Below, one piece after another: positions 1 to 64,000 of a DNA stretch of 64,000 bases; positions within the stretch are counted from its first letter, which is position 1, and every line of letters begins with the position of its first letter. The stretch is taken from positions 8,688-72,687 of the IMG/VR virus record IMGVR_UViG_3300021326_000217; one strand, 5' to 3'. This DNA comes from a virus. Its lineage: Duplodnaviria > Caudoviricetes. The translations under genes were made by a program, and so were the position numbers. The notes below the pieces were generated by a model. That model saw only the letters and a program-made list of their open reading frames with translations, was not told the origin of the DNA and searched no databases.

Positions 1-312
1 TGCTACATTTTCAGCAAGGAGTTCTTCCATGTCCTTTGCACCTTTTGCGCCGTAGCGTTCACGAGCTTCCTCAATATACCCATCTTTCTCTATATCCTCA
101 AGCGGATTCTCGCAGTTTTCATCTGTAAGGAATTTAACTGACACATTAAGTGCCTTTGCCAACTTAAGCATCGTGCTTGGGCGGGGTGTTTTTTCGCCTT
201 TTTCGTAGGCAAGAATGGAGCGGATTGATACACCGACCTTTTCTCCGAGTTGCCCCTGCGATAAACCTAACTCTGTCCTCGCGTCATACACTTTTTTAGC
301 AAATGACAACAT
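1..312 (-). CDS. XRE-family HTH repressor, C-terminus runs off the window edge
   Basis: Own translation of the minus strand from ATG at 312: MLSFAKKVYDARTELGLSQGQLGEKVGVSIRSILAYEKGEKTPRPSTMLKLAKALNVSV...; SD AAGGAG upstream; not in the ORF track. Confidence 0.9.
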   Translation of the reverse strand, partial: MLSFAKKVYDARTELGLSQGQLGEKVGVSIRSILAYEKGEKTPRPSTMLKLAKALNVSVKFLTDENCENPLEDIEKDGYIEEARERYGAKGAKDMEELLAENVA

Positions 313-374
313 ATTCGGTCATCTCCTTTTTTTGTGAATTTTTAGTGCAAGTTCAAAAAAGTTCTTAAAAACTA

Positions 375-403
375 TTGACAAAAGTTCTATATAGTGCTAT
401 TAT
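375..403 (+). promoter_or_regulatory. sigmaA-type promoter of the dinB/early operon
   Basis: TTGACA (375-380), 17 nt spacer, TATTAT (398-403). Confidence 0.75.
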
Positions 404-434
404 ATTTATGAACTCACTTGAACTTTGCTTTTTT

Positions 435-463
435 ATTATAACGCACGAATTTGAATTTGTCAA
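435..463 (-). promoter_or_regulatory. Perfect-consensus sigmaA promoter for the XRE repressor
   Basis: On the minus strand: TTGACA (463-458), 17 nt spacer, TATAAT (440-435). Confidence 0.8.
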
Positions 464-525
464 TAGGAAAGTTCAAAAAAGTTCAAAATACTTCTATTCT
501 TTTTGAAGGGAGGCACTGCAAGCGT

Positions 526-1761
526 ATGGAAAGAGTGATATTGCACAGCGACATGAACTGTTTTTACGCATCGGTGGAAATGATGCTAAACCCCACCCTG
601 CGAGGAAAGGCGGTCGCTGTTTGCGGAGCAACGGAAGACAGGCACGGTATCGTTCTTGCCAAATCCGAGCTTGCCAAAAAAGCAGGTGTCAAAACGGGTA
701 TGGTCAATTGGGAGGCACAGCGTGTGTGTCCAAACCTTATACTTGTGCCGCCGCATTACGACCAGTATTTAAAGTTTTCCAAACTTGCCCATCAGATTTA
801 TTACCGTTACACAGATATGGTTGAGCCTTTCGGAATGGATGAATGCTGGCTCGACATAAGCGGCTCATCAATTTTCGGTACAGGGCTTGAAGTAGCCGAA
901 GAGATCCGAAAAAGTATGCGTGAAGAACTCGGTCTTACGGTATCTGTTGGTGTTTCCTTTAATAAAATTTTTGCAAAGCTCGGAAGCGACATGAAAAAGC
1001 CCGATGCCATAACTGTCATAAACAAGGAGGATTTCAAAGAAAAAGTGTGGCGGCTTCCTGTGTCCGACCTGTTATATGTTGGACGAGCCACCACTCACAA
1101 GCTCGAAAGGTATGGCATTATGACAATCGGACAGCTTGCTTCGCTTGAGCCGAAAATCCTGAAGGGATGGTTTGGTGTCAACGGACTGAAGCTGTGGCAG
1201 TACGCCAACGGAACGGATATGTCGCAGGTTATGCAAAAGGACTATGTATCGCCCATAAAATCCATCGGGCATGGGACAACCTGTGTAGCCGACCTTGCAA
1301 CCGAAGATGAAGTAAGAAAAGTTATGCTTGCGCTGTCCCAGGATATCGGTCAAAAACTCCGTGTCCATGAGCTTGAAGCTAAAGGCGTTCAGATTACTGT
1401 TCGCAATAACGACCTTTGCTTCAGGCAGTATCAATGTCAATTAGAAAGCCCAAGTCAGAATGCCAACGAAATAGCAAGGGCAGGTTTTTCGCTCCTACAG
1501 AAAAAACACTACTGGGGAACACCCATACGGGCAGTAACTGTCCGTGCTATAAATCTGTTACCCAAAGCACGAACCGTCCAGTTAGACCTTTTTAATGATG
1601 CCTTAAAAAGAGATAAACTGGAACGGCTCGACAAAGCGATGGATGAAATAAAACGCAGATTTGGTAAGCACAGTATATTTCCTGCGGCACTTATGGGTGA
1701 AACAAAAATGCCGCAACCGAGAGAGGTAGAAATTATAATGCCAGGATTAATGTATGTATAA
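526..1761 (+). CDS. dinB: Y-family DNA polymerase IV (DinB/UmuC-like)
   Basis: ILHSDMNCFYASVE, GIVLAKSELAKKAGVKTGM, FGMDECWLD and SFNKIFAKLGSDMKKPD motifs; start moved to ATG 526 after SD GAAGGGAGG. Confidence 0.95.
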   Translation: MERVILHSDMNCFYASVEMMLNPTLRGKAVAVCGATEDRHGIVLAKSELAKKAGVKTGMVNWEAQRVCPNLILVPPHYDQYLKFSKLAHQIYYRYTDMVEPFGMDECWLDISGSSIFGTGLEVAEEIRKSMREELGLTVSVGVSFNKIFAKLGSDMKKPDAITVINKEDFKEKVWRLPVSDLLYVGRATTHKLERYGIMTIGQLASLEPKILKGWFGVNGLKLWQYANGTDMSQVMQKDYVSPIKSIGHGTTCVADLATEDEVRKVMLALSQDIGQKLRVHELEAKGVQITVRNNDLCFRQYQCQLESPSQNANEIARAGFSLLQKKHYWGTPIRAVTVRAINLLPKARTVQLDLFNDALKRDKLERLDKAMDEIKRRFGKHSIFPAALMGETKMPQPREVEIIMPGLMYV

Positions 1762-1793
1762 GCGATAAAGAACTGATTTATGGAGGTAGATAG

Positions 1794-1964
1794 ATGACAG
1801 TTTCCATTGTCTGTCCCACCTGTGGCAGACGCATATGCGATGCGGATTCGCAGGTGGTTGTCAGAACAAAGATAACTCATGAAAAAATGAATAAGAAGTA
1901 TCCTGCCGATTATTACATAAAGTGTTGGAAATGTAAAACCACTATCGGAATTAAAAAGGATTAA
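1794..1964 (+). CDS. Small zinc-ribbon protein (56 aa, CPTC...CWKC)
   Basis: Own translation MTVSIVCPTCGRRICDAD...YIKCWKCKTTIGIKKD; SD GGAGGT; absent from the ORF track. Confidence 0.75.
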   Translation: MTVSIVCPTCGRRICDADSQVVVRTKITHEKMNKKYPADYYIKCWKCKTTIGIKKD

Positions 1965-2028
1965 GAATTTGTACTTCGTACAGAGCACGATGCGAGCCGT
2001 GTAAAAATCACGGTTAAAACGGACATAC

Positions 2029-2078
2029 GAGCCTGACAAGTAGCTATTTTGCTATGCTTGTCAGGCTCTTTTATTTTT
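2029..2078 (+). terminator. Intrinsic terminator / attenuator hairpin upstream of the sigma-like gene
   Basis: GAGCCTGACAAG (2029-2040) pairs with CTTGTCAGGCTC (2057-2068), followed by TTTTATTTTT. Confidence 0.7.
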
Positions 2079-2119
2079 AGCTACTTGTCAGGCTCCGAAA
2101 TAAGAAAGGAGTCTACAAG

Positions 2120-2524
2120 ATGAAAATTAAGTATGAATTTGCAACAGAAACAACGGAAATCGAGGTAACTGAAGAATGGGGATCAATATTAATTGAACTC
2201 GACAGGCAGGAATACAACATAAATCACAAAGAAAGAAGGCGGCGTTATTCATTGGATGCGTGTGACTTTGAGGGTGATGATTTTGCTTGCGAAGATGAAG
2301 CTCTTACAAAAATCCAGGGTGGCAGTGATGAATTTAGCATACTTTATGATGCCATTGAGTCCCTAACAGAAGATCAAAAGGATTTAGTTAAAAAAATATT
2401 TTTTGAAGGTTACAGCGTTAATGATTACGCTGAAATGCTTGGTGTAGGCGCATCTGCTGTCTCTCACCGAATACAAAGAATAAAAGCCCGAATAAAAAAA
2501 TTTTACATAGACCGTCAGATTTGA
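2120..2524 (+). CDS. Sigma-70 region-4 / ECF-like HTH protein (phage/ICE sigma-like factor)
   Basis: C-terminal LTEDQKDLVKKIFFEGYSVNDYAEMLGVGASAVSHRIQRIKARIKK; SD AAGGAG. Confidence 0.8.
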   Translation: MKIKYEFATETTEIEVTEEWGSILIELDRQEYNINHKERRRRYSLDACDFEGDDFACEDEALTKIQGGSDEFSILYDAIESLTEDQKDLVKKIFFEGYSVNDYAEMLGVGASAVSHRIQRIKARIKKFYIDRQI

Positions 2525-2548
2525 CCCCTTCTAGTGGCTGTATTATGA
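2508..2548 (+). promoter_or_regulatory. 41-bp element (copy A), putative promoter for the sigma-like factor
   Basis: 38/41 identical to 59180-59220; both lie directly upstream of an operon start. Confidence 0.55.
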
Positions 2549-2587
2549 AAGGCACAAAAAATCCGTCTTTCAGAAAGGATGAGAAGA

Positions 2588-2779
2588 ATGAAACACATTC
2601 TACAAATAAGTGTTTCAAAAAAGCCCGTCAATCGTGGAATTGTCGCTTGTAGGACAGTTACGGTGAGAGAACGGTTAATGCGTTTTCTATTTGGAAAACC
2701 ACAGAAATTGACGGTCATTGTCCCAGGAGACAGTGTTCAGGAACTATCCATTAAAGAGATTGGAGGTGCGGTCACATGA
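2588..2779 (+). CDS. Small hypothetical phage protein
   Basis: ORF track 2579..2779; SD GAAAGGA favours ATG 2588. Confidence 0.65.
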   Translation: MKHILQISVSKKPVNRGIVACRTVTVRERLMRFLFGKPQKLTVIVPGDSVQELSIKEIGGAVT

Positions 2780-3108
2780 GCAGAGTGAAACTACTCCTTG
2801 ATGTTATTTCCGACCTGCGCTCTCTTGCCGACAGCGTGGAGGCGGTCGCAAACGCAATGGCTGATCCGCCCATGACCGAGCCGAAAAAGGAAACCGCTCC
2901 GAAGCAGAAGACGAAAGCGGATGCTAAAACCGAAACAGTGGGATTTGAGAAGCTGTTTGAGGTTTTGAAAAAGCTCTCGGAGGACGGTTTCAGAGCAGAG
3001 GTGAAGGCACTGCTTACCAAGTACGGTGTTCCGAAACTCAGCGAACTCCCGAAAGACCAGTATGCGGCGGTGCTTGCCGAAGCGGAGGAAATCAGGGATG
3101 GGAAATAA
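2776..3108 (+). CDS. Hypothetical phage replication-module protein
   Basis: Overlap-coupled to both neighbours; C-terminal VKALLTKYGVPKLSEL..DQYAAVLAEA motif typical of this module. Confidence 0.75.
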   Translation: MSRVKLLLDVISDLRSLADSVEAVANAMADPPMTEPKKETAPKQKTKADAKTETVGFEKLFEVLKKLSEDGFRAEVKALLTKYGVPKLSELPKDQYAAVLAEAEEIRDGK

Positions 3109-4231
3109 AAAACACGCTGTCCTTTCCGCTTCCGCATCGCACAGGTGGATGAATTGCACTCCGTCCGCAAGACTTGAGCTTGAATTCGAGGACAGAGAAA
3201 CCGAAGCCGCCGCCGAAGGAACTGCCGCACACGCCCTTTGTGAGCATAAGCTGAAACGGGCTTTGAAGCAAAGGTCGAAAAAGCCTGTGTCGCAGTACGA
3301 CTGTGACGAGATGGACGAGTACACAGACGGGTATGTTGCTTTCGTTTTGGAGCAATATGCCGAGGCGCAGGAAACCTGTCCACATCCCACCATGCTTATT
3401 GAACAGCGGCTCGACTTTTCAAAGTATGTAGAGGATGGTTTCGGAACGGGCGATTGCCTCATCATCGCAGACCGCAAGCTCCATGTCATTGACTTTAAGT
3501 ACGGTCAGGGCGTTTTGGTGGAAGCTGAAAACAATCCGCAGATGATGCTTTATGCTCTCGGCGCACTTGATATGTACGATTGCCTCTACGATATTGACGA
3601 GGTTTCGATGACTATTTATCAGCCTCGCCGTGAGAACATCAGCACATGGACGATTGATGCAAAAGCACTCTATGATTGGGCAGAAAACACACTAAAACCG
3701 AAAGCCGAGCTTGCTTTCAAAGGTGAAGGCGATTACTGCAGTGGTGATTGGTGTACCTTCTGCAAGGCAAAGGTGAACTGCCGTGCGAGAGCCGAGGAAA
3801 AGCTGAAGCTCGCACAGTACGAATTCAAACTGCCGCCGCTACTCACCGATGATGAAATTGAGGAAATCCTGACAAAGCTCGATGACCTGACAAAATGGGC
3901 AAATGAGATAACCGCTTATGCGCAGGATGCCGCACTTAATCACGGAAAGCAGTGGCACGGCTTCAAAGTGGTCGAAGGTCGTTCCAACCGAAAGTATGCT
4001 GACGAGGAAGCCGTTGTCGAAGCGGCGCAAGCGGCAGGATACAAGGACATCTTCAAAACGAGCCTTATCACCATTACTGAAATGGAAAAGCTCATGGGCA
4101 AACAGAACTTTGCCGACATTCTCGGTGCGCTTATTATTAAGCCGCCTGGGAAACCGACACTTGTCCCTATCACAGACAAGCGTCCTGCAATAACAAAAGA
4201 AAAACCCGAAAACGAATTTGATGAAATTTAG
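3098..4231 (+). CDS. PD-(D/E)XK exonuclease (DUF2800 / Cas4-like phage exonuclease)
   Basis: HAVLSASASHRWMNC, GTAAHALCE, GFGTGDCLII, VIDFKYGQG and C-terminal CTFC...C; start at ATG 3098. Confidence 0.88.
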   Translation: MGNKKHAVLSASASHRWMNCTPSARLELEFEDRETEAAAEGTAAHALCEHKLKRALKQRSKKPVSQYDCDEMDEYTDGYVAFVLEQYAEAQETCPHPTMLIEQRLDFSKYVEDGFGTGDCLIIADRKLHVIDFKYGQGVLVEAENNPQMMLYALGALDMYDCLYDIDEVSMTIYQPRRENISTWTIDAKALYDWAENTLKPKAELAFKGEGDYCSGDWCTFCKAKVNCRARAEEKLKLAQYEFKLPPLLTDDEIEEILTKLDDLTKWANEITAYAQDAALNHGKQWHGFKVVEGRSNRKYADEEAVVEAAQAAGYKDIFKTSLITITEMEKLMGKQNFADILGALIIKPPGKPTLVPITDKRPAITKEKPENEFDEI

Positions 4232-4245
4232 GAGGATATTTAATC

Positions 4246-4791
4246 ATGGCAAATCAGAAAAATACAAAAGTTGTAACAGGTGTTGTAAGACTTTCTTACG
4301 CAAATGTATGGGAGCCGAAAGCCGTAAACGGCGGCGATGAAAAATACTCGGTATCCCTCATCATCCCGAAAACCGACAAAAAGACTATTGCAGACATCGA
4401 AAAAGCGATTGACCTCGCTATCGAAGAAGGCAAAGGCAAATTCGGTGGTAAAACCCCGAACAAGGCGGCTCTGAAACTTCCGCTCCGTGACGGTGACGTT
4501 GAGCGTGACGATGAAGCGTACAAGGACAGCTACTTTGTGAACGCAAACTCCAAAACCGCTCCGCAGATAGTTGACGGCAAGGTACAGAAAATCCTCGACC
4601 GCAACGAAGTGTACAGCGGATGTTATGCGAGGGTGTCTATTACATTTTACGCTTTCAATTCCAACGGCAATAAGGGTATTGCCTGTGGGCTTGGCAATAT
4701 TCAGAAGGTATCGGACGGTGAGCCTCTCGGCGGCAGAAGCAATGCAGAGGATGACTTCACCTCTTTGGAGGACGAGGACTTTTTGATGTGA
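4246..4791 (+). CDS. Phage single-stranded DNA-binding protein (DUF2815-like)
   Basis: VRLSYANVWEPK, KYSVSLIIPK, YSGCYARVSI, GIACGLGNIQK and an acidic C-terminus. Confidence 0.88.
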   Translation: MANQKNTKVVTGVVRLSYANVWEPKAVNGGDEKYSVSLIIPKTDKKTIADIEKAIDLAIEEGKGKFGGKTPNKAALKLPLRDGDVERDDEAYKDSYFVNANSKTAPQIVDGKVQKILDRNEVYSGCYARVSITFYAFNSNGNKGIACGLGNIQKVSDGEPLGGRSNAEDDFTSLEDEDFLM

Positions 4792-4852
4792 TGGATTTAA
4801 TTGCTGTGGCGGTGAGCTTTCTGCTTGCCGCCAACGGCAGAAAGGAAAAGCA

Positions 4853-6781
4853 ATGGACAATTTGAGTATTGATATAGAAACTTATTCGTCCGTAAACCTT
4901 CAAAAGTGCGGTGTATATAAATACGCAGAATCCGATGATTTCGAGATACTTCTATTCGGATATTCCATAGACGGCGGCGAGGTGCAGGTCATAGATTTAG
5001 CGCAGGGCGAAAAGCTCCCTGACGATATTGTTGCGGCTCTTACCGATGATTCCGTTACCAAGTGGGCATTCAATGCAATGTTTGAGCGTGTATGTCTGTC
5101 AAGGTATTTGAAAGATTACCTGAAGCCTGATGCGTGGCGATGCACTATGGTATGGTCGGCAACTCTCGGTCTGCCCCTCTCCCTCGAAGGTGTCGGTGCG
5201 GTTATCGGACTTGAAAAGCAGAAAATGAAGGAAGGCAAAGAACTCATCCGCTATTTCTGCACACCGAACAAGGTTAAAGACGGCGGCTTTACACGCCATA
5301 CCCCCAAAGACAACCCTGAACGGTGGGAGCTTTTTAAAGAATATAACAAGCGAGATGTCGAAACCGAGCTTGCTGTTAAACAGCGGCTTTCAAAATTCCC
5401 CGTTTCGGATACCGAATGGCAGAATTACAAACTTGACCAAGAGATAAACGACCGAGGCATCCTCCTTGATATGAAGCTCGTGCGATCAGCCATAAAATGC
5501 GATAACGAGTACAAGGAGGAAAACCTGAAAAACGCCCGTGAGCTTACAGGACTTGAAAACCCGAACTCTCCTGTACAGCTAAAAGCATGGCTTTTGGAAC
5601 AAGGCATCGTAGCCGACTCGCTTTCCAAAAAGGCTGTGGAGGAACTGCTCGAAAAAACGGACGGTGATATTTCCGAGGTTTTGAAGCTCCGAAAGCAAAT
5701 GGCGAAAAGCTCTGTTAAAAAATATACGGCTATGGAAAACGCCGTGTGCCGTGACAGCCGAGCAAGAGGACTTATACAGTTTTACGGTGCGAACAGAACG
5801 GGTCGGTACGCAGGGCGGCTCGTTCAGGTGCAAAATCTGCCCCAAAACCACCTGCCCGAACTCGAAGATGCCCGAAAGCTAATACGGGACGGCAACTATG
5901 AAACTGCCGAACTGTTATACGGCTATGCTCCGTTTATCCTTTCGGAACTCATACGCACGGCGTTTGTCCCGAAGGACGGATGCAAGTTTTATGTTGCGGA
6001 CTTTGCCGCTATCGAAGCGAGGGTCATCGCATGGCTTGCAGGAGAGCATTGGCGGCAGAGTGTATTTGCGGAGGGCAAAGACATCTATTGCGCATCGGCA
6101 TCGCAGATGTTTGGTGTCCCCGTTGAGAAAAACGGAGTAAACGGACACCTGCGCCAAAAAGGTAAAATCGCAGAACTCGCACTCGGCTATGGCGGCTCGG
6201 TCGGAGCATTAAAGGCTATGGGTGCGCTTGCTATGGGACTCTCGGAAGAAGAACTGAAACCGCTTGTCGATGCTTGGCGGCAATCGAACTCGAAAATTGT
6301 CCGCTTATGGTGGGACATTGACAGTGCCGTTACATCCTGCGTTAAGACGAAAGAGCGCAAAGAAACACACGGCATCGTATTCGAGTATCAAAGCGGCATC
6401 CTTTTCATCACCCTGCCATCAGGCAGAAGGCTCGCCTATGTGAAGCCGAGAATCGGTGAAAACAGATTCGGAGGTGAAAGTGTAACCTACGAAGGTGTCG
6501 GCGGCACTAAAAAATGGGAGCGTTTGGAGAGCTACGGCGCAAAGTTTGTAGAGAACATCGTTCAGGGTACGGCGAGGGACATTCTTGCCGAGGCTATGCT
6601 CCGCTTGGATAATGCAGGTTACAACATCGTGATGCACGTTCACGATGAAGCGGTTATTGAAGCACCCGATGGCACGAGCCTCGAAGATATATGTGACGTT
6701 ATGGGACAAACCCCGAAATGGGCTGACGGATTACTGCTCCGTGCGGACGGTTATGTCTGCGACTTTTACAGAAAGGACTGA
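4853..6781 (+). CDS. Phage family-A DNA polymerase with 3'-5' exonuclease domain
   Basis: SIDIETYS (Exo I), YNKRDVE (Exo III), ADFAAIEARV (motif A), RQKGKIAELALGYG (motif B), VMHVHDE (motif C). Confidence 0.95.
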   Translation: MDNLSIDIETYSSVNLQKCGVYKYAESDDFEILLFGYSIDGGEVQVIDLAQGEKLPDDIVAALTDDSVTKWAFNAMFERVCLSRYLKDYLKPDAWRCTMVWSATLGLPLSLEGVGAVIGLEKQKMKEGKELIRYFCTPNKVKDGGFTRHTPKDNPERWELFKEYNKRDVETELAVKQRLSKFPVSDTEWQNYKLDQEINDRGILLDMKLVRSAIKCDNEYKEENLKNARELTGLENPNSPVQLKAWLLEQGIVADSLSKKAVEELLEKTDGDISEVLKLRKQMAKSSVKKYTAMENAVCRDSRARGLIQFYGANRTGRYAGRLVQVQNLPQNHLPELEDARKLIRDGNYETAELLYGYAPFILSELIRTAFVPKDGCKFYVADFAAIEARVIAWLAGEHWRQSVFAEGKDIYCASASQMFGVPVEKNGVNGHLRQKGKIAELALGYGGSVGALKAMGALAMGLSEEELKPLVDAWRQSNSKIVRLWWDIDSAVTSCVKTKERKETHGIVFEYQSGILFITLPSGRRLAYVKPRIGENRFGGESVTYEGVGGTKKWERLESYGAKFVENIVQGTARDILAEAMLRLDNAGYNIVMHVHDEAVIEAPDGTSLEDICDVMGQTPKWADGLLLRADGYVCDFYRKD

Positions 6782-6785
6782 TTAA

Positions 6786-7433
6786 ATGTTTAGTGATAAT
6801 TTAAGAAAAGCAAGAGAACTGAAAGGTTTGACACAAACCGAACTGGCAGAGGAATTACTGGTTTCAAAAGGCACGGTGGAAATGTGGGAAAAGGGCAAAC
6901 GCTATCCCTCTTTGTATATCTTAAAATGCATTTCCGTGCTTTTGGAATGCAGTATAGACTGGCTTCTGCAAGACTCTTTATATGAGCGAGGTGAAAACGA
7001 TATGAGTGTTAATTTGTATAACAGCGAACATTATGTATGCCCAACAGAATATGAAGCCCTTTCTAACATCGAAAGAGATGAAAAAAAGTCAAAATATGTG
7101 TACCGACCGATAGTGTATATCTGCTCGCCGTATGCGGGTGACATAGATGCTAATGTGATGGATGCAAGACGTTATTCCCGATTTGCTGTGAACTGCGGCT
7201 GTCTGCCGATCACCCCACACCTTTTCTTTCCGCAGTTTATGGACGATGACGACCCGACTGACAGGAAGCTCGCATTTGATTTGAACTATATCCTTCTGAA
7301 CAAATGCTCGCAAGTATGGGTGTTTGGAGACGAAATCACAAACGGCATGAATACGGAAATTCAAAACGCCAAACGCAAAAGAATACAAATCAGGTACTTT
7401 AACGAAAAATGCGAGGAGGTTTTTAAGCTATGA
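6786..7433 (+). CDS. XRE HTH fused in frame to a DUF4406-like nucleotide-binding/deoxyribosyltransferase-like domain
   Basis: N-terminal HTH (LTQTELAEELLVSKGTVEMWEKG); C-terminal VYICSPYAGD...PITPHL...LLNKCSQVWVFG; internal SD GAGGTGA and ATG at 7002. Confidence 0.75.
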   Translation: MFSDNLRKARELKGLTQTELAEELLVSKGTVEMWEKGKRYPSLYILKCISVLLECSIDWLLQDSLYERGENDMSVNLYNSEHYVCPTEYEALSNIERDEKKSKYVYRPIVYICSPYAGDIDANVMDARRYSRFAVNCGCLPITPHLFFPQFMDDDDPTDRKLAFDLNYILLNKCSQVWVFGDEITNGMNTEIQNAKRKRIQIRYFNEKCEEVFKL

Positions 7434-9796
7434 AAATAGCCATCGGTAACAGCCGCTTTGATAAGAAGTGGAAAAACAGAGAAATCACATGGGAGGATTT
7501 CCTGCAGAAAATAAGTACGACCATTCACACTACCGAAACGGTCGAGGAATACAGAAAGCTGAAAAAAGGTCAGCAGGACGGCATCAAGGATGTCGGCGGT
7601 TTCGTTGGCGGTTACCTGAAGGAAGGCAGAAGGAAAAACGGAAATGTCCTCTGCCGTTCCATGCTTACGCTTGACATGGACTATGCGACTCCTGAAATAT
7701 GGGACGAGTTAAAAACCACTTTCCCATATAGATGCGCAGTATATACCACGCATAAACACACGCCCGAAAAGCCGAGACTGCGACTTATTATTCCTCTGTC
7801 CCGTGATATTTCGGAAGAGGAATACCCTGCGGTAGCCCGTATGGTGGCAAAGGACATCGGCATTGACCTTTTCGATGACACGACCTACGAGCCGTGCCGA
7901 CTCATGTATTGGGCTTCAACATCGTTAAACGGTGTATTTATGAGCGACTCTATTGATGGAGATCTCCTCAATCCTGATGATATACTCGCCCGTTATATTG
8001 ATTGGCGTGATGCTTCCACATGGGCGGTTTCCTCAAGGCAGTCAGAGGTAATTCAAAGAAGCGTAGCCACCCAAGCCGACCCGTTGACGAAGCAAGGCAT
8101 TGTCGGCGCATTCTGCAGAGCTTACTCTGTGGAGGATGCAATCGACACCTTCCTCTCGGATGTATATGCGCCGAGTGCGATGAACGGTCGTTACGATTAT
8201 ATCCCTGCCGACTCCTCCGCAGGTGTTGTCATATACGATAACCGCTTCGCTTACAGCCACCATGCAACCGACCCTGTATGCGGTAGGCTCCTGAACGCTT
8301 ACGACCTCGTGCGTATGCACAAATTCGGAAGCCTTGACGAGAACGCCGCTCCGCAAACGCCAACAAGTAAGCTTCCGTCATATAAAGCAATGAACGATTT
8401 TGCTCTGACCGATACGAAGGTAAAAGCCGTTCTTGCCGAGGAGCGTATGGCACAGGCGGCAGACGAATTCGACAGCGGCGATTGGCAGACACAGCTTGAG
8501 CTTGAAAAAAACGGTCGCATAAAAGACACCCTGACGAACATCTGCACCATACTCCGCTACGACCCGAACTTACAGGGCATCGTGTATAACCAATTCAAAA
8601 GTACGCTTGATGTCATCGGCTCACTTCCGTGGCGGCAGGTAAAGCCAGGATGGAGCGATACCGATATGGCTTGCGCCAAGATGTATTTTGAAAAAACCTA
8701 CGGGATATGGTCACCCACGAAATTCAAAGATGCCCTGCTTGCGGTAACCTCTGCGGAAAGGCTCTATCACCCTGTAAAGGATTACCTGTCCTCGCTCACC
8801 TGGGACGGCGTGGAACGGCTCGACACCTTGCTCATCGACTACCTCGGCGCAGAGGATACGCCGTATGTACGGGCGGTTACGAGAAAAACACTTGTAGCGG
8901 CTGTTGCGAGAACTTTCAGCCCAGGGACGAAGTTTGACTCTATCCTTGTACTTATTGGCAGACAAGGCATCGGCAAATCCACGCTCTTTGCAAAGCTCGG
9001 TCGGCAGTGGTTTTCCGATTCTCTGTCCATAGCGGACATGAAGGACAAGACCGCATCCGAAAAACTGCAGGGATATTGGATTCTGGAGATCTCGGAGCTT
9101 AACGGTATGAAGAAGGTCGATGTGGAAACCGTCAAATCCTTCATTTCCCGAAAGGACGATAAATTCCGTCAGGCATACGGCATAAATGTTGAGAGCCATC
9201 CACGCTCCTGCATTATTGTCGGCACGACCAACTCTGACGGCGGCTTCCTGCGTGACATAACGGGTAACCGCAGATTTTTCCCTGTGCGTGTAACAGGCTG
9301 TGGCAAATACCACGCTTGGGACTTAACCGAGGTCGACCAAGTATGGGCAGAAGCTGTCGAGTATTATAACCGAGGCGAGGAACTGTTCTTAAGGGACGAT
9401 GTGGCAATCGAAGCCTACGACCGTCAGCGTGATGCTATGGAAACCGATGACCGAGAAGGCTTGGTGGAGGAATACCTCGAAACCCTGCTCCCTGAAAACT
9501 GGTCGGGTATGGACTTATATGAAAGGCGAAACTTCCTCGAAGGCTCGGAGTTTGGACAGACGGCTGTTAAAGGAACGGTGCGCCGTGAGCGTGTATGCGT
9601 TATGGAAATATGGTGTGAGTGCTTTGGTAAATCCCGTGAATCCATAAAGAAAAGCGACTCATACGAAATCGAAGGTATGCTGTATAAGCTCGGCGGTTGG
9701 GAGCGTTATGCAAACAGCGCATCGGGCAAAACACGAGTATCGGGATACGGCATTCAAAAAACCTTCGTCCGTGTTTCCGATAAGAAACAAAAATAG
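7430..9796 (+). CDS. Primase-helicase, VapE (virulence-associated E)-like
   Basis: N-terminal LTLDMD / YTTHKH primase-like motifs; Walker A GRQGIGKST; WILEISEL; IIVGTTN; DITGNRRF. Confidence 0.92.
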   Translation: MKIAIGNSRFDKKWKNREITWEDFLQKISTTIHTTETVEEYRKLKKGQQDGIKDVGGFVGGYLKEGRRKNGNVLCRSMLTLDMDYATPEIWDELKTTFPYRCAVYTTHKHTPEKPRLRLIIPLSRDISEEEYPAVARMVAKDIGIDLFDDTTYEPCRLMYWASTSLNGVFMSDSIDGDLLNPDDILARYIDWRDASTWAVSSRQSEVIQRSVATQADPLTKQGIVGAFCRAYSVEDAIDTFLSDVYAPSAMNGRYDYIPADSSAGVVIYDNRFAYSHHATDPVCGRLLNAYDLVRMHKFGSLDENAAPQTPTSKLPSYKAMNDFALTDTKVKAVLAEERMAQAADEFDSGDWQTQLELEKNGRIKDTLTNICTILRYDPNLQGIVYNQFKSTLDVIGSLPWRQVKPGWSDTDMACAKMYFEKTYGIWSPTKFKDALLAVTSAERLYHPVKDYLSSLTWDGVERLDTLLIDYLGAEDTPYVRAVTRKTLVAAVARTFSPGTKFDSILVLIGRQGIGKSTLFAKLGRQWFSDSLSIADMKDKTASEKLQGYWILEISELNGMKKVDVETVKSFISRKDDKFRQAYGINVESHPRSCIIVGTTNSDGGFLRDITGNRRFFPVRVTGCGKYHAWDLTEVDQVWAEAVEYYNRGEELFLRDDVAIEAYDRQRDAMETDDREGLVEEYLETLLPENWSGMDLYERRNFLEGSEFGQTAVKGTVRRERVCVMEIWCECFGKSRESIKKSDSYEIEGMLYKLGGWERYANSASGKTRVSGYGIQKTFVRVSDKKQK

Positions 9797-10023
9797 AAGT
9801 GAAATTGTTTCTGTTTGTAACCCAAAACCCGTGCGGCAACATTGCAGGGCAACAGCCCAAACCCCAAGCGGCGGTAGCCTTGCAGTGTTCCTGTTTACTA
9901 TGTTTCCTATTCTCTTTATAGAGTTATGGTATATAAGAGAGAAAAACAACGCAAACACACATATACGCACGTAAGAGAGTTTTAGACCCATCAGAAACAA
10001 TAACGAGAAACACGGAGGAAATC

Positions 10024-10305
10024 ATGCGAGAAAAAGTAATCGAAGCATACCTTGTAAAACAGGTAAAAAAGCAAAACGGGCTTTGCCTGAAATTTATATC
10101 GCCTTCCCTTGACGGTGTTCCTGACCGCTTAATCCTGATGCCAAACGGTAAAATGGCGTTTGCGGAACTCAAAGCACCGAACAAGAAAATGCGACCGCTT
10201 CAGGTAAGGCGTAAAAGACAACTTGAAGCGTTAGGATTTAAGGTGTACTGCATAGACAGCCTTGAAATGATTGGAGGGATATTAAGTGAAATACAAACCC
10301 CATGA
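10024..10305 (+). CDS. VRR-NUC domain nuclease
   Basis: GVPDRLIL...FAELKAP...RPLQ motif. Confidence 0.9.
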   Translation: MREKVIEAYLVKQVKKQNGLCLKFISPSLDGVPDRLILMPNGKMAFAELKAPNKKMRPLQVRRKRQLEALGFKVYCIDSLEMIGGILSEIQTP

Positions 10306-11641
10306 CTATCAAACCTATGCAACGGCTTTTGTGGAACAACATCCCATCGCCGCCGTGTTCCTTGATATGGGACTTGGTAAGAGCGTAATCACCCTGACCG
10401 CCATATACGACCTTTGCTTTGATTATTATGAGGTGTCTAAAGTGCTTGTCATCGCTCCGCTTCGAGTAGCGAGAGATACATGGAAGGACGAAATCGAAAA
10501 ATGGGAACACCTGAACGGACTTTCATATTCGGTGGCAGTTGGAACGGAAGCTGAACGCAAAGCGGCACTTTCAAAAAAGGCTACGGTGTATATCATAAAC
10601 CGAGAGAACGTTCAGTGGCTTGTTGACAGCGGACTTCCATTCGATTATGACATGGTGGTGATTGACGAGCTTTCATCCTTCAAATCGCATCAGGCAAAAC
10701 GATTCAGAAGCCTTATGAAAGTAAGACCAACGGTAAAGCGCATGGTCGGACTTACGGGAACGCCATCGTCAAACGGGCTTATGGATTTATGGGCTGAATT
10801 CAAACTGCTTGATATGGGCAAACGCCTCGGACGGTTTATAACCCATTACCGTGACGAATTTTTCCTTCCCGACAAGCGAAACGCACAGGTGATATTTTCC
10901 TACAAGCCGAAAGACGGTGCGGAGGATGAAATCTATAAACGCATATCGGACATCACGATTTCCATGCGAAGCACCGACTACCTGGAGATGCCTGAATGCA
11001 TTATGAACACCGTGAAGGTCACGCTTTCCGAAAAGGAACGGGAGGTGTACGACACTTTCAAGCGTGAGCTTGTGGTGTCACTAAACGGGAACGAGGTCGA
11101 TGCAGGTAATGCGGCGGCTTTGTCGGGCAAGCTCTCCCAAATGGCAAACGGGGCTGTGTACGGTGAGGAAAAGGATGTCTTTCCCATCCACGACCGAAAG
11201 CTTGATGCTTTGGAGGACTTAATTGAAGCCGCCAACGGCAAACCTGTTCTTGTGGCGTATTGGTATAAGCACGACCTTGAACGAATAAAAAAGAGGTTTA
11301 CCGTCCGTGAAATAAAAACCTCAAAGGACATAGCCGATTGGAACAGCGGCAGTATCCCTGTTGCGGTTATCCATCCTGCATCGGCAGGTCACGGACTAAA
11401 CCTTCAGGCAGGTGGCTCGACCTTGATATGGTTTGGAATCACATGGAGCTTGGAGCTTTACCAACAAACCAACGGACGGTTATGGCGGCAGGGACAGAAA
11501 TCCGATACGGTCGTGATACACCATATTATAACAAATGGCACGATTGATGAGAAAATCATGAAAGCCTTAAACGATAAGGACAGAACGCAGACCGCATTGA
11601 TTGAGGCGGTCAAAGCAGAGATTGGAGGTAAATCAATATGA
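10286..11641 (+). CDS. SNF2-like helicase
   Basis: DMGLGKS, VIDELS, GLTGTP, AGHGLNLQ and QTNGRLWRQGQ motifs. Confidence 0.92.
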   Translation: MKYKPHDYQTYATAFVEQHPIAAVFLDMGLGKSVITLTAIYDLCFDYYEVSKVLVIAPLRVARDTWKDEIEKWEHLNGLSYSVAVGTEAERKAALSKKATVYIINRENVQWLVDSGLPFDYDMVVIDELSSFKSHQAKRFRSLMKVRPTVKRMVGLTGTPSSNGLMDLWAEFKLLDMGKRLGRFITHYRDEFFLPDKRNAQVIFSYKPKDGAEDEIYKRISDITISMRSTDYLEMPECIMNTVKVTLSEKEREVYDTFKRELVVSLNGNEVDAGNAAALSGKLSQMANGAVYGEEKDVFPIHDRKLDALEDLIEAANGKPVLVAYWYKHDLERIKKRFTVREIKTSKDIADWNSGSIPVAVIHPASAGHGLNLQAGGSTLIWFGITWSLELYQQTNGRLWRQGQKSDTVVIHHIITNGTIDEKIMKALNDKDRTQTALIEAVKAEIGGKSI

Positions 11642-12075
11642 CGAGTAAAGAATATTTATCACAGGCATACCAACTTGACAAACGCATAAACGCAAAAATC
11701 AGTCAAGTGGCTTCTTTGAATGAGCTTGCAACAAAGTGTACTTCAACAATTACAGGAATGCCTCATGCGCCGAGTAAAAGCACATCGACAATGGCTGACA
11801 CGATTACAAAAATCATTGATTTGGAACATGAAATCAATAGTGACATCGACAGGCTTGTCGACCTGAAGCGTGAAATGGTACGGGCGATTAAGGCTGTCGG
11901 GAATACCGAATACCAGACCATACTTGAACTGCGGTACTTATGTTTTGAATCGTGGGAACAGATCTCTATGGCATTGCATTTGAGTATTCAGCACACCTTC
12001 CGACTTCACTCCCGTGCCTTGAAGGAATTTAAAATTCCGCAAAAAAAAATAAAAGTGGAGAGTAAATGTGATTGA
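11638..12075 (+). CDS. ArpU/RinA-like late transcriptional activator (DUF1492-like)
   Basis: KEYLSQAY...ILELRYLCFESWEQISMAL...FRLHSRAL; lies just before the packaging genes. Confidence 0.8.
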   Translation: MTSKEYLSQAYQLDKRINAKISQVASLNELATKCTSTITGMPHAPSKSTSTMADTITKIIDLEHEINSDIDRLVDLKREMVRAIKAVGNTEYQTILELRYLCFESWEQISMALHLSIQHTFRLHSRALKEFKIPQKKIKVESKCD

Positions 12076-12157
12076 ATGAGAGTATGGCATTATGGTATAA
12101 TGTAAAATGTCAAGGAATGCAGGATAAGGAACACTAAATCCATAAATCTCCTTTTTT

Positions 12158-12191
12158 GAAAGCCCGTGCAGGAAAAACTGCATGGGCTTTC
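12158..12191 (+). terminator. Strong hairpin downstream of the putative late promoter
   Basis: GAAAGCCCGTGCAG-GAAAAA-CTGCATGGGCTTTC; an extended -10 TGGTATAAT lies upstream near 12094-12102. Confidence 0.5.
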
Positions 12192-12313
12192 CTGTCCTTG
12201 TACGATGGTGTCTGACATTGTGACATCATCCGCAAAAATTAAAAATCATGTACGATGATGTGAGATATGGTCACATCATTTTTTATTTTCACACAGAAAG
12301 GAGGGATAACCCC

Positions 12314-12703
12314 ATGCCCCTGAAACCAAAACGACCGTGTTCGTTCCCTGGCTGTCCCCGATTAACCCACGGACGGTTTTGTGAGGAACACGCCAAAGCA
12401 GAAGCAAAGAGGTACGAGAAGTACGACCGTGACCCTGCGATGCGTAAACGCTATGGCAAAGCATGGCAGGTCATTCGTGACAGATACATAGCGGCGCATC
12501 CTCTGTGCGAGGTGTGCAAGCGAAGCGGCAAGCTCACCCCTGCGGAAGAGGTACACCACATCAAACCGCTGTCACAAGGTGGAACGAACGCAGAGGACAA
12601 CCTCATGTCCCTTTGCAAGGTGTGCCACTCCGAGATTACTGCTCGGGAAGGCGGTCGATGGACACCAAAACACAGACGGCAGGGGCGGTCTCAATCTCTG
12701 TGA
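12314..12703 (+). CDS. HNH endonuclease (terminase-associated)
   Basis: MPLKPKRPC...HPLCEVC...EEVHHIKPL...NLMSLCKVCH; start moved to ATG 12314. Confidence 0.92.
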   Translation: MPLKPKRPCSFPGCPRLTHGRFCEEHAKAEAKRYEKYDRDPAMRKRYGKAWQVIRDRYIAAHPLCEVCKRSGKLTPAEEVHHIKPLSQGGTNAEDNLMSLCKVCHSEITAREGGRWTPKHRRQGRSQSL

Positions 12704-12760
12704 GCCTCCGCTGACTGAACGGGCGCGGGGCTTCGTGTATAAAAATTTCGGTTCAAACGC
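12681..12760. other. Putative cos (packaging) site
   Basis: GC-rich AGGGGCGG...CGGGCGCGGGG between HNH and TerS, the usual cos position in HNH-dependent HK97-like phages; cut site not determined. Confidence 0.55.
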
Positions 12761-12797
12761 CCTATTAAACCCAAGCAAAAACGGAGGTGATTTCAAA

Positions 12798-13364
12798 ATG
12801 GCAAAAGACGGTACTAACAGAGGCGGCAGACGGGTACGAGCAGGAGGCAAACCCGATGCGCTTGCCGATAAAATACTAAACGGTAAATCCGCAAAGGTTA
12901 TGGGACTTCCATATACAGAACTGGACGGCAGTGATGACCTCGGTGAGGTTTCGGATTTGGAAGGAACTGATATGCCAAACCCAAGCGAATATTTGAGTGC
13001 TATGCAGAGGGACGGAAAGCCACTCGGCGCAGACATTATATTTAGGGAAACTTGGGACTGGCTGAAAAGCCGAGGCTGTGAAAAGCTCGTCAATCCACGC
13101 CTTTTGGAAAGCTACTCACAGGCGTTTGCTCGTTTTATTCAGTGCGAACAGGCGGTCACTGATTACGGCTTGCTCGGAAAGCACCCCACTACGGGCGGTG
13201 CGATTACAAGCCCGTTCGTAACCATGAGCCAGTCTTTTCAAAAGCAAGCAAATGTGTTGTGGTATGAAATATTTGAAATTGTCAAGCAGAATTGCACTAC
13301 AGCTTTCGTGGGCAATCCGCAGGACGATATGATGGAGCGACTGTTAAACGCTCGGAAAGGATAA
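12798..13364 (+). CDS. terS: Terminase small subunit (P27 family)
   Basis: MAKDGTNRGGRRVRAGGKP N-terminus, HPTTG..I.SP motif; SD GGAGGTGA; lies after HNH. Confidence 0.85.
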   Translation: MAKDGTNRGGRRVRAGGKPDALADKILNGKSAKVMGLPYTELDGSDDLGEVSDLEGTDMPNPSEYLSAMQRDGKPLGADIIFRETWDWLKSRGCEKLVNPRLLESYSQAFARFIQCEQAVTDYGLLGKHPTTGGAITSPFVTMSQSFQKQANVLWYEIFEIVKQNCTTAFVGNPQDDMMERLLNARKG

Positions 13365-13368
13365 GATT

Positions 13369-14157
13369 ATGTTTGAAAAAGTAAACCCTGCTCACCCCGA
13401 TAAGGTGGCAGACAGAATTGCAGGTGCGCTTGTCGACCTTGCATACGAAAAAGAGGAAAACCCGAAAATCGCCGTGGAAGTCTTGATAGGACACGGCGTT
13501 TGTCATGTCATTGCAGAATCGTCCGTGGAACTTGATGCGGTCGCAGTTTGTAAGGCTGTTCATAGAATTGCAGGAAATGACTTAATGGTGGATTTCAGAT
13601 GCGTAAAACAGGACAGTCACCTTGCCGCAAACCAAGCGGACGGTTTTCGGTGCGGCGATAACGGCATATTTAAAGGTATGCCCATTACCGAGGAGCAGAA
13701 AGCTCTGACCGAAATTGCAAAAAGTGTGTATAACACATACCCGTGTGACGGCAAGTACATTTTAGATGAGGCTCGCCTCATTATTTGCCAGAGCAATGCA
13801 AGCACCGAGGAACTGAAAAGCACATATCCCCATGCCGAAATAAATCCGCTCGGCTTTTGGACTGGCGGCACGGATGTGGACACAGGTGCGACCAACCGAA
13901 AGCTCGGAAGCGATATGGCAGACAGCGTGACAGGCGGCGGTCTGCACGGCAAAGACCTCTCGAAAGCCGATGTCAGCGTAAACATCTATGCATGGATGAA
14001 GGCACAGGAAACACACAAACCTGTGGAGCTTTGCTGTGCCATTGGCGATGAGACCGTTGACGGAAAGGCGTATTCCGAAATCGTGGAAATAGCAAGAGAT
14101 TATATCCGCTCCGTTGGCGGCTTTGAGAAGTTTGCGGAATGGGGGCTTGTCAGATGA
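13369..14157 (+). CDS. metK: Shortened phage S-adenosylmethionine synthetase homologue (262 aa)
   Basis: EKVNPAHPDKVADRI, GDNGIF, GGTDVDTGATNRK and GGGLHGKDLSKAD, matching MetK GHPDK / DxGxTGRK / GGGAFSGKD motifs. Confidence 0.85.
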   Translation: MFEKVNPAHPDKVADRIAGALVDLAYEKEENPKIAVEVLIGHGVCHVIAESSVELDAVAVCKAVHRIAGNDLMVDFRCVKQDSHLAANQADGFRCGDNGIFKGMPITEEQKALTEIAKSVYNTYPCDGKYILDEARLIICQSNASTEELKSTYPHAEINPLGFWTGGTDVDTGATNRKLGSDMADSVTGGGLHGKDLSKADVSVNIYAWMKAQETHKPVELCCAIGDETVDGKAYSEIVEIARDYIRSVGGFEKFAEWGLVR

Positions 14158-15407
14158 AAACAACAACCGAAATGGAGCTTGTTTCTATTGAGAAGCTCGT
14201 TCCTTATGTGAATAACGCCCGTACCCATTCACCTGCACAGATTACCAAACTGCGCTCGTCTCTGCGTGAATTCGGATTTATCAACCCCGTTATAATCGAC
14301 AGGGATTTTAATGTTATAGCAGGTCACGGCAGAATTATGGCGGCGAAAGAAGAAGGCATTACGGAAGTGCCGTGTGTTTTTGCCGACTACTTAACCGAGG
14401 CACAGAAAAAAGCATATATCATTGCAGACAACCGCATGGCTATGGATGCAGGTTGGGACGAAGAACTCCTGCGAGTAGAAATTGAAGCTCTGCAGGGCAT
14501 GGATTTTGACCCGTCTCTGACAGGCTTTGACGAGAAGGAACTCGCCACACTCTTTAATAATGGCATAGAAGCAAAAGACGATGACTTTGATGTGTCGGCA
14601 GAACTTGAAAAGCCGCCGCTGACACGAAACGGTGATGTTTGGATTTTAGGAAAGCACCGTCTCGTTTGCGGTGATAGTACAAAGGCAGAAACCTTTGAAG
14701 CTCTGATGCAAGGCGAAAAGGCAAACCTTGTTATAACTGACCCTCCGTATAATGTCAATTATGAAGGCTCGGCAGGAAAAATCAAAAATGATAATATGGC
14801 TGACGATAAATTTTATAACTTCCTGCTTGATGCCTTTAAGAATACGGAAGCGGCGATGGCTGACGATGCGAGTATTTATGTTTTCCATGCCGACACCGAG
14901 GGCTTGAATTTCAGGAAGGCTTTTCAAGACAGCGGTTTTTATCTTTCAGGTACTTGTATATGGAAGAAGCAATCGCTTGTTCTCGGTCGCTCCCCGTATC
15001 AATGGCAACATGAGCCTATCCTTTTCGGTTGGAAAAAGAAAGGCAAGCACCAGTGGTACACGGGGCGAAAAGAATCGACCATTTGGGAATTTGACAAACC
15101 CAAGAAAAATGCCGACCATCCGACCATGAAGCCGATTCCGCTCCTTGCATACCCGATTACAAATTCAAGTATGTCCAATTGCATCGTGCTTGACCCGTTT
15201 GGTGGAAGCGGCTCGACCCTTATCGCCTGTCAGCAGACGGACAGAATTTGCCGTACCATTGAATTGGACGAGAAATTCTGCGATGTCATCGTGAAACGGT
15301 ATATTGAACAGGTCGGCTCGGATGATGAAGTCAAGGTTATCAGAGATAATCAGACTATACCATACAAAGATATACACGACAGCAATGAGGAAATCCCTCT
15401 GTTTTAA
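14154..15407 (+). CDS. ParB-N-domain DNA methyltransferase (N6-A/N4-C, beta class)
   Basis: N-terminal PYVNNAR...IAGHGR (ParB-like); TDPPYN catalytic motif; HPTMKP; VLDPFGGSGST SAM-binding motif. Confidence 0.92.
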   Translation: MKTTTEMELVSIEKLVPYVNNARTHSPAQITKLRSSLREFGFINPVIIDRDFNVIAGHGRIMAAKEEGITEVPCVFADYLTEAQKKAYIIADNRMAMDAGWDEELLRVEIEALQGMDFDPSLTGFDEKELATLFNNGIEAKDDDFDVSAELEKPPLTRNGDVWILGKHRLVCGDSTKAETFEALMQGEKANLVITDPPYNVNYEGSAGKIKNDNMADDKFYNFLLDAFKNTEAAMADDASIYVFHADTEGLNFRKAFQDSGFYLSGTCIWKKQSLVLGRSPYQWQHEPILFGWKKKGKHQWYTGRKESTIWEFDKPKKNADHPTMKPIPLLAYPITNSSMSNCIVLDPFGGSGSTLIACQQTDRICRTIELDEKFCDVIVKRYIEQVGSDDEVKVIRDNQTIPYKDIHDSNEEIPLF

Positions 15408-15539
15408 AGAGGACTGAAATGCTGTAATATAGACAGTTTCAAAGGCACATATTTGTGAAGTATTTAGTGTCAAAACTCTTGATAAATAAGGCGTTCAGAG
15501 TTAATATGTGGCTAACAAAAAAGAAGGAGGTCATGTAAA

Positions 15540-16232
15540 ATGACAACGACCAATGCAAACATAAAGTTTAATGTCACAGGCGCAAAGCGCAAAGAACTCG
15601 TAAGTCTTATTGCAAACTTCACAGGGTGCGAAGCAAAGTACAAAGGCGCACCGAGCTTTGCCTACGAGGTGGACTACTTCAGCATTGACAAAAACGGAAC
15701 GCTTATATTTGATGACAGAGCCGACAGCGAGGTTATTGAAAGACTGCTCGAAATGCTCTACGACAACAGCTTCGTTGCAGAGGAAAGCGAAGCTGAAACC
15801 GACCAGCCCCAAGTAGAAGCCACAGGGCTTACGGTCGAGATACCGCTTGATAAGGTGAATGTTGGAAACCTTACAAACCTGCTTGAATCAAAAGGCGAGC
15901 TTATAAAGGAAGCACTCGGAATAAGCGATATACGCATAGAGCTTTTGGAAGACCGAGTTACATTCCCGTGGTTTGGTGACATTGAGCCGAGCGATGCAAA
16001 GGCTTATACAGAATTCATCGCCGCTCTATGCGCACACTCGAAAAAGCTCACGAGAATCAACGCTGTGGAAACAAAAGCAGAAAACAAAAAATACGCATTC
16101 CGCTGTTTCCTCCTGCGCCTCGGCTTTATCGGGACGGAATATAAGGAAACGAGAAAAATCCTGCTCCGCAACCTCGAAGGAAGCTCCGCTTTCAAAAGCG
16201 GTAAGAAAAAAGAGGTGCAGAACAATGGCTGA
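15540..16232 (+). CDS. Hypothetical phage protein (often labelled virulence-related) with the C-terminal KYAFRCFLLRLGFIG motif
   Basis: ORF track; first gene of cassette 1; SD GGAGG. Confidence 0.75.
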   Translation: MTTTNANIKFNVTGAKRKELVSLIANFTGCEAKYKGAPSFAYEVDYFSIDKNGTLIFDDRADSEVIERLLEMLYDNSFVAEESEAETDQPQVEATGLTVEIPLDKVNVGNLTNLLESKGELIKEALGISDIRIELLEDRVTFPWFGDIEPSDAKAYTEFIAALCAHSKKLTRINAVETKAENKKYAFRCFLLRLGFIGTEYKETRKILLRNLEGSSAFKSGKKKEVQNNG

Positions 16233-16443
16233 TAAGTTTTTCACAACTACCAAATGTGACCGTTGCGGAGGCTCGCTTGAAAGCGGCAGAATAATGTCCA
16301 TGTTCAATGAGGATTGCATTTGTATGGACTGTAGTAAGAAGGAGCGAGAGCTTCCCGAATTCAAGCAAGCCGCCGAAGCCGAGCTCGCCGAAATCAAGCG
16401 TGGAAACTACAATTTCAAGGGCATCGGATACCCCGAAAAATAG
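16225..16443 (+). CDS. Small Zn-binding protein (72 aa; CDRC...CICMDC)
   Basis: C-terminal part of ORF 15973..16443; SD GAGGTG before ATG 16225. Confidence 0.75.
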   Translation: MADKFFTTTKCDRCGGSLESGRIMSMFNEDCICMDCSKKERELPEFKQAAEAELAEIKRGNYNFKGIGYPEK

Positions 16444-16577
16444 CTGTAATATACACAATTTTAGCCTTGAAAGATTGTGTAGTATATAGGTCAGAATTGA
16501 CTTGATATATACCCTTTTCAGAGGTAATATGTGACTACAAAAAGAACAGAAAACACTTTTGAAAAGGAGTAAAAACC

Positions 16578-17519
16578 ATGAACGAAAAAACAAGAAACTT
16601 TATCGAGGAAATGAAAAAGCAGACCATCGGGATTGAAATTGAGATGGCAAACATTACAAGAGAAAAAGCCTGCAGAACGGTCGCAAAATACTACGGCACG
16701 GAAAGCACAGTAAAACATGACGGCGGCGGCTATGACACTTGGAGTTGCAAGGACACCAAAGGCAGGACTTGGAAGATAACGAGGGACGTTAGCATACAGG
16801 CACGGACGGACAGCGAAAAAGCAGAGCTTGGAACACCCATCCTTCACTACGATGACATTGAGGACTTGCAGGAAATCGCAAGGCAGTTACGCCACGCAGG
16901 TGCGGTTTCCAACCCACAGCACGGATGCGGTGTACATTGTCACATCGGTGCAGACGGACACACAGCAGGAACGCTCCGAAACCTCGCAAACATCATGGCA
17001 AGCCACGAAAGCCTTTTGACAAACGCATTAAGCCTTGACAGAAGCCGCATAAACAGCTACTGCAGACAGGTCGACACAAACTTCCTTACAAGGCTGAACA
17101 GAAGGAAGCCAAGGAGCATGATGGCACTTGCGGACATTTGGTACGCTGACAACAATGAGTACCGAGGCGCACATTACAACCACACACGCTACAGAATGCT
17201 AAACCTCCACGCAACCTTTACAAAAGGAACGGTTGAATTCCGACTTTTCCAATTCGACAACCCCACGGAGGAACGCAGAGGCGGCATACACGCAGGACAG
17301 CTTAAAAGCTACATTCAGCTTTGCCTTGCACTTTCCCAAATGGCAAAAACACAGAAAACAGCAAGCCCGAAGCCACAGCAAACCGAAAACCCGAAATACG
17401 CAATGCGAACTTGGCTCCTCCGCCTCGGATTTATCGGTGACGAATTCAAAACAGCAAGAGACCTCTTTACAAAGCGACTTGACGGGGACACAGCCTTCAG
17501 AAACGGCAGACCTGCATAA
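16578..17519 (+). CDS. Putative amidoligase (COOH-NH2 ligase-like)
   Basis: TIGIEIEM, WKITRDVSI, ELGTPIL, CGVHCHIG, RYRMLNLH and GTVEFRLF motifs. Confidence 0.85.
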   Translation: MNEKTRNFIEEMKKQTIGIEIEMANITREKACRTVAKYYGTESTVKHDGGGYDTWSCKDTKGRTWKITRDVSIQARTDSEKAELGTPILHYDDIEDLQEIARQLRHAGAVSNPQHGCGVHCHIGADGHTAGTLRNLANIMASHESLLTNALSLDRSRINSYCRQVDTNFLTRLNRRKPRSMMALADIWYADNNEYRGAHYNHTRYRMLNLHATFTKGTVEFRLFQFDNPTEERRGGIHAGQLKSYIQLCLALSQMAKTQKTASPKPQQTENPKYAMRTWLLRLGFIGDEFKTARDLFTKRLDGDTAFRNGRPA

Positions 17520-17592
17520 AGCAGAAACCCCGACACCCGACCGCTACGGCGGTCTTAAGGTGGTAGAAGACGATTTGAAAGGAGATTTTTTT

Positions 17593-18060
17593 ATGGCAAA
17601 AAGAAAGTACATCGCATACGGGAGCAACCTCAATGTTCAGCAAATGAAATGGCGATGCCCACACGCAAAAATTATGGGAACGGGTGAACTTAAGGATTGG
17701 AGGCTTCTTTTCAAAGGAAGTAAAACGGGAGCATACCTTACCATAGAAAAGTGCGAAGGCTATAGCGTACCCTTTGCGGTATGGGAGGTCAACGCAACGG
17801 ACGAGGCGGCACTTGACCGCTACGAGGGATTTCCCACCTTCTATTACAAGCAGGAGCTTCCCTTCGAGTACACGGGTATAAGGACAGGCAGAACACACAA
17901 AACCAAAGGCTTCGTTTACATTATGCACGAGGACAGACCTATCGGAATTCCCTCAAAGCATTATGTTGAAGTATGCGCCACAGGTTATATGACCTTCGGT
18001 TTTAACTACGAGCGCATTCTTGAATCACTCCGCTACAGCGAGGAGGTGACGAAGGAATGA
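17593..18060 (+). CDS. Gamma-glutamylcyclotransferase-like (AIG2/GGCT) protein
   Basis: YIAYGSNL...ALDRYEGFP..Y; SD AAGGAG before ATG 17593. Confidence 0.88.
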   Translation: MAKRKYIAYGSNLNVQQMKWRCPHAKIMGTGELKDWRLLFKGSKTGAYLTIEKCEGYSVPFAVWEVNATDEAALDRYEGFPTFYYKQELPFEYTGIRTGRTHKTKGFVYIMHEDRPIGIPSKHYVEVCATGYMTFGFNYERILESLRYSEEVTKE

Positions 18061-18257
18061 AGAACGGAACACATCCCGAAACCGTATGCCCGAAATGCGG
18101 CATGGTTTATTATGAAGCACCTGCACTTTCAAGAACCGACAACAAAACACTCATCTGTCCCGATTGCGGCATCCGTGAAAGTTTGGCGGCATTCGGTCTT
18201 GGAGCGGAAGAGCAGGAACATATCATAAGAGCCATTCATGGCAGACACAAAGCGTAA
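18057..18257 (+). CDS. Small Zn-ribbon protein (CPKC...CPDC)
   Basis: ORF track; ATGA overlap with GGCT. Confidence 0.7.
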   Translation: MKNGTHPETVCPKCGMVYYEAPALSRTDNKTLICPDCGIRESLAAFGLGAEEQEHIIRAIHGRHKA

Positions 18258-18269
18258 GGAGGAGCGACA

Positions 18270-18572
18270 ATGACAAAAAATGAGTTATACGACCAAATCA
18301 CAGAACAGTATTATGAATTCATCGCAGGGCTGAAAAAGCAAACGGCTTCAGAGCTTATTAAAAACGCTGAGCTTATTGCAACGACCAAACAGTTATATAA
18401 GTTTATCAAACTTAACAAGCCGTTCAGCGATGATGACACTGAATACCTTTCCCGAATCAAACGACCGCTTATAGTACTTTCAGAAGTATACAACGAAATA
18501 AGCGGCATTGACTGTGAAGTGTTTGACCGCTTGATGTTTGAGGGCAAAGGTCATGGGCTGTTTGAAGAGTGA
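18270..18572 (+). CDS. Hypothetical protein
   Basis: ORF track; SD GGAGGAG. Confidence 0.7.
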   Translation: MTKNELYDQITEQYYEFIAGLKKQTASELIKNAELIATTKQLYKFIKLNKPFSDDDTEYLSRIKRPLIVLSEVYNEISGIDCEVFDRLMFEGKGHGLFEE

Positions 18573-18755
18573 AAACACCATTTCGGAACGAGCCGAAAGG
18601 CTCTGTTCCTCGTTATAAATCATACGTAATATACACAATTAACGCCCTCTATATTTGTGTAGTATATATCGCTGAAATGACTTGATATATATGCGATTCA
18701 GAGGTAATATGTGACTACCGAAAGGGAAAACAAACAAAAATTGGAGGAAACGAAA

Positions 18756-19022
18756 ATGACAGAATTCACAACCATTGAAAAACTTGACCTTGCGATGAGT
18801 CCATCCTACGATGCGCTTGTACGCTATAAGCACCACGTTTGCTTGGCATCACTTAATTACAAGGGTGAATATGAAGCCGAGATTTACGAGTTTGTTGACG
18901 AGCCTGAAACGGACGGCTTTTCAGAAATTGAATGCCGCCTCGCCATGACAGAAAAGGCAGACATCACATTCCATGACAGCGGCTCGGCAATCAAATGGTG
19001 CTTTGACAAGCTCGACAAATAA
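18756..19022 (+). CDS. Hypothetical cassette protein (88 aa, acidic)
   Basis: SD GGAGG before ATG 18756; follows repeat copy 3. Confidence 0.75.
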   Translation: MTEFTTIEKLDLAMSPSYDALVRYKHHVCLASLNYKGEYEAEIYEFVDEPETDGFSEIECRLAMTEKADITFHDSGSAIKWCFDKLDK

Positions 19023-19188
19023 GCCGCAACCAACGCCCTGCAAAGAGCCGCAAAAAGGCTCTTTTGCTCGTCATAATATACACAATAAAACCTCCGAATG
19101 TTTGTGTAATATATAGTGTCGAAATGACTTGATATAAGTGCGTTTTAGAGGTAATATGTACTCAACAAAAAACAAGGAGGGCAACACA

Positions 19189-19377
19189 ATGCTTAAACTT
19201 TACAAATTCTACGAACTCATTAACAGGAACGCACTGGTGACCTTGACCGAGGATACCTTGACAAAAACCTACTTTGAAGGAAGCGTTAAGGACATTCCCG
19301 ACAGTTTTGACGATTGGAACGTCACAGACTTTTGTGTTTCGGACGGCGGCGATTTTCTTTTCCACATTGCGAAATAA
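19189..19377 (+). CDS. Hypothetical cassette protein (62 aa)
   Basis: SD AAGGAGG before ATG 19189; follows repeat copy 4. Confidence 0.72.
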   Translation: MLKLYKFYELINRNALVTLTEDTLTKTYFEGSVKDIPDSFDDWNVTDFCVSDGGDFLFHIAK

Positions 19378-19390
19378 GGAGGACACGGAA

Positions 19391-19753
19391 ATGATGAGGA
19401 TTGAAGCATTTGAACAGGCAATCGAAAACAAGGTAAAGAGCTTAAAAGCGGTCGGAATCAACCACACACTGTTTTGGGCATACCGCACGAGCATCGAAGC
19501 GGAAAACGACCTGATTGATTTTGATGAGTGTATTTGGGAGGATGACATTGAGGAAATCGCAAACTTCCTGAAAGCAAACGGCATCATTGAATTCACGATT
19601 TCGAGCAACTTCTCAAGCCTGATACCTACCCTTGCCGAATTTGAAAAACACGGTTTCAAGATGGCAGGGCTTACAGAGGTCAACGCAAGGTACAAGGAAA
19701 TCTGTTCGGACAAACGGGCAAAGAAAAAAGCAATCCGAATGCTTAACTACTAA
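19391..19753 (+). CDS. Hypothetical cassette protein (DUF7698-like), paralogue of 19927..20280
   Basis: GINHTLFWAY...EFTISSNFSSLIPTLAEFEKHG; SD GGAGG. Confidence 0.75.
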   Translation: MMRIEAFEQAIENKVKSLKAVGINHTLFWAYRTSIEAENDLIDFDECIWEDDIEEIANFLKANGIIEFTISSNFSSLIPTLAEFEKHGFKMAGLTEVNARYKEICSDKRAKKKAIRMLNY

Positions 19754-19926
19754 AATCCCGTACCGAAGGAGCCGCAGGAGGCTCTTTTGGTCGTACAAAT
19801 ATACACAATGAAACCTCCGCATATTTGTGTAATATATGTCTCGGAAATGACTTGATATAAGTGCGATTCAGAGGTAATATGTACACAACAAAAGGGCAAA
19901 GCCCGAACAAAAAGGAGGAACCAGAA

Positions 19927-20280
19927 ATGGTAAAATTTTATTTAAACAAGGAGCTTTTTTCAGCGGACTACAGAGAAACGGGAATCAACCGCACAATGTT
20001 TTGGGCGGTGATGCACAGAAAGAAAACGGGCAACAAACTCCTTGATTTAAGCGAGGCAATCAACGACAACGAAATTCCAGAGCTTGTCGACACGCTCCTG
20101 CGTATGGAGGAAAAGCAATTCACGATTTCAAGCGGATTCAGCGGCTTGGTAAAAACCCTGAAGGAATTTGAAAAATACGGAGCCTACATTGTAAGCCTTA
20201 CGGAAGTAAACACACCTCACAAGGATTACAAAACAGGCGAGCGAGAGCGAATTCCTGCATTGCTTTTGGAACTCCGATAA
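19927..20280 (+). CDS. Hypothetical cassette protein (DUF7698-like), paralogue of 19391..19753
   Basis: GINRTMFWAV...QFTISSGFSGLVKTLKEFEKYG; SD GGAGG; follows repeat copy 5. Confidence 0.75.
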   Translation: MVKFYLNKELFSADYRETGINRTMFWAVMHRKKTGNKLLDLSEAINDNEIPELVDTLLRMEEKQFTISSGFSGLVKTLKEFEKYGAYIVSLTEVNTPHKDYKTGERERIPALLLELR

Positions 20281-20437
20281 AAGCCTTAAAAAAGCAAAGA
20301 ACCCAAGCGGTTCTTTTGCTCGTACAAGCGCATAATATACACAATGTGCTTGCTGAATATTTGTGTAGAAATGGTATTGATAAAATCCTAAAAATACGGT
20401 AATATGGGTACAACAAAAACGAAGGGAGTTACAAACA

Positions 20438-20653
20438 ATGTACGAAATTATTGTAAACAAGGATTCAATCAGAAGGCTTCAAAAGGACGGTGAATACCGC
20501 TTCCCAGGACTTACAAGAGCGCAGTCAAAACAGGCGGCTACCACCCTTGCCGAAGCAACCATGAGCGAGGACAGAAAGCACGGTATTCAAAGCAATTACG
20601 GCATTGCAAGGGATGCGTTTGGTTATTACTTTGCGGCGCAAATCAACGCCTAA
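20438..20653 (+). CDS. Hypothetical cassette protein (71 aa)
   Basis: ORF track; SD GGGAG; follows repeat copy 6. Confidence 0.7.
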   Translation: MYEIIVNKDSIRRLQKDGEYRFPGLTRAQSKQAATTLAEATMSEDRKHGIQSNYGIARDAFGYYFAAQINA

Positions 20654-20897
20654 AAACGGCAAACACGCCCCTTACAAAGCGAACTGAACGAGCCGAGAGG
20701 CTCTGTTCCTCTCTACTGCAAGACCGAACGGTCTATTTTTTATGATTTTCCGTGCCTGTAAAATGCTGTAATATACACAATTTCCTTTCCGAATATTTGT
20801 GTAGTATATGTCTCGAAAATGACTTGATATTTAGCGATTTTAGAGGTAATATGTACACAACAAAAGGGCAAAGCCCAGATTAAAGGAGGACACAAGA

Positions 20898-21104
20898 ATG
20901 TGTGATTTAACAAAGATTTCCGAGAGGACAAACAAACTTTACAACGAGCTTGCAAGGAAGGTTTATGGAACGGACGATGAATACCGCTATATGCTTGGGG
21001 TAAACGGAATTAACGAGGTCTGCTTCACAGACTGGCGCACACACGCCGAAATCAAAGGCAACAGGGCTATTCAGAAAGCAATCAAGGAAATCCTCGCAAA
21101 ATAA
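20898..21104 (+). CDS. Hypothetical cassette protein (68 aa)
   Basis: ORF track; SD GGAGG; follows repeat copy 7. Confidence 0.7.
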   Translation: MCDLTKISERTNKLYNELARKVYGTDDEYRYMLGVNGINEVCFTDWRTHAEIKGNRAIQKAIKEILAK

Positions 21105-21301
21105 AAAAACCCGAACACAACGGAGCGAGCCGAGAGGCTCTGTTCCTCTCTACAACAAGACCAATGGGTCTTTTTTTGTTGCTGTAATATACACAAATTA
21201 AGCCCTGTATATTTGTGTAGTATATGTCTCTGAAATGACTTGCTATTTATAGGTTTTAGAGGTAATATGTACACTACAAAAAAAGAAAGGGGCAAAAAGC
21301 C

Positions 21302-21481
21302 ATGACAAAGAAAGAACTTCAAAAACTCGTAAAAATCGTAAATGAGAACGTTGTAACAATGGAAAAGAGAGCAGACCTTGAAAGGCATTACAGCGATGAA
21401 TTGGACTTCTTCGATATTGCGGTTTGGGAGCTTAAAACGGTGCTTATCGCCGCATACGAGCTTGGCAAGAAAAGCAAATAA
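21302..21481 (+). CDS. Small cassette protein (59 aa, DUF6900-like)
   Basis: Own translation MTKKELQKLVKIVNENVVTMEKRADLERHYSDELDFFDIAVWELKTVLIAAYELGKKSK; follows repeat copy 8; not in the ORF track. Confidence 0.75.
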   Translation: MTKKELQKLVKIVNENVVTMEKRADLERHYSDELDFFDIAVWELKTVLIAAYELGKKSK

Positions 21482-21589
21482 AAAAAAACAACGACAACCG
21501 AAAACAACGGAACGAGCCGAAAGGCTCTGTTCCTCTCTATAGATCAGACCGAAAGGTCTATTTTTTATGCGTGGAAATGGGGTGATATT

Positions 21590-23191
21590 ATACGCAAGCT
21601 AAAAAATTACAAGCCTTCACGGTTTCTCGCTGAAGGCTCGGTGTATGATAAAACGGCGGCTGATTACGCCGTAGGCTTTATTGAATGCCTGTGCCATACC
21701 AAAGGCACATGGGCAGGAAAGCCGTTTGAACTGATTGATTGGCAGGAGCAAATCATACGGGATATTTTCGGAACGCTGAAACCTAACGGCTATCGTCAAT
21801 TCAACACGGCATATATTGAAATACCAAAGAAAATGGGAAAGAGCGAGCTTGCGGCGGCAGTCGCTCTTTTATTATGCTGTGGTGACGGCGAAGAACGAGC
21901 CGAGGTTTACGGATGCGCCGCCGACCGACAGCAAGCATCTATCGTTTTTGAGGTGGCGGCGGACATGGTGAAAATGTGTCCTGCACTTGCAAAGCGTGTC
22001 AAAATCCTCGCCTCGCAAAAGCGGCTCGTTTTCCTTCCGACCAACAGTTTCTATCAGGTGCTGTCTGCTGAAGCCTACTCAAAGCATGGCTTTAACATAC
22101 ACGGTGTTGTATTTGACGAGCTTCACACGCAACCGAACAGAAAGCTCTTTGATGTTATGACAAAGGGGTCAGGCGATGCGAGGATGCAACCCTTGTATTT
22201 CCTCATCACGACCGCAGGAACTGACACCCATTCCATCTGCTACGAAACACACCAAAAGGCAGTCGATATTCTTGAAGGCAGGAAAATCGACCCGACCTTT
22301 TATCCCGTGATTTACGGAGCAGACGAAAACGATGACTGGACAGACCCGAAGGTGTGGAAAAAGGCAAACCCCTCCCTCGGTATAACGGTTGGTATTGATA
22401 AGGTCGTGGCGGCTTGCGAATCGGCAAAACAAAACCCTGCGGAAGAAAACTCATTCAGACAGCTTCGATTAAACCAGTGGGTAAAGCAAGCTGTCAGGTG
22501 GATGCCGATGGAAAAATGGGACAAATGCTCGTTTGCAACCGATGAGGATGAACTGTACGGGCGTGTTTGCTACGGCGGACTTGACCTTTCCTCCACAACG
22601 GATATAACGGCATTCGTACTTGTTTTTCCACCCGTGGACGAAAGCGATAAATACATTATCCTTCCGTACTTTTGGATACCCGAAGATAACATTGACCTTC
22701 GAGTACGGCGTGACCATGTGCCGTATGACCTTTGGGAACGACAAGGGTATCTGCAAACTACCGAGGGAAATGTCGTGCATTACGGGTATATTGAGAAGTT
22801 TATCGAATCGCTTGGTGAGAAATTCAATATCCGTGAAATTGCCTTTGACCGTTGGGGTGCTGTGCAGATGGTGCAAAACCTCGAAGGTATGGGATTTACG
22901 GTCGTGCCATTCGGTCAGGGCTTTAAGGATATGTCACCACCGACCAAAGAGCTTATGAAGCTCGTGCTTGAGGAAAAGCTCGCACACGGCGGTCACCCTG
23001 TCCTTAGATGGATGATGGATAACATATATGTCCGCACCGACCCTGCAGGAAACATAAAACCCGATAAGGAAAAATCGACAGAAAAGATTGACGGCGCAGT
23101 GGCAACCGTAATGGCTCTCGACCGTGCCATTCGGTGCGGAAACGACACAACAGAGAGTGTATATGATGAGCGAGGTCTGTTATTCATTTAA
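21590..23191 (+). CDS. terL: Terminase large subunit
   Basis: Walker A IPKKMGKSE, VVFDELH, GGLDLSSTTD, KIDGAVA; start uncertain (ORF track GTG 21641; the in-frame IRKLKNYKPSRF extension suggests about 21590). Confidence 0.95.
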   Translation: MRKLKNYKPSRFLAEGSVYDKTAADYAVGFIECLCHTKGTWAGKPFELIDWQEQIIRDIFGTLKPNGYRQFNTAYIEIPKKMGKSELAAAVALLLCCGDGEERAEVYGCAADRQQASIVFEVAADMVKMCPALAKRVKILASQKRLVFLPTNSFYQVLSAEAYSKHGFNIHGVVFDELHTQPNRKLFDVMTKGSGDARMQPLYFLITTAGTDTHSICYETHQKAVDILEGRKIDPTFYPVIYGADENDDWTDPKVWKKANPSLGITVGIDKVVAACESAKQNPAEENSFRQLRLNQWVKQAVRWMPMEKWDKCSFATDEDELYGRVCYGGLDLSSTTDITAFVLVFPPVDESDKYIILPYFWIPEDNIDLRVRRDHVPYDLWERQGYLQTTEGNVVHYGYIEKFIESLGEKFNIREIAFDRWGAVQMVQNLEGMGFTVVPFGQGFKDMSPPTKELMKLVLEEKLAHGGHPVLRWMMDNIYVRTDPAGNIKPDKEKSTEKIDGAVATVMALDRAIRCGNDTTESVYDERGLLFI

Positions 23192-23318
23192 ATAATGACA
23201 ACAAGAACACCAGACCCACTATTCCTATAATGAGTGAAAAACATCCCCAATTGCCGTCTTCCTTACCCAACCGATAAGTAAGGTACAAAAGACCGAGGAA
23301 ACCCAAAAAGAAATCCAT
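23184..23318 (-). CDS. Small two-TM membrane protein (44 aa)
   Basis: Own translation MDFFLGFLGLLYLTYRLGKEDGNWGCFSLIIGIVGLVFLLSLFK; SD AGGAGG; not in the ORF track. Confidence 0.7.
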   Translation of the reverse strand: MDFFLGFLGLLYLTYRLGKEDGNWGCFSLIIGIVGLVFLLSLFK

Positions 23319-23333
23319 GTTAAAAAGCCTCCT

Positions 23334-23687
23334 TTACATTATTGAGCGCAATACACTCTGGAACGTTATGTCTATTCTTATGTTCCCGTTGGTAAGCGCA
23401 TATATATCAAAGTTGTCACATTCAGAAACAGCATCATAAAAGCTACTTGCATTCTGAATGATTAACTCTGATACCTCCGCTGAAATTGAGCCTAAGTTAA
23501 AGGTGGTATCAATTTGAACGGTGACTTCCGCATTGGTTGCGCTTTGATGTAAAAAGTTTTTGAGCGCATTTGCGGCTTTGATTAGTTTGGAATAGTTGTT
23601 TATATCAACTATTTTTAATGTGGATTTTTGCAATCCGTCAACAATTGCCATTAACTCGTCAATGCTGTTTTCATTGCTGTTATTCAT
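23334..23687 (-). CDS. Hypothetical protein (117 aa), reverse-strand insert
   Basis: ORF track; ATGA-coupled to the upstream gene. Confidence 0.7.
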   Translation of the reverse strand: MNNSNENSIDELMAIVDGLQKSTLKIVDINNYSKLIKAANALKNFLHQSATNAEVTVQIDTTFNLGSISAEVSELIIQNASSFYDAVSECDNFDIYALTNGNIRIDITFQSVLRSIM

Positions 23688-23941
23688 TGAGCATCACCTG
23701 TCCTTTCAAAATTTGGATAGCCGCCGTGAACTGAATGTCTGTGACCTTTTGTTGCAGGATAAAGGCGCATAATTGACCGTAAGCCCTCATACAAATCAGG
23801 ATACTTACGATTCTTTTTGCGACACTCTTTACACCGTTTGGGGAGTTTCATCCCATTATCGACCTTGTGGATGAACTCATCAAGTGAAATAGTAAACATA
23901 CACCCACACTGCTTACATTTTTCACGCCTTACTACAAACAT
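23684..23941 (-). CDS. Zinc-ribbon protein (85 aa; CKQC...PKRCKECR)
   Basis: SD GAAAGGAG before ATG 23941; CxxC...PKRCxxCR pattern. Confidence 0.78.
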   Translation of the reverse strand: MFVVRREKCKQCGCMFTISLDEFIHKVDNGMKLPKRCKECRKKNRKYPDLYEGLRSIMRLYPATKGHRHSVHGGYPNFERTGDAQ

Positions 23942-23959
23942 CTTAAACAACTCCTTTCT

Positions 23960-24120
23960 CTTATAACCGCAAAGGGGCAACCCTATCGGCGGTATGTTTT
24001 TCACTTATAACCGCAAAGGGGGGGCAAAATTGTCCGTGTGGTGTTCGGCGGTTTGCCTTACACCTATTACCGTAAAGGGGTTAAATTATTAAAACTTCTT
24101 TCAGTTATAACCATAACGGG
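23960..24120 (-). repeat. Four tandem degenerate 17-20 bp motifs (minus strand CCCCTTTGCGGTTATAAG-like)
   Basis: Copies at 23960-23977, 24004-24021, 24065-24080 and 24104-24120; the first two are identical over 18 nt. Confidence 0.75.
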
Positions 24121-24161
24121 TACTACATAAAAACAATTATTTTAAAGAGGTGAAATAACAC

Positions 24162-25532
24162 ATGGGAATTTTTACAGGACTATTCAGGTCAAGAGATAAG
24201 CCGAAGGACAGGACTGTCGGGTCGAGCTACAGCTTTTTCTTTGGCGGCACGACATCGGGCAAATCGGTAAATGAGATGTCCGCCATGCAGATGACAGCTG
24301 TGTATTCATGCGTTAGGATACTTGCCGAAGCTGTCGCAGGGCTTCCGCTCCACCTATACAAGTACAAAGAAAACGGAAGCAAGGAAAAAGCAATAGACCA
24401 TCCGTTATATCGGATACTTCACGATGAGCCGAATCCCGAAATGTCGAGCTTCGTATTCCGTGAAACGCTTATGACCCACCTTCTCTTGTGGGGCAATGCG
24501 TATGCGCAGATTATCCGAAATGGCAAAGGCGAGGTCATCGGTCTTTATCCGCTGATGCCCAACCGAATGTCGGTTGACCGTGATGCGGACGGAAGGCTTT
24601 GGTACACATACACCCGTTCTTCGGAAGAGGCTCCGACCATGAAAGGTACGACCGTGAAGCTCTATCCATACGATGTGCTCCATGTCCCTGGGCTTGGATT
24701 TGACGGACTTGTCGGTTATTCCCCGATAGCAATGGCAAAGAACTCTATCGGTATGGGGATTGCCTGTGAGGAATACGGAGCGAGGTTTTTCGCAAACGGA
24801 GCGGCTCCAAGTGGTGTCTTGGAACACCCAGGGACTATTAAAGACCCGATAAAAATAAGGGACAGTTGGAACGCCACCTTCAAAGGCAGTGGCAACGCTC
24901 ACAAGGTCGCTGTCCTCGAAGAGGGCATGAAATATACACAAATAGGAATATCCCCTGAACAAGCGCAGTTTCTTGAAACGAGGAAATTCCAAATAAATGA
25001 AATAGCTCGAATTTTCAGAGTGCCGCCGCACATGGTCGGTGACCTTGAAAAGTCGAGCTTTTCAAATATAGAGCAACAATCACTTGAATTTGTAAAATAC
25101 ACGCTTGAGCCGTGGATTGTCAGATGGGAGCAGTCTCTTATGCGTGTGCTCCTCTCTCCCGATGAAAAGCAGAAGTATTTTTTCAAATTCAATCTTGAAG
25201 GCTTGCTCCGTGGTGACTACCAAAGCAGGATGCAGGGTTATTCGATTGCAAGGCAGAACGGTTGGATGTCTGCAAACGATATCCGTGAGCTTGAAAATCT
25301 CGACCGAATCCCTGCTGAAGCAGGTGGTGACCTGTATTTAATTAACGGCAATATGCTACCCCTTAATCGGGCAGGGGCGTTTGCCGATGCAGATAATGAT
25401 GAAACCCGAAAGGAGGAAAATCCCGATGAAAACACCCAAGACGAGGAAGTTTTGGAACTGGACAAAGAACGAGGAAACGCAGGAGCGGATTCTTCATCTG
25501 AACGGAACAATCGCAGAGGAAAGTTGGTTTGA
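24162..25532 (+). CDS. Phage portal protein (HK97 family)
   Basis: AVYSCVRILAEAVAGLP, LLLWGNAY, FLETRKFQ..EIARIFRVPP, NDIRELENL. Confidence 0.95.
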   Translation: MGIFTGLFRSRDKPKDRTVGSSYSFFFGGTTSGKSVNEMSAMQMTAVYSCVRILAEAVAGLPLHLYKYKENGSKEKAIDHPLYRILHDEPNPEMSSFVFRETLMTHLLLWGNAYAQIIRNGKGEVIGLYPLMPNRMSVDRDADGRLWYTYTRSSEEAPTMKGTTVKLYPYDVLHVPGLGFDGLVGYSPIAMAKNSIGMGIACEEYGARFFANGAAPSGVLEHPGTIKDPIKIRDSWNATFKGSGNAHKVAVLEEGMKYTQIGISPEQAQFLETRKFQINEIARIFRVPPHMVGDLEKSSFSNIEQQSLEFVKYTLEPWIVRWEQSLMRVLLSPDEKQKYFFKFNLEGLLRGDYQSRMQGYSIARQNGWMSANDIRELENLDRIPAEAGGDLYLINGNMLPLNRAGAFADADNDETRKEENPDENTQDEEVLELDKERGNAGADSSSERNNRRGKLV

Positions 25533-26244
25533 TGACGATGTGACACCTAAAATCTTTGAGGGTGAGCTAAAAGCCGAGGACAGCGATGTCGTTGTTTGGA
25601 TTAACTCGCCAGGCGGCGATTGTTTTGCGGCAAGTCAGATTTACAATATGCTGAAAGAATACAGCGGAAAAGTAACGGTAAAGGTTGATGGAATTGCCGC
25701 TTCTGCCGCTTCGGTCATTGCTATGGCAGGTGACAGCGTTTATGTATCGCCCGTGTCGATGATTATGATTCATAACCCATTGACCGCCGCATTCGGTAAC
25801 GCCGAGGATATGCAAAAGGCAATTGAAATGCTTGATAGCGTAAAAGACAGCATTGTGAACGCATACGAACTCAAAACAGGTCTTTCACGCTCCAAAATCT
25901 CGCACCTTATGGACAACGAGACATGGATGGATGCGTACAAGGCTGTGGAGCTTGGCTTTGCCGATGAGGTGCTGTATGCAAAGGCGAATGAAACAGATGA
26001 GGACGATGATGAGGAGGAGGGTCAGGAGCCTATCCGTAAGCCTCCCGAAAACTCTATGCTGTTTTCTCGCCGTGAAATAAACACAAACATTGTCAATAAG
26101 GTCTCGGAGCATTTCAAAAGTCAGGAACCTGCACCTAAACAGCAGAAGCAACCTATTTCCGAACCGAAGGAACAACCCACCACCAATGAACGCTCTGTTG
26201 ATATGCTCATGGAGCGTTTAGAGCTTATTAAAAAACATATTTAA
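25426..26244 (+). CDS. ClpP-like prohead maturation protease
   Basis: INSPGGD, DGIAASAASVI, MIHNP and ETWMDA motifs; SD AAGGAGG before ATG 25426. Confidence 0.92.
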   Translation: MKTPKTRKFWNWTKNEETQERILHLNGTIAEESWFDDDVTPKIFEGELKAEDSDVVVWINSPGGDCFAASQIYNMLKEYSGKVTVKVDGIAASAASVIAMAGDSVYVSPVSMIMIHNPLTAAFGNAEDMQKAIEMLDSVKDSIVNAYELKTGLSRSKISHLMDNETWMDAYKAVELGFADEVLYAKANETDEDDDEEEGQEPIRKPPENSMLFSRREINTNIVNKVSEHFKSQEPAPKQQKQPISEPKEQPTTNERSVDMLMERLELIKKHI

Positions 26245-26262
26245 CGAGGAGGATTTTATCTT

Positions 26263-27450
26263 ATGACTATTTTAGAACTCAGAGAAAAAAGAAACAAGAC
26301 ATGGGAAGCGGCTAAAGCGTTTCTCGACACACACAGAAACGAAAAAGGCACTCTTTCTGCCGAGGACGATGCGACCTACACCAAGATGGAAAAGGATATG
26401 GAGGACTACGGCAGAGAAATTGCAAGGCTTGAGAGACAGGCGGCACTTGATGCTGAGCTTGCAAAGCCTGTGGGAGAGCCGATTAAAAACACACCTCAAG
26501 GTGTAAAACCCACAAAAGAAGGTCGTGCATCGGACGAGTATAAAAAGCAGTTTTGGAATGTTCTGAAAAGCAAAAACCCTGTGCATGAAGTTGTAAATGC
26601 GCTTCAGGTCGGAACTGACTCCGAAGGTGGCTATCTCGTACCTGACGAATTTGAGCGTACACTTATTCAGGGCTTGGAAGAAGCAAACATCATCAGACAG
26701 CTTGCAAAGGTTATCAATACCGACAGCGGCGAACGTTTAATCCCTGTTGTAGCTTCTCATGGCAGTGCGGCTTGGCTTGCAGAGGAATCTGCCCTCACCG
26801 AAAGCGATGATGTTTTCGGTCAGGTAACGCTCGGTGCGCATAAACTCGGTACTCTGATTAAAGTTTCCAACGAACTCTTGAGCGACAGTGTGTTTGACCT
26901 TGAAAGCTATCTGTCGAGCGAATTTGCAAGACGAATCGGTAATACCGAGGAAGATGCATTTATTAATGGTAACGGCACAAACAAACCTACGGGGCTTATC
27001 ACAGGCGCATCTGCAGGTGTAACAACGGCGGCGGCTACTGCTATTACCCTTGATGAAATCATCGACCTTTACCATTCACTTAAAACACCGTACAGAAAGA
27101 ATGCATCCTTTATTATGAACGATGCAACCATTAAGGTAATTCGTAAAATGAAGGACGAAAACGGTCAGTATTTGTGGCAACCATCTGTAAGAGATGGTGA
27201 GCCTGACACGCTTCTCGGCAGACCGCTATATGCTTCTTCGTATATGCCCACCATCGCCGCATCCAAAGTGCCGATTATTTTCGGTGACTATTCATATTAT
27301 TGGATTGCCGACCGTCAGGGCAGAGTGTTCAAGAGACTGAACGAACTGTATGCAGGAAACGACCAGACAGGCTTCCTTGCCACACAGCGTGTTGACGGCA
27401 AGCTCACACTTTCCGAGGCGGTTAAGAAGCTCACGATGAAAGCATCGTAA
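26263..27450 (+). CDS. Major capsid protein (HK97 fold)
   Basis: EGGYLVPDEFE, GNGTNKPTG, GQYLWQPS...LLGRP, FGDYSYY. Confidence 0.95.
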   Translation: MTILELREKRNKTWEAAKAFLDTHRNEKGTLSAEDDATYTKMEKDMEDYGREIARLERQAALDAELAKPVGEPIKNTPQGVKPTKEGRASDEYKKQFWNVLKSKNPVHEVVNALQVGTDSEGGYLVPDEFERTLIQGLEEANIIRQLAKVINTDSGERLIPVVASHGSAAWLAEESALTESDDVFGQVTLGAHKLGTLIKVSNELLSDSVFDLESYLSSEFARRIGNTEEDAFINGNGTNKPTGLITGASAGVTTAAATAITLDEIIDLYHSLKTPYRKNASFIMNDATIKVIRKMKDENGQYLWQPSVRDGEPDTLLGRPLYASSYMPTIAASKVPIIFGDYSYYWIADRQGRVFKRLNELYAGNDQTGFLATQRVDGKLTLSEAVKKLTMKAS

Positions 27451-27465
27451 TTGGGGGCGTGAACA

Positions 27466-27645
27466 ATGAAAATACGAATTACAAAAAGCTGTGCAGGTGA
27501 TACCTTCAGTTTTATCGCAAATCAGACAGCCGATGTAGATGACAACATCGGTGCAGATTTGGTTTCTGCAGGATATGCAGAGGAAATCAAGGAAGCGAAA
27601 CCTGCCGCTTCAAAGGCAGGTGCAAAAAAGAATGCTGACGCTTGA
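27466..27645 (+). CDS. Small head-associated protein (59 aa)
   Basis: Own translation MKIRITKSCAG...LVSAGYAEEIKEAKPAASK; lies between capsid and connector genes. Confidence 0.65.
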   Translation: MKIRITKSCAGDTFSFIANQTADVDDNIGADLVSAGYAEEIKEAKPAASKAGAKKNADA

Positions 27646-27889
27646 TTTTGTAAAAGAATTTCTGCGAATTGACCATGACAGCGAGGACGGGTATCTATCC
27701 GTCCTCATTCTTTTAGCAAAGGAACTATGCGAAAACTATCTGCGCCATGAACTTCCGGATGAGCGTAAAGAGCCTATCGAACAGGCGCAGCTTTTGGTTA
27801 TATCACATTTTTACGAAAACAGAAGCGGTGCGCCGATACCCGATGCTGTTTACAGGCTTTTGGACGCATACAGAAACGAGGTGTTTTGA
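27632..27889 (+). CDS. Head-tail connector (gp6-like)
   Basis: MLTLDFVKEFLRIDHDSED...SHFYENRS. Confidence 0.85.
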   Translation: MLTLDFVKEFLRIDHDSEDGYLSVLILLAKELCENYLRHELPDERKEPIEQAQLLVISHFYENRSGAPIPDAVYRLLDAYRNEVF

Positions 27890-28381
27890 TTGAACTTTTC
27901 TAAATTACGGCACAGGATCATATTCCTTCGTCCGACAGATGAAGTGACAAATTCTATGGGCGAAACCATACCGAAGTATAAACCTTTCAAGCCTTATTTA
28001 CCCTTGCCGTTGCAAATAGAAAATGAGCGTGTGTATCTCTCGCACGATGATGACGGTAACGCAATCTTGATTGATGAGGACGGACAGCCTATCGCTCATA
28101 AGCTCGCACTTAAAGACTACTCTGTAGCGGCTCTTGTCGCTCCGATGAGCGGACGGGAATACGAGGAAAGTCAAAAGCTCCGTGCAGAAACAACATACAA
28201 AATATCTACACGCTTCTTTCGTGGCATCAAAGCCGAACATCGCATTCTTTACGACAACCGTGAATTTGATATCGTTTCGGTGCTTGACCTCGGCGGCAAG
28301 CACGATGAGCTACAAATCATCGCCACAGAGCATGACAGCAAAACAGCACAGACTTTTGGTAGCGGTGATTACGATGGCTAA
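27890..28381 (+). CDS. Head closure / head-tail adaptor
   Basis: LRHRIIF...APMSGREY...TYKISTRF...HRILYDNREFDIVSV. Confidence 0.85.
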   Translation: MNFSKLRHRIIFLRPTDEVTNSMGETIPKYKPFKPYLPLPLQIENERVYLSHDDDGNAILIDEDGQPIAHKLALKDYSVAALVAPMSGREYEESQKLRAETTYKISTRFFRGIKAEHRILYDNREFDIVSVLDLGGKHDELQIIATEHDSKTAQTFGSGDYDG

Positions 28382-28841
28382 AAACAGTGATACATTCGGT
28401 TTCGAGGATTTGGAAAAAACCTTCAAGAGGATTGAGAGTAAATACAAATCCAAAGGTGATGCCTTTTTAATGAGTATGGCTCGTGTTGCGGCTACGAGAA
28501 CGAAGTCGAAAACACCTGTGGGCAAAACAAAGAAGCTAAAAGGTACTTGGCGCACCAAGAAGCCCAAGACCTACGGCAAGGCTCGTGTTGCTCGTATGCA
28601 GTCGGCAAACCGGTATGCTCACCTTGTTGAGCGAGGGCATGAGGTTGTTCATGGTGGCAGTACAAGAGCCTCAAACGGCAGAAAACTTAACGCTTTGGGA
28701 CGAAAGGTGCGTGGCGTTTCAGTAGACGGTCGTACACAGGGCGCACACATGATTTCCGAGGCTATGAATGATATAGAAGCAACATTCGGAAAATCGGCAG
28801 AAAAACTGCTTGACGAACTGACGAAAGAGGTGCAGTTGTGA
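28374..28841 (+). CDS. HK97 gp10-like tail completion protein
   Basis: SKTPVGKT..LKGTW...YAHLVERGH; start ATG 28374. Confidence 0.8.
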   Translation: MAKNSDTFGFEDLEKTFKRIESKYKSKGDAFLMSMARVAATRTKSKTPVGKTKKLKGTWRTKKPKTYGKARVARMQSANRYAHLVERGHEVVHGGSTRASNGRKLNALGRKVRGVSVDGRTQGAHMISEAMNDIEATFGKSAEKLLDELTKEVQL

Positions 28842-29293
28842 TTACGATAAAAGATATACAAACGGCTGTTTCAAAAAAGCTGAAGGATAACGGTTATACG
28901 GTGTTTGCTTCCGAGGTCAAAGAGGGGTTTCAAAAACCTGCTTGCTTTGTGGATGTATTACCTGCTTCGATAGAACTTCAGAATGTTTATACCGAACTTG
29001 TAACCGACAGCATTGAAATCTCCTTTTTCCCTTCCGTTGAAACACGGGAGGAACTTGTGAAAAACGCAGAGCGTTTCAAACAAATATTTCTATACTCCAC
29101 CATTGCCATAAACGACAGGTTTCTATCTATCAATGAAATTACCTTTGATTATGAGAAACCTGCGCTTGTGGCAACTTTTGATTTGGAGTATTTGCAGGAA
29201 ACCGACATAGATATTCCCTCTATGCCGAAAATGAAAAATCTATCAGAAAAGGTGGTGACGGAATCTCATGGGACTTCCGAAAATAATCATTGA
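28838..29293 (+). CDS. Tail terminator-like protein
   Basis: Position between gp10-like and sheath genes; EVKEGFQKPACFV. Confidence 0.7.
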   Translation: MITIKDIQTAVSKKLKDNGYTVFASEVKEGFQKPACFVDVLPASIELQNVYTELVTDSIEISFFPSVETREELVKNAERFKQIFLYSTIAINDRFLSINEITFDYEKPALVATFDLEYLQETDIDIPSMPKMKNLSEKVVTESHGTSENNH

Positions 29294-30323
29294 ATTTAAA
29301 AAGCTCGCTGAAACCCTTATTACAAGAAGTGAGCGTGGGATTGTTGCGATTATCGTAAGGGATAACAGCAACACGAGAACAAGCTATGCTTTCTCAAATG
29401 AAAACGAGGTCGTAAAAAGCCATTTTACGGCAAATAATCTGTCGTATCTTCACTTAGCATTCCTCGGCTCTCCGTCAAAGGTGCTTGTTGAGCGAATCGG
29501 TACAGAGGATACGCTTGATGAGGTTTTGGAGCGGCTGAAAATCAAGAAATGGAACTATCTGACTATGCCCGATGCAACAAGCAATGAAGCGGTCGCTTTG
29601 GCAAATTTCGTTATTGAACAGCGTGACACCTACCATAAAACCTTTAAATTGGTAGCGGCAAATACGGCTTCTAACCATGAAGGCGTTATCAACTTCACAA
29701 CCGCAGAAATCAAGGTGGAATCAAAAACATATACGACAGCAGGTTTCTGTACGAGAATCGCAGGTGTCCTTGCAGGAATGCCTGTCAACCGAAGTGCGAC
29801 ATACTTTGTCCTTCCCGAAGTTGACAGCATAGAGGAAAGTCAAACGCCTGATGCCGATATTGACCTCGGACAGCTTATTCTCATAAATGACGGCACGAAA
29901 ATCAAAATCGCAAGGGGCGTTAATTCCCTTACAACCACAACCGATGCAAAGAGCGAGGATTTCAAGAAAATTAAAATCATTGAAGCGGTTGATATGATAA
30001 GGGACGATATCCGCACAACCTTCGAGGACGATTTTGTCGGTAAGGTCGAAAATTCCTATGATAACAAAATCGTGTTCTTGGCGGCGGTCAATAAATATTT
30101 CCGTGACCTTGCATCCCAGGGCGTATTATACGACCAGTTTGATAACAAGGCTGAAATCGATATTGAAGGCAATCGTGAATGGCTTTCCTTGCACAAGGAT
30201 GTATCCGCTTGGGATGATGAGAAAATCAAGACCGCAAACACGGGTACTAATGTATTTGTGAAAGCAAATATTCAGGTGCAGGATGCGATTGAGGACTTGA
30301 ACTTTAATGTCTATATGGAGTAA
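29268..30323 (+). CDS. Tail sheath protein (XkdK-like)
   Basis: MGLPKIIIEF, RIAGVLAG, IKIARGVNSL, KKIKIIEAVD, DAIEDL. Confidence 0.9.
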   Translation: MGLPKIIIEFKKLAETLITRSERGIVAIIVRDNSNTRTSYAFSNENEVVKSHFTANNLSYLHLAFLGSPSKVLVERIGTEDTLDEVLERLKIKKWNYLTMPDATSNEAVALANFVIEQRDTYHKTFKLVAANTASNHEGVINFTTAEIKVESKTYTTAGFCTRIAGVLAGMPVNRSATYFVLPEVDSIEESQTPDADIDLGQLILINDGTKIKIARGVNSLTTTTDAKSEDFKKIKIIEAVDMIRDDIRTTFEDDFVGKVENSYDNKIVFLAAVNKYFRDLASQGVLYDQFDNKAEIDIEGNREWLSLHKDVSAWDDEKIKTANTGTNVFVKANIQVQDAIEDLNFNVYME

Positions 30324-30338
30324 AGGAGGTAACGGACT

Positions 30339-30779
30339 ATGGCAGTAAAACCCACAGCACCCCGTGTTATGAACGGTAAATGGGGCATGGTTTATTTAGA
30401 TGGTGAGCCTGTCTATGAGACTGATTCATACGAGGCAAAGCTGACAATTGAACGTGAGGATGTGGACTTTGTCGGGCAGATGGCGAAGGACTCCAAAATG
30501 ACAGGACTAACGGGCGAATGGAGCATGAAGGTTAAAAAGGTCTTTTCGAGGGGCGCACAGCTTCTTTCCGAAAAGATAAAGAAAGGTCACGATGTGCGCA
30601 TTCAGATTATTTCAAAAATTGATGACCCTGATGCCTATGGCTCGGAACGCCTTGTTGTTGAGAATGCGTGGTTTAACGACCTTACGCTTCAGAAGTTTGA
30701 GAACGGGAAAATGATTGATGAGGAGTATTCAGGTGGCTTCACCGATTATTACTTCCCCGATTTAGTGAAAGTGAGGTAG
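30339..30779 (+). CDS. Tail tube protein (XkdM-like)
   Basis: VMNGKWG, SKIDDPDAYGSER, WFNDLTL. Confidence 0.9.
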   Translation: MAVKPTAPRVMNGKWGMVYLDGEPVYETDSYEAKLTIEREDVDFVGQMAKDSKMTGLTGEWSMKVKKVFSRGAQLLSEKIKKGHDVRIQIISKIDDPDAYGSERLVVENAWFNDLTLQKFENGKMIDEEYSGGFTDYYFPDLVKVR

Positions 30780-30785
30780 ACGAAA

Positions 30786-31163
30786 ATGAACAAGAATGCA
30801 AAAATCACTCTGCAGGAGCTTATAAAAAGAAAAGAGCAGATGCTTGAGAGCAAGAACAAGCTGAAAACAAAGGAACTGTATATTTCGTCTTTGGACGGTA
30901 CTATCACCGTTGAATGTCCGACCTCGGCTATGGCAAAGGAAGCGCAGGAAATGGACAACGGCGATGCGTACATGGTTTACGAGTGCGTTAAGGAGCCGTG
31001 CTTAAAGTCAAAGGAACTTCGTGATGCTTTCGGATGCATTGAGCCTATGGAGATTGTCGAAAAGATATTTGATGCAGGTGAAATTCCGCAGATTGCTCTT
31101 GAGTGCTTAAAGCTCGCTGGGTATGTTGACTCTGTTAAGGCGGTTGACGATATAAAAAACTGA
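30786..31163 (+). CDS. Tail assembly chaperone (XkdN-like)
   Basis: LYISSLDGTI...EPCLKSKEL...IFDAGEI; ends on the slippery sequence A AAA AAC. Confidence 0.85.
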   Translation: MNKNAKITLQELIKRKEQMLESKNKLKTKELYISSLDGTITVECPTSAMAKEAQEMDNGDAYMVYECVKEPCLKSKELRDAFGCIEPMEIVEKIFDAGEIPQIALECLKLAGYVDSVKAVDDIKN

Positions 31164-31333
31164 TAAGAAGTGACGGAGAACTCGGTATGCTCTGTCACTT
31201 CTTAAATCGTGGCATTTTGCCTGAACATATTATAAATCTCCCGTTTGCCGAAAAAGTCTTTTATAAAGGCTGCTATGAAATATTCGTGGAGGATGAATAC
31301 GAGAAAACAAAGGCACTTGCAGGAGGTGGTTAA
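31154..31333 (+). CDS. -1 frameshift extension of the tail chaperone (gpGT-like); internal ATG at 31187
   Basis: Heptamer AAAAAAC at 31154-31160; the -1 frame is open to TAA at 31331-31333. Confidence 0.75.
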   Translation, partial: KKLIRSDGELGMLCHFLNRGILPEHIINLPFAEKVFYKGCYEIFVEDEYEKTKALAGGG

Positions 31334-31335
31334 CA

Positions 31336-33339
31336 GTGGCTAAAAATATAGGCGCAACATTATCTTTGAAGGACAATAACTTTTTTACCACTATCAAGAA
31401 CGCCACCAACTCGTTAAACGGTTTTCAGAAGCATACGACCAATGCGACAGGCAACCTCAAAAAAATGGGAACACAGGGAAAAGCAACAGGTGATTCCCTC
31501 GCTTCTCTTGCAAAAAAGGCACTCGGTGTTGTTGCGGCTTATGCTTCGTTCAGGCAGGTTATTTCAATCGGAAAAGAATGCGTAGAGCTTGCGCAGAAAG
31601 CCGAGGAAGCTAATGTCCGCTTAAATACCATAATGGATCAGATCCCCGGCATAACGGGCAAAGCGAAAGAGAGCGTGGCAAGCCTCTGCAAAGAGATGTC
31701 ACAACAGACCACCATAGGAGCAACAGCACAAAAATCAGGTGCCTCACAGCTTGCATCGTTCCAAATGTCAGCGGACAGTATTGAAAAGCTCCTGCCTCAG
31801 TTAAACAACTTGGCTGTCGCAAACTACGGTGTGAATGTAACTTCAGACCAAATGATACAGTCGGCGAATATGCTCGGTAAGGCGTACAGCGGTCAAACAG
31901 GTGCTCTCTCCCGTGCAGGTATCGTTATGACGGACGCACAGGCTAAAATCTTAAAGACGGGTGACGATGCACAAAAGAGTGCGGCACTCGTTGAGATACT
32001 GCAACAGAACTTTGGTGACCTCGCAAAAGAGATGGCAAACACCAATGAAGGACGGATTATAAGGCTTAAAAATGCTGTGGCAGGTATTAAGGTTACTGTC
32101 GGTCAGGCTCTGCTTCCTGCCGTCACTACCATAGTCGGTTATGTGGCGGACAAAATCCCGACCATAATGAATTTGGTTGAAAGAGCAATCGAAAAAGTAA
32201 AAGTGCCTTTGATTTGGCTAAAAGACAACGCTCTCCCTCCGCTTATTTCCGCTTTCGGTGCTGTAAAGGATTATGTGGTTGATGCCTTTGATAACATCAA
32301 GGGTGCAATCGAACAAAACAGCGATAAAATTAACGGTTTGGGAACAGTTGCTACAAATATAGGAACACTACTCAAAAAGGCATTTGAACTGTGCAAGCCT
32401 ACTCTTATTTGGATTAAGGATACGGCTCTCCCTGGGCTTGTAGGCGTGTTTGGAACGGTGCTGAATGCCATAACTGGAATAGCAAATTTCTTTGTTAATA
32501 ATTGGAGCCTGATTGCTCCGATTATCGCAGGAATAACGGGTGCAATTCTCGCCTATAAAGCGATTGTTGTTGTCGTTAATGTAGTGACAAAAATATGGAC
32601 GGTCGCACAAATGGTTTTAAATGCTGTTTTAACGGCTAACCCGATAGGCATTATCATTGTTGCAATCGGCGCACTCATCGCCATAGCTGTTGCTCTTTGG
32701 ATGAATTGGGACAGCATTTGTCAGTGGTGTATGACAGCATTCGGTGCGGTCAAAGACTTTTTTGTTTCAGTCGGCACGGCAATCGGTGATTTCTTTGTCG
32801 GACTTTGGAGCGGCATCAAGGACACGGCGGTTTCGGTTTGGACGGGCATAACAGGCTTTTTATCGGGTGCTTGGAACACGATTTCAAGTGCGGTCACATC
32901 TGTCTTTTCCGCTATCGGAAACACCATCAAAAATGTATGGAACGGCATTGTAAATACGATTAAAGGCGCAATCAATAAAATCATCGGCGGCATCAACGGC
33001 ATGATACGAGGAGCCGTAAACGGCATTAACGGATTGATTAATGGCATCAATGCCGTTACAGGTGCTGTCGGTATTCCTGCTATTCCCACCTTTACTGCGC
33101 CGCAAATACCTATGCTTGCAAACGGTGGTATTCTGCGAACGGCAGGTAGTGTAATTGTAGGCGAAAAGGGTGCGGAAATGCTCACACTACCGAAAGGCGC
33201 ACAGGTTACTCCGCTTAATAAGACAACAAACACAAACAATAATGTCTTTTATATCACTGTGAACGCAGACGGGAAACCTGTAGATACCATTGTAAACGAG
33301 CTTGTGCCGAAGTTAAAACTCGCACTTGCAAATCTGTAA
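31336..33339 (+). CDS. Tape measure protein
   Basis: Ala/Gly-rich helical protein, ANPIGIII motif, Trp-periodic repeats, LANGG C-terminus. Confidence 0.9.
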   Translation: MAKNIGATLSLKDNNFFTTIKNATNSLNGFQKHTTNATGNLKKMGTQGKATGDSLASLAKKALGVVAAYASFRQVISIGKECVELAQKAEEANVRLNTIMDQIPGITGKAKESVASLCKEMSQQTTIGATAQKSGASQLASFQMSADSIEKLLPQLNNLAVANYGVNVTSDQMIQSANMLGKAYSGQTGALSRAGIVMTDAQAKILKTGDDAQKSAALVEILQQNFGDLAKEMANTNEGRIIRLKNAVAGIKVTVGQALLPAVTTIVGYVADKIPTIMNLVERAIEKVKVPLIWLKDNALPPLISAFGAVKDYVVDAFDNIKGAIEQNSDKINGLGTVATNIGTLLKKAFELCKPTLIWIKDTALPGLVGVFGTVLNAITGIANFFVNNWSLIAPIIAGITGAILAYKAIVVVVNVVTKIWTVAQMVLNAVLTANPIGIIIVAIGALIAIAVALWMNWDSICQWCMTAFGAVKDFFVSVGTAIGDFFVGLWSGIKDTAVSVWTGITGFLSGAWNTISSAVTSVFSAIGNTIKNVWNGIVNTIKGAINKIIGGINGMIRGAVNGINGLINGINAVTGAVGIPAIPTFTAPQIPMLANGGILRTAGSVIVGEKGAEMLTLPKGAQVTPLNKTTNTNNNVFYITVNADGKPVDTIVNELVPKLKLALANL

Positions 33340-33350
33340 GGAGGGATTTT

Positions 33351-33746
33351 GTGGACATATACTTAAGCGTTAATAACCGTGAACAGGTTATCTGCCTTCC
33401 TGTCCTGCCCTCCGAGTTTACCGTATCGAAGCCCCGCTCGAATGAGGTGTTTGAAACGGTGTCGCAGGGCGAGCTTAACCTTATCGGTAAAAGCCAGTTA
33501 AAAAGCATATCATGGGATAGCTTCTTTCCTTCAAAGGACTATCCCTTTTTGCGTGACAGAAACTATACGGCTTTCGGTTACCTCTATTTGCTTGACACAT
33601 GGTATGAGCAGAAGCTCCCGATGCGGCTCATCATTACCGAAACACCAATCAATATGGCTTGCACCATAGAGAGCTTTTCCTATACCATTAAGAAAGACGG
33701 CGATATGCATTACAGCATAACGCTCTCGGAGGTGAAGTTAATCTAA
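33351..33746 (+). CDS. Baseplate/tube initiator (XkdP-like, no LysM seen)
   Basis: LPVLPSEF...ISWDSFFP...DMHYSITLSE. Confidence 0.75.
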   Translation: MDIYLSVNNREQVICLPVLPSEFTVSKPRSNEVFETVSQGELNLIGKSQLKSISWDSFFPSKDYPFLRDRNYTAFGYLYLLDTWYEQKLPMRLIITETPINMACTIESFSYTIKKDGDMHYSITLSEVKLI

Positions 33747-35272
33747 TGGGCGCAGTTATTGAAAGTGCGGTAAATTGGGCGGTCGGTATCGCCAATGATA
33801 ACTCGCATGGTTATGACCAAAACAGCCGTTGGGGTGTTGATTATGACTGTTCCTCTCTCGTTATTTCAGCTTTTGAACAAGCAGGGGTAAAGGTCAAAAC
33901 GGGTGGTGCTACCTACACGGGCAACATGAGAAGTGTGTTCTTGAGATACGGCTTTTCAGATGTTACGGGTAGCATCACACTTTCAAACGGCAGTGGCTTA
34001 AAGCGTGGCGATGTGCTTTTAAACACTACCCACCATACCGCACTTGTTGTGACGGACGGCGGCGGTACAATCGTCAACGCTTCCATAAACGAGAACGGCA
34101 AAACTAAAGGCGGCAAAAAAGGTGACCAGACGGGCAAAGAAATATATACAAGGGGTTACTACAATTATCCGTGGAACTGTGTGCTTCGTTACACAGGCGA
34201 TGATTCGGTGGCTCCTGCTTCGTCATCTTCTGCATCGGGAACGACAACCCAAAAGGAATACTCACTATCCGACAAATACGGTACGGGCGGCAATACTATC
34301 CGTGAGGACTTTGCTCTTAATCGAGACGAGACATATAAACTGCTTGCGGACGGAGTGGATATTTCAAGCTATGTGGGCGGTCTTTCGTGGCAAAACACGA
34401 TTGATGAGCTTGCGACAAAGATGAACTTTGAAGTTGCAAAATCTGATACAAGGTATGTTAACACCTACGCTCCGCAAGTCGGGAGTATTATTAACCTTTT
34501 TACCGATGCCGAGATATTCAGAGGAATCGTAATCGCCGTTGATGATGCGGACAAAACACGGAATAAATATACCGTTACGGATTTTGGTTGGTACTTGAAT
34601 AAGTCAAAGGAAACATATCAGTTTAACAATATGTCGGCATATAAAGCCATAAACAAAGTATGTGCCGATTTCAATATCCCGATTGATACGATTCCCGAAC
34701 TGAAAACGGAAATAAAGCAAATTTATGTGGATAAAGCTGTGTCGGAAATCATTACAAATATTCTCGAACTCTGCGGTGGCGGTTATAACTTTGACATGAC
34801 ACCGCAGGGACTTCGGATTTATAAATACGGTGAGATTTATGCTTATCCCGAATTTCGTATAACACCGAACACGCCTTTGATTTACTCTCCCTCTCTTCGA
34901 GGCGGTGTGTCACATTCGGTGTCGATTGAGGATATGAAAAACAGTGTTAAGGTAATAACCGAAGCAGACAGCGTTTATACCGTCCAGACGGTTCTTAAGG
35001 ATACCGACAGCATATATAAATTTGGTGTACTTCAAGAGGTCGTAAAGATAGATCCTGAAAAAGAAAATGCACAGACGGTGGCACAGGCAAAACTCAATGA
35101 TCTTAACACGCAATCGGAGAGTTTTTCTTTTGAAATGATAGAGTCGGTGGACAGCTACACACGGGCAGGTATGATAATGGATATTGACGATGTACGATAC
35201 CTGATTGAAGGCACAAACCACAGTATAACAAATGGAATACACCATGTGAAAGTTGATTTACGGAGGTGGTAA
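33746..35272 (+). CDS. Baseplate hub (XkdQ-like) with N-terminal NlpC/P60-type peptidoglycan hydrolase
   Basis: N-terminal GYDQ..RWG.DYDCSS...HHTAL; C-terminal hub-like region (YKYGVLQEV-type motif). Confidence 0.8.
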   Translation: MGAVIESAVNWAVGIANDNSHGYDQNSRWGVDYDCSSLVISAFEQAGVKVKTGGATYTGNMRSVFLRYGFSDVTGSITLSNGSGLKRGDVLLNTTHHTALVVTDGGGTIVNASINENGKTKGGKKGDQTGKEIYTRGYYNYPWNCVLRYTGDDSVAPASSSSASGTTTQKEYSLSDKYGTGGNTIREDFALNRDETYKLLADGVDISSYVGGLSWQNTIDELATKMNFEVAKSDTRYVNTYAPQVGSIINLFTDAEIFRGIVIAVDDADKTRNKYTVTDFGWYLNKSKETYQFNNMSAYKAINKVCADFNIPIDTIPELKTEIKQIYVDKAVSEIITNILELCGGGYNFDMTPQGLRIYKYGEIYAYPEFRITPNTPLIYSPSLRGGVSHSVSIEDMKNSVKVITEADSVYTVQTVLKDTDSIYKFGVLQEVVKIDPEKENAQTVAQAKLNDLNTQSESFSFEMIESVDSYTRAGMIMDIDDVRYLIEGTNHSITNGIHHVKVDLRRW

Positions 35273-35273
35273 T

Positions 35274-35540
35274 TTGGACGGTATAACGGAACTTGCAAAA
35301 CTACTGAAAGAAAGAGAAAACGGCACAGGCTACTCTCCCGTTTTCGGAACTATAATCGAACTGCCGAATACGAAAATCCGCATCAGCGACAAAATCATAT
35401 TAAATGACAGCTATATAAAATCGCTTTTTGATTTCAAAAAGCAAAATATGGATAACGAGTACATCTATCTTGGCTCTGAGGTGGTCTTGCTTCCGTACCA
35501 GAACCACCAGAAATTTATACTTATGGGGGTGATACGCTAA
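35274..35540 (+). CDS. XkdR/DUF2577-like baseplate protein
   Basis: Position; TTG start after SD GGAGGTGG. Confidence 0.7.
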   Translation: MDGITELAKLLKERENGTGYSPVFGTIIELPNTKIRISDKIILNDSYIKSLFDFKKQNMDNEYIYLGSEVVLLPYQNHQKFILMGVIR

Positions 35541-35965
35541 TGTTCCCCGAAACAAAAGAAATATCATTTGCTTCTTCCTCGGACAGCTTCGGTACAAAGT
35601 CATATCTCTTTGATTTTAGTACAGGCGATTTTGTCGTCCGTGACGGTAAGCTCGTGGAATGTGACGGTATTGAGGCTGTAAAGGTATGGATTGAAAAAAT
35701 CCTGCGAACGGAAAAAGGCAGATTTCACATATATGACGATACCGAATATGGCGCACGAATTGAGGACTTGGTTGTCGGAAACAGCTATTCGGTAGCGTTT
35801 ATTGAATCGGAGCTTAAGCGGGAAATTGAAGATGCGCTCCTTCAAAATCCGCAGATTAGCTCCGTATCAAATATACAGATTACAAGAGGTATCAACTCAT
35901 TAACCGTTGAATTGGAGGTGAAGCTCGGTGACACAGGAGGAAATTCTATCACGGTTACTGTCTAA
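35540..35965 (+). CDS. XkdS/DUF2634-like baseplate wedge protein
   Basis: FDFSTGDFV..DGK, AVKVWIEKILRTEKGRF.IY, IEDALLQNP.I. Confidence 0.85.
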   Translation: MFPETKEISFASSSDSFGTKSYLFDFSTGDFVVRDGKLVECDGIEAVKVWIEKILRTEKGRFHIYDDTEYGARIEDLVVGNSYSVAFIESELKREIEDALLQNPQISSVSNIQITRGINSLTVELEVKLGDTGGNSITVTV

Positions 35966-36962
35966 AATATCAAATGAGTACGACAAAACGGTCGGCTCAT
36001 TTTTTTATGATGTGGAAAAGCCTGTATCAACAGAGCTTGAAACCATGTACGCTCAGGTTGAGGATATATTAAAAAACGGCTTTGCAAAGACTGCCGAGGG
36101 CGAATATCTCGACAATAAGGTATTGGAGCAAGGCTTAACCCGAAAGGCGGCAACAGCATCAACAGTAACGGTTAAAATCACAGGCACACCGAACAGCAGT
36201 GTGTCAGTCGGTGACAAAGTCGCATCAGAAGAACTTGTATTTACTATTATTGAAAACGCATCTCTTGATTCAAGCGGCATTGCTCATGTTTTGGCAAGTT
36301 GCGACACGCTTGGGAGAATTGGAAATATCCCCATTGGAGCAATAAATAAATTCCCTGTTACGCTCCCTGGGCTTGTAACAGTTACCAATGAAGAAGCGGC
36401 ATCGGGCGGTTATGATGAGGAAACTGACGATGAACTGCGTGAGAGGTACTTTGAAAAGGTATCGCTCCCTGCCACATCGGGAAGTAAACACCACTATGTT
36501 GCATGGGCAAAGGAAGTCAGCGGTGTCGGTGATGCAAAGTGTATACCGCTTTGGAACGGCAACGGAACGGTTAAAGTTATTATTATAAATTCTGATAAAG
36601 GTGTGGCGGACATCGACCTTATAAACGAGGTCGCTTCTCATATTGAGGAAAACCGTCCGATAGGTGCATCGGTTACGGTCGAAAGTGCTACTCCGCTACC
36701 TATAAATATTTCTGTTTCACTCGTACTTGCAGGCGGTGTCACGGAGGAAACGGCTCGAAACAGGATTTCAAACAGCATAACCGAATTCCTGCAGAAAAAA
36801 GCGTTCTCTTCGGCTTACATTTCCTTTGCACAGATTGGCGGCTGTATCTTAAACTGTGAAGGTATTACGGACTATACCAATCTCACCATTAACGGAGGAA
36901 CTGCAAATATAGAAGTCTCCGAAACCGCCGTGCCTGTTTTGGGAGGTGTTACAATTGTTTGA
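35928..36962 (+). CDS. Baseplate J-like protein (XkdT-like)
   Basis: AEGEYLD...RKAAT, DEETDDELRER, YVAWAKEVSGVG, PLWNGNGTVKV. Confidence 0.92.
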   Translation: MTQEEILSRLLSKISNEYDKTVGSFFYDVEKPVSTELETMYAQVEDILKNGFAKTAEGEYLDNKVLEQGLTRKAATASTVTVKITGTPNSSVSVGDKVASEELVFTIIENASLDSSGIAHVLASCDTLGRIGNIPIGAINKFPVTLPGLVTVTNEEAASGGYDEETDDELRERYFEKVSLPATSGSKHHYVAWAKEVSGVGDAKCIPLWNGNGTVKVIIINSDKGVADIDLINEVASHIEENRPIGASVTVESATPLPINISVSLVLAGGVTEETARNRISNSITEFLQKKAFSSAYISFAQIGGCILNCEGITDYTNLTINGGTANIEVSETAVPVLGGVTIV

Positions 36963-37596
36963 TGGTATGCCTTCATATTACAGAAAATCTGCTGTTATGA
37001 AAGAAATTGTTGACAGTATAGAAGCGGAATTCAGTCGGTTACAAAATGAAACCAACTTAACGGAAAATCAGTTTTTTGTTATTCTGTCCGACCGTGATAT
37101 TTCAAAGCATGAACAGGATGTGGGACTTACCCCCGACAGTGAAGCGGACATAGACACACGCAGAGGTCGTGTTTTATCAAAGCTCCGTGGAACGGGTACA
37201 GTTACAAAGGCTATGATGAAGAATGTTGCAAAGTCATTTATAAACGGTGAAATTGAAATCATCGAACACCCGTCCGAATATGCCTTTGCGGTCAAATTCA
37301 CATCAAAAACAGGTATCCCATACAACCTTTCGGATATACAAGCAATGATTGAGGAAATAAAGCCTGCTCACCTTGCGGTCGAGTACATTTTCACTTATCG
37401 GCTGTGGCAGGACATCTTGGACGAGCTTGGAAATTGGGATACGGTTAAAGCACATACTTGGGATTGGCTTCTGACATTTGAAGTCGTAAAATCCCTGTTG
37501 GTAATAGGAAATTATGTATATTACTGTCCCGATGACAGAGGGAATGCCAAAGTCGTATGGGACGGAAACAAAGCGTATGCAAGATTGGAGGCTTAA
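36946..37596 (+). CDS. XkdU/DUF2313-like baseplate protein
   Basis: MPSYY, RRGRVLSKLRG.GT, IEEIKPAHLAVEY; start may be 36955. Confidence 0.85.
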   Translation: MLQLFDGMPSYYRKSAVMKEIVDSIEAEFSRLQNETNLTENQFFVILSDRDISKHEQDVGLTPDSEADIDTRRGRVLSKLRGTGTVTKAMMKNVAKSFINGEIEIIEHPSEYAFAVKFTSKTGIPYNLSDIQAMIEEIKPAHLAVEYIFTYRLWQDILDELGNWDTVKAHTWDWLLTFEVVKSLLVIGNYVYYCPDDRGNAKVVWDGNKAYARLEA

Positions 37597-37598
37597 AC

Positions 37599-39539
37599 AT
37601 GGCGGAAATACATCCTAACGATATCGGTCTTGCCACTTATGCCGATGTCGGCAATGTGGAAAGATTAAGGACAACGGCAAAAACAGTCGTTGAGGCAATC
37701 AACGAAATCTATCAGACAGGCGGAGGCGGCTCATCTGTTGATGGCGACCAAGTATATGTTGACGGAGAAAATAATGTTATTATCGGCAAAGGAAATATTG
37801 TATACGGCAATAATAACCTTGTCATCGGGTCAAATAATACTGTTGTCGGAGACAATATAAATCTCTTTGGAAATAACAAAACAATTTATAAAAATCCGTA
37901 TAACGGCTTTTATGTCAATTGGTTTGATACTGACGGAAAAATATACTATGACTGCTTTGATGAAACTGGACAAACCCAACCTGCTCCGTTTGAGATTGGC
38001 GATAAAGTAGCTCTGTCATTTTCGGTAAGCTGGGCAGACTCTGAATGGACGGATTGGGTGTATATTGAATCGGGATTGCAGTTATGCGAAATAACCGAAA
38101 TAGGCAATGGCTATCTTAAGGTGAGCGGCTTAGATGCAACTTTTGAACCACCTGATGATATTCACACAAATTTAGATTATCCGTATGTAAACACCTTTGT
38201 TGCACTCAATGAAGATTTTTCGTATGAAGGCATAAAGACCGCAATTCTTATGGGGTCAGAAGCAACAGGAAATTACAGTGTATCTATGGGATTTGGACAC
38301 GCAACGGGATATAACAGTTTTGCGGCAAACTCCGCAACGGCTTCAAACAGTGGTACAGCCGCTTTCAGTTACGGAAAAGCCACAGGGATTTATTCTTTTG
38401 CGGCAAACTCAGGACAGGCAAATGCAGAGCGCAGTGCCGCTTTAAATCAGTCGTACAATTATTCACCCTATTCCTTTTCGTGCGGAGATTATACAAGAAT
38501 TTACGGGAGACCTTTAAAATGCGTATCGCTTAACAATTCCGCAAAAACGCTAACCATTGAAAGCGGACAGGACACCACGAATATTGTAGGCAAAAAAATA
38601 GTCATCCGTTGCTATAACACAAACAATGCGATTTTGTTCAGAGAAGCAACAATAAGCAGTATCAGTAATAATGTTTTAACGCTGACTGATGTAAGCTTTT
38701 CTACAAATTCATATAAAGAAACCCTATTCCCCCAACCGTATGCTTTTGTTTTAGACACCTCTTCGTCTTATACATTAGCTGATTTTGTAAGCGGCTATTA
38801 CAGCATTGCAACAGGCAAATACTCTTTTGCTCACGGGATTCATGTTATGTCCGCCGTTCCAGGAGCTACTACATTCGGAAAGTATGGCAATAATGAGGAA
38901 TGGTTTTCATTAGGGCTTGCAAATGGTGAAAATCTTAAATCTCCTGGCATGGCATTCTTGGTACGCTCCAATGGTAATGTATCCGCTGACGGTGAATATA
39001 CATCACCTTGCGCTGACTATGCCGAGTTTTTTGAATGGGCGGATGGTAATCCCGATGCAGAAGACAGAGCAGGATATTTTGTGAAGCTGTCGGGTGACAA
39101 AATCGTGAAGTGCGAGGACTTTGATATACCTCTCGGCATTGTGTCCGCTACTCCTGCCATTGTTGGTGACAGTGGTGAGATGCATTGGCAGGGAAAGTAT
39201 ATAACAGACGATTTCGGTCGTGTACAATATCACGATGTTATCGTTCCTGCGGAATATGATGAGGAAGGAAATGTTCTTGTGGAAGAACACATCGAAAGCC
39301 AGCCGGTACTCAACCCCGAATGGAATGCGGAAATTAAATATGTGCCGAGAAAAGACCGCCCCGAATGGGCAACGGTCGGTGTAATCGGAAAGCTCATTGT
39401 TTATGATAATGGTACTTTGCAATCGGGTGATGTTTGCAGATGCGGCGAGGGTGGTATTGCAATAAGGTCTATTGACAATGGTTATCCCGTCCTGAAAAGA
39501 ATCGCCGATGACAAGGTTTTAATTTGGTTTAAGGGGTGA
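37599..39539 (+). CDS. Tail fibre with YadA-like beta-roll repeats and a C-terminal peptidase-G2-like autocleavage chaperone
   Basis: NNVIIGKGNIVYGNNNLVIG and ATG.YSFAANS repeats; CADYAEFFEW...YVPRKDRPEWATVG.IGKL. Confidence 0.8.
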   Translation: MAEIHPNDIGLATYADVGNVERLRTTAKTVVEAINEIYQTGGGGSSVDGDQVYVDGENNVIIGKGNIVYGNNNLVIGSNNTVVGDNINLFGNNKTIYKNPYNGFYVNWFDTDGKIYYDCFDETGQTQPAPFEIGDKVALSFSVSWADSEWTDWVYIESGLQLCEITEIGNGYLKVSGLDATFEPPDDIHTNLDYPYVNTFVALNEDFSYEGIKTAILMGSEATGNYSVSMGFGHATGYNSFAANSATASNSGTAAFSYGKATGIYSFAANSGQANAERSAALNQSYNYSPYSFSCGDYTRIYGRPLKCVSLNNSAKTLTIESGQDTTNIVGKKIVIRCYNTNNAILFREATISSISNNVLTLTDVSFSTNSYKETLFPQPYAFVLDTSSSYTLADFVSGYYSIATGKYSFAHGIHVMSAVPGATTFGKYGNNEEWFSLGLANGENLKSPGMAFLVRSNGNVSADGEYTSPCADYAEFFEWADGNPDAEDRAGYFVKLSGDKIVKCEDFDIPLGIVSATPAIVGDSGEMHWQGKYITDDFGRVQYHDVIVPAEYDEEGNVLVEEHIESQPVLNPEWNAEIKYVPRKDRPEWATVGVIGKLIVYDNGTLQSGDVCRCGEGGIAIRSIDNGYPVLKRIADDKVLIWFKG

Positions 39540-40169
39540 TTGATTATGCCGAGAGAAACTACAAACTATAACCTTCAAAAACCTTTATACACGGAAAATG
39601 CCGACATTGCTGTAATCAATGCAGACCTTGATAGTATAGATGCGGCTCTGACACCTACAGTTTCAGCCACGAACGCACCCTCAAGCGGCTCATCGGGCGG
39701 CAAGCTGTCTGTTGTTCTCGGTTGGATAGCAAACCGCATCAAGGCTATAACGGGGCTTACCTCGTGGCAATCTAACCCTTCCGTCAACTTGGAGGATTGT
39801 AAAAATCATATCCAAAACGGAACTCACTCAGTTGCATCCGCTTCTGCAAGCGGTTTTATGAGTGCGGCTGATAAAACGAAACTCGACAATGCGACCGACT
39901 CCAATACGGCAAGCCGCCTGATGATGCGTGACAGTAGCGGACGGGCAAAGGTGGCAAGTCCATCCTCAACATACGATATTGCGAATAAAACCTATGTTGA
40001 TACAAACTTTGTAAGGAAAAATGCCGATACTACTATGACGGCAAAGCTAACCGCTTATTCTAACACCTCATATACGACTAAACAGGTCAGAAATATTGTG
40101 TTTTGGACGAGTGGGGCTACCCCTCCGACAACGAGCAACGGTGATATTGTCATTAAGACATTCATTTAA
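39540..40169 (+). CDS. Tail fibre-associated protein
   Basis: TTNYNLQKP...INADLDSID N-terminus and the SGFMSAADKTKLD repeat-type motif. Confidence 0.7.
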   Translation: MIMPRETTNYNLQKPLYTENADIAVINADLDSIDAALTPTVSATNAPSSGSSGGKLSVVLGWIANRIKAITGLTSWQSNPSVNLEDCKNHIQNGTHSVASASASGFMSAADKTKLDNATDSNTASRLMMRDSSGRAKVASPSSTYDIANKTYVDTNFVRKNADTTMTAKLTAYSNTSYTTKQVRNIVFWTSGATPPTTSNGDIVIKTFI

Positions 40170-40181
40170 AGGTGATGCACT

Positions 40182-41039
40182 ATGGCAACAATAAATTTTA
40201 CTTACGATTACCCGTATTGCGGTTACGGTGACACGGGGCGATACAGAAACCACTGGTCTGAAACCCGTACAACCATAAACGGTAATTACACCTATCCAAT
40301 GCTATTTAACTCAACCGTACCAAAAGTATCATATTTAACTATTGCTGTGGAAGTGACAAATACAGGGTCAGGAACAGTTATGGGTATCAGTTGGGACTTT
40401 AAAGTATACAGAAGCAGTGGTGGGTGGACTACCGTTAAATCTTTTACTATGCCGAGCGATGGTATCTATACCCTTGACTGCGAGGTGGCAAATTATAATA
40501 TTACGCAGTTTGCTTTTGTCCCTTCTTCTCGACAGTCTTCAAGCCGAACATGGGATGTTTGGTATAATGTTGAGAAAATGACAATCACGGAAACGATTGA
40601 TGTAAACGAGGTTGAAACAGGCGTATTCCAATACGGTTTTTTTACAAACCGTTCAGGAGTTAAAAAAGATTTAACCGAGGTTTATGCGAATGTCGATGGA
40701 ACTTTGCTACAAGCAACAGATATTCTCGTGAATATTGATGGTGACCTGATTTCGCTCGCACCCGTTTACTCTGCAAACTTGAAAACGGAAGCTGAAACAA
40801 TGGCTTTATATAGCTTTATACCACCTTCGGACGGAACTTACAAAATACAAGTAAAACGGTTAACGGGTGACCATGAAATTCGGCTGTATGACAGCACATT
40901 CACACAACTATATGACGGATATTTTTATGGAAGGAGCTTTTCCTTAACGGAAGGCTCCGTTTATTATATAACCCTTACACACTATCTAAACGCAGAAGAA
41001 AGCGAAAGCTATCTGCAAATATATAAGGAGGGCGTATGA
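40182..41039 (+). CDS. Hypothetical beta-rich tail protein
   Basis: ORF track; position in the tail-tip cluster. Confidence 0.65.
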   Translation: MATINFTYDYPYCGYGDTGRYRNHWSETRTTINGNYTYPMLFNSTVPKVSYLTIAVEVTNTGSGTVMGISWDFKVYRSSGGWTTVKSFTMPSDGIYTLDCEVANYNITQFAFVPSSRQSSSRTWDVWYNVEKMTITETIDVNEVETGVFQYGFFTNRSGVKKDLTEVYANVDGTLLQATDILVNIDGDLISLAPVYSANLKTEAETMALYSFIPPSDGTYKIQVKRLTGDHEIRLYDSTFTQLYDGYFYGRSFSLTEGSVYYITLTHYLNAEESESYLQIYKEGV

Positions 41040-44000
41040 TATTCAAATTCAAAGTCGTTGGCGATACGCTGACAGCAACAGACAAACAAATATCCATATA
41101 CACGGGGAATATCAACACCTATGAATGCGAGTTTGAATTCAGTCGTTCTTGGGATGAAATTCCCTTTAAAATTGCTGTTTTTAATAATGTGCTTGTCGTT
41201 CTTGAAAACGGCAAATGCACCGTACCTGCCGAACTGCTCCACAATCAAGGCAGGATAGATATAGGCGTATTCGGTACAAACGCTGATGAAGCCATGAAAC
41301 GGCTATCCACAAACCTTATAAGCATCAATGTTGTTACGGGTGCGTACCGTGAAGGAACTGCACCGATTGAACCACTCCCCGAATTATGGGAACAAATAAT
41401 AAGGCTTATACACTCAAAAGCAGATGGCGATTCCGTTGACAGTCGCTTTGCTGTGTTAAACGGAATTACCGATGGCTTAATTCAAAGCGTAGCAGAGCTT
41501 ACCGAGGCACAAGCGGACACAGCTTCCCGACAAGCAGTTACCGAAGGCAGGATAACCGAGCTACAAAATAGTGATACAAGGCACGATACAAGCATTACGA
41601 ATTTGTCAAGCCGTATCTCCACGCAAGAAACAAAAATGAATACTGCCAATTCAAATATTACAAGTATCAAAAGCCGAATGACAAATGTTGAAACGCAAGC
41701 AAATCAAACGGCACAAGAGATAACCGAAATAGACGACAGGCTTGCCGATATTGAATCTGATGCGGAAGATACGGATTATACCATGCAGGTGCTTGATACC
41801 CGTATTACCGATGCGGAATCGGACATTGACGAATTAAAGAAAGCTCCAAAGACTGGATATTCCTTTAACAGGCAGTTTTCCGTTGACGGCAGTTTGGTTT
41901 CTGTGGGCAATACAAAATCCGAAATAGTAATTGACCTTCAGGACATAATTGCAAAAGGTACAGACGGTTATCGTGTTGATTTGCCGAGTGATGAGCAGGT
42001 CAGGATAACTTGGCAGGGGCTTCGTGATATTGTTATTCCGACATCAACAGCTACAAGCTACGGGTCTGTATCTAATAAGTACGGAAAAATAATCTCATCC
42101 GTAAGCGGAACGGTTATCAGCTTACCTGCAGGTGTTGATTACACTTCCGATATGGACTTGTCAGATTACGAAACAGTTAATATTTTTCCGCTTATGCGTG
42201 ATGAGTATGTCGATAAGGACGGCTATACTTACGGTTTTGGAAATCGTCTTGTAACCTCCTCTGAATCCGCCGCTATACGGACATCATATTATCGCTGGCT
42301 TGATGCGGACGGAAACACACATACTTACTCGGACTGTGACGGCATCACTCTTGTAAATCTGTACTATAAAGACAGCGGAAATTATAACGACAACAGTATA
42401 TGGAATCAGAGAACTTGGAACACAGGAACGGGCGTAAACGGAAATGAATACTACATTCTAAACGGGCAAACGCAACACAAGCTCGAACAATATACCACTT
42501 CATGGGGAGTATTTCCGCATATAAAGCCTTCAAGCAACGATGAAGAACCGTATTTTTATGTGACGGTCAAAAAGATTGATGGTAGCCTGATACAGCTTAA
42601 AACGGTCAGCTATACCGAGTTTATGCTTGATACCGAACTCAATGTCGCAACGATGGATTCAAGCGGAAGAGCGTATCTGAAGCCCCATCCCGATTTACTG
42701 TTCTCCTTAAACGGAAGCAAGTTTATTTGTATTAACGGTCAAATAGCTTTCAAAAACATTTATGCGCTTGTAAAAATGGAAGGAAGCGAACTGCATAAGT
42801 CGACACAGCCTATTGACAACGTAATCAAAACCTACGCAAACGGAAAACTGTATTTTATTCCTCACAGCGAGGTGTCAACATATGCTTCAAGCGTGAAAGG
42901 CAGTATCTATACGCATAACTATGATATTCTTCCAAAATCGGCTTATGGGCGGCTACAGATTGGTGAGACATATAATGGTCATGAGGGATTGATTAAATAC
43001 AGAGTTATCCCTGCGCCGTCAACGAACATAGGGACAAAATTTGCACCGAACGGTCATATAACGAACACAAGAACCGAGCCGTTTCCAAGCGTTACTGGAA
43101 CGAAGGGAACTCTCCGAACTACCAACGGCACAATAATCGGTTTCCCTGAACTTTTTTCTTACAAGACAGTTTATGACGAATGCACTGAAACAGAGCTTAT
43201 ACAAAGGTTTTCTGAAGAGGTGCTTCTAACAGCCGATATGATTTTGAGCTTTGAAAGAATCGGAACGCAAAACGGTGCAATCGTACAATTCAAAATACCG
43301 ATCACCTCCGCAGAGGAAATTCCTGCGGTCAATAGTGCCGCAACAGCCGCAAACATACTGCAAGCAGGGTTTGAGGTCAAAAGCGAAAATGACATCACGG
43401 CTTATACCTCTTTCGGTTATGACAAATACGCTGTTGCTTTCACATATTCTGTAAATGCTGACTATGCCGTTCTCACCATAGCGCAAAACTATGGCGGCGG
43501 TCTTGCGGCTTTAAAGCAGGGCTTAAAGCTCGCACAATATACATTCCGATATGAGCTTGCGAAACCGAAACGGAAATACAATATTGACAAGTTGTATATC
43601 CACAGTGGTGACATCATAACCTTTATGCCCGAAGGCGGCTATTTGCCGTATAAAAGCCTTGTGCTTGAAACCCCCGATAATACCGAAGCGGCACTCGGAA
43701 TGATAGAGCCTGTAACAACGAACATAAACGATTTGAATTACAGAGTTGAAAATATTGAAGTGTCGAAGGATTATGGCAAAATCGGTAAAGGTGACGGTGT
43801 GACGGACGATACACAGGCTATACAGACGGCTATCAATCAAACGGCTTCTATAAATCCAACCTATGCCCGTGAAGTTGTTATAACCGCAGGTGTCTATAGA
43901 ATTTCCTCGCCGCTTAAAATGAATGTCGAACACATGACCCTGCGTGGCGAAGGCGAGGTTATCCTTTGGGCTACCGAGGACAACTATGAGCCGATTATCC

Positions 44001-45907
44001 GTGTAATGGCAGGTGGCTGTAAGATAGAAAACATCAAGATTTATCTTGCAAAAACCGCAGATGATACAAATTATCTAAATCCAGGCGGCGATTATATGGG
44101 ATACTTAAAATCCTATAAAGAAACAGCCGCCGCAAACTCTGAGGGTAATGGACATTACTGTGGTATATATGTTGATACGGGCGGAGTTTTCGGTGACGGC
44201 GAAGGCGTATACGGTTTCTATAACCTTACCGTGCGTGATGTTACCGTTCAGGGAGCTTTTCGTTATTCAACCAAATTCATCGAAAAATCGTATGGCGTGT
44301 ATTTCCCAAAGATTGGCTACTGCTATTTTACAACGATTGATAATTGCCATTTCAATTCCGTTATGTGCGGTCTTTACCTCGGCGGTGGTCAACCGAGCGA
44401 TGTGCATTGTAAATTCGATGTCGGTGAAGATATTTATGGGCTTGGCGCACTCGGTAACGCTAACACCTTTCAACATAAAAACTGTTATAACGTGATGGGA
44501 TGCAGGTATGGAGCGATTTCGTATTCATACGGCAACACACTCCGAATTGATGGACAGGCATCGGGCGAGGACAGCATGAATCCGTATGTTTACGATGCAG
44601 ATGAGCGTGAAATGCCGCTTGATGAGAATACTGCGTGGGTAGAAAACACACAGGCTTTTCGGTACAATCCCGAAACGGACGAGTTTGAAGCAATTGACGG
44701 CGAAACCGTTATGGGCTTCCCATCCGAGATTGGGCTATGGCGTAAGGTCACTGATGCAGGAGTTTTAATGCACGGGAAGTCAAACAAAATTGAGGAGATG
44801 ATTTTTGACCATCAAAGAACGACCTACGGTGCAATTTACCTGACTTCAAAATCGTCCTGCTGTTTATATACCTCGTATTCAGCATCAGGTGTGGCGTATG
44901 GCAGAACAGGCTTGACTTGGATACGTGATATGTATATTCCCATCGAAAAGGATGCAAATGGCAAATACATCAAATGGGCGTTATGGCGAAGCAGGGACAC
45001 AAGCGAAAATGCTACCGATTGCGGTCTAAACAACAGGGCAATCAATGCAAATATGCTTGAAAACGAGCATAAATTTGGTGCAGGTATGGTTTCGTCTCTT
45101 GACAAATACGGCTTGAGCCTTGCCTTTCCGAGAACAGTTGACAAAACGGACGATGTTGCGGCTTATGCCGATAAGGTCGGCTATGTCAAGTGCTTCTATG
45201 TGAATGAGAAGTTCGAGGAAGAAGAAATCACCGAGTTTTGGAGAGGTCATCCGCAGAAGAATAAAACTGTGACGGATATATCACCACTTTTCAGACCAGA
45301 ATGTAACATCCCTCTTTTCGGTATCAGCACGGGTATAACTTTCAAACAAATACCTACGCACGAGCATCCGATAATCATTGAGATAGATTTTGGCAGAAGT
45401 ATTATGGGTATTTCAAGCGGTATAATTCGCTTTAACCGCTTTATTGGTGCTGACATATGCTTTTCATATTTCATAAACGGTGATTGGACGCATTACTTTA
45501 ACCGATATGAGGAGAACATGAACGCAGAGCTATTTTGGAACACTTACAATTTCAACGGAACACAAAATGCTCGAAACCTTATAGACAAGGTGCGCATAAA
45601 GCTCGGTGATGCATATATGCCAATGCTCGAAAATGAGGTCAAATACAATGACGGCGAAACATCAAAAACATATCCTGCAGGAACGAGATACAATCCCGAT
45701 GGGTATGTGGGTATCAGTAAAATCTTTATTGCCGATGTAAACGGCGGCGGTCGTGCGTTTATGACGAAAAGCGGAGGTGATGTTTATGGGGACATAAATG
45801 CAGACGGAAAGGTAGAAAGCAAAAGCGGTATTGTTAAGCTCGGCAATACCTCGCTTACGGAAGAGCAGTTACAAAAACTATTAAATCTTATTGATGAGGA
45901 GGAATGA
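41036..45907 (+). CDS. Large receptor-binding protein / putative depolymerase (BppU-like N-terminus, coiled coil, pectate-lyase-like beta-helix)
   Basis: Coiled coil at about aa 140-270; DYGKIGKGDGVTDDTQAIQTAI...VVITAGVYRISSPL beta-helix start motif. Confidence 0.75.
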   Translation: MIFKFKVVGDTLTATDKQISIYTGNINTYECEFEFSRSWDEIPFKIAVFNNVLVVLENGKCTVPAELLHNQGRIDIGVFGTNADEAMKRLSTNLISINVVTGAYREGTAPIEPLPELWEQIIRLIHSKADGDSVDSRFAVLNGITDGLIQSVAELTEAQADTASRQAVTEGRITELQNSDTRHDTSITNLSSRISTQETKMNTANSNITSIKSRMTNVETQANQTAQEITEIDDRLADIESDAEDTDYTMQVLDTRITDAESDIDELKKAPKTGYSFNRQFSVDGSLVSVGNTKSEIVIDLQDIIAKGTDGYRVDLPSDEQVRITWQGLRDIVIPTSTATSYGSVSNKYGKIISSVSGTVISLPAGVDYTSDMDLSDYETVNIFPLMRDEYVDKDGYTYGFGNRLVTSSESAAIRTSYYRWLDADGNTHTYSDCDGITLVNLYYKDSGNYNDNSIWNQRTWNTGTGVNGNEYYILNGQTQHKLEQYTTSWGVFPHIKPSSNDEEPYFYVTVKKIDGSLIQLKTVSYTEFMLDTELNVATMDSSGRAYLKPHPDLLFSLNGSKFICINGQIAFKNIYALVKMEGSELHKSTQPIDNVIKTYANGKLYFIPHSEVSTYASSVKGSIYTHNYDILPKSAYGRLQIGETYNGHEGLIKYRVIPAPSTNIGTKFAPNGHITNTRTEPFPSVTGTKGTLRTTNGTIIGFPELFSYKTVYDECTETELIQRFSEEVLLTADMILSFERIGTQNGAIVQFKIPITSAEEIPAVNSAATAANILQAGFEVKSENDITAYTSFGYDKYAVAFTYSVNADYAVLTIAQNYGGGLAALKQGLKLAQYTFRYELAKPKRKYNIDKLYIHSGDIITFMPEGGYLPYKSLVLETPDNTEAALGMIEPVTTNINDLNYRVENIEVSKDYGKIGKGDGVTDDTQAIQTAINQTASINPTYAREVVITAGVYRISSPLKMNVEHMTLRGEGEVILWATEDNYEPIIRVMAGGCKIENIKIYLAKTADDTNYLNPGGDYMGYLKSYKETAAANSEGNGHYCGIYVDTGGVFGDGEGVYGFYNLTVRDVTVQGAFRYSTKFIEKSYGVYFPKIGYCYFTTIDNCHFNSVMCGLYLGGGQPSDVHCKFDVGEDIYGLGALGNANTFQHKNCYNVMGCRYGAISYSYGNTLRIDGQASGEDSMNPYVYDADEREMPLDENTAWVENTQAFRYNPETDEFEAIDGETVMGFPSEIGLWRKVTDAGVLMHGKSNKIEEMIFDHQRTTYGAIYLTSKSSCCLYTSYSASGVAYGRTGLTWIRDMYIPIEKDANGKYIKWALWRSRDTSENATDCGLNNRAINANMLENEHKFGAGMVSSLDKYGLSLAFPRTVDKTDDVAAYADKVGYVKCFYVNEKFEEEEITEFWRGHPQKNKTVTDISPLFRPECNIPLFGISTGITFKQIPTHEHPIIIEIDFGRSIMGISSGIIRFNRFIGADICFSYFINGDWTHYFNRYEENMNAELFWNTYNFNGTQNARNLIDKVRIKLGDAYMPMLENEVKYNDGETSKTYPAGTRYNPDGYVGISKIFIADVNGGGRAFMTKSGGDVYGDINADGKVESKSGIVKLGNTSLTEEQLQKLLNLIDEEE

Positions 45908-46323
45908 TTTTCATGAAGGAACTATGGAACACCACACAATTCATATTTGCCGCATTAGGCGGATGGCTCGGATGGTTTCTGGGAGGTTTGGACGGATTGT
46001 TATATGCACTGATTGCGTTTGTGGTGATTGACTACATAACGGGTGTTATGTGCGCAATCCTCGACAAAAGGCTATCAAGCCGAGTCGGATTTAAGGGCAT
46101 CTGTAAAAAGGTGCTTATTTTTGCGCTTGTCGGTATGGGACATACCCTTGATACGCACATCATCGGGACAGGCTCGGTTTTGAGGACAGCGGTTATTTTC
46201 TTCTATATTTCCAATGAAGGAGTATCCCTGTTGGAAAATGCAACATACCTCGGTCTGCCCGTGCCGCAGAAGCTGAAGGTTATATTAGCACAGCTACATA
46301 ACCGTAGCGAAAAGGAGGAATGA
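45904..46323 (+). CDS. Phage holin (phage_holin_4-like)
   Basis: IDYITG, SRVGFKGICKK, FYISNEGVSLLENA..LG.PVP; three hydrophobic segments. Confidence 0.9.
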   Translation: MIFMKELWNTTQFIFAALGGWLGWFLGGLDGLLYALIAFVVIDYITGVMCAILDKRLSSRVGFKGICKKVLIFALVGMGHTLDTHIIGTGSVLRTAVIFFYISNEGVSLLENATYLGLPVPQKLKVILAQLHNRSEKEE

Positions 46324-46326
46324 CAA

Positions 46327-47160
46327 ATGCAGATTATAGAAAGCATTATGACTAAAAACCCGTGCTATACGGCAGGACGGAGGATCACGGTAAAGGGGCT
46401 TATGCTCCATTCGGTCGGCTGTCCGCAACCAAATGCACAGGTTTTTATCAGCAATTGGAATCGCTCCGATTATAAAAGTGCCTGTGTTCACGGCTTTATT
46501 GACGGGAACACGGGCATTGTTTATCAGACCCTTCCGTGGAATCACCGAGGTTGGCACGGCGGCGGCTCTTCCAATAACACGCATATCGGCGTGGAAATGT
46601 GTGAGCCTTCCTGTATCAAGTACACGGGAGGCTCGTCCTTTACCTGCTCAGATAAGGCAAAGGCGCAGGAGAGCGTAAGGACTACATACAGAGCAGCAGT
46701 AGAATTGTTTGCAATGCTCTGTAAAAGGTTTAACCTTAATCCTTTGAAGGATATTGTTTCACACCGTGAAGGACACGCCCTCGGTATTGCCACCAATCAC
46801 GGCGATCCCGAACATCTGTGGAAGGGTGTCGGGCTTAATTACACTATGGACGGATTCAGATCCGATGTTAAAAATAAAATGGAAAATAAGGAGGACGAAT
46901 CTATGACTACAGAGGAAAGAAACAAATTTAATGCGCTTGTCGATGCGGTCGGTACTCTTACCGAGAAGGTCGATAAACTGGAGCATAAAATGATTTATGC
47001 TTGGGTAGACGACAATATGCCCGACTGGGCAAAGCCTACCATTACCAAGCTCATGGCAAAAGGCTATCTTAAAGGTGATGAGGAAGGTAAACTTAACCTT
47101 GACGATAATATGCTTCGTATGCTCGTAATAAACGACCGTGCTGGAATATACGGTGAATAA
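46327..47160 (+). CDS. Endolysin, N-acetylmuramoyl-L-alanine amidase with a C-terminal cell-wall-binding domain
   Basis: MLHSVG, CVHGF, RGWHGG, IGVEMCE, SHREG, HGDP; C-terminal PDWAKPTITKL. Confidence 0.92.
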   Translation: MQIIESIMTKNPCYTAGRRITVKGLMLHSVGCPQPNAQVFISNWNRSDYKSACVHGFIDGNTGIVYQTLPWNHRGWHGGGSSNNTHIGVEMCEPSCIKYTGGSSFTCSDKAKAQESVRTTYRAAVELFAMLCKRFNLNPLKDIVSHREGHALGIATNHGDPEHLWKGVGLNYTMDGFRSDVKNKMENKEDESMTTEERNKFNALVDAVGTLTEKVDKLEHKMIYAWVDDNMPDWAKPTITKLMAKGYLKGDEEGKLNLDDNMLRMLVINDRAGIYGE

Positions 47161-47170
47161 TCTGATTCAA

Positions 47171-47211
47171 AATGCCTATCGAATTTCTTGTTCGATAGGC
47201 ATTATTTTTTT
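47171..47211. terminator. Bidirectional intrinsic terminator after the lysis genes
   Basis: AATGCCTATCGAA-TTTCTTG-TTCGATAGGCATT followed by a T-run and preceded by As. Confidence 0.8.
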
Positions 47212-47367
47212 GAGGTATTGTATAAAAAATAGAACAAACCAAAATGTAATTTAATTTTTCAAAAATGTAATTTGTACCATTCACAAAGCCCCTGTTTATG
47301 CTACTTCTCGCACTTTCACATACTCCAAGATGTACGATTTTTTCAAAAAGGTTTTTCTGACCTTTTT

Positions 47368-48240
47368 TTATTCTTCCTCATCTTCTTCTGGATAATCGGT
47401 GAATGAATCGTCCGCACCATCAAAATCGTCATCAATTACTTTGAACTCCTTTGCATATAGCTTGTTCATAAACAGCCTTCCTGCGTTGGTTTTTTTCTTA
47501 CCGTTATATGCTATAATCATTGCTTCTGCAAAACCCAATGACCCAGGGCGTCTTTCTTTTGCATTTCGACATAACAATTTTGGAGAAATCACACCTAACC
47601 TTTCCTGAAATACCTCATCATCAAATATATCCTTGTAAACCACAACCAGTTTTGCAATTGCATTTAAAATATTGCCTGAAAAAGAATTAACATCACCTTC
47701 CCAAGTCCCGACACAAAGACGTATTACATGATTTAGAACGTGTATTCCGTATTTGTAGTATATGGATTCAATTGTTGCTATAGCACTTATAACGCCAGGA
47801 GCCTTTGTAGTGCCTATTGTAAGTCCATATGATTCAATAAGTTCTTTTATCATCTGCTGATCATGATTTCCTGCTTCTACGTTTGCCTCAAAGACCTCAA
47901 TTGGTTGCAGTTTTTTTGTGTATTTCATCTGATTGGCAAAAATATCTGCCTCGTGTTTATAAGATAAATCGTCATAAACCATACACCATACAGGCGTTTC
48001 TCTCGAACCTGAAACCAAAAATATTGTTTCTATCGTATGTTGTCCGTCAAAAACATAATTAATACCATCCCTGCGGCTGACTTTTACAGGATTGATTTGA
48101 TTTATATCAAAGTTTTCAGCGGTTTTTTCAACGTGGTGCATTGATAAATTACGCTGATAGTTTTGATTTGAAACAAGGTTTTTTATAGGTATTTTTTCAA
48201 AATGGACATTTGGTACAAACGCAGAAAAATCCTCCATCAT
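47368..48240 (-). CDS. ParB/Srx-fold protein (DUF6551-like, DGQH motif)
   Basis: NQNYQRNL...NPVKVSRRDG..YVFDGQHT. Confidence 0.8.
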   Translation of the reverse strand: MMEDFSAFVPNVHFEKIPIKNLVSNQNYQRNLSMHHVEKTAENFDINQINPVKVSRRDGINYVFDGQHTIETIFLVSGSRETPVWCMVYDDLSYKHEADIFANQMKYTKKLQPIEVFEANVEAGNHDQQMIKELIESYGLTIGTTKAPGVISAIATIESIYYKYGIHVLNHVIRLCVGTWEGDVNSFSGNILNAIAKLVVVYKDIFDDEVFQERLGVISPKLLCRNAKERRPGSLGFAEAMIIAYNGKKKTNAGRLFMNKLYAKEFKVIDDDFDGADDSFTDYPEEDEEE

Positions 48241-49193
48241 TTAGCCTCCTTTATTAATTGCAACATTTCATCAATCGTTTTCTTTAAATCCCACAAAGAA
48301 TTAATGAGCTTATTTTTTGCAGTAACTGATATGCCACTTAAATTGGCATTTGCTTCAGTGCGCTTAATCGAACTAATCCAAGAAGGCATGGTGAGCGTTA
48401 ATTCTGTAACTTCGGCATCGGGGTCAAAGTCAGGCATCTGTTTCACTTGCGGCGTTTCTTGTGAAGTAATAACTTTGTTTATTGCATCTCGTGACTTATT
48501 ATACTTAAAGTACGGGTTTTTACTTCGATTTAAACTCTTATTAACTTTTTGCAAATCACCAGACGGGAGTTTCGACATATCAACAATGTTGTTATGCGAA
48601 ATTTTGTATCTGCCAGATAGTATTTTAGGAACCAACTCAGGCTCCTTCGTTCCTATTTCCTCAAGAGCCCTTGTATATATGGCATACTTCATCACAGTAG
48701 CGGCTGACAGGTGGTTTTCATCCGCAATTCGCTGTGCTGTTTTGTGTGCTGATATCGAGTCAACTTCTTTTCGTTTTAAATCATCAGGTGATAAGTCATC
48801 TGTGTCATAATACTGATTTAGACCATTAGGATTTTTCCTGCTACTGATTATTTTTTCTGTTTCGTACTGCATACCTATCAAAAATTTCCTTGTTTCATTG
48901 GATATATTCCTTCTGCCAAGCTGATTCGCACAAATCCAAGCTATCGCATCTTCTTTGCTTTCAAAAAACATTTCATGGGTTTTAAACGGTATACTGTGCT
49001 TATGACAAATTTCGTATCTGTTATGACCGTCAACAATAAAGCCATTCCAAGTAATAATAGGGTCACGACAACCGTCATTTAATATGTTTTCTTCAAGCTG
49101 AAGGTACTCTTGTCTGTGAAGCGGTCGGATAAGATTTTTAAATTCTTTTTTGATTTTCAGTGTCTTCAGCGATTCAGTTTGCATCATCTTCAC
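48237..49193 (-). CDS. ParB-N-like domain protein with C-terminal HTH
   Basis: LEENIL.DGCRDPIITWNGFIVDGHNRYEIC...NQLGRRN; KTAQRIADENHLSAATV. Confidence 0.75.
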   Translation of the reverse strand: MKMMQTESLKTLKIKKEFKNLIRPLHRQEYLQLEENILNDGCRDPIITWNGFIVDGHNRYEICHKHSIPFKTHEMFFESKEDAIAWICANQLGRRNISNETRKFLIGMQYETEKIISSRKNPNGLNQYYDTDDLSPDDLKRKEVDSISAHKTAQRIADENHLSAATVMKYAIYTRALEEIGTKEPELVPKILSGRYKISHNNIVDMSKLPSGDLQKVNKSLNRSKNPYFKYNKSRDAINKVITSQETPQVKQMPDFDPDAEVTELTLTMPSWISSIKRTEANANLSGISVTAKNKLINSLWDLKKTIDEMLQLIKEAK

Positions 49194-49566
49194 CTTCCTG
49201 TAAATCTATTAATTCAAGCGTATCAAGGCTAAAAACAGCCATGTTCTGTTCTTCGACAAAAGAGCCTTTCAGTCGATACGAACACATATAATTAAGTCCT
49301 TCAACGAGTTGAGCCAGTATTTGCAAAAAGCCTTTACTGTATAATTCGATTGAATTATCAGACAGCATATCAAGCGAACTAATACGCTCTGCGTCTTCGT
49401 GAGGCTCAAAATCTGACAAGCCACGGATTGCAATTAGTTTTTCGCTTGGATTCACCAATACCTGTATGTATTTTGGCTCTCCCATAGTGTGCAACACCTT
49501 TTTATGAATCCGTAGCCTCATTTTTTTAAGGTCAATTGATATCGTCATTGGTAATTCTGTACTCAT
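49174..49566 (-). CDS. Uncharacterised ~130-aa single-domain protein, paralogous to domains in the two upstream genes
   Basis: YIQVLVNPSEKLIAIR aligns with AQILINSEKKILALR and IELLVNPITRKFAIR. Confidence 0.75.
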   Translation of the reverse strand: MSTELPMTISIDLKKMRLRIHKKVLHTMGEPKYIQVLVNPSEKLIAIRGLSDFEPHEDAERISSLDMLSDNSIELYSKGFLQILAQLVEGLNYMCSYRLKGSFVEEQNMAVFSLDTLELIDLQEGEDDAN

Positions 49567-50450
49567 ACGCTTACTGCCTCCTGTGAAATACTATTCTCTT
49601 CTGAAGTCTCATTATTAATCGCTGAACTATTATCAGCAGGAACAGGGCTATTATCAGCAGGAACAGAGCTATTATCAGCGAGAACAGGACTGTTTTCAAC
49701 AGGAGCAGGGCTATTATCAACGGGGGCAGGTAAATAATCATTAGATGGTTTATTATGATCTGTACCTTTTATTGAATATACTGCATAACCGTCCACAATA
49801 TTAATTTTCATTGAATCCTTGTGTTCAAGATAAGATACACCGAACTGATCTTTCCAATTAGTTGGGTATGCCGCTATCCGTGATATCGTCCGTTTCTCGC
49901 CCTCCGCTGATGTTCTTTTATAAACTTCGGTTGATGTTAGGTCAAAAGCTAAAAGGTATTCACCGTTTGAGTGTATGATATTACCAAGAATTTTATATTT
50001 GTCATCGCTATTCCAACCCATCATGTCAACAATCATGGCAAAAAACACTCTGCCTGTTACCTGTCGGGTTTTCCTTTTTCCATCAGGCGCAGTATTGCAC
50101 CATTTAAAAGAGTCTCTTGTGTTTTCATAGCAGGGACGAAGGGCAAGGATTTTCTTTTCACTGTTAATCAAAATTTGGGCATATTCTGTCTGCGGAAACT
50201 TTGAAAGACAAGCAGCATTAACATAGAATTTGTAGTTATTGAAGGTTACCGCAGGCTCCCTTAAATGAGCAAAAAACTCCCTGCGCACAACCTGAAAACC
50301 GCTAAAGTCAAAATCTGTTCGCATCTCCAATATTTCATCGTTTTCGGTTACCGTTGGCACAAAATTTGATTCAGTTGTGTTTGGTTGTCCTGTAGCGTTT
50401 TCAAAGATACCAGGCTGTTTCAATCTTTCACTTTCAAATTGATTCATCAT
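49563..50450 (-). CDS. Uncharacterised protein with the shared ~130-aa domain and a C-terminal 7-aa repeat tail
   Basis: ORF track; FDFSGFQVVRREFF...GWNSDDKYKILG. Confidence 0.78.
   Translation of the reverse strand: MMNQFESERLKQPGIFENATGQPNTTESNFVPTVTENDEILEMRTDFDFSGFQVVRREFFAHLREPAVTFNNYKFYVNAACLSKFPQTEYAQILINSEKKILALRPCYENTRDSFKWCNTAPDGKRKTRQVTGRVFFAMIVDMMGWNSDDKYKILGNIIHSNGEYLLAFDLTSTEVYKRTSAEGEKRTISRIAAYPTNWKDQFGVSYLEHKDSMKINIVDGYAVYSIKGTDHNKPSNDYLPAPVDNSPAPVENSPVLADNSSVPADNSPVPADNSSAINNETSEENSISQEAVSV
49621..49730. repeat. Five-copy 21-bp coding tandem repeat (P(V/A)DNSS/P-type heptapeptide)
   Basis: ACAG(G/A)GCTATTATCAGCAGGA-like units visible in the DNA and in the translation. Confidence 0.85.
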
Positions 50451-52398
50451 TACTTTCCTCCTTTAGGTTCAGTCCTTGTAATTCTTGTGAAATATACGCT
50501 TTCAGCGTATCAAAACCTGTCACATTTATTTTTTTACCCGTATCTATAAATTGACCTTCCATACGCAATTTCCAGTCTTTTTCACTTTGAGAATTTAACT
50601 CTTCATAGGTTTTTTCATGCAAATAATAATCCTTACCAAAATTGTTCACCCATTCTTCGGGAATAGCCTTTATACGTTTTCCGTATGGAGTAAGCGGTTT
50701 ATATGTTATAAACCCTCCCGTTACTTCTTCCGAGTAACTCGGAATGAGGTATGGCTTTAGAAAAGCCTCCGTATTTTCGGTGTCAAAAATATATGCTATG
50801 TCATTGCCTTTTTCATATAAAGTACCGATAATGCGGTAGTTATAATCTGTATTCCACCCGAACAAAGAGTACAAAGTTTCATAAAAAGCGGTAATTGGGA
50901 TGACTTTCGGCTCGTATTTTTTGTTGTTTTTCTTAGAACATATTACACTTTGCCGATTTGTTGTTTCTGCTGTTCTGATAGCAAACTTTCTCGTGATTGG
51001 ATTAACAAGCAATTCAATACAGTTTTTCTCTGCGAGCTTTTTAACACATAATGAACTTAATTTAATAGCTTTATCAGAGAAACTAATAAACGGTTTTCCG
51101 TAATTATCGAATAACTCTGTTCTTGCAACTTCAAAACCTCGTAAATCGAAATCACCTGTTGACATTTCAATATTGATTTCTTCTTCCTCTTTAAAAAGAG
51201 GATTTTCTTCTGGGCTGTATCCACCAGCGGATGCTTTCATATAGTCGTCTTCTTTGAATGCCGCCCAGCGTGGATATATAATTACGAAGCCCTGCAATAT
51301 TCCGCTTTTTATAACCTTTAATTCGGGCAAAAATGAGCGGTTTCTGTACTTGGCATTATCAAGCATTTTTTGAACGGCAATAAAATCTTCTCTTGAAACT
51401 ATTGCCTCATGGTGATTAAAATATCTGCTTTGAGGTCGCTCACCTCTATTTTTCTTCGATTTATGTTCTCTGTAATTTGGCGTGAAAGTTTTTCGTGTAA
51501 GGACTTCACCACAATGACGCTCATTCCTTAATATTTGAACTACACCACCAGAAGTCCATTTAATATTACCAAGGTATGACCGTCTCCCCAATGCATTTAG
51601 GGTTTCAGCTATTTGTTTTGCAGAATAACCGTATAAATACATATAAAATGCAAGTTTTACTGTCGGAGCTTCTGCAGGATTAATAATCAGTTGTCCCTCT
51701 TCATCATGTGTATAGCCGAGCAGTTTAGGAGTAAGCGGTATACCATTATCAAGTCTCATTCGGAGCGAAGTTTCCATGCTACGGCTTCTTATGTGCGATT
51801 CTTCTTCAGCGACAGTAGCTAAAAAGGTAAGTGCCATTTGAGATTCGTCCTTTAGAGAAAAAATGGATTCTGTCTCGAAAAACACTCCTACTGGTGGATT
51901 TAACTCTGCCAGTGTTCTTGTATAGCCCACAGTGACAAGCACATCTCTTGCAAAACGTGATACACTTTTTGTGATGACAACATCGATTTTTCCAGCAATA
52001 CAATCATCCATCATTTTTTGAAATTCGGGTCTGTTTTTTACTGTGCCGCTTATTCCTTCATCAGCATAGATCTTTACAAGCGTCCAGTTGGGACGTTCCT
52101 GTATGTACTGATTATAATACCTTTTTTGGAGTTCAAAGGACGTTGTTTGCATTTCATCTTCCGTAGAAACTCTTACGTATATAGCTACCCGTTGATGAAT
52201 GCTTGTGTCATGAAAATCAAATCTTTGTTTTTCGGGAAAGTACTCATAATTATCTTCATCAACTTTTGTATTCATCCTGCTACGGATTTTCTCTTTGTTA
52301 AGCTCCTTTAATCGCCGCTTTTCGTTATCGATCACTATTACCACGTCCTTCGCTGTCGATTGCCTTTGTATCCGTACTATTAAATCTGTTTCTTTCAT
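50434..52398 (-). CDS. Large serine recombinase with an extra C-terminal uncharacterised domain
   Basis: RVAIYVRVST (catalytic Ser), YADEGISG, TKSVSRFAR, AEEESHIRS, ILRNERHCG. Confidence 0.9.
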   Translation of the reverse strand: MKETDLIVRIQRQSTAKDVVIVIDNEKRRLKELNKEKIRSRMNTKVDEDNYEYFPEKQRFDFHDTSIHQRVAIYVRVSTEDEMQTTSFELQKRYYNQYIQERPNWTLVKIYADEGISGTVKNRPEFQKMMDDCIAGKIDVVITKSVSRFARDVLVTVGYTRTLAELNPPVGVFFETESIFSLKDESQMALTFLATVAEEESHIRSRSMETSLRMRLDNGIPLTPKLLGYTHDEEGQLIINPAEAPTVKLAFYMYLYGYSAKQIAETLNALGRRSYLGNIKWTSGGVVQILRNERHCGEVLTRKTFTPNYREHKSKKNRGERPQSRYFNHHEAIVSREDFIAVQKMLDNAKYRNRSFLPELKVIKSGILQGFVIIYPRWAAFKEDDYMKASAGGYSPEENPLFKEEEEINIEMSTGDFDLRGFEVARTELFDNYGKPFISFSDKAIKLSSLCVKKLAEKNCIELLVNPITRKFAIRTAETTNRQSVICSKKNNKKYEPKVIPITAFYETLYSLFGWNTDYNYRIIGTLYEKGNDIAYIFDTENTEAFLKPYLIPSYSEEVTGGFITYKPLTPYGKRIKAIPEEWVNNFGKDYYLHEKTYEELNSQSEKDWKLRMEGQFIDTGKKINVTGFDTLKAYISQELQGLNLKEESNDESI

Positions 52399-52945
52399 TC
52401 TCTGGCAAAAACTCTATATCTCGCAAATCGTTTCGATAATAGGATGCGAGGGTGAACAAATCTTCAGATATAAAGTAAATACCTATAGGGTGTTCTTGTG
52501 CGGCAAGAAGTCTTGAACAAAGGGTTATCTCGTGGATCTTCCTTGATACGTTGGATACTTTTTGTGTGATAATTAAATCCACTTTACCTTCCATAGCATC
52601 GTTAAGGAGCCTGCGCCAATTAGGTGCGTTTTCCATATTTGGTGCTGACTGCCCTTCATCTACATAAAAATCAACTAATGTCCAATTAGGGCAAAGAGCG
52701 ATTGTGTCTGCGAAATCTTTTTTATGATAAGCTAAATAGTTGTCATATTTGGTTTGGTTGAAATATCTTATGTAAATTCCTACCTTGTATGGAACTGCAG
52801 TGTTGGGACGTTCATGCCTTATACTTTGCAACCAAGCCTTATGTTCGGCTAATTTCATTGCTTTTTCTGATTCATCACCAAAGGTAAGCGAAAATTGCGG
52901 TGTTGCAATTTCGCTCAGTTTGTTATAGATTTCGAGTTCGTTCAT
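52325..52945 (-). CDS. Small resolvase-like protein lacking the catalytic serine
   Basis: KVGIYIRYF (instead of Y.RVS), FYVDEG, LLNDAMEGKVDLIITQKVSNVSR. Confidence 0.8.
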   Translation of the reverse strand: MNELEIYNKLSEIATPQFSLTFGDESEKAMKLAEHKAWLQSIRHERPNTAVPYKVGIYIRYFNQTKYDNYLAYHKKDFADTIALCPNWTLVDFYVDEGQSAPNMENAPNWRRLLNDAMEGKVDLIITQKVSNVSRKIHEITLCSRLLAAQEHPIGIYFISEDLFTLASYYRNDLRDIEFLPENERNRFNSTDTKAIDSEGRGNSDR

Positions 52946-53013
52946 TGAGTATTTCCTCCAACTTAAAATATCTTACCGTGTATTTTATAGTCAGTTGGAT
53001 AATATGTAAATAT

Positions 53014-53040
53014 CCTGACAGTCATATTCTGACTATCAGG
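53014..53040. promoter_or_regulatory. Inverted-repeat operator upstream of the reverse recombinase operon
   Basis: CCTGACAGTC-N7-GACTATCAGG, 9/10 palindromic. Confidence 0.55.
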
Positions 53041-53103
53041 ATAAGTTTTTGAAAATTTTTTTATTTTTTGGTACAAAAAAAAGTGAGAACGGTTAATTCT
53101 CAC

Positions 53104-53463
53104 TTAATAATCTTCGTTATCTTTAGGTTTGTGTAATGTAGTTTTTATTTGTGAAACTATCTGCATTATCGATTCTATCTCAGTTGGCGAGCAATCATCG
53201 AGAAGCTCTGAAAACTCTCGTTTATATATGCTATTCACCTCAGGAATATCAGAACGCAATATTAAATCTGCAGAAACCTGAAGAGCCTCCACAATCTTTG
53301 CAAAAGTAGTAAGCCATATATTACTCTTGCCTAATTCAATATCACTTACATTGGAAGGTGAAATATGTGCAGTAAAAGCAAGGTCGTTTTGTGTCATTCC
53401 TTTTGATAGACGTATTTCTCGTATTCTCTTTCCTATTTCTTTTAAAGCTGTTTTATCATCCAT
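53104..53463 (-). CDS. XRE-family HTH regulator
   Basis: IGKRIREIRLSKGMTQNDLA...SDIELGK; the ORF track start is 53517 but ATG 53463 is more plausible. Confidence 0.85.
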   Translation of the reverse strand: MDDKTALKEIGKRIREIRLSKGMTQNDLAFTAHISPSNVSDIELGKSNIWLTTFAKIVEALQVSADLILRSDIPEVNSIYKREFSELLDDCSPTEIESIMQIVSQIKTTLHKPKDNEDY

Positions 53464-53602
53464 GCTTAAAACCTCATATATCCAATCGACTATATTTAAA
53501 GTATATTTTATCATCAAGTGGCGGTGTGCGGAACAGTTAAGTGGCTGTATTTCAGCCGATAAGGTATAATTATAGTGAATATTTTTTTAGGAGGTTACAA
53601 TA

Positions 53603-53959
53603 ATGGCACTTAATTACACAATTATCGGCAAACGAATCAAGGAGATCCGCAAGAAAAAACATCTGACACAGGAAAAGTTTTCAGAAATCATCGACAAGAC
53701 ACCGAGCTACTTGAGCTACATAGAAACGGGAAAAAAGCAACTCAGTTTGGAAACGCTTGTAGATATCGCAAACGCTCTCAATGTAACTGCAGATTTACTC
53801 CTTTCCTACAATCTTGCATTTTTGGAAAATCCAAAAAATGACCTCGGCTCCATCCTTGACGGTTGTACTGCTTATGAAAAAAGAATAATAGTAGATACCG
53901 CAAAAGCACTAAAACGCTCCCTCAAAGATAACAGTATGTCGCAGGACTTCTTTTATTGA
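53603..53959 (+). CDS. XRE-family HTH regulator (divergent partner)
   Basis: IGKRIKEIRKKKHLTQEKFSE...SYIETGKK..SLETLVDIANAL; SD GGAGG. Confidence 0.88.
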   Translation: MALNYTIIGKRIKEIRKKKHLTQEKFSEIIDKTPSYLSYIETGKKQLSLETLVDIANALNVTADLLLSYNLAFLENPKNDLGSILDGCTAYEKRIIVDTAKALKRSLKDNSMSQDFFY

Positions 53960-54246
53960 ATTATTATATGCAATTTCAAATATAAGCACCATAAACCGTC
54001 AGTCATATATCAAACGGACAGTATAAATACATTTTCACTCTTTTCAATTACAAAAATGCAAAAATGAATTACATTTTCATGAAAACCAATTATGTTTTTG
54101 TAAAATACGAGATTTTCGGGAAGATATATGTTATAATTACGTTGGCTATTCTTATGACTGAACGGCAGTTTGCGAGGGCTCGACAGGTGTTGTATAACAA
54201 AGATATTTTCAAAAGGCACTTCCCTTATAGAGGTAGGTATTTTTAT

Positions 54247-54645
54247 ATGAATGTAAAAGGGATTATCCCTTACTTCAAAGCAATGCATCATTTGGCTAAA
54301 TACGGTTATGACGATTTGGCTGTTTGGGAAACCGCTTCATATTTTATACATACCATGCGTTCTATACTGATAAAGTATAGTGAAACTCGAAGCGGAACGC
54401 CTGTTTTGGTTGAGAACTATCCATTAGGTGTTCCAAAAACCGATGAAGAAAAAAGAATAGTACTTGAAAACAGTCTTAAATGGGAAGCAATTATTAATCG
54501 CATGATTCATCTGTTAGACCTTATGGATGAAGATAATTCCTTATATGACGATTTGGAGTATGGTGAGATTTTTTCAAATATAAATAAGGCTAAAGAGGAA
54601 TTCTTTGGGCTGTTTTCAAAATACTTTTATCACTTATGGGATTAA
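54247..54645 (+). CDS. Hypothetical protein
   Basis: 3' part of ORF 54064..54645; SD-like GAGGT upstream of ATG 54247; start uncertain. Confidence 0.6.
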   Translation: MNVKGIIPYFKAMHHLAKYGYDDLAVWETASYFIHTMRSILIKYSETRSGTPVLVENYPLGVPKTDEEKRIVLENSLKWEAIINRMIHLLDLMDEDNSLYDDLEYGEIFSNINKAKEEFFGLFSKYFYHLWD

Positions 54646-54661
54646 GCAAGGAGGTGTTTTT

Positions 54662-55351
54662 GTGGTATTTATTACTGGAGATATTCACGGCAATCCAACA
54701 AGGATTATTGAATTTGCAAAAAGGTCAGAATTATCCGATAACGATTTAATCGTTATTCTTGGTGACGTGGGAGCAAATTACTTTTTAAACAGAAGAGACA
54801 ACTTGGTAAAAACAGAATTAAATGAAATAGGTGTACCTGTTTTGTGCATACACGGCAACCACGAGATGCGCCCTGCAAATATTCCATCTTACCGTCTGAC
54901 CGAGTGGAATGGCGGCAAGGTGTGGATTGAGGACGAATATCCGCATTTGTTATTTGCTAAAGACGGCGAGATTTATAACATTGAAGGAAACCGTTATATT
55001 GCAATCGGCGGAGCGTACAGCGTAGACAAGTATTACCGTCTGGCTATGAATTACGGATGGTGGGATGACGAACAGCCATCTGAAGAAATTAAACAATATG
55101 TAGAAAAGCAACTTGCAGAGAACGAAATCAACATTGTGCTTTCACATACCTGTCCCCTGAAGTACGAGCCGACAGAGGTTTTTCTTTCGCAGGTCGACCA
55201 ATCAAAGGTTGATAAAAGCACAGAAATATGGCTTGATAAAATCGAGGATAATTTAAAATATATGGCTTGGTTTTGTGGTCATTGGCACACCGATAAACGC
55301 ATTGACAAAATGCACTTTATGTTTGAGGGTTGGGATGCAGTCAAAAAATAA
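54662..55351 (+). CDS. Calcineurin-like metallophosphoesterase 1
   Basis: GDIHG, GDVG, GNHE, SHTCP, GHWH; GTG start after GGAGGTG. Confidence 0.9.
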   Translation: MVFITGDIHGNPTRIIEFAKRSELSDNDLIVILGDVGANYFLNRRDNLVKTELNEIGVPVLCIHGNHEMRPANIPSYRLTEWNGGKVWIEDEYPHLLFAKDGEIYNIEGNRYIAIGGAYSVDKYYRLAMNYGWWDDEQPSEEIKQYVEKQLAENEINIVLSHTCPLKYEPTEVFLSQVDQSKVDKSTEIWLDKIEDNLKYMAWFCGHWHTDKRIDKMHFMFEGWDAVKK

Positions 55352-55373
55352 TTGTTATGAAAGAAGGGAAAAC

Positions 55374-55835
55374 ATGAACTATAAGCGATTAACAGAAAAT
55401 ATGGAGCATATCAGCAGAGCAGATCTTGCAGAGCATTTGGATGAGTATCTTGAAAGAGCAGATAAGGAAAACATCGGTTTTGTAATTACGGATGAAGGAA
55501 AAAATGACCTTGTATTGTGTCCTGCTTCCTGGTTTGGCATAGTAGCCGACAGCGATTTGGAATGCATTATCGGCTGTGCATTAAGATATGCCATAGGGCG
55601 AAATACATATATGCCTGGACTTGTATGTGATTTTATTAAAAAGCATATTGGTGTATTAAGTGAAAACGCTGTGGATGTAATGATTAATGACATTGATAGA
55701 GAGCTTGAAAACAAAATAGAACAAGCTGACGTATGGCAATCTTTAAGGTTGGATTTGGCGCAAAAGCAAAAAGAATTCACTGATATGAATAAAGGGAAAG
55801 AAAATGTTTTATGCAAACCCGAACAGTCACAATAA
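55374..55835 (+). CDS. Protein with an N-terminal Phd/YefM antitoxin-like domain
   Basis: ISRADLAEHLDEYLERADKE...FVITDEGKNDLVL resembles the Phd fold; by-eye call only. Confidence 0.55.
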   Translation: MNYKRLTENMEHISRADLAEHLDEYLERADKENIGFVITDEGKNDLVLCPASWFGIVADSDLECIIGCALRYAIGRNTYMPGLVCDFIKKHIGVLSENAVDVMINDIDRELENKIEQADVWQSLRLDLAQKQKEFTDMNKGKENVLCKPEQSQ

Positions 55836-56385
55836 AGTATTTCATACAGCGGATTGTGGCTTTATAAAGGATAAAACTGTCTGTCAGACTTTTGAAACTG
55901 AGGAGGAAGCTCGTGCAAAAGGGTATCGACAGTGTGACCGCTGTGCCGAAATCACGACCAAGTATATCAACGGAAATCGCAAAATTATGAAAGAGCTATG
56001 CGAAAAGTATAATATGTCAGTTAAACTCTACGATGGTCGGCTGTACGTATTCAAAGGTGAAAGCGGATGGATGATGTTGGTTAATACGAACGGCAATTTG
56101 ATTCTGTTCCACAGGAATGAACGGTCAAAACATAACGTGATTGACACAAAACAATCATCATACCATCGGCAAAATAACAGCCTTAAATCTTTAGAGCGAT
56201 ACTTGCGGTATATTCTACATCATGAAAGCATTGACTTTCAGGAAAAGCGAGCATTGCAAAACATAGAAAAATACGCTCCGCATGGACAAAAATGCAAAAA
56301 AACGTTTAAGAAGAAAAAGAAAGCCATAAAAAAACGTTTCGGGGTCGGGCGAACGATAAAACTTTTGAAGGAACTTAATAATTGA
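55804..56385 (+). CDS. Hypothetical protein with an Ada-like metal-binding N-terminus
   Basis: KVFHTADC...FETEEEARAKGYRQCDRC. Confidence 0.6.
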   Translation: MFYANPNSHNKVFHTADCGFIKDKTVCQTFETEEEARAKGYRQCDRCAEITTKYINGNRKIMKELCEKYNMSVKLYDGRLYVFKGESGWMMLVNTNGNLILFHRNERSKHNVIDTKQSSYHRQNNSLKSLERYLRYILHHESIDFQEKRALQNIEKYAPHGQKCKKTFKKKKKAIKKRFGVGRTIKLLKELNN

Positions 56386-56386
56386 G

Positions 56387-56587
56387 GTGAACTGTATGGC
56401 AATGGTTACTATAACATTTGAGGTCGATTCGGAACTGCTCGAAAAAGCAAAAAAGGTTTTTGAACATTATGGGCTTACGGTTGAGGAAGCCTGTGAATTA
56501 TTTATTATGGAAACAGTACGATGCGGTAAAATTCCGTTTGATTATACAGAGGAAGATCTCAAAGCCGCAAAGAAAGAAGGTTATTAA
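56387..56587 (+). CDS. RelB/DinJ-like antitoxin (RHH)
   Basis: ITFEVDSELLEKAKKVFEHYGLTVEEACELFIMETVRCGKIPFD. Confidence 0.75.
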   Translation: MNCMAMVTITFEVDSELLEKAKKVFEHYGLTVEEACELFIMETVRCGKIPFDYTEEDLKAAKKEGY

Positions 56588-57850
56588 ATGGGAAAAATAA
56601 AATACACTCCGCAAATAAACCACTACATTTTTACTTTAGGTGATAGACAGAATTATTATTCTGATTCCTTATATCAGTATGATAAAAAGGCTTATAAAGA
56701 TATTGATAAAATTTTTGAGCTTCTTGAAAAAATCTCACCTGTGACCGACAACGGGTGTCGTGAATTGTGGTTTAGGGCAGAGCGTGGAAACATTGAGCAG
56801 TGGGCAAAGTACGAAGAGTTATATGAATCAGGAGAGGTTGAAAGCCGTGAAGAGTACGAGGATTTATGGTTATTTCACTGCCCGAAAGAAGTACAGTGGT
56901 ATTACTTTGAGGCGGTGGAAGATAAAGAAATCGGATACAGAGCTATAATTCTTGGTAATAAACCTGTAATTGTAATTGATCCGAAACGGCAAAAAGGCTT
57001 TGAACTAAAAATAAGCGATTTGACAAGTTGGTTGGTTAACCAAATTCAAGATGCAATTGATAAAATGAAAAACGGAACTTACATGGATTATGTTCGTGAC
57101 AACCTGTCACCCGAATGCAAAACAGGAACTATCCTACAAAAATACTTATGGGAAATGTATCCACATATCAAAGAAATGCTATTTGAAGGTTTAACGGATT
57201 CTGACCTTTCAGAGTTTCTGTTACTGGCAGAGGCACAACATCTCGATTGGGATAAGTATACGCCCCGTATGAATTCAATGACTGCAGGTGATTTTTTTCG
57301 TTTTTGTGCTATAGGCTACGAGGCGATGAAATACGATGGGTGCGACAAATCCCCAAAAGAACAATACGTGCTTCATGCTGATGGCAGGGATGATGGTCTT
57401 TTAGAGCTTGACATGGATTCTGCTGATGCTTTTGAGGACTGGCTGACAGGCAATAGAATACATAGCGGACATCCGTTTGAAGTGTGTCGTGGAGGTAATT
57501 CTACTCACATATCTTTATATCCGCATAAAGACGAAAAGGGCTACTGCCTACGATTGGATGGGTCTTCAGAGGCACGGTCTAATGAAACGATGAAGTTTTA
57601 TTTAGCTCTGTGCCGTGCAGAAATTCCCGTCTATCTCGCTGATGCAGACGTCTTGATAGACAGGGTTAAAGGCGAAGAAAAAGTCGGTGTTGTTCCGCAA
57701 GGAATAATTCCGAAGTATAGACAAATGGATTTCCCGAACGAAAGAGTTATATCCTTTATGAATCTGCCCTATGATGATGAAGAAAAAGTGGCTGAAAAAT
57801 GCGTATGGCAGGATATTCGGGATGTGCATTTATTAGCTGAAGAAAAATGA
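56588..57850 (+). CDS. Hypothetical protein (420 aa)
   Basis: ORF track; no recognisable motif. Confidence 0.75.
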   Translation: MGKIKYTPQINHYIFTLGDRQNYYSDSLYQYDKKAYKDIDKIFELLEKISPVTDNGCRELWFRAERGNIEQWAKYEELYESGEVESREEYEDLWLFHCPKEVQWYYFEAVEDKEIGYRAIILGNKPVIVIDPKRQKGFELKISDLTSWLVNQIQDAIDKMKNGTYMDYVRDNLSPECKTGTILQKYLWEMYPHIKEMLFEGLTDSDLSEFLLLAEAQHLDWDKYTPRMNSMTAGDFFRFCAIGYEAMKYDGCDKSPKEQYVLHADGRDDGLLELDMDSADAFEDWLTGNRIHSGHPFEVCRGGNSTHISLYPHKDEKGYCLRLDGSSEARSNETMKFYLALCRAEIPVYLADADVLIDRVKGEEKVGVVPQGIIPKYRQMDFPNERVISFMNLPYDDEEKVAEKCVWQDIRDVHLLAEEK

Positions 57851-57877
57851 CATTAAGTACGGAAAGGTTTTGACGGA

Positions 57878-58570
57878 ATGATATATGTGCTTTCCGATGT
57901 ACACGGAAATCTTAAAAGATTTAATTCAATAATGGGGCAAATAAATCTTCAGGACTCGGACACGCTTTATATTTTGGGTGATGTTATCGACAGATTTCCT
58001 GATGGTATTAAAATCCTTCGGCAAATTATGAAAATGCCTAATGCAAAAATGCTTCTCGGTAACCATGAATATATGATGCTTGAAGCAATTGGCAATCCAA
58101 ACGAAACGGATTTTTATGCGCTGAATTTATGGTACTATAACGGAGGCAAATGCACCCATGATTATTTAAAACACTTACGAAAAGATTTAAGAAAAGAAAT
58201 ATTTGATTATCTCCGTTCACTACCACTTAATATTGATATCGAAATTGAAGGTAAAAAATATAAAATGGTACATGGTTTCCCAAAGGAACGCTTTTTAAAC
58301 AGCGACCATTCCTATAGCTCTGAAACTGAATACACTGTATGGAAAAGGCTTATGCCAGGGCAAATTAATCCCGAAGACTATATTTTAATATTCGGACACA
58401 CACCTACAAGGCATTATCAGAGATGTAAGCCATTAGAGCTATGGTTTGGTGAGAACGTCATTGGCATTGATTGCGGTTGCGGATTTCCCGAAGATAATGA
58501 GTATTCTCGTTATGGAGGAAGACTTGCTTGTTTAAGGCTCGATGACATGGAAGTATTTTATTCAAAATAA
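57878..58570 (+). CDS. Metallophosphoesterase 2, lambda NinI/PrpA-like Ser/Thr phosphatase type
   Basis: SDVHG, LGDVIDR, LGNHE, VHG, FGHTP, IDCG. Confidence 0.9.
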   Translation: MIYVLSDVHGNLKRFNSIMGQINLQDSDTLYILGDVIDRFPDGIKILRQIMKMPNAKMLLGNHEYMMLEAIGNPNETDFYALNLWYYNGGKCTHDYLKHLRKDLRKEIFDYLRSLPLNIDIEIEGKKYKMVHGFPKERFLNSDHSYSSETEYTVWKRLMPGQINPEDYILIFGHTPTRHYQRCKPLELWFGENVIGIDCGCGFPEDNEYSRYGGRLACLRLDDMEVFYSK

Positions 58571-58582
58571 GAAGGTGAACAT

Positions 58583-59146
58583 ATGAGCAAAGTGTTTTTT
58601 ACATCTGATCTTCACTTCGGTCACGAAAACGTGATACATTTTGATAATCGTCCATTTGCTTCCGTTGAAGAAATGGATAATGAGCTTGTACGGCGTTGGA
58701 ACAATAAAGTTGCTAAAGGCGATGTTGTTTACGTTCTTGGTGATATGATATGGAAGTCAAGGAACGATGATGCCGAGGCTTTAATAAAAAGCCTGAACGG
58801 GCAAATTATACTTATTCGGGGTAATCATGACCGCTTTATCAAAAATTCTAAAGCTAAAAATGCTCTTGCAGGGGTGAAGGATTATGATGAGGTTGTTGTA
58901 AAACTCGAAGATGGAACTACCCGTAGGTGCATATTAAGCCATTATTTCATGCCATTTTATAACTGCCACCATTACAAAGCCGTTCATCTGCATGGACATT
59001 CACACAATACTGAAGAGGCTAAAGAAGAATTTGAAATAGCAAAGCGGCTTTCTGAAAAGGGCTTTGTTAATGAAATTTATAATGTTGGGTGTATGTATTG
59101 GGATTATGCACCCGTTACACTTGATGAGATTTTACGCTCGAAATAA
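58583..59146 (+). CDS. Metallophosphoesterase 3 (phage-type)
   Basis: TSDLHFGH, VLGD, GNHD, SHY, HGHSH. Confidence 0.9.
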   Translation: MSKVFFTSDLHFGHENVIHFDNRPFASVEEMDNELVRRWNNKVAKGDVVYVLGDMIWKSRNDDAEALIKSLNGQIILIRGNHDRFIKNSKAKNALAGVKDYDEVVVKLEDGTTRRCILSHYFMPFYNCHHYKAVHLHGHSHNTEEAKEEFEIAKRLSEKGFVNEIYNVGCMYWDYAPVTLDEILRSK

Positions 59147-59152
59147 AATCAG

Positions 59153-59177
59153 CCTGTAATTTTTTACAGGTTTTTTT
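59153..59177 (+). terminator. Intrinsic terminator ending the cargo operon
   Basis: CCTGTAA-TTTT-TTACAGG followed by a T7 run. Confidence 0.7.
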
Positions 59178-59179
59178 AT

Positions 59180-59220
59180 TAGACCGTCAGATTTCACCCG
59201 TTCTCGTGGCTGTATTATGA
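59180..59220 (+). promoter_or_regulatory. 41-bp element (copy B), putative promoter for the sigma-like factor
   Basis: 38/41 identical to 2508-2548. Confidence 0.55.
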
Positions 59221-59248
59221 GAGTACAATTACGGAAAGGGTTTTAATT

Positions 59249-59644
59249 ATGACGGACAGTGAAATCAAAAAAATCAAAGAATTAAAAGAAAAAGGTTGTG
59301 GTTATAAGAAAATCTCTTATGAATTAGGGATACCCATAAACACGGTAAAGTCGTTTTTGAGGCGGCATCAAGGGATAACTCACTTGGATGATGAATCCTC
59401 TTGTTGCAATTGTGGTACGCCCATTGAGCACATCCCCCACCACAAGAAAAAAAGGTTTTGCTCCGATAAATGTAGGATGGCATGGTGGAACTCCCACAAG
59501 AGCAAAATCACAAGAAAATCCGAAAAAGAAGTAGTATGTGCTTTTTGCGGTAAGGTGTTTATGAGTTATCCATCAAAGAAAAGAAAATACTGCTCCTATA
59601 CTTGTAGCATAGCGGCACGAAGAAAGGAGCAGAAAAATGACTGA
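59249..59644 (+). CDS. HTH plus double Zn-finger protein of the recombinase module
   Basis: N-terminal HTH (GYKKISYELGIPINTVKS); CxxC...FCSDKC and CAFC...YCSYTC. Confidence 0.75.
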   Translation: MTDSEIKKIKELKEKGCGYKKISYELGIPINTVKSFLRRHQGITHLDDESSCCNCGTPIEHIPHHKKKRFCSDKCRMAWWNSHKSKITRKSEKEVVCAFCGKVFMSYPSKKRKYCSYTCSIAARRKEQKND

Positions 59645-59795
59645 CATTAAGCAAAAAATAATTGCATACAGACAGGCAATGTCTCTTGCAAATGCAATGC
59701 TTGAAAGAGGCATAATCACTGACGAAGAGTACGCTAAAATTGATAAAATAATGACCAATAAGTACGGCGTATTTTCGTCTACTATATTCCGCTAA
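59637..59795 (+). CDS. Small SHOCT-like protein (52 aa)
   Basis: Own translation ...MLERGIITDEEYAKI...; SD GAAAGGAG; not in the ORF track. Confidence 0.7.
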   Translation: MTDIKQKIIAYRQAMSLANAMLERGIITDEEYAKIDKIMTNKYGVFSSTIFR

Positions 59796-59800
59796 AACGC

Positions 59801-59829
59801 TTGATATAATGCGGCTTTAGAGGTAATAT
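59801..59829 (+). promoter_or_regulatory. sigmaA promoter with the same core as the cassette repeats
   Basis: CTTGATATAATGCGGCTTTAGAGGTAATATGTG: TTGATA-N17-TAATAT. Confidence 0.75.
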
Positions 59830-59855
59830 GTGAGACGAAAACGGAGGTGATCATC

Positions 59856-61142
59856 ATGGATAGAATAATCGAAAAGGTGGAATTTATAACACCTATTGAA
59901 AAGCCTGCGACAAGAGTTGCGGCATACGCTCGTGTTTCAAGTGGAAAAGACGAAATGCTACATTCTCTTTCTGCCCAAGTCAGCTATTACAGTTCTCTAA
60001 TACAAAACCATATAGGTTGGCAGTATTCAGGGGTGTATGCTGACGAAGCAAAAACAGGCACAAAAGACAGCAGACCGAATTTTCAAAGGCTTCTTTCCGA
60101 TTGCAGAGCAGGAAATATTGATGTGGTAATTACAAAATCAATTTCACGATTTGCGAGGAATACCGTATCGCTTTTGAACAGCATACGGGAGTTGAAAGAG
60201 TTGGGAATTGATGTGTACTTTGAAGAACAAAACATTCATACCATAAGCGCAGAAGGTGAGCTTTTAATAACGCTTCTTGCATCTTATGCACAGGAAGAAA
60301 GCCGCTCCGCAAGTGAGAATCAGAAGTGGCGTGTTAATAAGAACTTTCAAGAGGGAATCCCCTGGAATCAGACACTTTACGGATATCGTTTTGAAAAAGA
60401 CCATTTCGTGATTGTTCCAGAAGAAGCTAAGGTTATACGGCTTATTTATGATTTGTATTTGTCAGGTATGGGCTTATATGCAATTGGAAAAGAACTGACG
60501 AATCGTGGCATTTATGCAAAGAAAAACAAGCAATGGAGTAAAACTTCTCTTTACAAAGTACTTTTAAATTATAACTATACAGGAAATCTACTGCTTCAGA
60601 GAACATTCCGCAAGGACTACCTTACCAAAGAAACACTGCAAAATAACGGTGAATTACCCATGTACCATGTCGAGAATTCACATGAAGCCATTATTCCCAT
60701 AGAGAAGTTTAACGAAGTCCAGGAGGAACGAAAACGCAGGACTATTATTGCAAACAGGCAAGCAAGCTCACGAGTTTTCATGCCTTTTTCAGGAAAAGTA
60801 TTCTGCGGCTTATGCGGTAAATCATACAGACGAAAAACCACAGTAACGGGGATAGTATGGATTTGCAAAACTTATAACATTTATGGTAAAGCGGAATGCC
60901 CTTCAAAGCAAATCCCAGAAGAGAAACTCCTATCTCTCATTTCACAGGTAACGAATGATTGTGCTGAAATAAAACGCATTGAAATTATGCCGAACAACAT
61001 TGTGAAATTCACAATGGCTGATAGCTCTGAAAAAGAGCTTATATGGCAAGATCGTTCACGGAGCGAGAGTTGGACACCCGAAATGAAGGAAGCGGCTCGT
61101 AAAAAAACACTTGAAAGGATACAAAAATCATGCAAAGAGTAG
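59856..61142 (+). CDS. Large serine recombinase A (with Zn-ribbon)
   Basis: RVAAYARVSS, YADEAKTG, TKSISRFAR, AQEESRS, CGLCG...C...C. Confidence 0.92.
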   Translation: MDRIIEKVEFITPIEKPATRVAAYARVSSGKDEMLHSLSAQVSYYSSLIQNHIGWQYSGVYADEAKTGTKDSRPNFQRLLSDCRAGNIDVVITKSISRFARNTVSLLNSIRELKELGIDVYFEEQNIHTISAEGELLITLLASYAQEESRSASENQKWRVNKNFQEGIPWNQTLYGYRFEKDHFVIVPEEAKVIRLIYDLYLSGMGLYAIGKELTNRGIYAKKNKQWSKTSLYKVLLNYNYTGNLLLQRTFRKDYLTKETLQNNGELPMYHVENSHEAIIPIEKFNEVQEERKRRTIIANRQASSRVFMPFSGKVFCGLCGKSYRRKTTVTGIVWICKTYNIYGKAECPSKQIPEEKLLSLISQVTNDCAEIKRIEIMPNNIVKFTMADSSEKELIWQDRSRSESWTPEMKEAARKKTLERIQKSCKE

Positions 61143-62707
61143 TAACAGTAATTCCACAAACACTTAACCCACTAACAAGAACATCGCTCATGAATCCAAA
61201 ACAACGAAGAACAGCGGCTTACGCTCGTGTATCAACCGACAGCGAAGAACAGCTTACAAGCTACGAAGCCCAGGTTGATTATTACACGAAAATGATAAAT
61301 AACAAACCTGAATGGAGTTTTGTAAAGGTTTATACGGATGAAGGTATATCAGGCTTGAACACAAAAAATAGAGAGGGATTTAATCAAATGATAAACGATG
61401 CCTTAAATGGCAAGATTGATCTCATCATCACTAAATCTGTCAGCCGATTTGCAAGAAACACTGTTGACAGCCTTACGACCATACGCAAACTGAAAGATAA
61501 AGGAATTGAGGTTTATTTTGAAAAAGAAAACATTTATACCCTGGATAGCAAGGGTGAACTGTTTATAACCATAATGTCCTCGCTTGCCCAAGAAGAGAGT
61601 AGAAGCATATCAGAAAACGTTACCTGGGGACATAGAAAACGGTTTTCAGATGGAAAACTAACCCTCCCGTATGGTAAGTTTCTCGGCTACGAAAAAGGCA
61701 ATGACGGCTTTCCAAAGATAGTAGAAAGCGAAGCGAAAATTGTCCGAAAAATTTACAGTATGTTTATAGACGGGAAAACGCCTGGTGCAATAGCAAGGGA
61801 GTTGACTAACGAGGGCATTCCTTCACCTGCAGAGGGAAAAAGATGGCATCAAACCACCATAAGGAGCATACTTACAAATGAAAAATATAAAGGCTCTGCA
61901 TTACTGCAAAAGAGTTTTACAGTAAATTTTCTGACTAAAAAGAAAAAGAAAAATGAAGGTGAAGTACCACAATACTACATTGATAAAAGCCATGAGGCAA
62001 TAATCGAGCCTGCCGAATTTGAACTGGTACAACAGGAAATGAAGCGGCGTGAGAAAATCGGCAAACGATATAGCGGCAACTCTGTTTTCTCAAGCCGCCT
62101 GATATGTGCTGATTGCGGAGGTTTTCTCGGCTCTAAAGTATGGCAATCAAATACAAAGTACAGAAAAACAGTATGGCAATGTAACAACAAATTTAAAAAC
62201 GAACATAAATGTGAAACTCCTCATCTGACAGAAAACGAAATAAAGGAAAGGTTTATGTCAGCGGTTTCCATTCTGTTTGACAACCGAGAACAACTCATTG
62301 ATGATTGCCGATTGATGCAGGAAGCTCTAACCGACACAACATCCATTGATCAGGAAATAGAAAAGCTAAACATGGAAATCGAAATCTTAAACGGGCTTAT
62401 AAGAAAAAGCATCGAGGAAAATGCGATGAAGCCTCTCAACCAAGATGAATACAATCAGAAATACAACACTTATAACGAGCGATACCAAAAATTAAATTCA
62501 AGGATAAATGCTTTGAATGATACGAAAAAGAAACGGCAAATGAAACAAGCCGCAATTGGGGCATTCATGTTTGAGGTCATGGAGCTACCAGAGCCTCCGT
62601 CAGCTTTTGACAACAAATTATGGATTGCATCGATTGACTATGCTACCGTCTACAAAGACGGACGGATTGTTTTCAAATTTATCAATGGTGCGGAAATTGA
62701 AGCGTAG
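61130..62707 (+). CDS. Large serine recombinase B (with Zn-ribbon and coiled coil)
   Basis: RTAAYARVST, YTDEGISG, TKSVSRFAR, AQEESRS, CADCG...C...C. Confidence 0.93.
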   Translation: MQRVVTVIPQTLNPLTRTSLMNPKQRRTAAYARVSTDSEEQLTSYEAQVDYYTKMINNKPEWSFVKVYTDEGISGLNTKNREGFNQMINDALNGKIDLIITKSVSRFARNTVDSLTTIRKLKDKGIEVYFEKENIYTLDSKGELFITIMSSLAQEESRSISENVTWGHRKRFSDGKLTLPYGKFLGYEKGNDGFPKIVESEAKIVRKIYSMFIDGKTPGAIARELTNEGIPSPAEGKRWHQTTIRSILTNEKYKGSALLQKSFTVNFLTKKKKKNEGEVPQYYIDKSHEAIIEPAEFELVQQEMKRREKIGKRYSGNSVFSSRLICADCGGFLGSKVWQSNTKYRKTVWQCNNKFKNEHKCETPHLTENEIKERFMSAVSILFDNREQLIDDCRLMQEALTDTTSIDQEIEKLNMEIEILNGLIRKSIEENAMKPLNQDEYNQKYNTYNERYQKLNSRINALNDTKKKRQMKQAAIGAFMFEVMELPEPPSAFDNKLWIASIDYATVYKDGRIVFKFINGAEIEA

Positions 62708-63325
62708 GTGGTGTTTGAAATGAATGAAAAAATCTATCATATTGAGCTTGATGACTGTGCGACCCCTGCTTTTGTTACTTTCGGAAAAGATTATTATTGC
62801 ACAATGAATGATGTTGAAGAGTTTATAAGCAAGTTTAAGCCAGGCGAAAGGCAAGAGTTAGTCGAGGCGTTTAGAGAATATAAACAAGGCAATTCTGATG
62901 TTGAAATTCCTGTCGGGTTTTGGAAAAGCAAGATGCTCGAAGAAGTCAAGGTCTATGGCAAAAAACAGATTTCTTACGGCGAGTACGAATGGGAGCATAT
63001 AAACATATGGGGCTTCCCATATTATATGAAATGTGATGCCCTGCAGTCATTGCATTATTGGATAAAAGACGGCGAAAAATTATGTAGAATTATAAAAGTA
63101 AAATTTACCAATCTCCAGTACAAAAGCACTATCGGTGAATATATGGAGATTGGAATGATATGGGGATTTCCTCACATTATTGAATTTGGCACGTATAACA
63201 CGCTTATGGAAGTAGAAAAAAGATTTGAAACAGTGAATGAACTGAAAGAGAATATGCGCTCATTTAATTCCGTATCCGATATGGATTTTACTTCTTTCTG
63301 CAACGACATCTTTGCCGATGGTTAA
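62708..63325 (+). CDS. Hypothetical protein, probably outside the prophage or terminal cargo
   Basis: ORF track; start may be ATG 62720. Confidence 0.65.
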   Translation: MVFEMNEKIYHIELDDCATPAFVTFGKDYYCTMNDVEEFISKFKPGERQELVEAFREYKQGNSDVEIPVGFWKSKMLEEVKVYGKKQISYGEYEWEHINIWGFPYYMKCDALQSLHYWIKDGEKLCRIIKVKFTNLQYKSTIGEYMEIGMIWGFPHIIEFGTYNTLMEVEKRFETVNELKENMRSFNSVSDMDFTSFCNDIFADG

Positions 63326-63351
63326 AATCAAGAATAACAAACAGCACAAAG

Positions 63352-63386
63352 AGCCGTGAAGCCGATTATGCAGTTTCACGGTTTTT
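63352..63386 (+). terminator. Hairpin with T-run after the hypothetical gene
   Basis: GCCGTGAA...TTCACGGT followed by TTTT. Confidence 0.5.
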
Positions 63387-63454
63387 CAAATTCTTATTGA
63401 AATATCGAGGTTTTTGATGTATAATTTAATAAATTAAAAGTACAAATAATAATA

Positions 63455-64000
63455 GTGATGAGGCGCAGAATGAGTATAAAACTGAAACCATTATTGCCTG
63501 AAGACCACGACAAGTTTATTCGAGACAATCAAGAGGCATTTAATTACGGAGCTTTACAAGAATTCGGTTTAAGGGATGACCATTTTGAAGAAAACGGTGA
63601 AATAATATCAAAAGAAACAATAGAAAATGCTATTCATGACGGCGAAGCATACCGTATTATATGTGATAATGAAAACATCGGCGGTATGGTAGTTAAGATA
63701 GACGGCGAGCGTGGAAATCTTGATTTATTGTTTGTTTCCCCGTCTGCACACAGCAAGGGCATAGGTTATAAGGCGTGGTGCGAAATGGAAAAGCTCCACC
63801 CCGAAGTAAAAGTTTGGGAAACTGTAACACCGTATTTTGAAAAGCGGAATATCCATTTTTATGTCAATCGCTGTGGCTTTCACATTGTAGAGTTTTTTAA
63901 CAGCCATCACCCCGATCCGAATGAAACCGATACGGACAACGGCGAATTAAACGATCAGTTCCCCGATGGTATGTTCCGCTTTGAAAAAATAATGAAATAG
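63455..64000 (+). CDS. GNAT-family N-acetyltransferase
   Basis: LDLLFVSPSAHSKGIG (motif A) and NIHFYVNRCGF; ends with TAG at the window edge. Confidence 0.88.
   Translation: MMRRRMSIKLKPLLPEDHDKFIRDNQEAFNYGALQEFGLRDDHFEENGEIISKETIENAIHDGEAYRIICDNENIGGMVVKIDGERGNLDLLFVSPSAHSKGIGYKAWCEMEKLHPEVKVWETVTPYFEKRNIHFYVNRCGFHIVEFFNSHHPDPNETDTDNGELNDQFPDGMFRFEKIMK

Follow-up and report, generated by a model that had tools for sequence, protein, structure and literature searches.

An array of eight promoter-headed accessory gene units beside the terminase gene of a Heliusvirales-type prophage

Morons, in the concept of Hendrix and Juhala, are autonomous promoter-gene-terminator units situated between the core late genes of lambdoid and other temperate phages; they are expressed from the repressed prophage and are usually single and mutually unrelated. 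Promoter-early stem-loops (PeSLs) of T4-type phages (Arbiol et al. 2010, PMC2839356; Comeau et al. 2014, PMC4122927) are repeated promoter and stem-loop motifs that precede small ORFans in a hyperplastic region between core genes. They act as early promoters in lytic myoviruses of Gram-negative hosts, and the stem-loop, which is stable and serves to terminate or attenuate transcription arriving from upstream, lies within or beside the promoter. Exchange between adjacent motifs gives rise to excised mini-circles. A phage gene neighborhood of amidoligase, AIG2-GGCT and zinc-ribbon proteins has also been described (Iyer et al. 2009, cited in PMC11318856).

The 64,000-nucleotide stretch of DNA analyzed here (the window) contains a repeated array of eight promoter-headed units, each beginning with one copy of a repeat of about 110 bp, termed R. 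As with PeSLs, promoter and stem-loop motifs recur before small ORFans in a hyperplastic region between core genes, and indel and replacement junctions between relatives fall in the motif. The array differs from PeSLs in belonging to a temperate Firmicutes siphophage, in having its hairpin as a separate module upstream of a dyad, and in the additional presence of that dyad, which is conserved and helically phased relative to the promoter, and of a conserved leader. Like morons, the units are autonomous promoter-gene-terminator units inserted among core genes, but all eight share one homologous module that is conserved across a phage order. The original prediction could name no described system with this repeat; we likewise found no description of the repeat itself, but its kind is known from PeSLs and morons.

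The element carrying the array is a Ca. Heliusvirales-type prophage, a temperate siphophage with a gut bacterium as its host, and its phage genes in the window (serine recombinase, TerS and TerL, portal, ClpP) are of the HK97-fold siphophage type. Heliusvirales phages are present in most human guts (PMC11283538), and the streptococcal members phi-m46.1 and phi1207.3 bear antibiotic-resistance cargo. All eight R copies lie between the core genes for a ParB-methyltransferase, which is kept upstream of the array in relatives, and TerL; the array is a hyperplastic accessory region in the packaging region of the prophage, and the context of an ICE or early region considered previously is not supported. 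The TerL frame opens about 50 nt 5' of the listed GTG, and the start is probably the ATA at 21590, following the Shine-Dalgarno sequence (SD) GGGGTGA. A SAM-synthetase-like (MetK-like) gene and the orphan ParB-methyltransferase adjoin the array. The R copies and genes of the region are as follows.

14139..15407 (+): ParB_N and N6_N4 DNA methyltransferase, left edge of the variable region (Pfam PF01555, 2.3e-27; PF02195)
15420..15539 (+): R1, with degenerate dyad, TTGATA-N17-TAATAT, leader and SD (nhmmer 6e-20)
15540..16232 (+): g230, amidoligase-like protein, divergent and unmatched in Pfam (phrog_2443, 2.2e-58)
16225..16443 (+): g72, small zinc-ribbon protein (phrog_27033, C-terminal part, 1.2e-31)
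16442..16577 (+): R2 (nhmmer 8e-24)
16578..17519 (+): Amidoligase_2 (PF12224, 1.6e-53)
17593..18060 (+): GGACT/gamma-glutamyl cyclotransferase-like protein (PF06094; phrog_2520, 2.5e-49)
18057..18257 (+): zinc-ribbon protein, 66 aa (phrog_2945, 9.8e-21)
18270..18572 (+): 100-aa protein, weak DUF3848 match under the Pfam cutoff
18625..18755 (+): R3 (nhmmer 6e-27)
18756..19022 (+): Nmad4-domain protein (PF18756, 3.7e-20)
19069..19188 (+): R4 (nhmmer 1e-24)
19189..19377 (+): g62, 62 aa, no family (Pfam, PHROG); homologs in relatives
19391..19753 (+): DUF7698 protein a (PF24753, 4.7e-46)
19794..19926 (+): R5 (nhmmer 1e-26)
19927..20280 (+): DUF7698 protein b (PF24753, 1.8e-29)
20329..20437 (+): R6, with the dyad retained and the promoter nearer by one helical turn (nhmmer 3e-13)
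20438..20653 (+): g71, 71 aa, no family (Pfam, PHROG)
20764..20897 (+): R7 (nhmmer 4e-27)
20898..21104 (+): g68, 68 aa, no family; homologs in loci L055 and L056
21180..21301 (+): R8 (nhmmer 2e-25)
21302..21481 (+): DUF6900 protein (PF21841, 3.9e-12)
21590..23191 (+): TerL (Pfam; alignment of relatives; translation)

The gene content between repeats had been described as largely unrelated, but cassettes 1 and 2 are paralogous, each with an amidoligase-like and a zinc-ribbon protein, and a DUF7698 protein is encoded in cassette 4 and again in cassette 5. Cassette 2 holds the same trio as the amidoligase/AIG2-GGCT/zinc-ribbon neighborhood and cassette 1 a diverged paralogous pair, to which the array adds a shared promoter and operator, whereas the account of that neighborhood, as cited, concerns genes only. 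The first gene, g230, is the near-universal first accessory gene among relatives, some of which have an R between the amidoligase and GGACT genes, where the window has none.

The eight R copies span 15420-21301, all on the plus strand. In each, the dyad (TACACAA-N15/16-TTGTGTA) is followed by CTTGATAT-N-TAATAT, after which come the leader and the SD. A profile built from the copies scores all eight where the original prediction had placed them (E values of 3e-13 to 4e-27), with plus-strand matches beginning at the R coordinates listed above, and a direct-repeat finder returns the same repeat families. The predicted TTG(A/C)TA-N17-TAATAT promoter was likewise borne out, as TTG(A/C)TA-N17-TAATATG occurs without mismatch in all eight copies, and the predicted leader and SD are present, an SD and start codon lying within 25-50 nt downstream of every copy. 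With up to two mismatches allowed, the promoter motif occurs 16 times in the window versus 4.35 expected (0 of 100 shuffles had as many), and the left dyad arm has 10 matches versus 2.4 expected. By plain consensus scoring, the R promoters are ordinary, with 9 of 12 matches (19 such sites in the scan versus 16.5 expected). In R6, the dyad and TTGATA-N17-TAATAT are retained, and the promoter is about 10 bp nearer the dyad, a distance equal to one helical turn.

The repeat is family-wide, with 1-8 copies in 218 fetched loci from Clostridia, Negativicutes and Streptococcus phages; copy number among relatives is 0-5 in TerL-anchored and pattern-anchored loci and 8 in one distant relative. Among 84 distinct copies from outside the window, both half-sites, the -35 block, the TTtAGAG spacer block, AATAT and the leader motif are constrained, and the remaining positions are variable. 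In 103 distinct copies, the gap from the dyad to the -35 is 8-10 bp (24 copies), 18-19 bp (66 copies) or 28-30 bp (13 copies), with no other values, although these copies are related by descent and the three spacing classes do not represent 103 independent events. The internal gap of the dyad is 15-16 in 92 of the 103 copies, and the dyad is thus centered near -60.5, -70.5 or -80.5. Spacing in whole helical turns suggests a regulator common to the R copies. The array would be a set of eight transcription units that all start with a conserved regulatory module in which the dyad is predicted to bind a dimeric regulator, a sigma-A-type core promoter is predicted from CTkGmTAT-N-(TTtAGAG)-nAATAT, and a conserved leader has the SD at its end. 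R looks like a shared promoter and operator, which makes the co-regulation originally proposed a reasonable supposition, with the promoter activity itself predicted from sequence.

Most units also end in a distinctive manner. The hairpins that the original prediction placed at the close of cassettes 2-8 are present, with seven of the eight junctions folding at -14 to -26 kcal/mol (z of -2 to -4.7); folding revealed none after cassette 1 (z of -0.1). Cassette 2 ends in a conserved GNRA-loop hairpin (hp1) alone, without a U tract, cassettes 3-5 in single hairpins of the GAGCC/GGCUC type followed by UUUUG (-14 to -22 kcal/mol), and cassettes 6-8 in hp1, a 5-bp hairpin and U6-7.

18584..18609 (+): hp1 hairpin with GNRA loop, no U tract (-17.3 kcal/mol, z -4.1)
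19040..19068 (+): single hairpin and UUUUG, terminator-like (-14.3 kcal/mol)
19759..19793 (+): single hairpin and UUUUGG (-21.9 kcal/mol, z -4.7)
20293..20322 (+): single hairpin and UUUUG (-15.4 kcal/mol, z -3.8)
20684..20746 (+): hp1, 5-bp hairpin and U tract (folding)
21121..21179 (+): hp1, 5-bp hairpin and U tract (folding)
21508..21571 (+): hp1, 5-bp hairpin and U tract, directly adjoining the ribosome-binding site of TerL (kept in relatives; covariation)

Compensatory changes in hp1 amount to 30 cells, whereas shuffling gives 13.8 and none of 500 shuffles is as high, and in most relatives a hairpin-terminator lies 10-20 nt upstream of the TerL SD. A related hairpin or weak terminator closing most units would insulate them partially from one another. 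There is no room for a promoter of TerL's own, so its transcripts have to come from polymerase reading through the last hairpin-terminator, and transcription from R8 or further upstream probably enters the packaging genes.

In relatives TerL is 88-94% identical, whereas the genes of the array are either missing or 40-70% identical. The gain, loss and shuffling of cassettes originally proposed is seen in these relatives, which keep the order of the backbone but differ in cassette number, in content and partly in order (that of Nmad4, DUF7698 and g68 varies), with crossovers inside R. Of 158 homology-block ends, 28% lie within R versus 8% for random positions, a baseline that represents positions at random rather than other intergenic regions. 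Loci L006 and L082 differ by a clean indel, a single-gene cassette of 459 bp. The overlap between their HSPs is 84 bp, and the alignment puts the crossover in the common leader, inside R. Similar clean indels with the crossover in R distinguish L122 from L180 (2.4 kb) and from L135. These crossover signatures come from relatives rather than from the window's own array, whose R copies share identical runs of only 9-35 nt, so that exchange within it would be inefficient.

Alongside the observed anatomy, conservation and helical-phase rule of R, the crossover signatures in relatives favor reading the array as R-headed accessory transcription units that were probably diversified by homologous recombination between R copies. 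Repeated R, with the closing hairpin module, would permit such recombination, either inside one genome or between relatives that infect together, by which the genes in between may be deleted, duplicated or swapped. This would account for the differing cassettes found among members of the family. The conserved module marks sites where accessory genes plug in and swap, offers a simple handle on the variable cargo of Heliusvirales in metagenomes, and defines a regulon whose regulator could be fished out with a 40-bp probe. The PeSL idea, that regulatory repeats serve as recombination anchors, is hereby extended from lytic T4-like to temperate Firmicutes phages. A further extension, which we offer tentatively and consider to lie on the unlikely side, is that R with its phased dyad, together with the covarying hp1, forms a dedicated, Heliusvirales-wide plug-in expression platform. 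A phage or host activator would turn on all cassettes together, hp1 would gate read-through into TerL, mobile elements of a second class would have taken over the portable core promoter to drive their serine recombinases, and the cargo would be fast-evolving genes for host interaction or counter-defense.

It is possible, though somewhat improbable, that the array consists simply of morons, with constitutive sigma-A promoters active in the resident prophage for lysogenic conversion or superinfection exclusion and the dyad serving as a repressor or roadblock site, if it is not a relic. The layout of promoter, gene and terminator between core genes agrees with the definition of a moron at the sequence level, the -35 and -10 of R appear good enough to act unaided, copies without a dyad are still found in phi-m46.1 and upstream of recombinase genes, and a terminator directly before TerL would shield the late genes from prophage-state transcription. 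However, quantized spacing between dyad and promoter and strong conservation of the half-sites are unexpected for a relic or simple roadblock, and no cassette gene matches a known defense family in PADLOC.

Counter-defense genes typically take the form of small, rapidly turned-over ORFans at variable loci, and the array might be a counter-defense island in which the cassettes, the adjacent MetK-like protein and the orphan methyltransferase neutralize host restriction or immunity. The position of those two genes beside the array and the presence of Nmad4, a nucleotide-modification-associated protein, agree with this, but we find it doubtful: no cassette protein matches a characterized anti-defense protein by Pfam and PHROG names, and none of the array proteins is strongly acidic like DNA mimics (pI of 4.4-9.4). 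Screening 10 array proteins against defense systems, a check attached to the original prediction, returned 0 PADLOC families (E <= 0.01), and the anti-defense or host-takeover role put forward there drew no support from the searches. The fold of DUF7698 is uninformative on the question, as protein a gave a model with pLDDT of 92.6 and no clear or informative match in a structural search.

Also unlikely is that R represents the family's late, Ltr-activated promoter class, with a DUF1492 activator binding the dyad, the cassettes expressed late alongside the packaging genes and the last R driving TerL. DUF1492 (LtrB) proteins bind an upstream repeat-containing region and activate late promoters (PMC3753634), and a DUF1492/sigma70_r4-like gene (11638-12075) ends the replication module, directly before HNH-TerS. 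The geometry of the dyad relative to the promoter is activator-like, TerL lies downstream of R8 without its own promoter, and in phi-m46.1 an R-type core promoter, preceded by TGACCTA repeats, stands after the gene in the regulator position, at the head of the MetK-HNH-TerS block. Yet ORF23 of phi-m46.1 has no detectable homology to the window's Ltr-type protein, and the site after the Ltr gene in the window is different, being promoter-like (TTGAAT-N18-TATAAT with a TG extension, 12072-12101) and having no dyad half-sites. Nor does the DUF1492 gene track R (22 of 26 loci with R versus 7 of 8 without); four R-bearing loci carry the same dyad without a detectable Ltr homolog, and dyad-less R promoters lie upstream of serine recombinase genes, not late genes. 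Described Ltr-type sites (RinA, ArpU, LtrB/DUF1492; PMC3753634) are single, situated just 5' of terS and built of direct repeats, whereas R is multicopy, has a dyad and lies 3' of terS, by 2-8 kb, a layout other than the Ltr-dependent one of an ltr gene followed by a promoter directly before terS.

The analogy to integrons drawn in the original prediction is loose, and a site-specific system with the dyads as attC-like sites for a recombinase, such as the window's serine recombinases, is highly improbable: an imperfect inverted repeat with a variable center does occur at every cassette boundary, and in many genomes paired serine recombinases have an R-type promoter associated with them, but the window's recombinases are all serine-type (50434, 59847 and 61130), lie 29-40 kb from the array and include no IntI, every cassette has its own promoter rather than being promoterless behind a single Pc, and the mapped crossover is in the conserved leader, not the dyad, with flanking blocks overlapping by 61-84 bp as in ordinary homologous exchange. 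The R profile and promoter motif also detect one copy outside the array.

59756-59830 (+): ninth, partial R with promoter, leader and degenerate dyad

This copy precedes two large serine recombinase genes that stand in tandem within a second element. The same arrangement occurs in at least 11 genomes, and the dyads of the recombinase-linked copies are degenerate.

The eight repeats of the original prediction are real and lie far above chance expectation. Each copy of the repeat unit (R, about 110 bp) heads one gene cassette on the plus strand and has the same layout: a dyad, TACACAA-N15/16-TTGTGTA, a linker of about 19 bp, and a core promoter composed of CTTGATAT, a 17-bp spacer whose 3' half reads TTYAGAG, and TAATAT, followed by a leader of 25 to 45 nt, a Shine-Dalgarno sequence (SD), and a start codon. 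The sixth copy contains every part, with the promoter about 10 bp nearer the dyad than in the other copies. Hairpins of two related types occupy seven of the eight cassette junctions. Cassettes 3 to 5 are followed by a GAGCC/GGCUC stem and then UUUUG, and the longer hairpin, hp1, stands alone after cassette 2 and precedes a 5-bp hairpin with a run of 6 or 7 U after cassettes 6 to 8.

21508-21571, hp1 module, containing the conserved 10-pair GNRA-loop hairpin
18584, 20684, and 21121, the other positions of hp1 or hp1 modules

Searches against Rfam returned no match at gathering thresholds in the whole window and none at an E value of ≤1 in the array, hp1 included.

A profile built from the eight window copies located R in 218 fetched loci, with 1 to 5 copies per locus and 8 in one distant relative (L287, 3785-7012; TerL 59% identical), in which six copies share one orientation and two are divergent. 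In TerL-anchored relatives, R is always upstream of TerL and on the TerL strand. The R-bearing records name Lachnospiraceae, Oscillospiraceae, Ruminococcaceae, Christensenellales, Acutalibacter, Anaerovibrio, Selenomonas, and Streptococcus as hosts. Across 84 distinct foreign copies, the conserved positions are the two half-sites, the -35 block, the TTtAGAG block of the spacer, AATAT, and a leader motif. From this distribution and conservation, we infer that R is a family-wide functional module. The repeat had no match in the plasmid collection, literature searches found no description of it, and the Heliusvirales paper nowhere mentions promoters, the amidoligase, or the variable region.

The gap between the dyad and the -35 element is confined to 8 to 10, 18 to 19, or 28 to 30 bp (24, 66, and 13 copies, respectively; n = 103). 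Because these three classes sit one helical turn apart, the center of the dyad falls near -60.5, -70.5, or -80.5, the geometry predicted for a putative regulator that is obliged to face RNA polymerase. Several candidates for this regulator were considered. A CI/Cro operator was rejected, as the 72.7-kb record contains no further dyad. The half-sites resemble a split NrdR box, and promoter-upstream dyads are the targets of P2 Ogr-type late activators, which are small zinc-finger proteins, but both leads were set aside because R is present in relatives that have no zinc-ribbon genes. The presence of the adjacent Ltr-type (DUF1492) regulator gene does not track that of R among relatives, and ORF23 of the Streptococcus pyogenes phage phi-m46.1 has no significant similarity to the window regulator.

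The core promoter also occurs outside the array. In phi-m46.1, the core and leader appear twice without the dyad, once after the gene in the regulator position and once after the methylases. Within the window, two large serine recombinase genes in tandem are immediately preceded by an R-type core with a degenerate dyad (59756-59830), which is predicted to drive them; the core and the pair (59756-62707) are in a second element of lower G+C content (window positions 54 to 64 kb), and at least 11 other, unrelated genome contigs have the same arrangement. The occurrence of these dyad-less and degenerate-dyad copies in phi-m46.1 and before serine recombinase genes argues that the core promoter is a portable module. 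Right after ORF23 of phi-m46.1 (FM864213, 470-650), three TGACCTA direct repeats precede a dyad-less R-type promoter by about 70 to 120 bp, an architecture like that of Ltr-type late promoters.

Among relatives, cassette number and order both vary, as does cassette content, a comparison proposed along with the original prediction. The common backbone comprises the methyltransferase gene, R with the gene for the 230-amino-acid (aa) first cassette product, R with the amidoligase, GGACT, and zinc ribbon genes, R with small genes, and TerL. Relatives differ in which modules are present, in which genes lie nearest TerL, in gene order, and in the position of R: Nmad4 precedes DUF7698 in the window and follows it in three relatives (L001, L046, and L055), and in four others (L161, L122, L185, and L171) R lies between the amidoligase and GGACT genes.

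The ends of blocks that are at least 88% identical occur in R 3.5 times more often than do random positions. Loci L006 and L082 differ by one 459-bp cassette encoding a 106-aa protein and are 94 to 95% identical on both sides of it, with an 84-bp overlap between the flanking blocks. In the alignment, the single R of L006 corresponds to the first copy of L082 up to the leader and to the second copy from the leader onward. The same crossover signature is found in L122/L180 (2.4 kb) and L122/L135. Within the window, the nearest relative of seven of the eight R copies is another window copy, but by a narrow margin, and exact matches between copies extend over 9 to 35 nt, such that local duplication or homogenization is a weakly supported possibility. 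Separately, a 1,214-bp insertion placed exactly at an R unit distinguishes locus L073 from L093 and L062, these contigs being otherwise 97 to 100% identical.

The closest described systems are the promoter-early stem-loops (PeSLs) of T4-type phages and the morons, the promoter-gene-terminator units of temperate phages. At the sequence and comparative level, the R array has four of six PeSL features; PeSLs belong to T4-type phages, whereas the R array belongs to a temperate Firmicutes phage lineage and adds a predicted phased operator to the PeSL-like design. The array is thus best described, as judged from sequence, as a PeSL-like system of this lineage with an extra phased operator. The integron-like behavior originally proposed did not hold up, the defining features of integrons being absent.

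Cassette 1 (15540-16443) encodes a divergent 230-aa amidoligase-like protein with no Pfam match and a 72-aa zinc ribbon, which matches the C-terminal part of the GGACT-zinc-ribbon fusion family phrog_27033. Cassette 2 encodes Amidoligase_2, GGACT, a zinc ribbon, and a 100-aa protein, and the two cassettes are diverged paralogs (15540-16443 versus 16578-18257). Cassettes 3 to 8 encode, in order, Nmad4, a 62-aa protein with DUF7698, a second DUF7698, a 71-aa protein, a 68-aa protein, and DUF6900. Gut prophages are known to carry the amidoligase/GGCT set as accessory cargo (PMC11318856). A PADLOC search of the array proteins matched zero families. DUF7698 matched only its own family in Atlas and had no significant match in a sequence search of the PDB. 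Its predicted structure (pLDDT, 92.6) has only weak Alba/GNAT-like alpha/beta neighbors (best Foldseek E value, 0.015; best VIA Z score, 5.1), from which function cannot be deduced.

At the TerL end of the array, an alignment of 73 relatives (window 21575-21660) places the TerL start some 50 nt 5' of the annotated GTG, which is the first canonical start codon. The aligned start in relatives is TTG, ATC, ATA, or GTG, 3' of an GGAGGTGA-type SD, and that of the window is probably the ATA at 21590. These noncanonical starts point to a deliberately weak terminase start throughout the family. The same alignment, in revealing the TerL SD and noncanonical start, led us to reject a "half-R" upstream of TerL. 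The module of hp1 plus terminator ends just 10 to 20 nt 5' of the TerL SD; TerL would therefore lack its own promoter and could be transcribed only by read-through from upstream. Compensatory changes have maintained hp1 (31 sequences), which may serve as an attenuator, a processing site, or a read-through element for the packaging genes.

The window belongs to a 72.7-kb IMG/VR provirus record. Its replication-side genes encode a DUF2800 nuclease, an Enc34-type SSB, a family A DNA polymerase, a VapE-type primase, an SNF2 helicase, and a DUF1492/sigma70_r4-like regulator, after which come HNH, TerS, a MetK-like protein, and the ParB-N6/N4 methyltransferase. An HTH-DUF7768 protein is encoded at 6786-7433. 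Downstream of the array are TerL, portal, ClpP protease, and HK97-type capsid genes and, beyond the capsid, those for a 1,623-aa tail fiber, an amidase, and a large serine recombinase. TerL is 86 to 92% identical to that of the PV0364xx "NatCom" records, classified as Ca. Heliusvirales, and 88% identical to that of streptococcal Javan prophages. Gene content and TerL identities together indicate that the element is a temperate siphophage of Clostridia and not an integrative and conjugative element (ICE); an ICE or leading-region reading was abandoned given the terminase, portal, protease, and capsid genes.

Two further observations concern the region before the array. The 262-aa protein between TerS and the ParB-methyltransferase (13369-14157) matches the N-terminal domain of SAM synthetase only; it is kept in many relatives and belongs to a PHROG of unassigned function. 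Directly 3' of the DUF1492 regulator gene (12072-12300) is a near-consensus promoter-like site, TTGAAT-N18-TATAAT with a TG extension, separated from HNH by two hairpins, and this region may be a late promoter and/or a cos region.

Follow-up and report, generated by a model that had tools for sequence, protein, structure and literature searches.

Organization of the locus

The stretch of DNA analysed here (the window; 64,000 nucleotides of IMG/VR virus record IMGVR_UViG_3300021326_000217) carries a six-gene operon on its minus strand at 47368-52945. The cassette is located in the lysogeny region of the phage, between lysis/integrase and repressor, and is encoded on the repressor strand. A first-pass annotation of the sequence had described six genes overlapping head-to-tail with a divergent XRE pair upstream; all six open reading frames are present, and both regulators match Pfam HTH_3.

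g1, 52325..52945, minus strand: 206-aa resolvase homologue, catalytic domain only
g2, 50434..52398, minus strand: serine recombinase, 654-aa open reading frame (database form 633 aa, start 52335)
g3, 49563..50450, minus strand: 295 aa; disordered N-terminus, X domain (residues ~45-215), low-complexity tail
g4, 49174..49566, minus strand: 130-aa minimal X-domain protein
g5, 48237..49193, minus strand: 318 aa, probable ParB/Srx-like N-terminal domain
g6, 47368..48240, minus strand: 290-aa DUF6551 protein with a DGQH motif; ParB-fold-associated family
xreA, 53104..53517, minus (operon) strand: Cro/CI-type HTH regulator (Pfam HTH_3, E = 1e-12)
xreB, 53603..53959, plus strand: divergent Cro/CI-type HTH regulator, first of the early genes (Pfam HTH_3, E = 6.1e-17)
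Predicted operon promoter, 52982..53010, minus strand: sigma-70-like TTTACA-17-TAAAAT (consensus scan, 10/12 matches)
Terminator-like hairpin, 53081-53105: follows xreA (terminator scan)
Strong hairpin, 47171..47203, no strand: between the lysin gene and g6 (terminator scan)
Weaker AT-rich hairpin, ~47340-47366: seen in the sequence

The overlaps measure 74 nt (g1/g2), 17 nt (g2/g3), 4 nt (g3/g4), 20 nt (g4/g5) and 4 nt (g5/g6); the first is reduced to 11 nt with the g2 start of the database form. The probable start of xreA at 53463 gives a protein of 119 aa, and its relatives are 118-122 aa in length. The strong hairpin is the late-operon terminator and probably terminates the six-gene operon as well.

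The recombinase subunits g1 and g2

The g1 protein matches the Pfam Resolvase family (E = 1.8e-7) and is 32% identical to residues 64-182 of g2 (BLASTP E = 8e-21), while the g1 family aligns with the N-terminal part of g2 at 99.5% in hhalign. In an alignment of 46 rows (45 distinct homologues and the g1 of the window), the nucleophilic Ser is replaced by Phe (YIRyFNQT) and both arginines of the SRxxR motif are gone, which bears out the earlier label of a dead resolvase. At least 90% of these sequences retain the FNQT motif. The protein has neither an E-helix nor a DNA-binding domain and, judged from its sequence, is a conserved pseudoenzyme composed of the catalytic domain only.

The g2 protein, rightly annotated at the outset as a serine recombinase, contains Resolvase (Pfam E = 9e-26) and Recombinase (PF07508, E = 2.3e-22) domains, and the catalytic motifs YvRVSTD, DEGISG and SRFARN are conserved among 53 aligned g2 sequences. 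It is the sole subunit with a complete serine-recombinase active site. The strict conservation of this site, in a divergent variant of the operon as well as in the 53 sequences, argues that catalysis is in use.

With its Resolvase motifs and Recombinase domain, g2 resembles the large serine recombinases (phage serine integrases, CcrA/B, TnpX and XisF), and its best NCBIfam matches, at the domain level, are CcrB and XisF. It differs from them in carrying, in place of a Zn-ribbon or coiled-coil, a 190-aa C-terminal domain (X, about residues 412-600) that is absent from Pfam and the PDB. Both other recombinases of the window have a Zn_ribbon_recom domain; g2 has no Pfam match to it. Of 645 relatives found with the C-terminal part of g2, the best 120 all have the Recombinase domain and nearly all have Resolvase as well (length ~632 aa), the few without it being shorter forms; the Zn-ribbon domain is listed for none of these 120. 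From the predicted domain layout, the new beta-rich domain X substitutes in g2 for the usual Zn-ribbon/coiled-coil module. Its gene, furthermore, is always accompanied by those of a dead catalytic-domain paralogue and two X-only paralogues.

Domain X in g2, g3 and g4

The X domain is common to the C-terminus of g2 (g2C), g3 and g4. This triplication, noticed in the first-pass annotation, is real: g2C and g3 are matched by BLASTP (E = 4e-20), and the family profiles are aligned by hhalign for g2C and g3 (99.9%, E = 5.5e-32, 170 columns), g2C and g4 (97.4%, E = 9.4e-12, 103 columns) and g3 and g4 (95.1%, E = 3.4e-8). Control alignments of g4 with g1, g5 and g6 scored below 1%. By these comparisons, g3 and g4 are X-only paralogues. 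More than 1000 homologues of g3 were found, without Pfam matches, and the X family comprises about 3,200 clusters at 50% identity. The g3 tail is composed of low-complexity 7-aa repeats, with 21-nt tandem repeats at 49605-49740.

An AF2 model of the X domain of g3 (pLDDT = 95.5) was compared with 48,161 PDB representatives. The top match was MraZ (PDB: 1N0E, Z = 3.4, RMSD 4.3 Å, 97 residues), followed by plant B3 DNA-binding pseudobarrels, also weak; beyond the weak MraZ match, no relatives were identified in the PDB, and none in Pfam. An earlier guess of an AbrB/MraZ-like barrel is weakly supported. The secondary structure of the X model follows the order of two consecutive β-β-α-β-β units, a likeness to the swapped-hairpin barrels of MraZ and AbrB, but the Z score of the match is low. 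X also differs from these barrels in having no Pfam SpoVT_AbrB or MraZ match, no detectable sequence similarity between its two halves, and extra conserved motifs at the N- and C-terminus.

The ParB-like proteins g5 and g6

Both g5 and g6 had been proposed to adopt ParB folds, which holds for g6 at the level of its family and is probable for g5. The g6 protein belongs to DUF6551 (Pfam E = 8.3e-35) and matches a PHROG ParB-like partition protein (E = 2.5e-14). According to a preprint that also discusses DndB, the DUF6551 family has a ParB-CTPase fold and its members bind ATP/CTP (10.1101/2025.10.10.680097). For g5, the ESM Atlas neighbours are named ParB/Srx, the PHROG matches are 21315 (E = 1.6e-11) and a ParB-like family (E = 0.0086), and hhalign aligns it in register, at an insignificant score, with the ParB_N protein encoded in the window itself. 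The ParB_N model PF02195 matches neither protein, and g5 has no match in Pfam or the PDB. The N-terminal domain of g5 presents the motifs DGHNRY and NQLGRRN, which by our own reading may correspond in position to ParB boxes II and III; the middle part is helical and the C-terminus has a conserved acidic motif, DPDAE..LTLTIPSW. The two proteins are unrelated to each other (hhalign 0.1%).

The operon resembles ParB/Srx systems (ParB, KorB, Noc, DndB) in the ParB-CTPase fold and NTP binding of the g6 family and in the palindromic sites close to it. It differs in lacking a ParA partner, in placing two mutually unrelated ParB-like genes in tandem inside a recombinase operon, and in that both are dispensable: one divergent variant keeps g1-g4 and has neither ParB-like gene. 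By this variant, the ParB pair lies outside a core formed by the recombinase set. In the first-pass annotation, the repeated domain was proposed to assemble a heteromer that would join the recombinase to ParB clamps. A partition-coupled role, as once suggested, is unlikely: the operon encodes no ParA, and hardly any of 72,556 plasmid records contain the cassette.

Palindromic sites around the XRE pair

Two conserved palindromes of ~34 bp bracket a segment of roughly 1 kb containing the XRE pair, one of them abutting the operon promoter.

Site 1, 53011..53043, no strand: 33-bp near-perfect palindrome, touching the -35 of the operon promoter from the upstream side
Site 2, 53992..54025, no strand: degenerate copy of the site 1 palindrome, just 3' of xreB

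Site 1 is of the type TAAACC-N4-GTCA-N6-TGAC-N4-GGTTTA. It was found in 97/145 loci, 40-160 nt (typically ~95-105 nt) upstream of g1, as 44 distinct sequences. The window has no second full-strength copy, the other copy being the degenerate site 2 with a good right half and a poor left half. A match of at least 15/20 occurs at the position of site 2 in 67/98 distinct loci, whereas control regions never exceed 13/20. Within one locus, the central N4 of the two sites differ, each tending to its own symmetry, which could reflect different binders or a hairpin/cruciform. The one variant without g5 and g6 is also without these palindromes, a sequence correlation hinting at the ParB-like proteins as their readers. 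Candidate binders other than X could be the XRE proteins or g5.

The spacer between the half-sites varies (5, 6 or 7 nt), a feature more in keeping with an operator than with a serine-recombinase crossover site. Among ~230 loci scored for orientation, no clean product of site 1 and site 2 (an inverted or deleted XRE segment) was found; xreB is inverted in L121 only, and not as a clean product of the two sites. The operon may encode a purely regulatory or architectural complex, in which ParB-like clamps loaded at the palindromes would silence or loop the immunity region in the manner of KorB/KorA, with recombinase chemistry seldom or never called upon. The operator-like palindromes, the NTP binding of DUF6551-type proteins and the joint absence of palindromes and ParB-like genes agree with such a complex. 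It is nevertheless highly improbable given the conserved g2 active site and the persistence of g1-g4 without the ParB-like genes.

The arrangement also invites comparison with resolvase synaptosomes (Tn3/γδ res, Sin) and the Gin/Hin modules, since the g2 operon adjoins a short segment with two related flanking palindromes. One of these lies at the operon promoter, as in the textbook layouts of res-tnpR autoregulation and gix-gin. In those systems the accessory part is played by extra copies of the enzyme or by Fis/HU, whereas here it would fall to separate paralogous genes; an inverted or resolved form was not seen here, and the spacer varies in length.

Distribution in phages and stand-alone islands

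The operon and the divergent XRE pair are colinear in ~170 loci across Clostridia (~90 viral and ~80 genomic) with a fixed gene order, and the host phages form a very common family of gut phages. Wherever coverage of a locus is adequate, the six genes are found together, with L054 as the sole exception. The uncharacterised recombination unit of the first-pass annotation is in this respect well founded, being conserved and centred on a recombinase. Neither of the two outcomes that would have spoken against it, X domains without profile homology or a failure of the genes to stay together, was observed.

In addition to the cassette, 5/5 complete relatives examined encode a canonical pair of Zn-ribbon recombinases, so g2 is probably not the prophage integrase. 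The prophage edge in relatives is at the canonical recombinase; unlike the large serine recombinases, g2 lies away from this edge, and the candidate site is intact inside integrated proviruses. The six proteins could instead be an accessory or directionality complex that modulates integration and excision by the canonical pair and has no sites of its own. The pair is directly beside g6 in most relatives, and g1 and g2 share its catalytic-domain fold and might form mixed oligomers with it. This role is very unlikely, since the pair is 7 kb away in the window, behind early genes, and islands without any canonical recombinase keep the six genes intact. In addition, each known directionality factor of a serine integrase is one small protein binding to the coiled coil, a module missing from g2.

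Outside phages, five species carry a ~6.7 kb block (the XRE pair and g1-g6) on its own amid host genes. In these five islands the cassette is intact, the block is 84-90% identical at the nucleotide level with roughly coincident ends, and the flanks are unrelated. The idea of an independent element, raised earlier, gains from these islands and loses at their borders. A self-moving cassette, in which g2 would be the integrase or transposase, g1, g3 and g4 would serve for targeting or directionality and phages would be mere carriers, agrees with the shared ends, the left of which lies ~35 nt outside site 2; moreover, L121 and L190 have no other recombinase nearby. However, the island borders show neither a repeated half-site nor any direct or inverted repeats, and the right border is not identical across all five. 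In phages the cassette is always in one place, adjoining the XRE switch, as expected of a vertically inherited core module, and the decay around several islands (IS elements, truncated canonical recombinases) fits prophage remnants. Autonomous movement is for these reasons quite unlikely.

The intact genes in islands that have lost the rest of the phage suggest a host benefit or selfish persistence, and bring into view a prophage-encoded defence or superinfection exclusion system. A cassette expressed in the lysogen would recognize a palindromic site on incoming related DNA, which the recombinase or the ParB-like proteins would trap, cut or silence. The cassette lies where prophage exclusion genes classically do, between lysis/integrase and repressor; it shares the repressor strand and has a predicted host-type promoter. 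ParB-fold proteins also occur in several defence contexts. Defence, also listed as an option in the first-pass annotation, is still unlikely: a PADLOC comparison (E ≤ 0.1) gave no match for any of the six proteins, the cassette revealed no domain of a nuclease, toxin or abortive-infection effector, and very diverse phages and hosts all carry the same genes in the same order, in contrast to the variable cargo typical of defence hotspots.

The stand-alone block, the bracketing palindromes and the ParB-less variant are reported here as new. Since the cassette persists alone in bacterial chromosomes, it appears to be a new type of machine that rearranges or organizes DNA.

A model for the cassette

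We tentatively favor, at somewhat less than an even chance, a self-contained DNA-site-specific cassette in which the operon and XRE pair provide a recombination or looping complex acting on the palindromes. This reading draws on the conserved active site of g2 (53 sequences) beside the replaced residues of g1 (46), on the homology of X in three proteins whose nearest, weak fold matches are DNA-binding β-barrels, and on the fixed gene order with site 1 in 97/145 and site 2 in 67/98 loci. The intact site in proviruses, the canonical pair in all five complete relatives and the five intact islands also contribute. The lack of a clean site 1 and site 2 product among the ~230 loci and the weak match of X to DNA-binding barrels (Z = 3.4) weigh against it.

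The X domains would serve as DNA-reading heads for the palindromes. Dimers of g2, together with the non-catalytic g1, g3 and g4, would build a regulated synaptic or looped complex on both sites, analogous to the accessory-site subunits that control catalysis in resolvase synaptosomes, here turned into separate genes. Such a complex may autoregulate the operon and may lock, reset or rearrange the immunity-switch segment. As lineage-specific accessories, the NTP-binding ParB-fold proteins g5 and g6 may use the same sites for loading or as a starting point for spreading. Prophage integration and excision would be left to the separate canonical Zn-ribbon recombinase pair.

Gene organization and genome setting

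The window is 64 kb long and belongs to an IMG/VR provirus of 72.7 kb. Almost all of its genes, including those for replication, a cassette array, terminase, head, tail, holin and lysin, are on the plus strand; a fibre gene encodes 1623 aa. The sole long minus-strand block is composed of six genes (g1 to g6) and one gene of a divergent XRE pair (xreA and xreB). As the first-pass annotation had described, all six reading frames are present and overlap head-to-tail, and they are translationally coupled. The relevant features are:

46327-47160: lysin gene, flanking g1 to g6 on one side
47368-48240 (-): g6
48237-49193 (-): g5
49174-49566 (-): g4
49563-50450 (-): g3
50434-52398 (-): g2
52325-52945 (-): g1
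53011-53043: palindrome (site 1)
53104-53517 (-) and 53603-53959 (+): divergent XRE pair, xreA and xreB, flanking g1 to g6 on the other side
53992-54025: degenerate copy of the palindrome (site 2)
59847-61142 and 61130-62707: two canonical recombinases, each with Resolvase, Recombinase and Zn-ribbon domains

The closest database phages are uncultured Lachnospiraceae and Oscillospirales phages filed under Ca. Heliusvirales. The cassette (g1 to g6 with the XRE pair) belongs to Ca. Heliusvirales-type prophages, a lineage that ranks among the most prevalent phages of the human gut (PMC11283538). The paper that defines Ca. Heliusvirales makes no mention of recombinases or ParB, and no description of the operon was found in the papers searched on DUF6551, Heliusvirales or unusual serine recombinases.

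A recombinase and its non-catalytic paralogues

The g1 protein is a 206-aa homologue of the resolvase catalytic domain (Pfam E 1.8e-7) and is 32% identical to g2 (E 8e-21). Catalytic motifs were aligned for 46 g1 and 53 g2 sequences, comprising those of the window and their relatives. Across the 46 g1 sequences, a Phe is found in place of the nucleophilic Ser (YIRyFNQT), both arginines of SRxxR are gone, and neither an E-helix nor a DNA-binding domain is present; g1 does not qualify as an active small serine recombinase. The earlier view of g1 as a dead resolvase is borne out and, since its own motifs are conserved, g1 is a maintained pseudoenzyme rather than a decaying gene.

The assignment of g2 as a serine recombinase is also upheld. 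Its catalytic domain (PF00239, E 9e-26) retains the motifs YvRVSTD, DEGISG and SRFARN and the E-helix in the 53 aligned sequences, and residues 241-347 form a Recombinase domain (PF07508, E 2.3e-22). While these two domains are shared with the large serine recombinases, g2 departs from them at the Zn-ribbon/coiled-coil. No match to the Zn-ribbon family PF13408 was found in g2 at E 0.1, in contrast to the two other recombinases of the window (E 1e-12 and 7.5e-10), and none of the best 120 of 645 relatives of its C-terminal part carries this domain. From its sequence, g2 is predicted to be a recombinase competent for catalysis, and its C-terminal domain is novel. Each of g1, g3 and g4 is a conserved, non-catalytic paralogue of one end of g2.

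Domain X

The C-terminus of g2 (g2C), g3 and g4 had been proposed to share one domain, here called X. By BLASTP, g2C and g3 are clearly related (E 4e-20) but pairs with g4 are weak (E 2e-4 and 1e-3), and the homology of all three therefore rests on alignment of family profiles. With hhalign, the probabilities were 99.9% for g2C and g3 (E 5.5e-32), 97.4% for g2C and g4 (E 9.4e-12 over 103 columns) and 95.1% for g3 and g4 (E 3.4e-8), with controls under 1%; the three domains are homologous as proposed.

Domain X has no family in Pfam, NCBIfam, PADLOC or PHROG, and PDB sequence searches with profiles of X, g5 and g6 returned nothing meaningful. When 1.84 billion cluster representatives were searched with a profile of X, 3,172 clusters were identified at E ≤ 0.001 and 1,662 at E ≤ 1e-10, giving a family of about 3,200 clusters at 50% identity. 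The longer members that were checked are mostly pieces of Recombinase-X fusions; a search of longer proteins with g3 gave no other fusion, which is weak evidence. Fusion to the recombinase is constant for the g2-type X, in that all of the best 120 of its 645 relatives carry the Recombinase domain, nearly all with Resolvase as well, at a length of about 632 aa.

An initial AlphaFold2 model of full-length g3 from a shallow alignment was poor (pLDDT = 58). It was superseded by a model of the g3 X domain calculated from a 120-sequence alignment covering all three paralogue types, for which confidence was high (pLDDT = 95.5, pTM = 0.85). In order of secondary structure, the model presents an N-terminal strand and turn, two successive strand-strand-helix-strand-strand units, and a C-terminal strand and helix. 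The two halves have no sequence similarity detectable by hhalign that would indicate an internal duplication.

A Foldseek search of the model against the PDB gave no match below E 0.03; a likeness to PCNA and other clamps among the weak rows (TM of about 0.15) was rejected as noise. When the model was aligned exhaustively against 48,161 PDB representatives, MraZ (PDB: 1N0E) ranked first with a Z score of only 3.4, followed by plant B3 DNA-binding pseudobarrels (Z 2.3-2.5). Since these values are below those that unrelated models typically reach, the fold of X has no clear solved relative. MraZ is the top structural match but Pfam offers none, and kinship with the AbrB/MraZ barrels may be taken as a lead from the predicted model. 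Among the predicted viral structures of BFVD, only unnamed phage proteins of 110-130 aa resemble X.

The tail of g3 contains five tandem 21-nt repeats (49605-49740) that encode a 7-aa repeat rich in P, A, D, N and S. The protein is 295 aa in the window as compared to about 250-260 aa in its relatives, indicating that the tail is variable in length.

The g5 and g6 proteins

Of the two ParB folds claimed for the operon, one is supported by a family model. The whole of g6 matches DUF6551 (E 8.3e-35), by which it belongs to the ParB clan, and it also matches a PHROG ParB-like family (E 2.5e-14). Other DUF6551 proteins are reported to bind ATP or CTP (10.1101/2025.10.10.680097). For g5, a ParB fold is only probable. 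Its PHROG ParB-like match spans only 40 residues (E 0.0086), no Pfam or PDB sequence match was found, and its neighbours in the ESM Atlas bear the names ParB/Srx. No similarity could be detected between g5 and g6.

A third ParB-type gene of the phage, unrelated to the operon, lies in the replication/early region (14139-15407, plus strand) and its 422-aa product has a genuine ParB_N domain (PF02195, E 2.5e-8). This family matches neither g5 nor g6; an hhalign comparison of g5 with the ParB_N protein was in register but not significant (E 0.066).

A role in partition, raised by the first-pass annotation, is not favored. No ParA gene is found within or beside the operon and the cassette is absent from plasmid records save for one divergent copy, making a classical partition function unlikely; neither g5 nor g6 is a component of a ParABS system. 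A defence system had also been suggested. At E 0.1, PADLOC gave no credible match for the six proteins, the sole row being Csx19 at 0.031, and no known defence family is represented. A role in defence or superinfection exclusion is considered unlikely. If the cassette does exclude other phages, or controls the immunity switch, prophage stability and induction in major gut Clostridia would be affected.

Conservation of the cassette and the prophage integrase

Whether the genes co-occur as a conserved unit had been set as a test of the proposal. Eight proteins (xreB, xreA and g1 to g6) were compared by tblastn with 93 loci on viral and metagenome contigs, and the order xreB, xreA, g1 to g6 was found in every sufficiently long locus except one. 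A scan with one genome per species identified 172 g3 relatives; the best 80 of these 172 loci have an identical gene order throughout, in Oscillospiraceae, Lachnospiraceae, Christensenellaceae, Anaerotignum, Intestinibacillus and other Clostridia. The unit is conserved by this test. The exception, a 7.1 kb viral contig (L054), has only g3- and g4-like genes (2574-3591), with g1, g2, g5 and g6 not detected although the contig has space for them upstream; a reduction or rearrangement of the cassette may account for this.

A canonical Zn-ribbon recombinase pair is present in each of the five complete relatives examined. The contigs of one widespread phage have a common sequence that stops at the 5' end of a canonical recombinase, which places the prophage edge there. 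A split att site is not found beside g2; the sole candidate next to the operon is intact in the provirus and in the genomic loci. From the intact site by g1, the canonical pair and the position of the edge, it is unlikely that g2 is the integrase of these prophages. The operon might encode an accessory complex that serves the canonical pair, a reading with a slim chance of being correct; for it counts that the pair accompanies the cassette in these relatives, and against it that an island described below has no other recombinase.

Beyond the canonical 543-aa recombinase of one widespread relative (loci L008-L013, about 15900-18400), the sequence varies between contigs and often contains pieces of other recombinase genes, such as Recombinase or Zn-ribbon fragments and an FtsK-Resolvase chimera. 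Such variation suggests that the recombinase genes of other mobile elements have served as insertion targets or recombination partners.

Stand-alone islands and a divergent variant

In Anaerotignum neopropionicum DSM 3847, g1 to g6 are intact with remnants of the XRE genes amid ordinary host genes. One flank carries genes for a sugar kinase, an AraC regulator, an amino-acid permease and a nitronate monooxygenase, and the opposite flank carries NRPS-type and MFS genes. Further compact islands occur on an Intestinibacillus chromosome, in a Clostridiales MAG, in Clostridiales UBA12491 (no other recombinase, ilv genes nearby) and in Firmicutes HGW-21 (two canonical recombinases, then Sua5 and a P-type ATPase). 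The five islands are 84-90% identical in nucleotide sequence across one block of about 6.7 kb, from about 35 nt outside the palindrome 3' of xreB to just beyond g6, and their flanks are unrelated.

Such a block might be a self-mobile integrative cassette. The right border differs among the five islands, half-sites and border repeats were sought at the borders with none found, and IS elements and truncated recombinases surround several islands. With these features, both self-mobility and selective retention in decayed prophages are possible; self-mobility is considered quite unlikely.

Comparison with four sister islands reveals an inversion in the A. neopropionicum island (L121, 5925-7440) that takes in site 2, xreB and the intergenic promoters. 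The inverted segment is followed by about 430 nt of unrelated DNA, and the N-terminus of xreA is damaged. The breakpoints fall at the cassette end beside site 2 and at the start of xreA, from which it follows that this is no clean product of recombination between sites 1 and 2.

A divergent variant was identified in a 247-kb plasmid record of Subdoligranulum variabile and in a faecal phage contig (OY725878.1, locus L196, 2900-10100; MT838295.1, locus L197). Its order is the XRE pair, an AAA_25 ATPase, g1-like, g2-like with X, g3-like and g4-like genes, an 87-aa ORF and a metallophosphoesterase, with neither of the ParB-like genes g5 and g6 and no TAAACC..GTCA palindromes. The conserved core is thus g1 to g4 with the XRE pair, the ParB-like pair being specific to a lineage. 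The joint absence of g5/g6 and the palindromes hints that the ParB-like proteins read the palindromes, and as a single case it is only a hint. It is very unlikely that the cassette encodes a purely regulatory silencing complex of the ParB type.

Palindromic sites and a proposed function

Between xreA and g1 lie, in order, a terminator-like hairpin, site 1 and a predicted σ70-like promoter. Site 1 is a near-perfect palindrome of 33 bp that touches the -35 element of this promoter. The form TAAACC-N4-GTCA-N6-TGAC-N4-GGTTTA was found in 97 of 145 loci (44 distinct sequences), 40-160 nt and typically about 95-105 nt upstream of g1. No variation occurs in the outer or inner blocks; the central N4 varies but is mostly symmetric, and the 6-nt spacer is 5 or 7 nt in a quarter of cases. 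Site 2 is less perfect and is located just 3' of xreB, about 1 kb away; it scored at least 15 of 20 in 67 of 98 distinct regions, as compared to control regions inside g2 that never scored above 13 of 20. No long direct or inverted repeats flank the operon in the window.

A PRE-like promoter at site 2, firing through xreB into xreA, was rejected, since a suitably spaced -10 is found in only 3 of 67 copies. When mutual information was calculated between the variable N4 of site 1 and each protein column, phylogeny dominated the signal and no reader protein stood out.

As the two sites bracket the XRE pair beside a recombinase operon, the layout recalls res-tnpR and gix-gin; however, no clean inverted or deleted product of sites 1 and 2 was found in any cassette locus. 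A Gin/Hin-type invertible switch needs both orientations, whereas the XRE segment has one orientation relative to g1 in the approximately 230 loci scored, L121 aside, although these are consensus assemblies from which minor populations may escape. The variable spacer is more operator-like and counts against recombination between the sites.

The cassette has its own predicted promoter, two conserved palindromes around the immunity switch, and persistence as a compact unit. The reading tentatively preferred, at somewhat less than an even chance, is that X binds DNA and reads the palindromes, with g1, g3 and g4 taking regulatory or architectural parts in a complex with g2. This complex would synapse or loop sites 1 and 2, autoregulate the operon and control the switch segment, with g5 and g6 in an accessory role. 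The cassette may also represent a new composite class of serine recombinase, which is possible though on balance doubtful. In such a class, a catalytic subunit would act with separately encoded paralogous pseudo-subunits, namely one dead catalytic domain and two proteins with only the DNA-binding domain, on two palindromes bracketing a CI/Cro-type switch. If so, a nucleoprotein lock built from a recombinase, and not repressor concentration alone, would govern the choice between lysis and lysogeny or the cassette's persistence, and X would be a novel module for DNA recognition, with the potential to take the place of the Zn ribbon in programmable serine integrases.

As a serine-recombinase system, the cassette is set apart by a subunit architecture without precedent and by its domain family, which is new and large and has no Pfam entry, solved structure or named function. 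A serine recombinase has here swapped its DNA-recognition module and spawned dedicated non-catalytic paralogues, which is relevant to the evolution of new specificity and control in serine integrases and to the use of these enzymes in genome engineering. The cassette is amenable to direct experiments through its two conserved palindromes and its compact stand-alone islands.

Other features of the window

Close to the left end of the window is the gene for a Y-family DNA polymerase (IMS, 451-1761), and at the right end is that for a GNAT acetyltransferase (63455-64000); either could be phage cargo or part of the host flank. A 51-nt direct repeat occurs at 2501-2551 and 59173-59223, 56.7 kb apart and with 86% identity. 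The first copy follows a σ70 region-4 gene and precedes the DUF2800/PolA replication genes; the second precedes a small HTH gene and the canonical recombinase pair. The repeat could be a shared regulatory element or be connected with the prophage ends.
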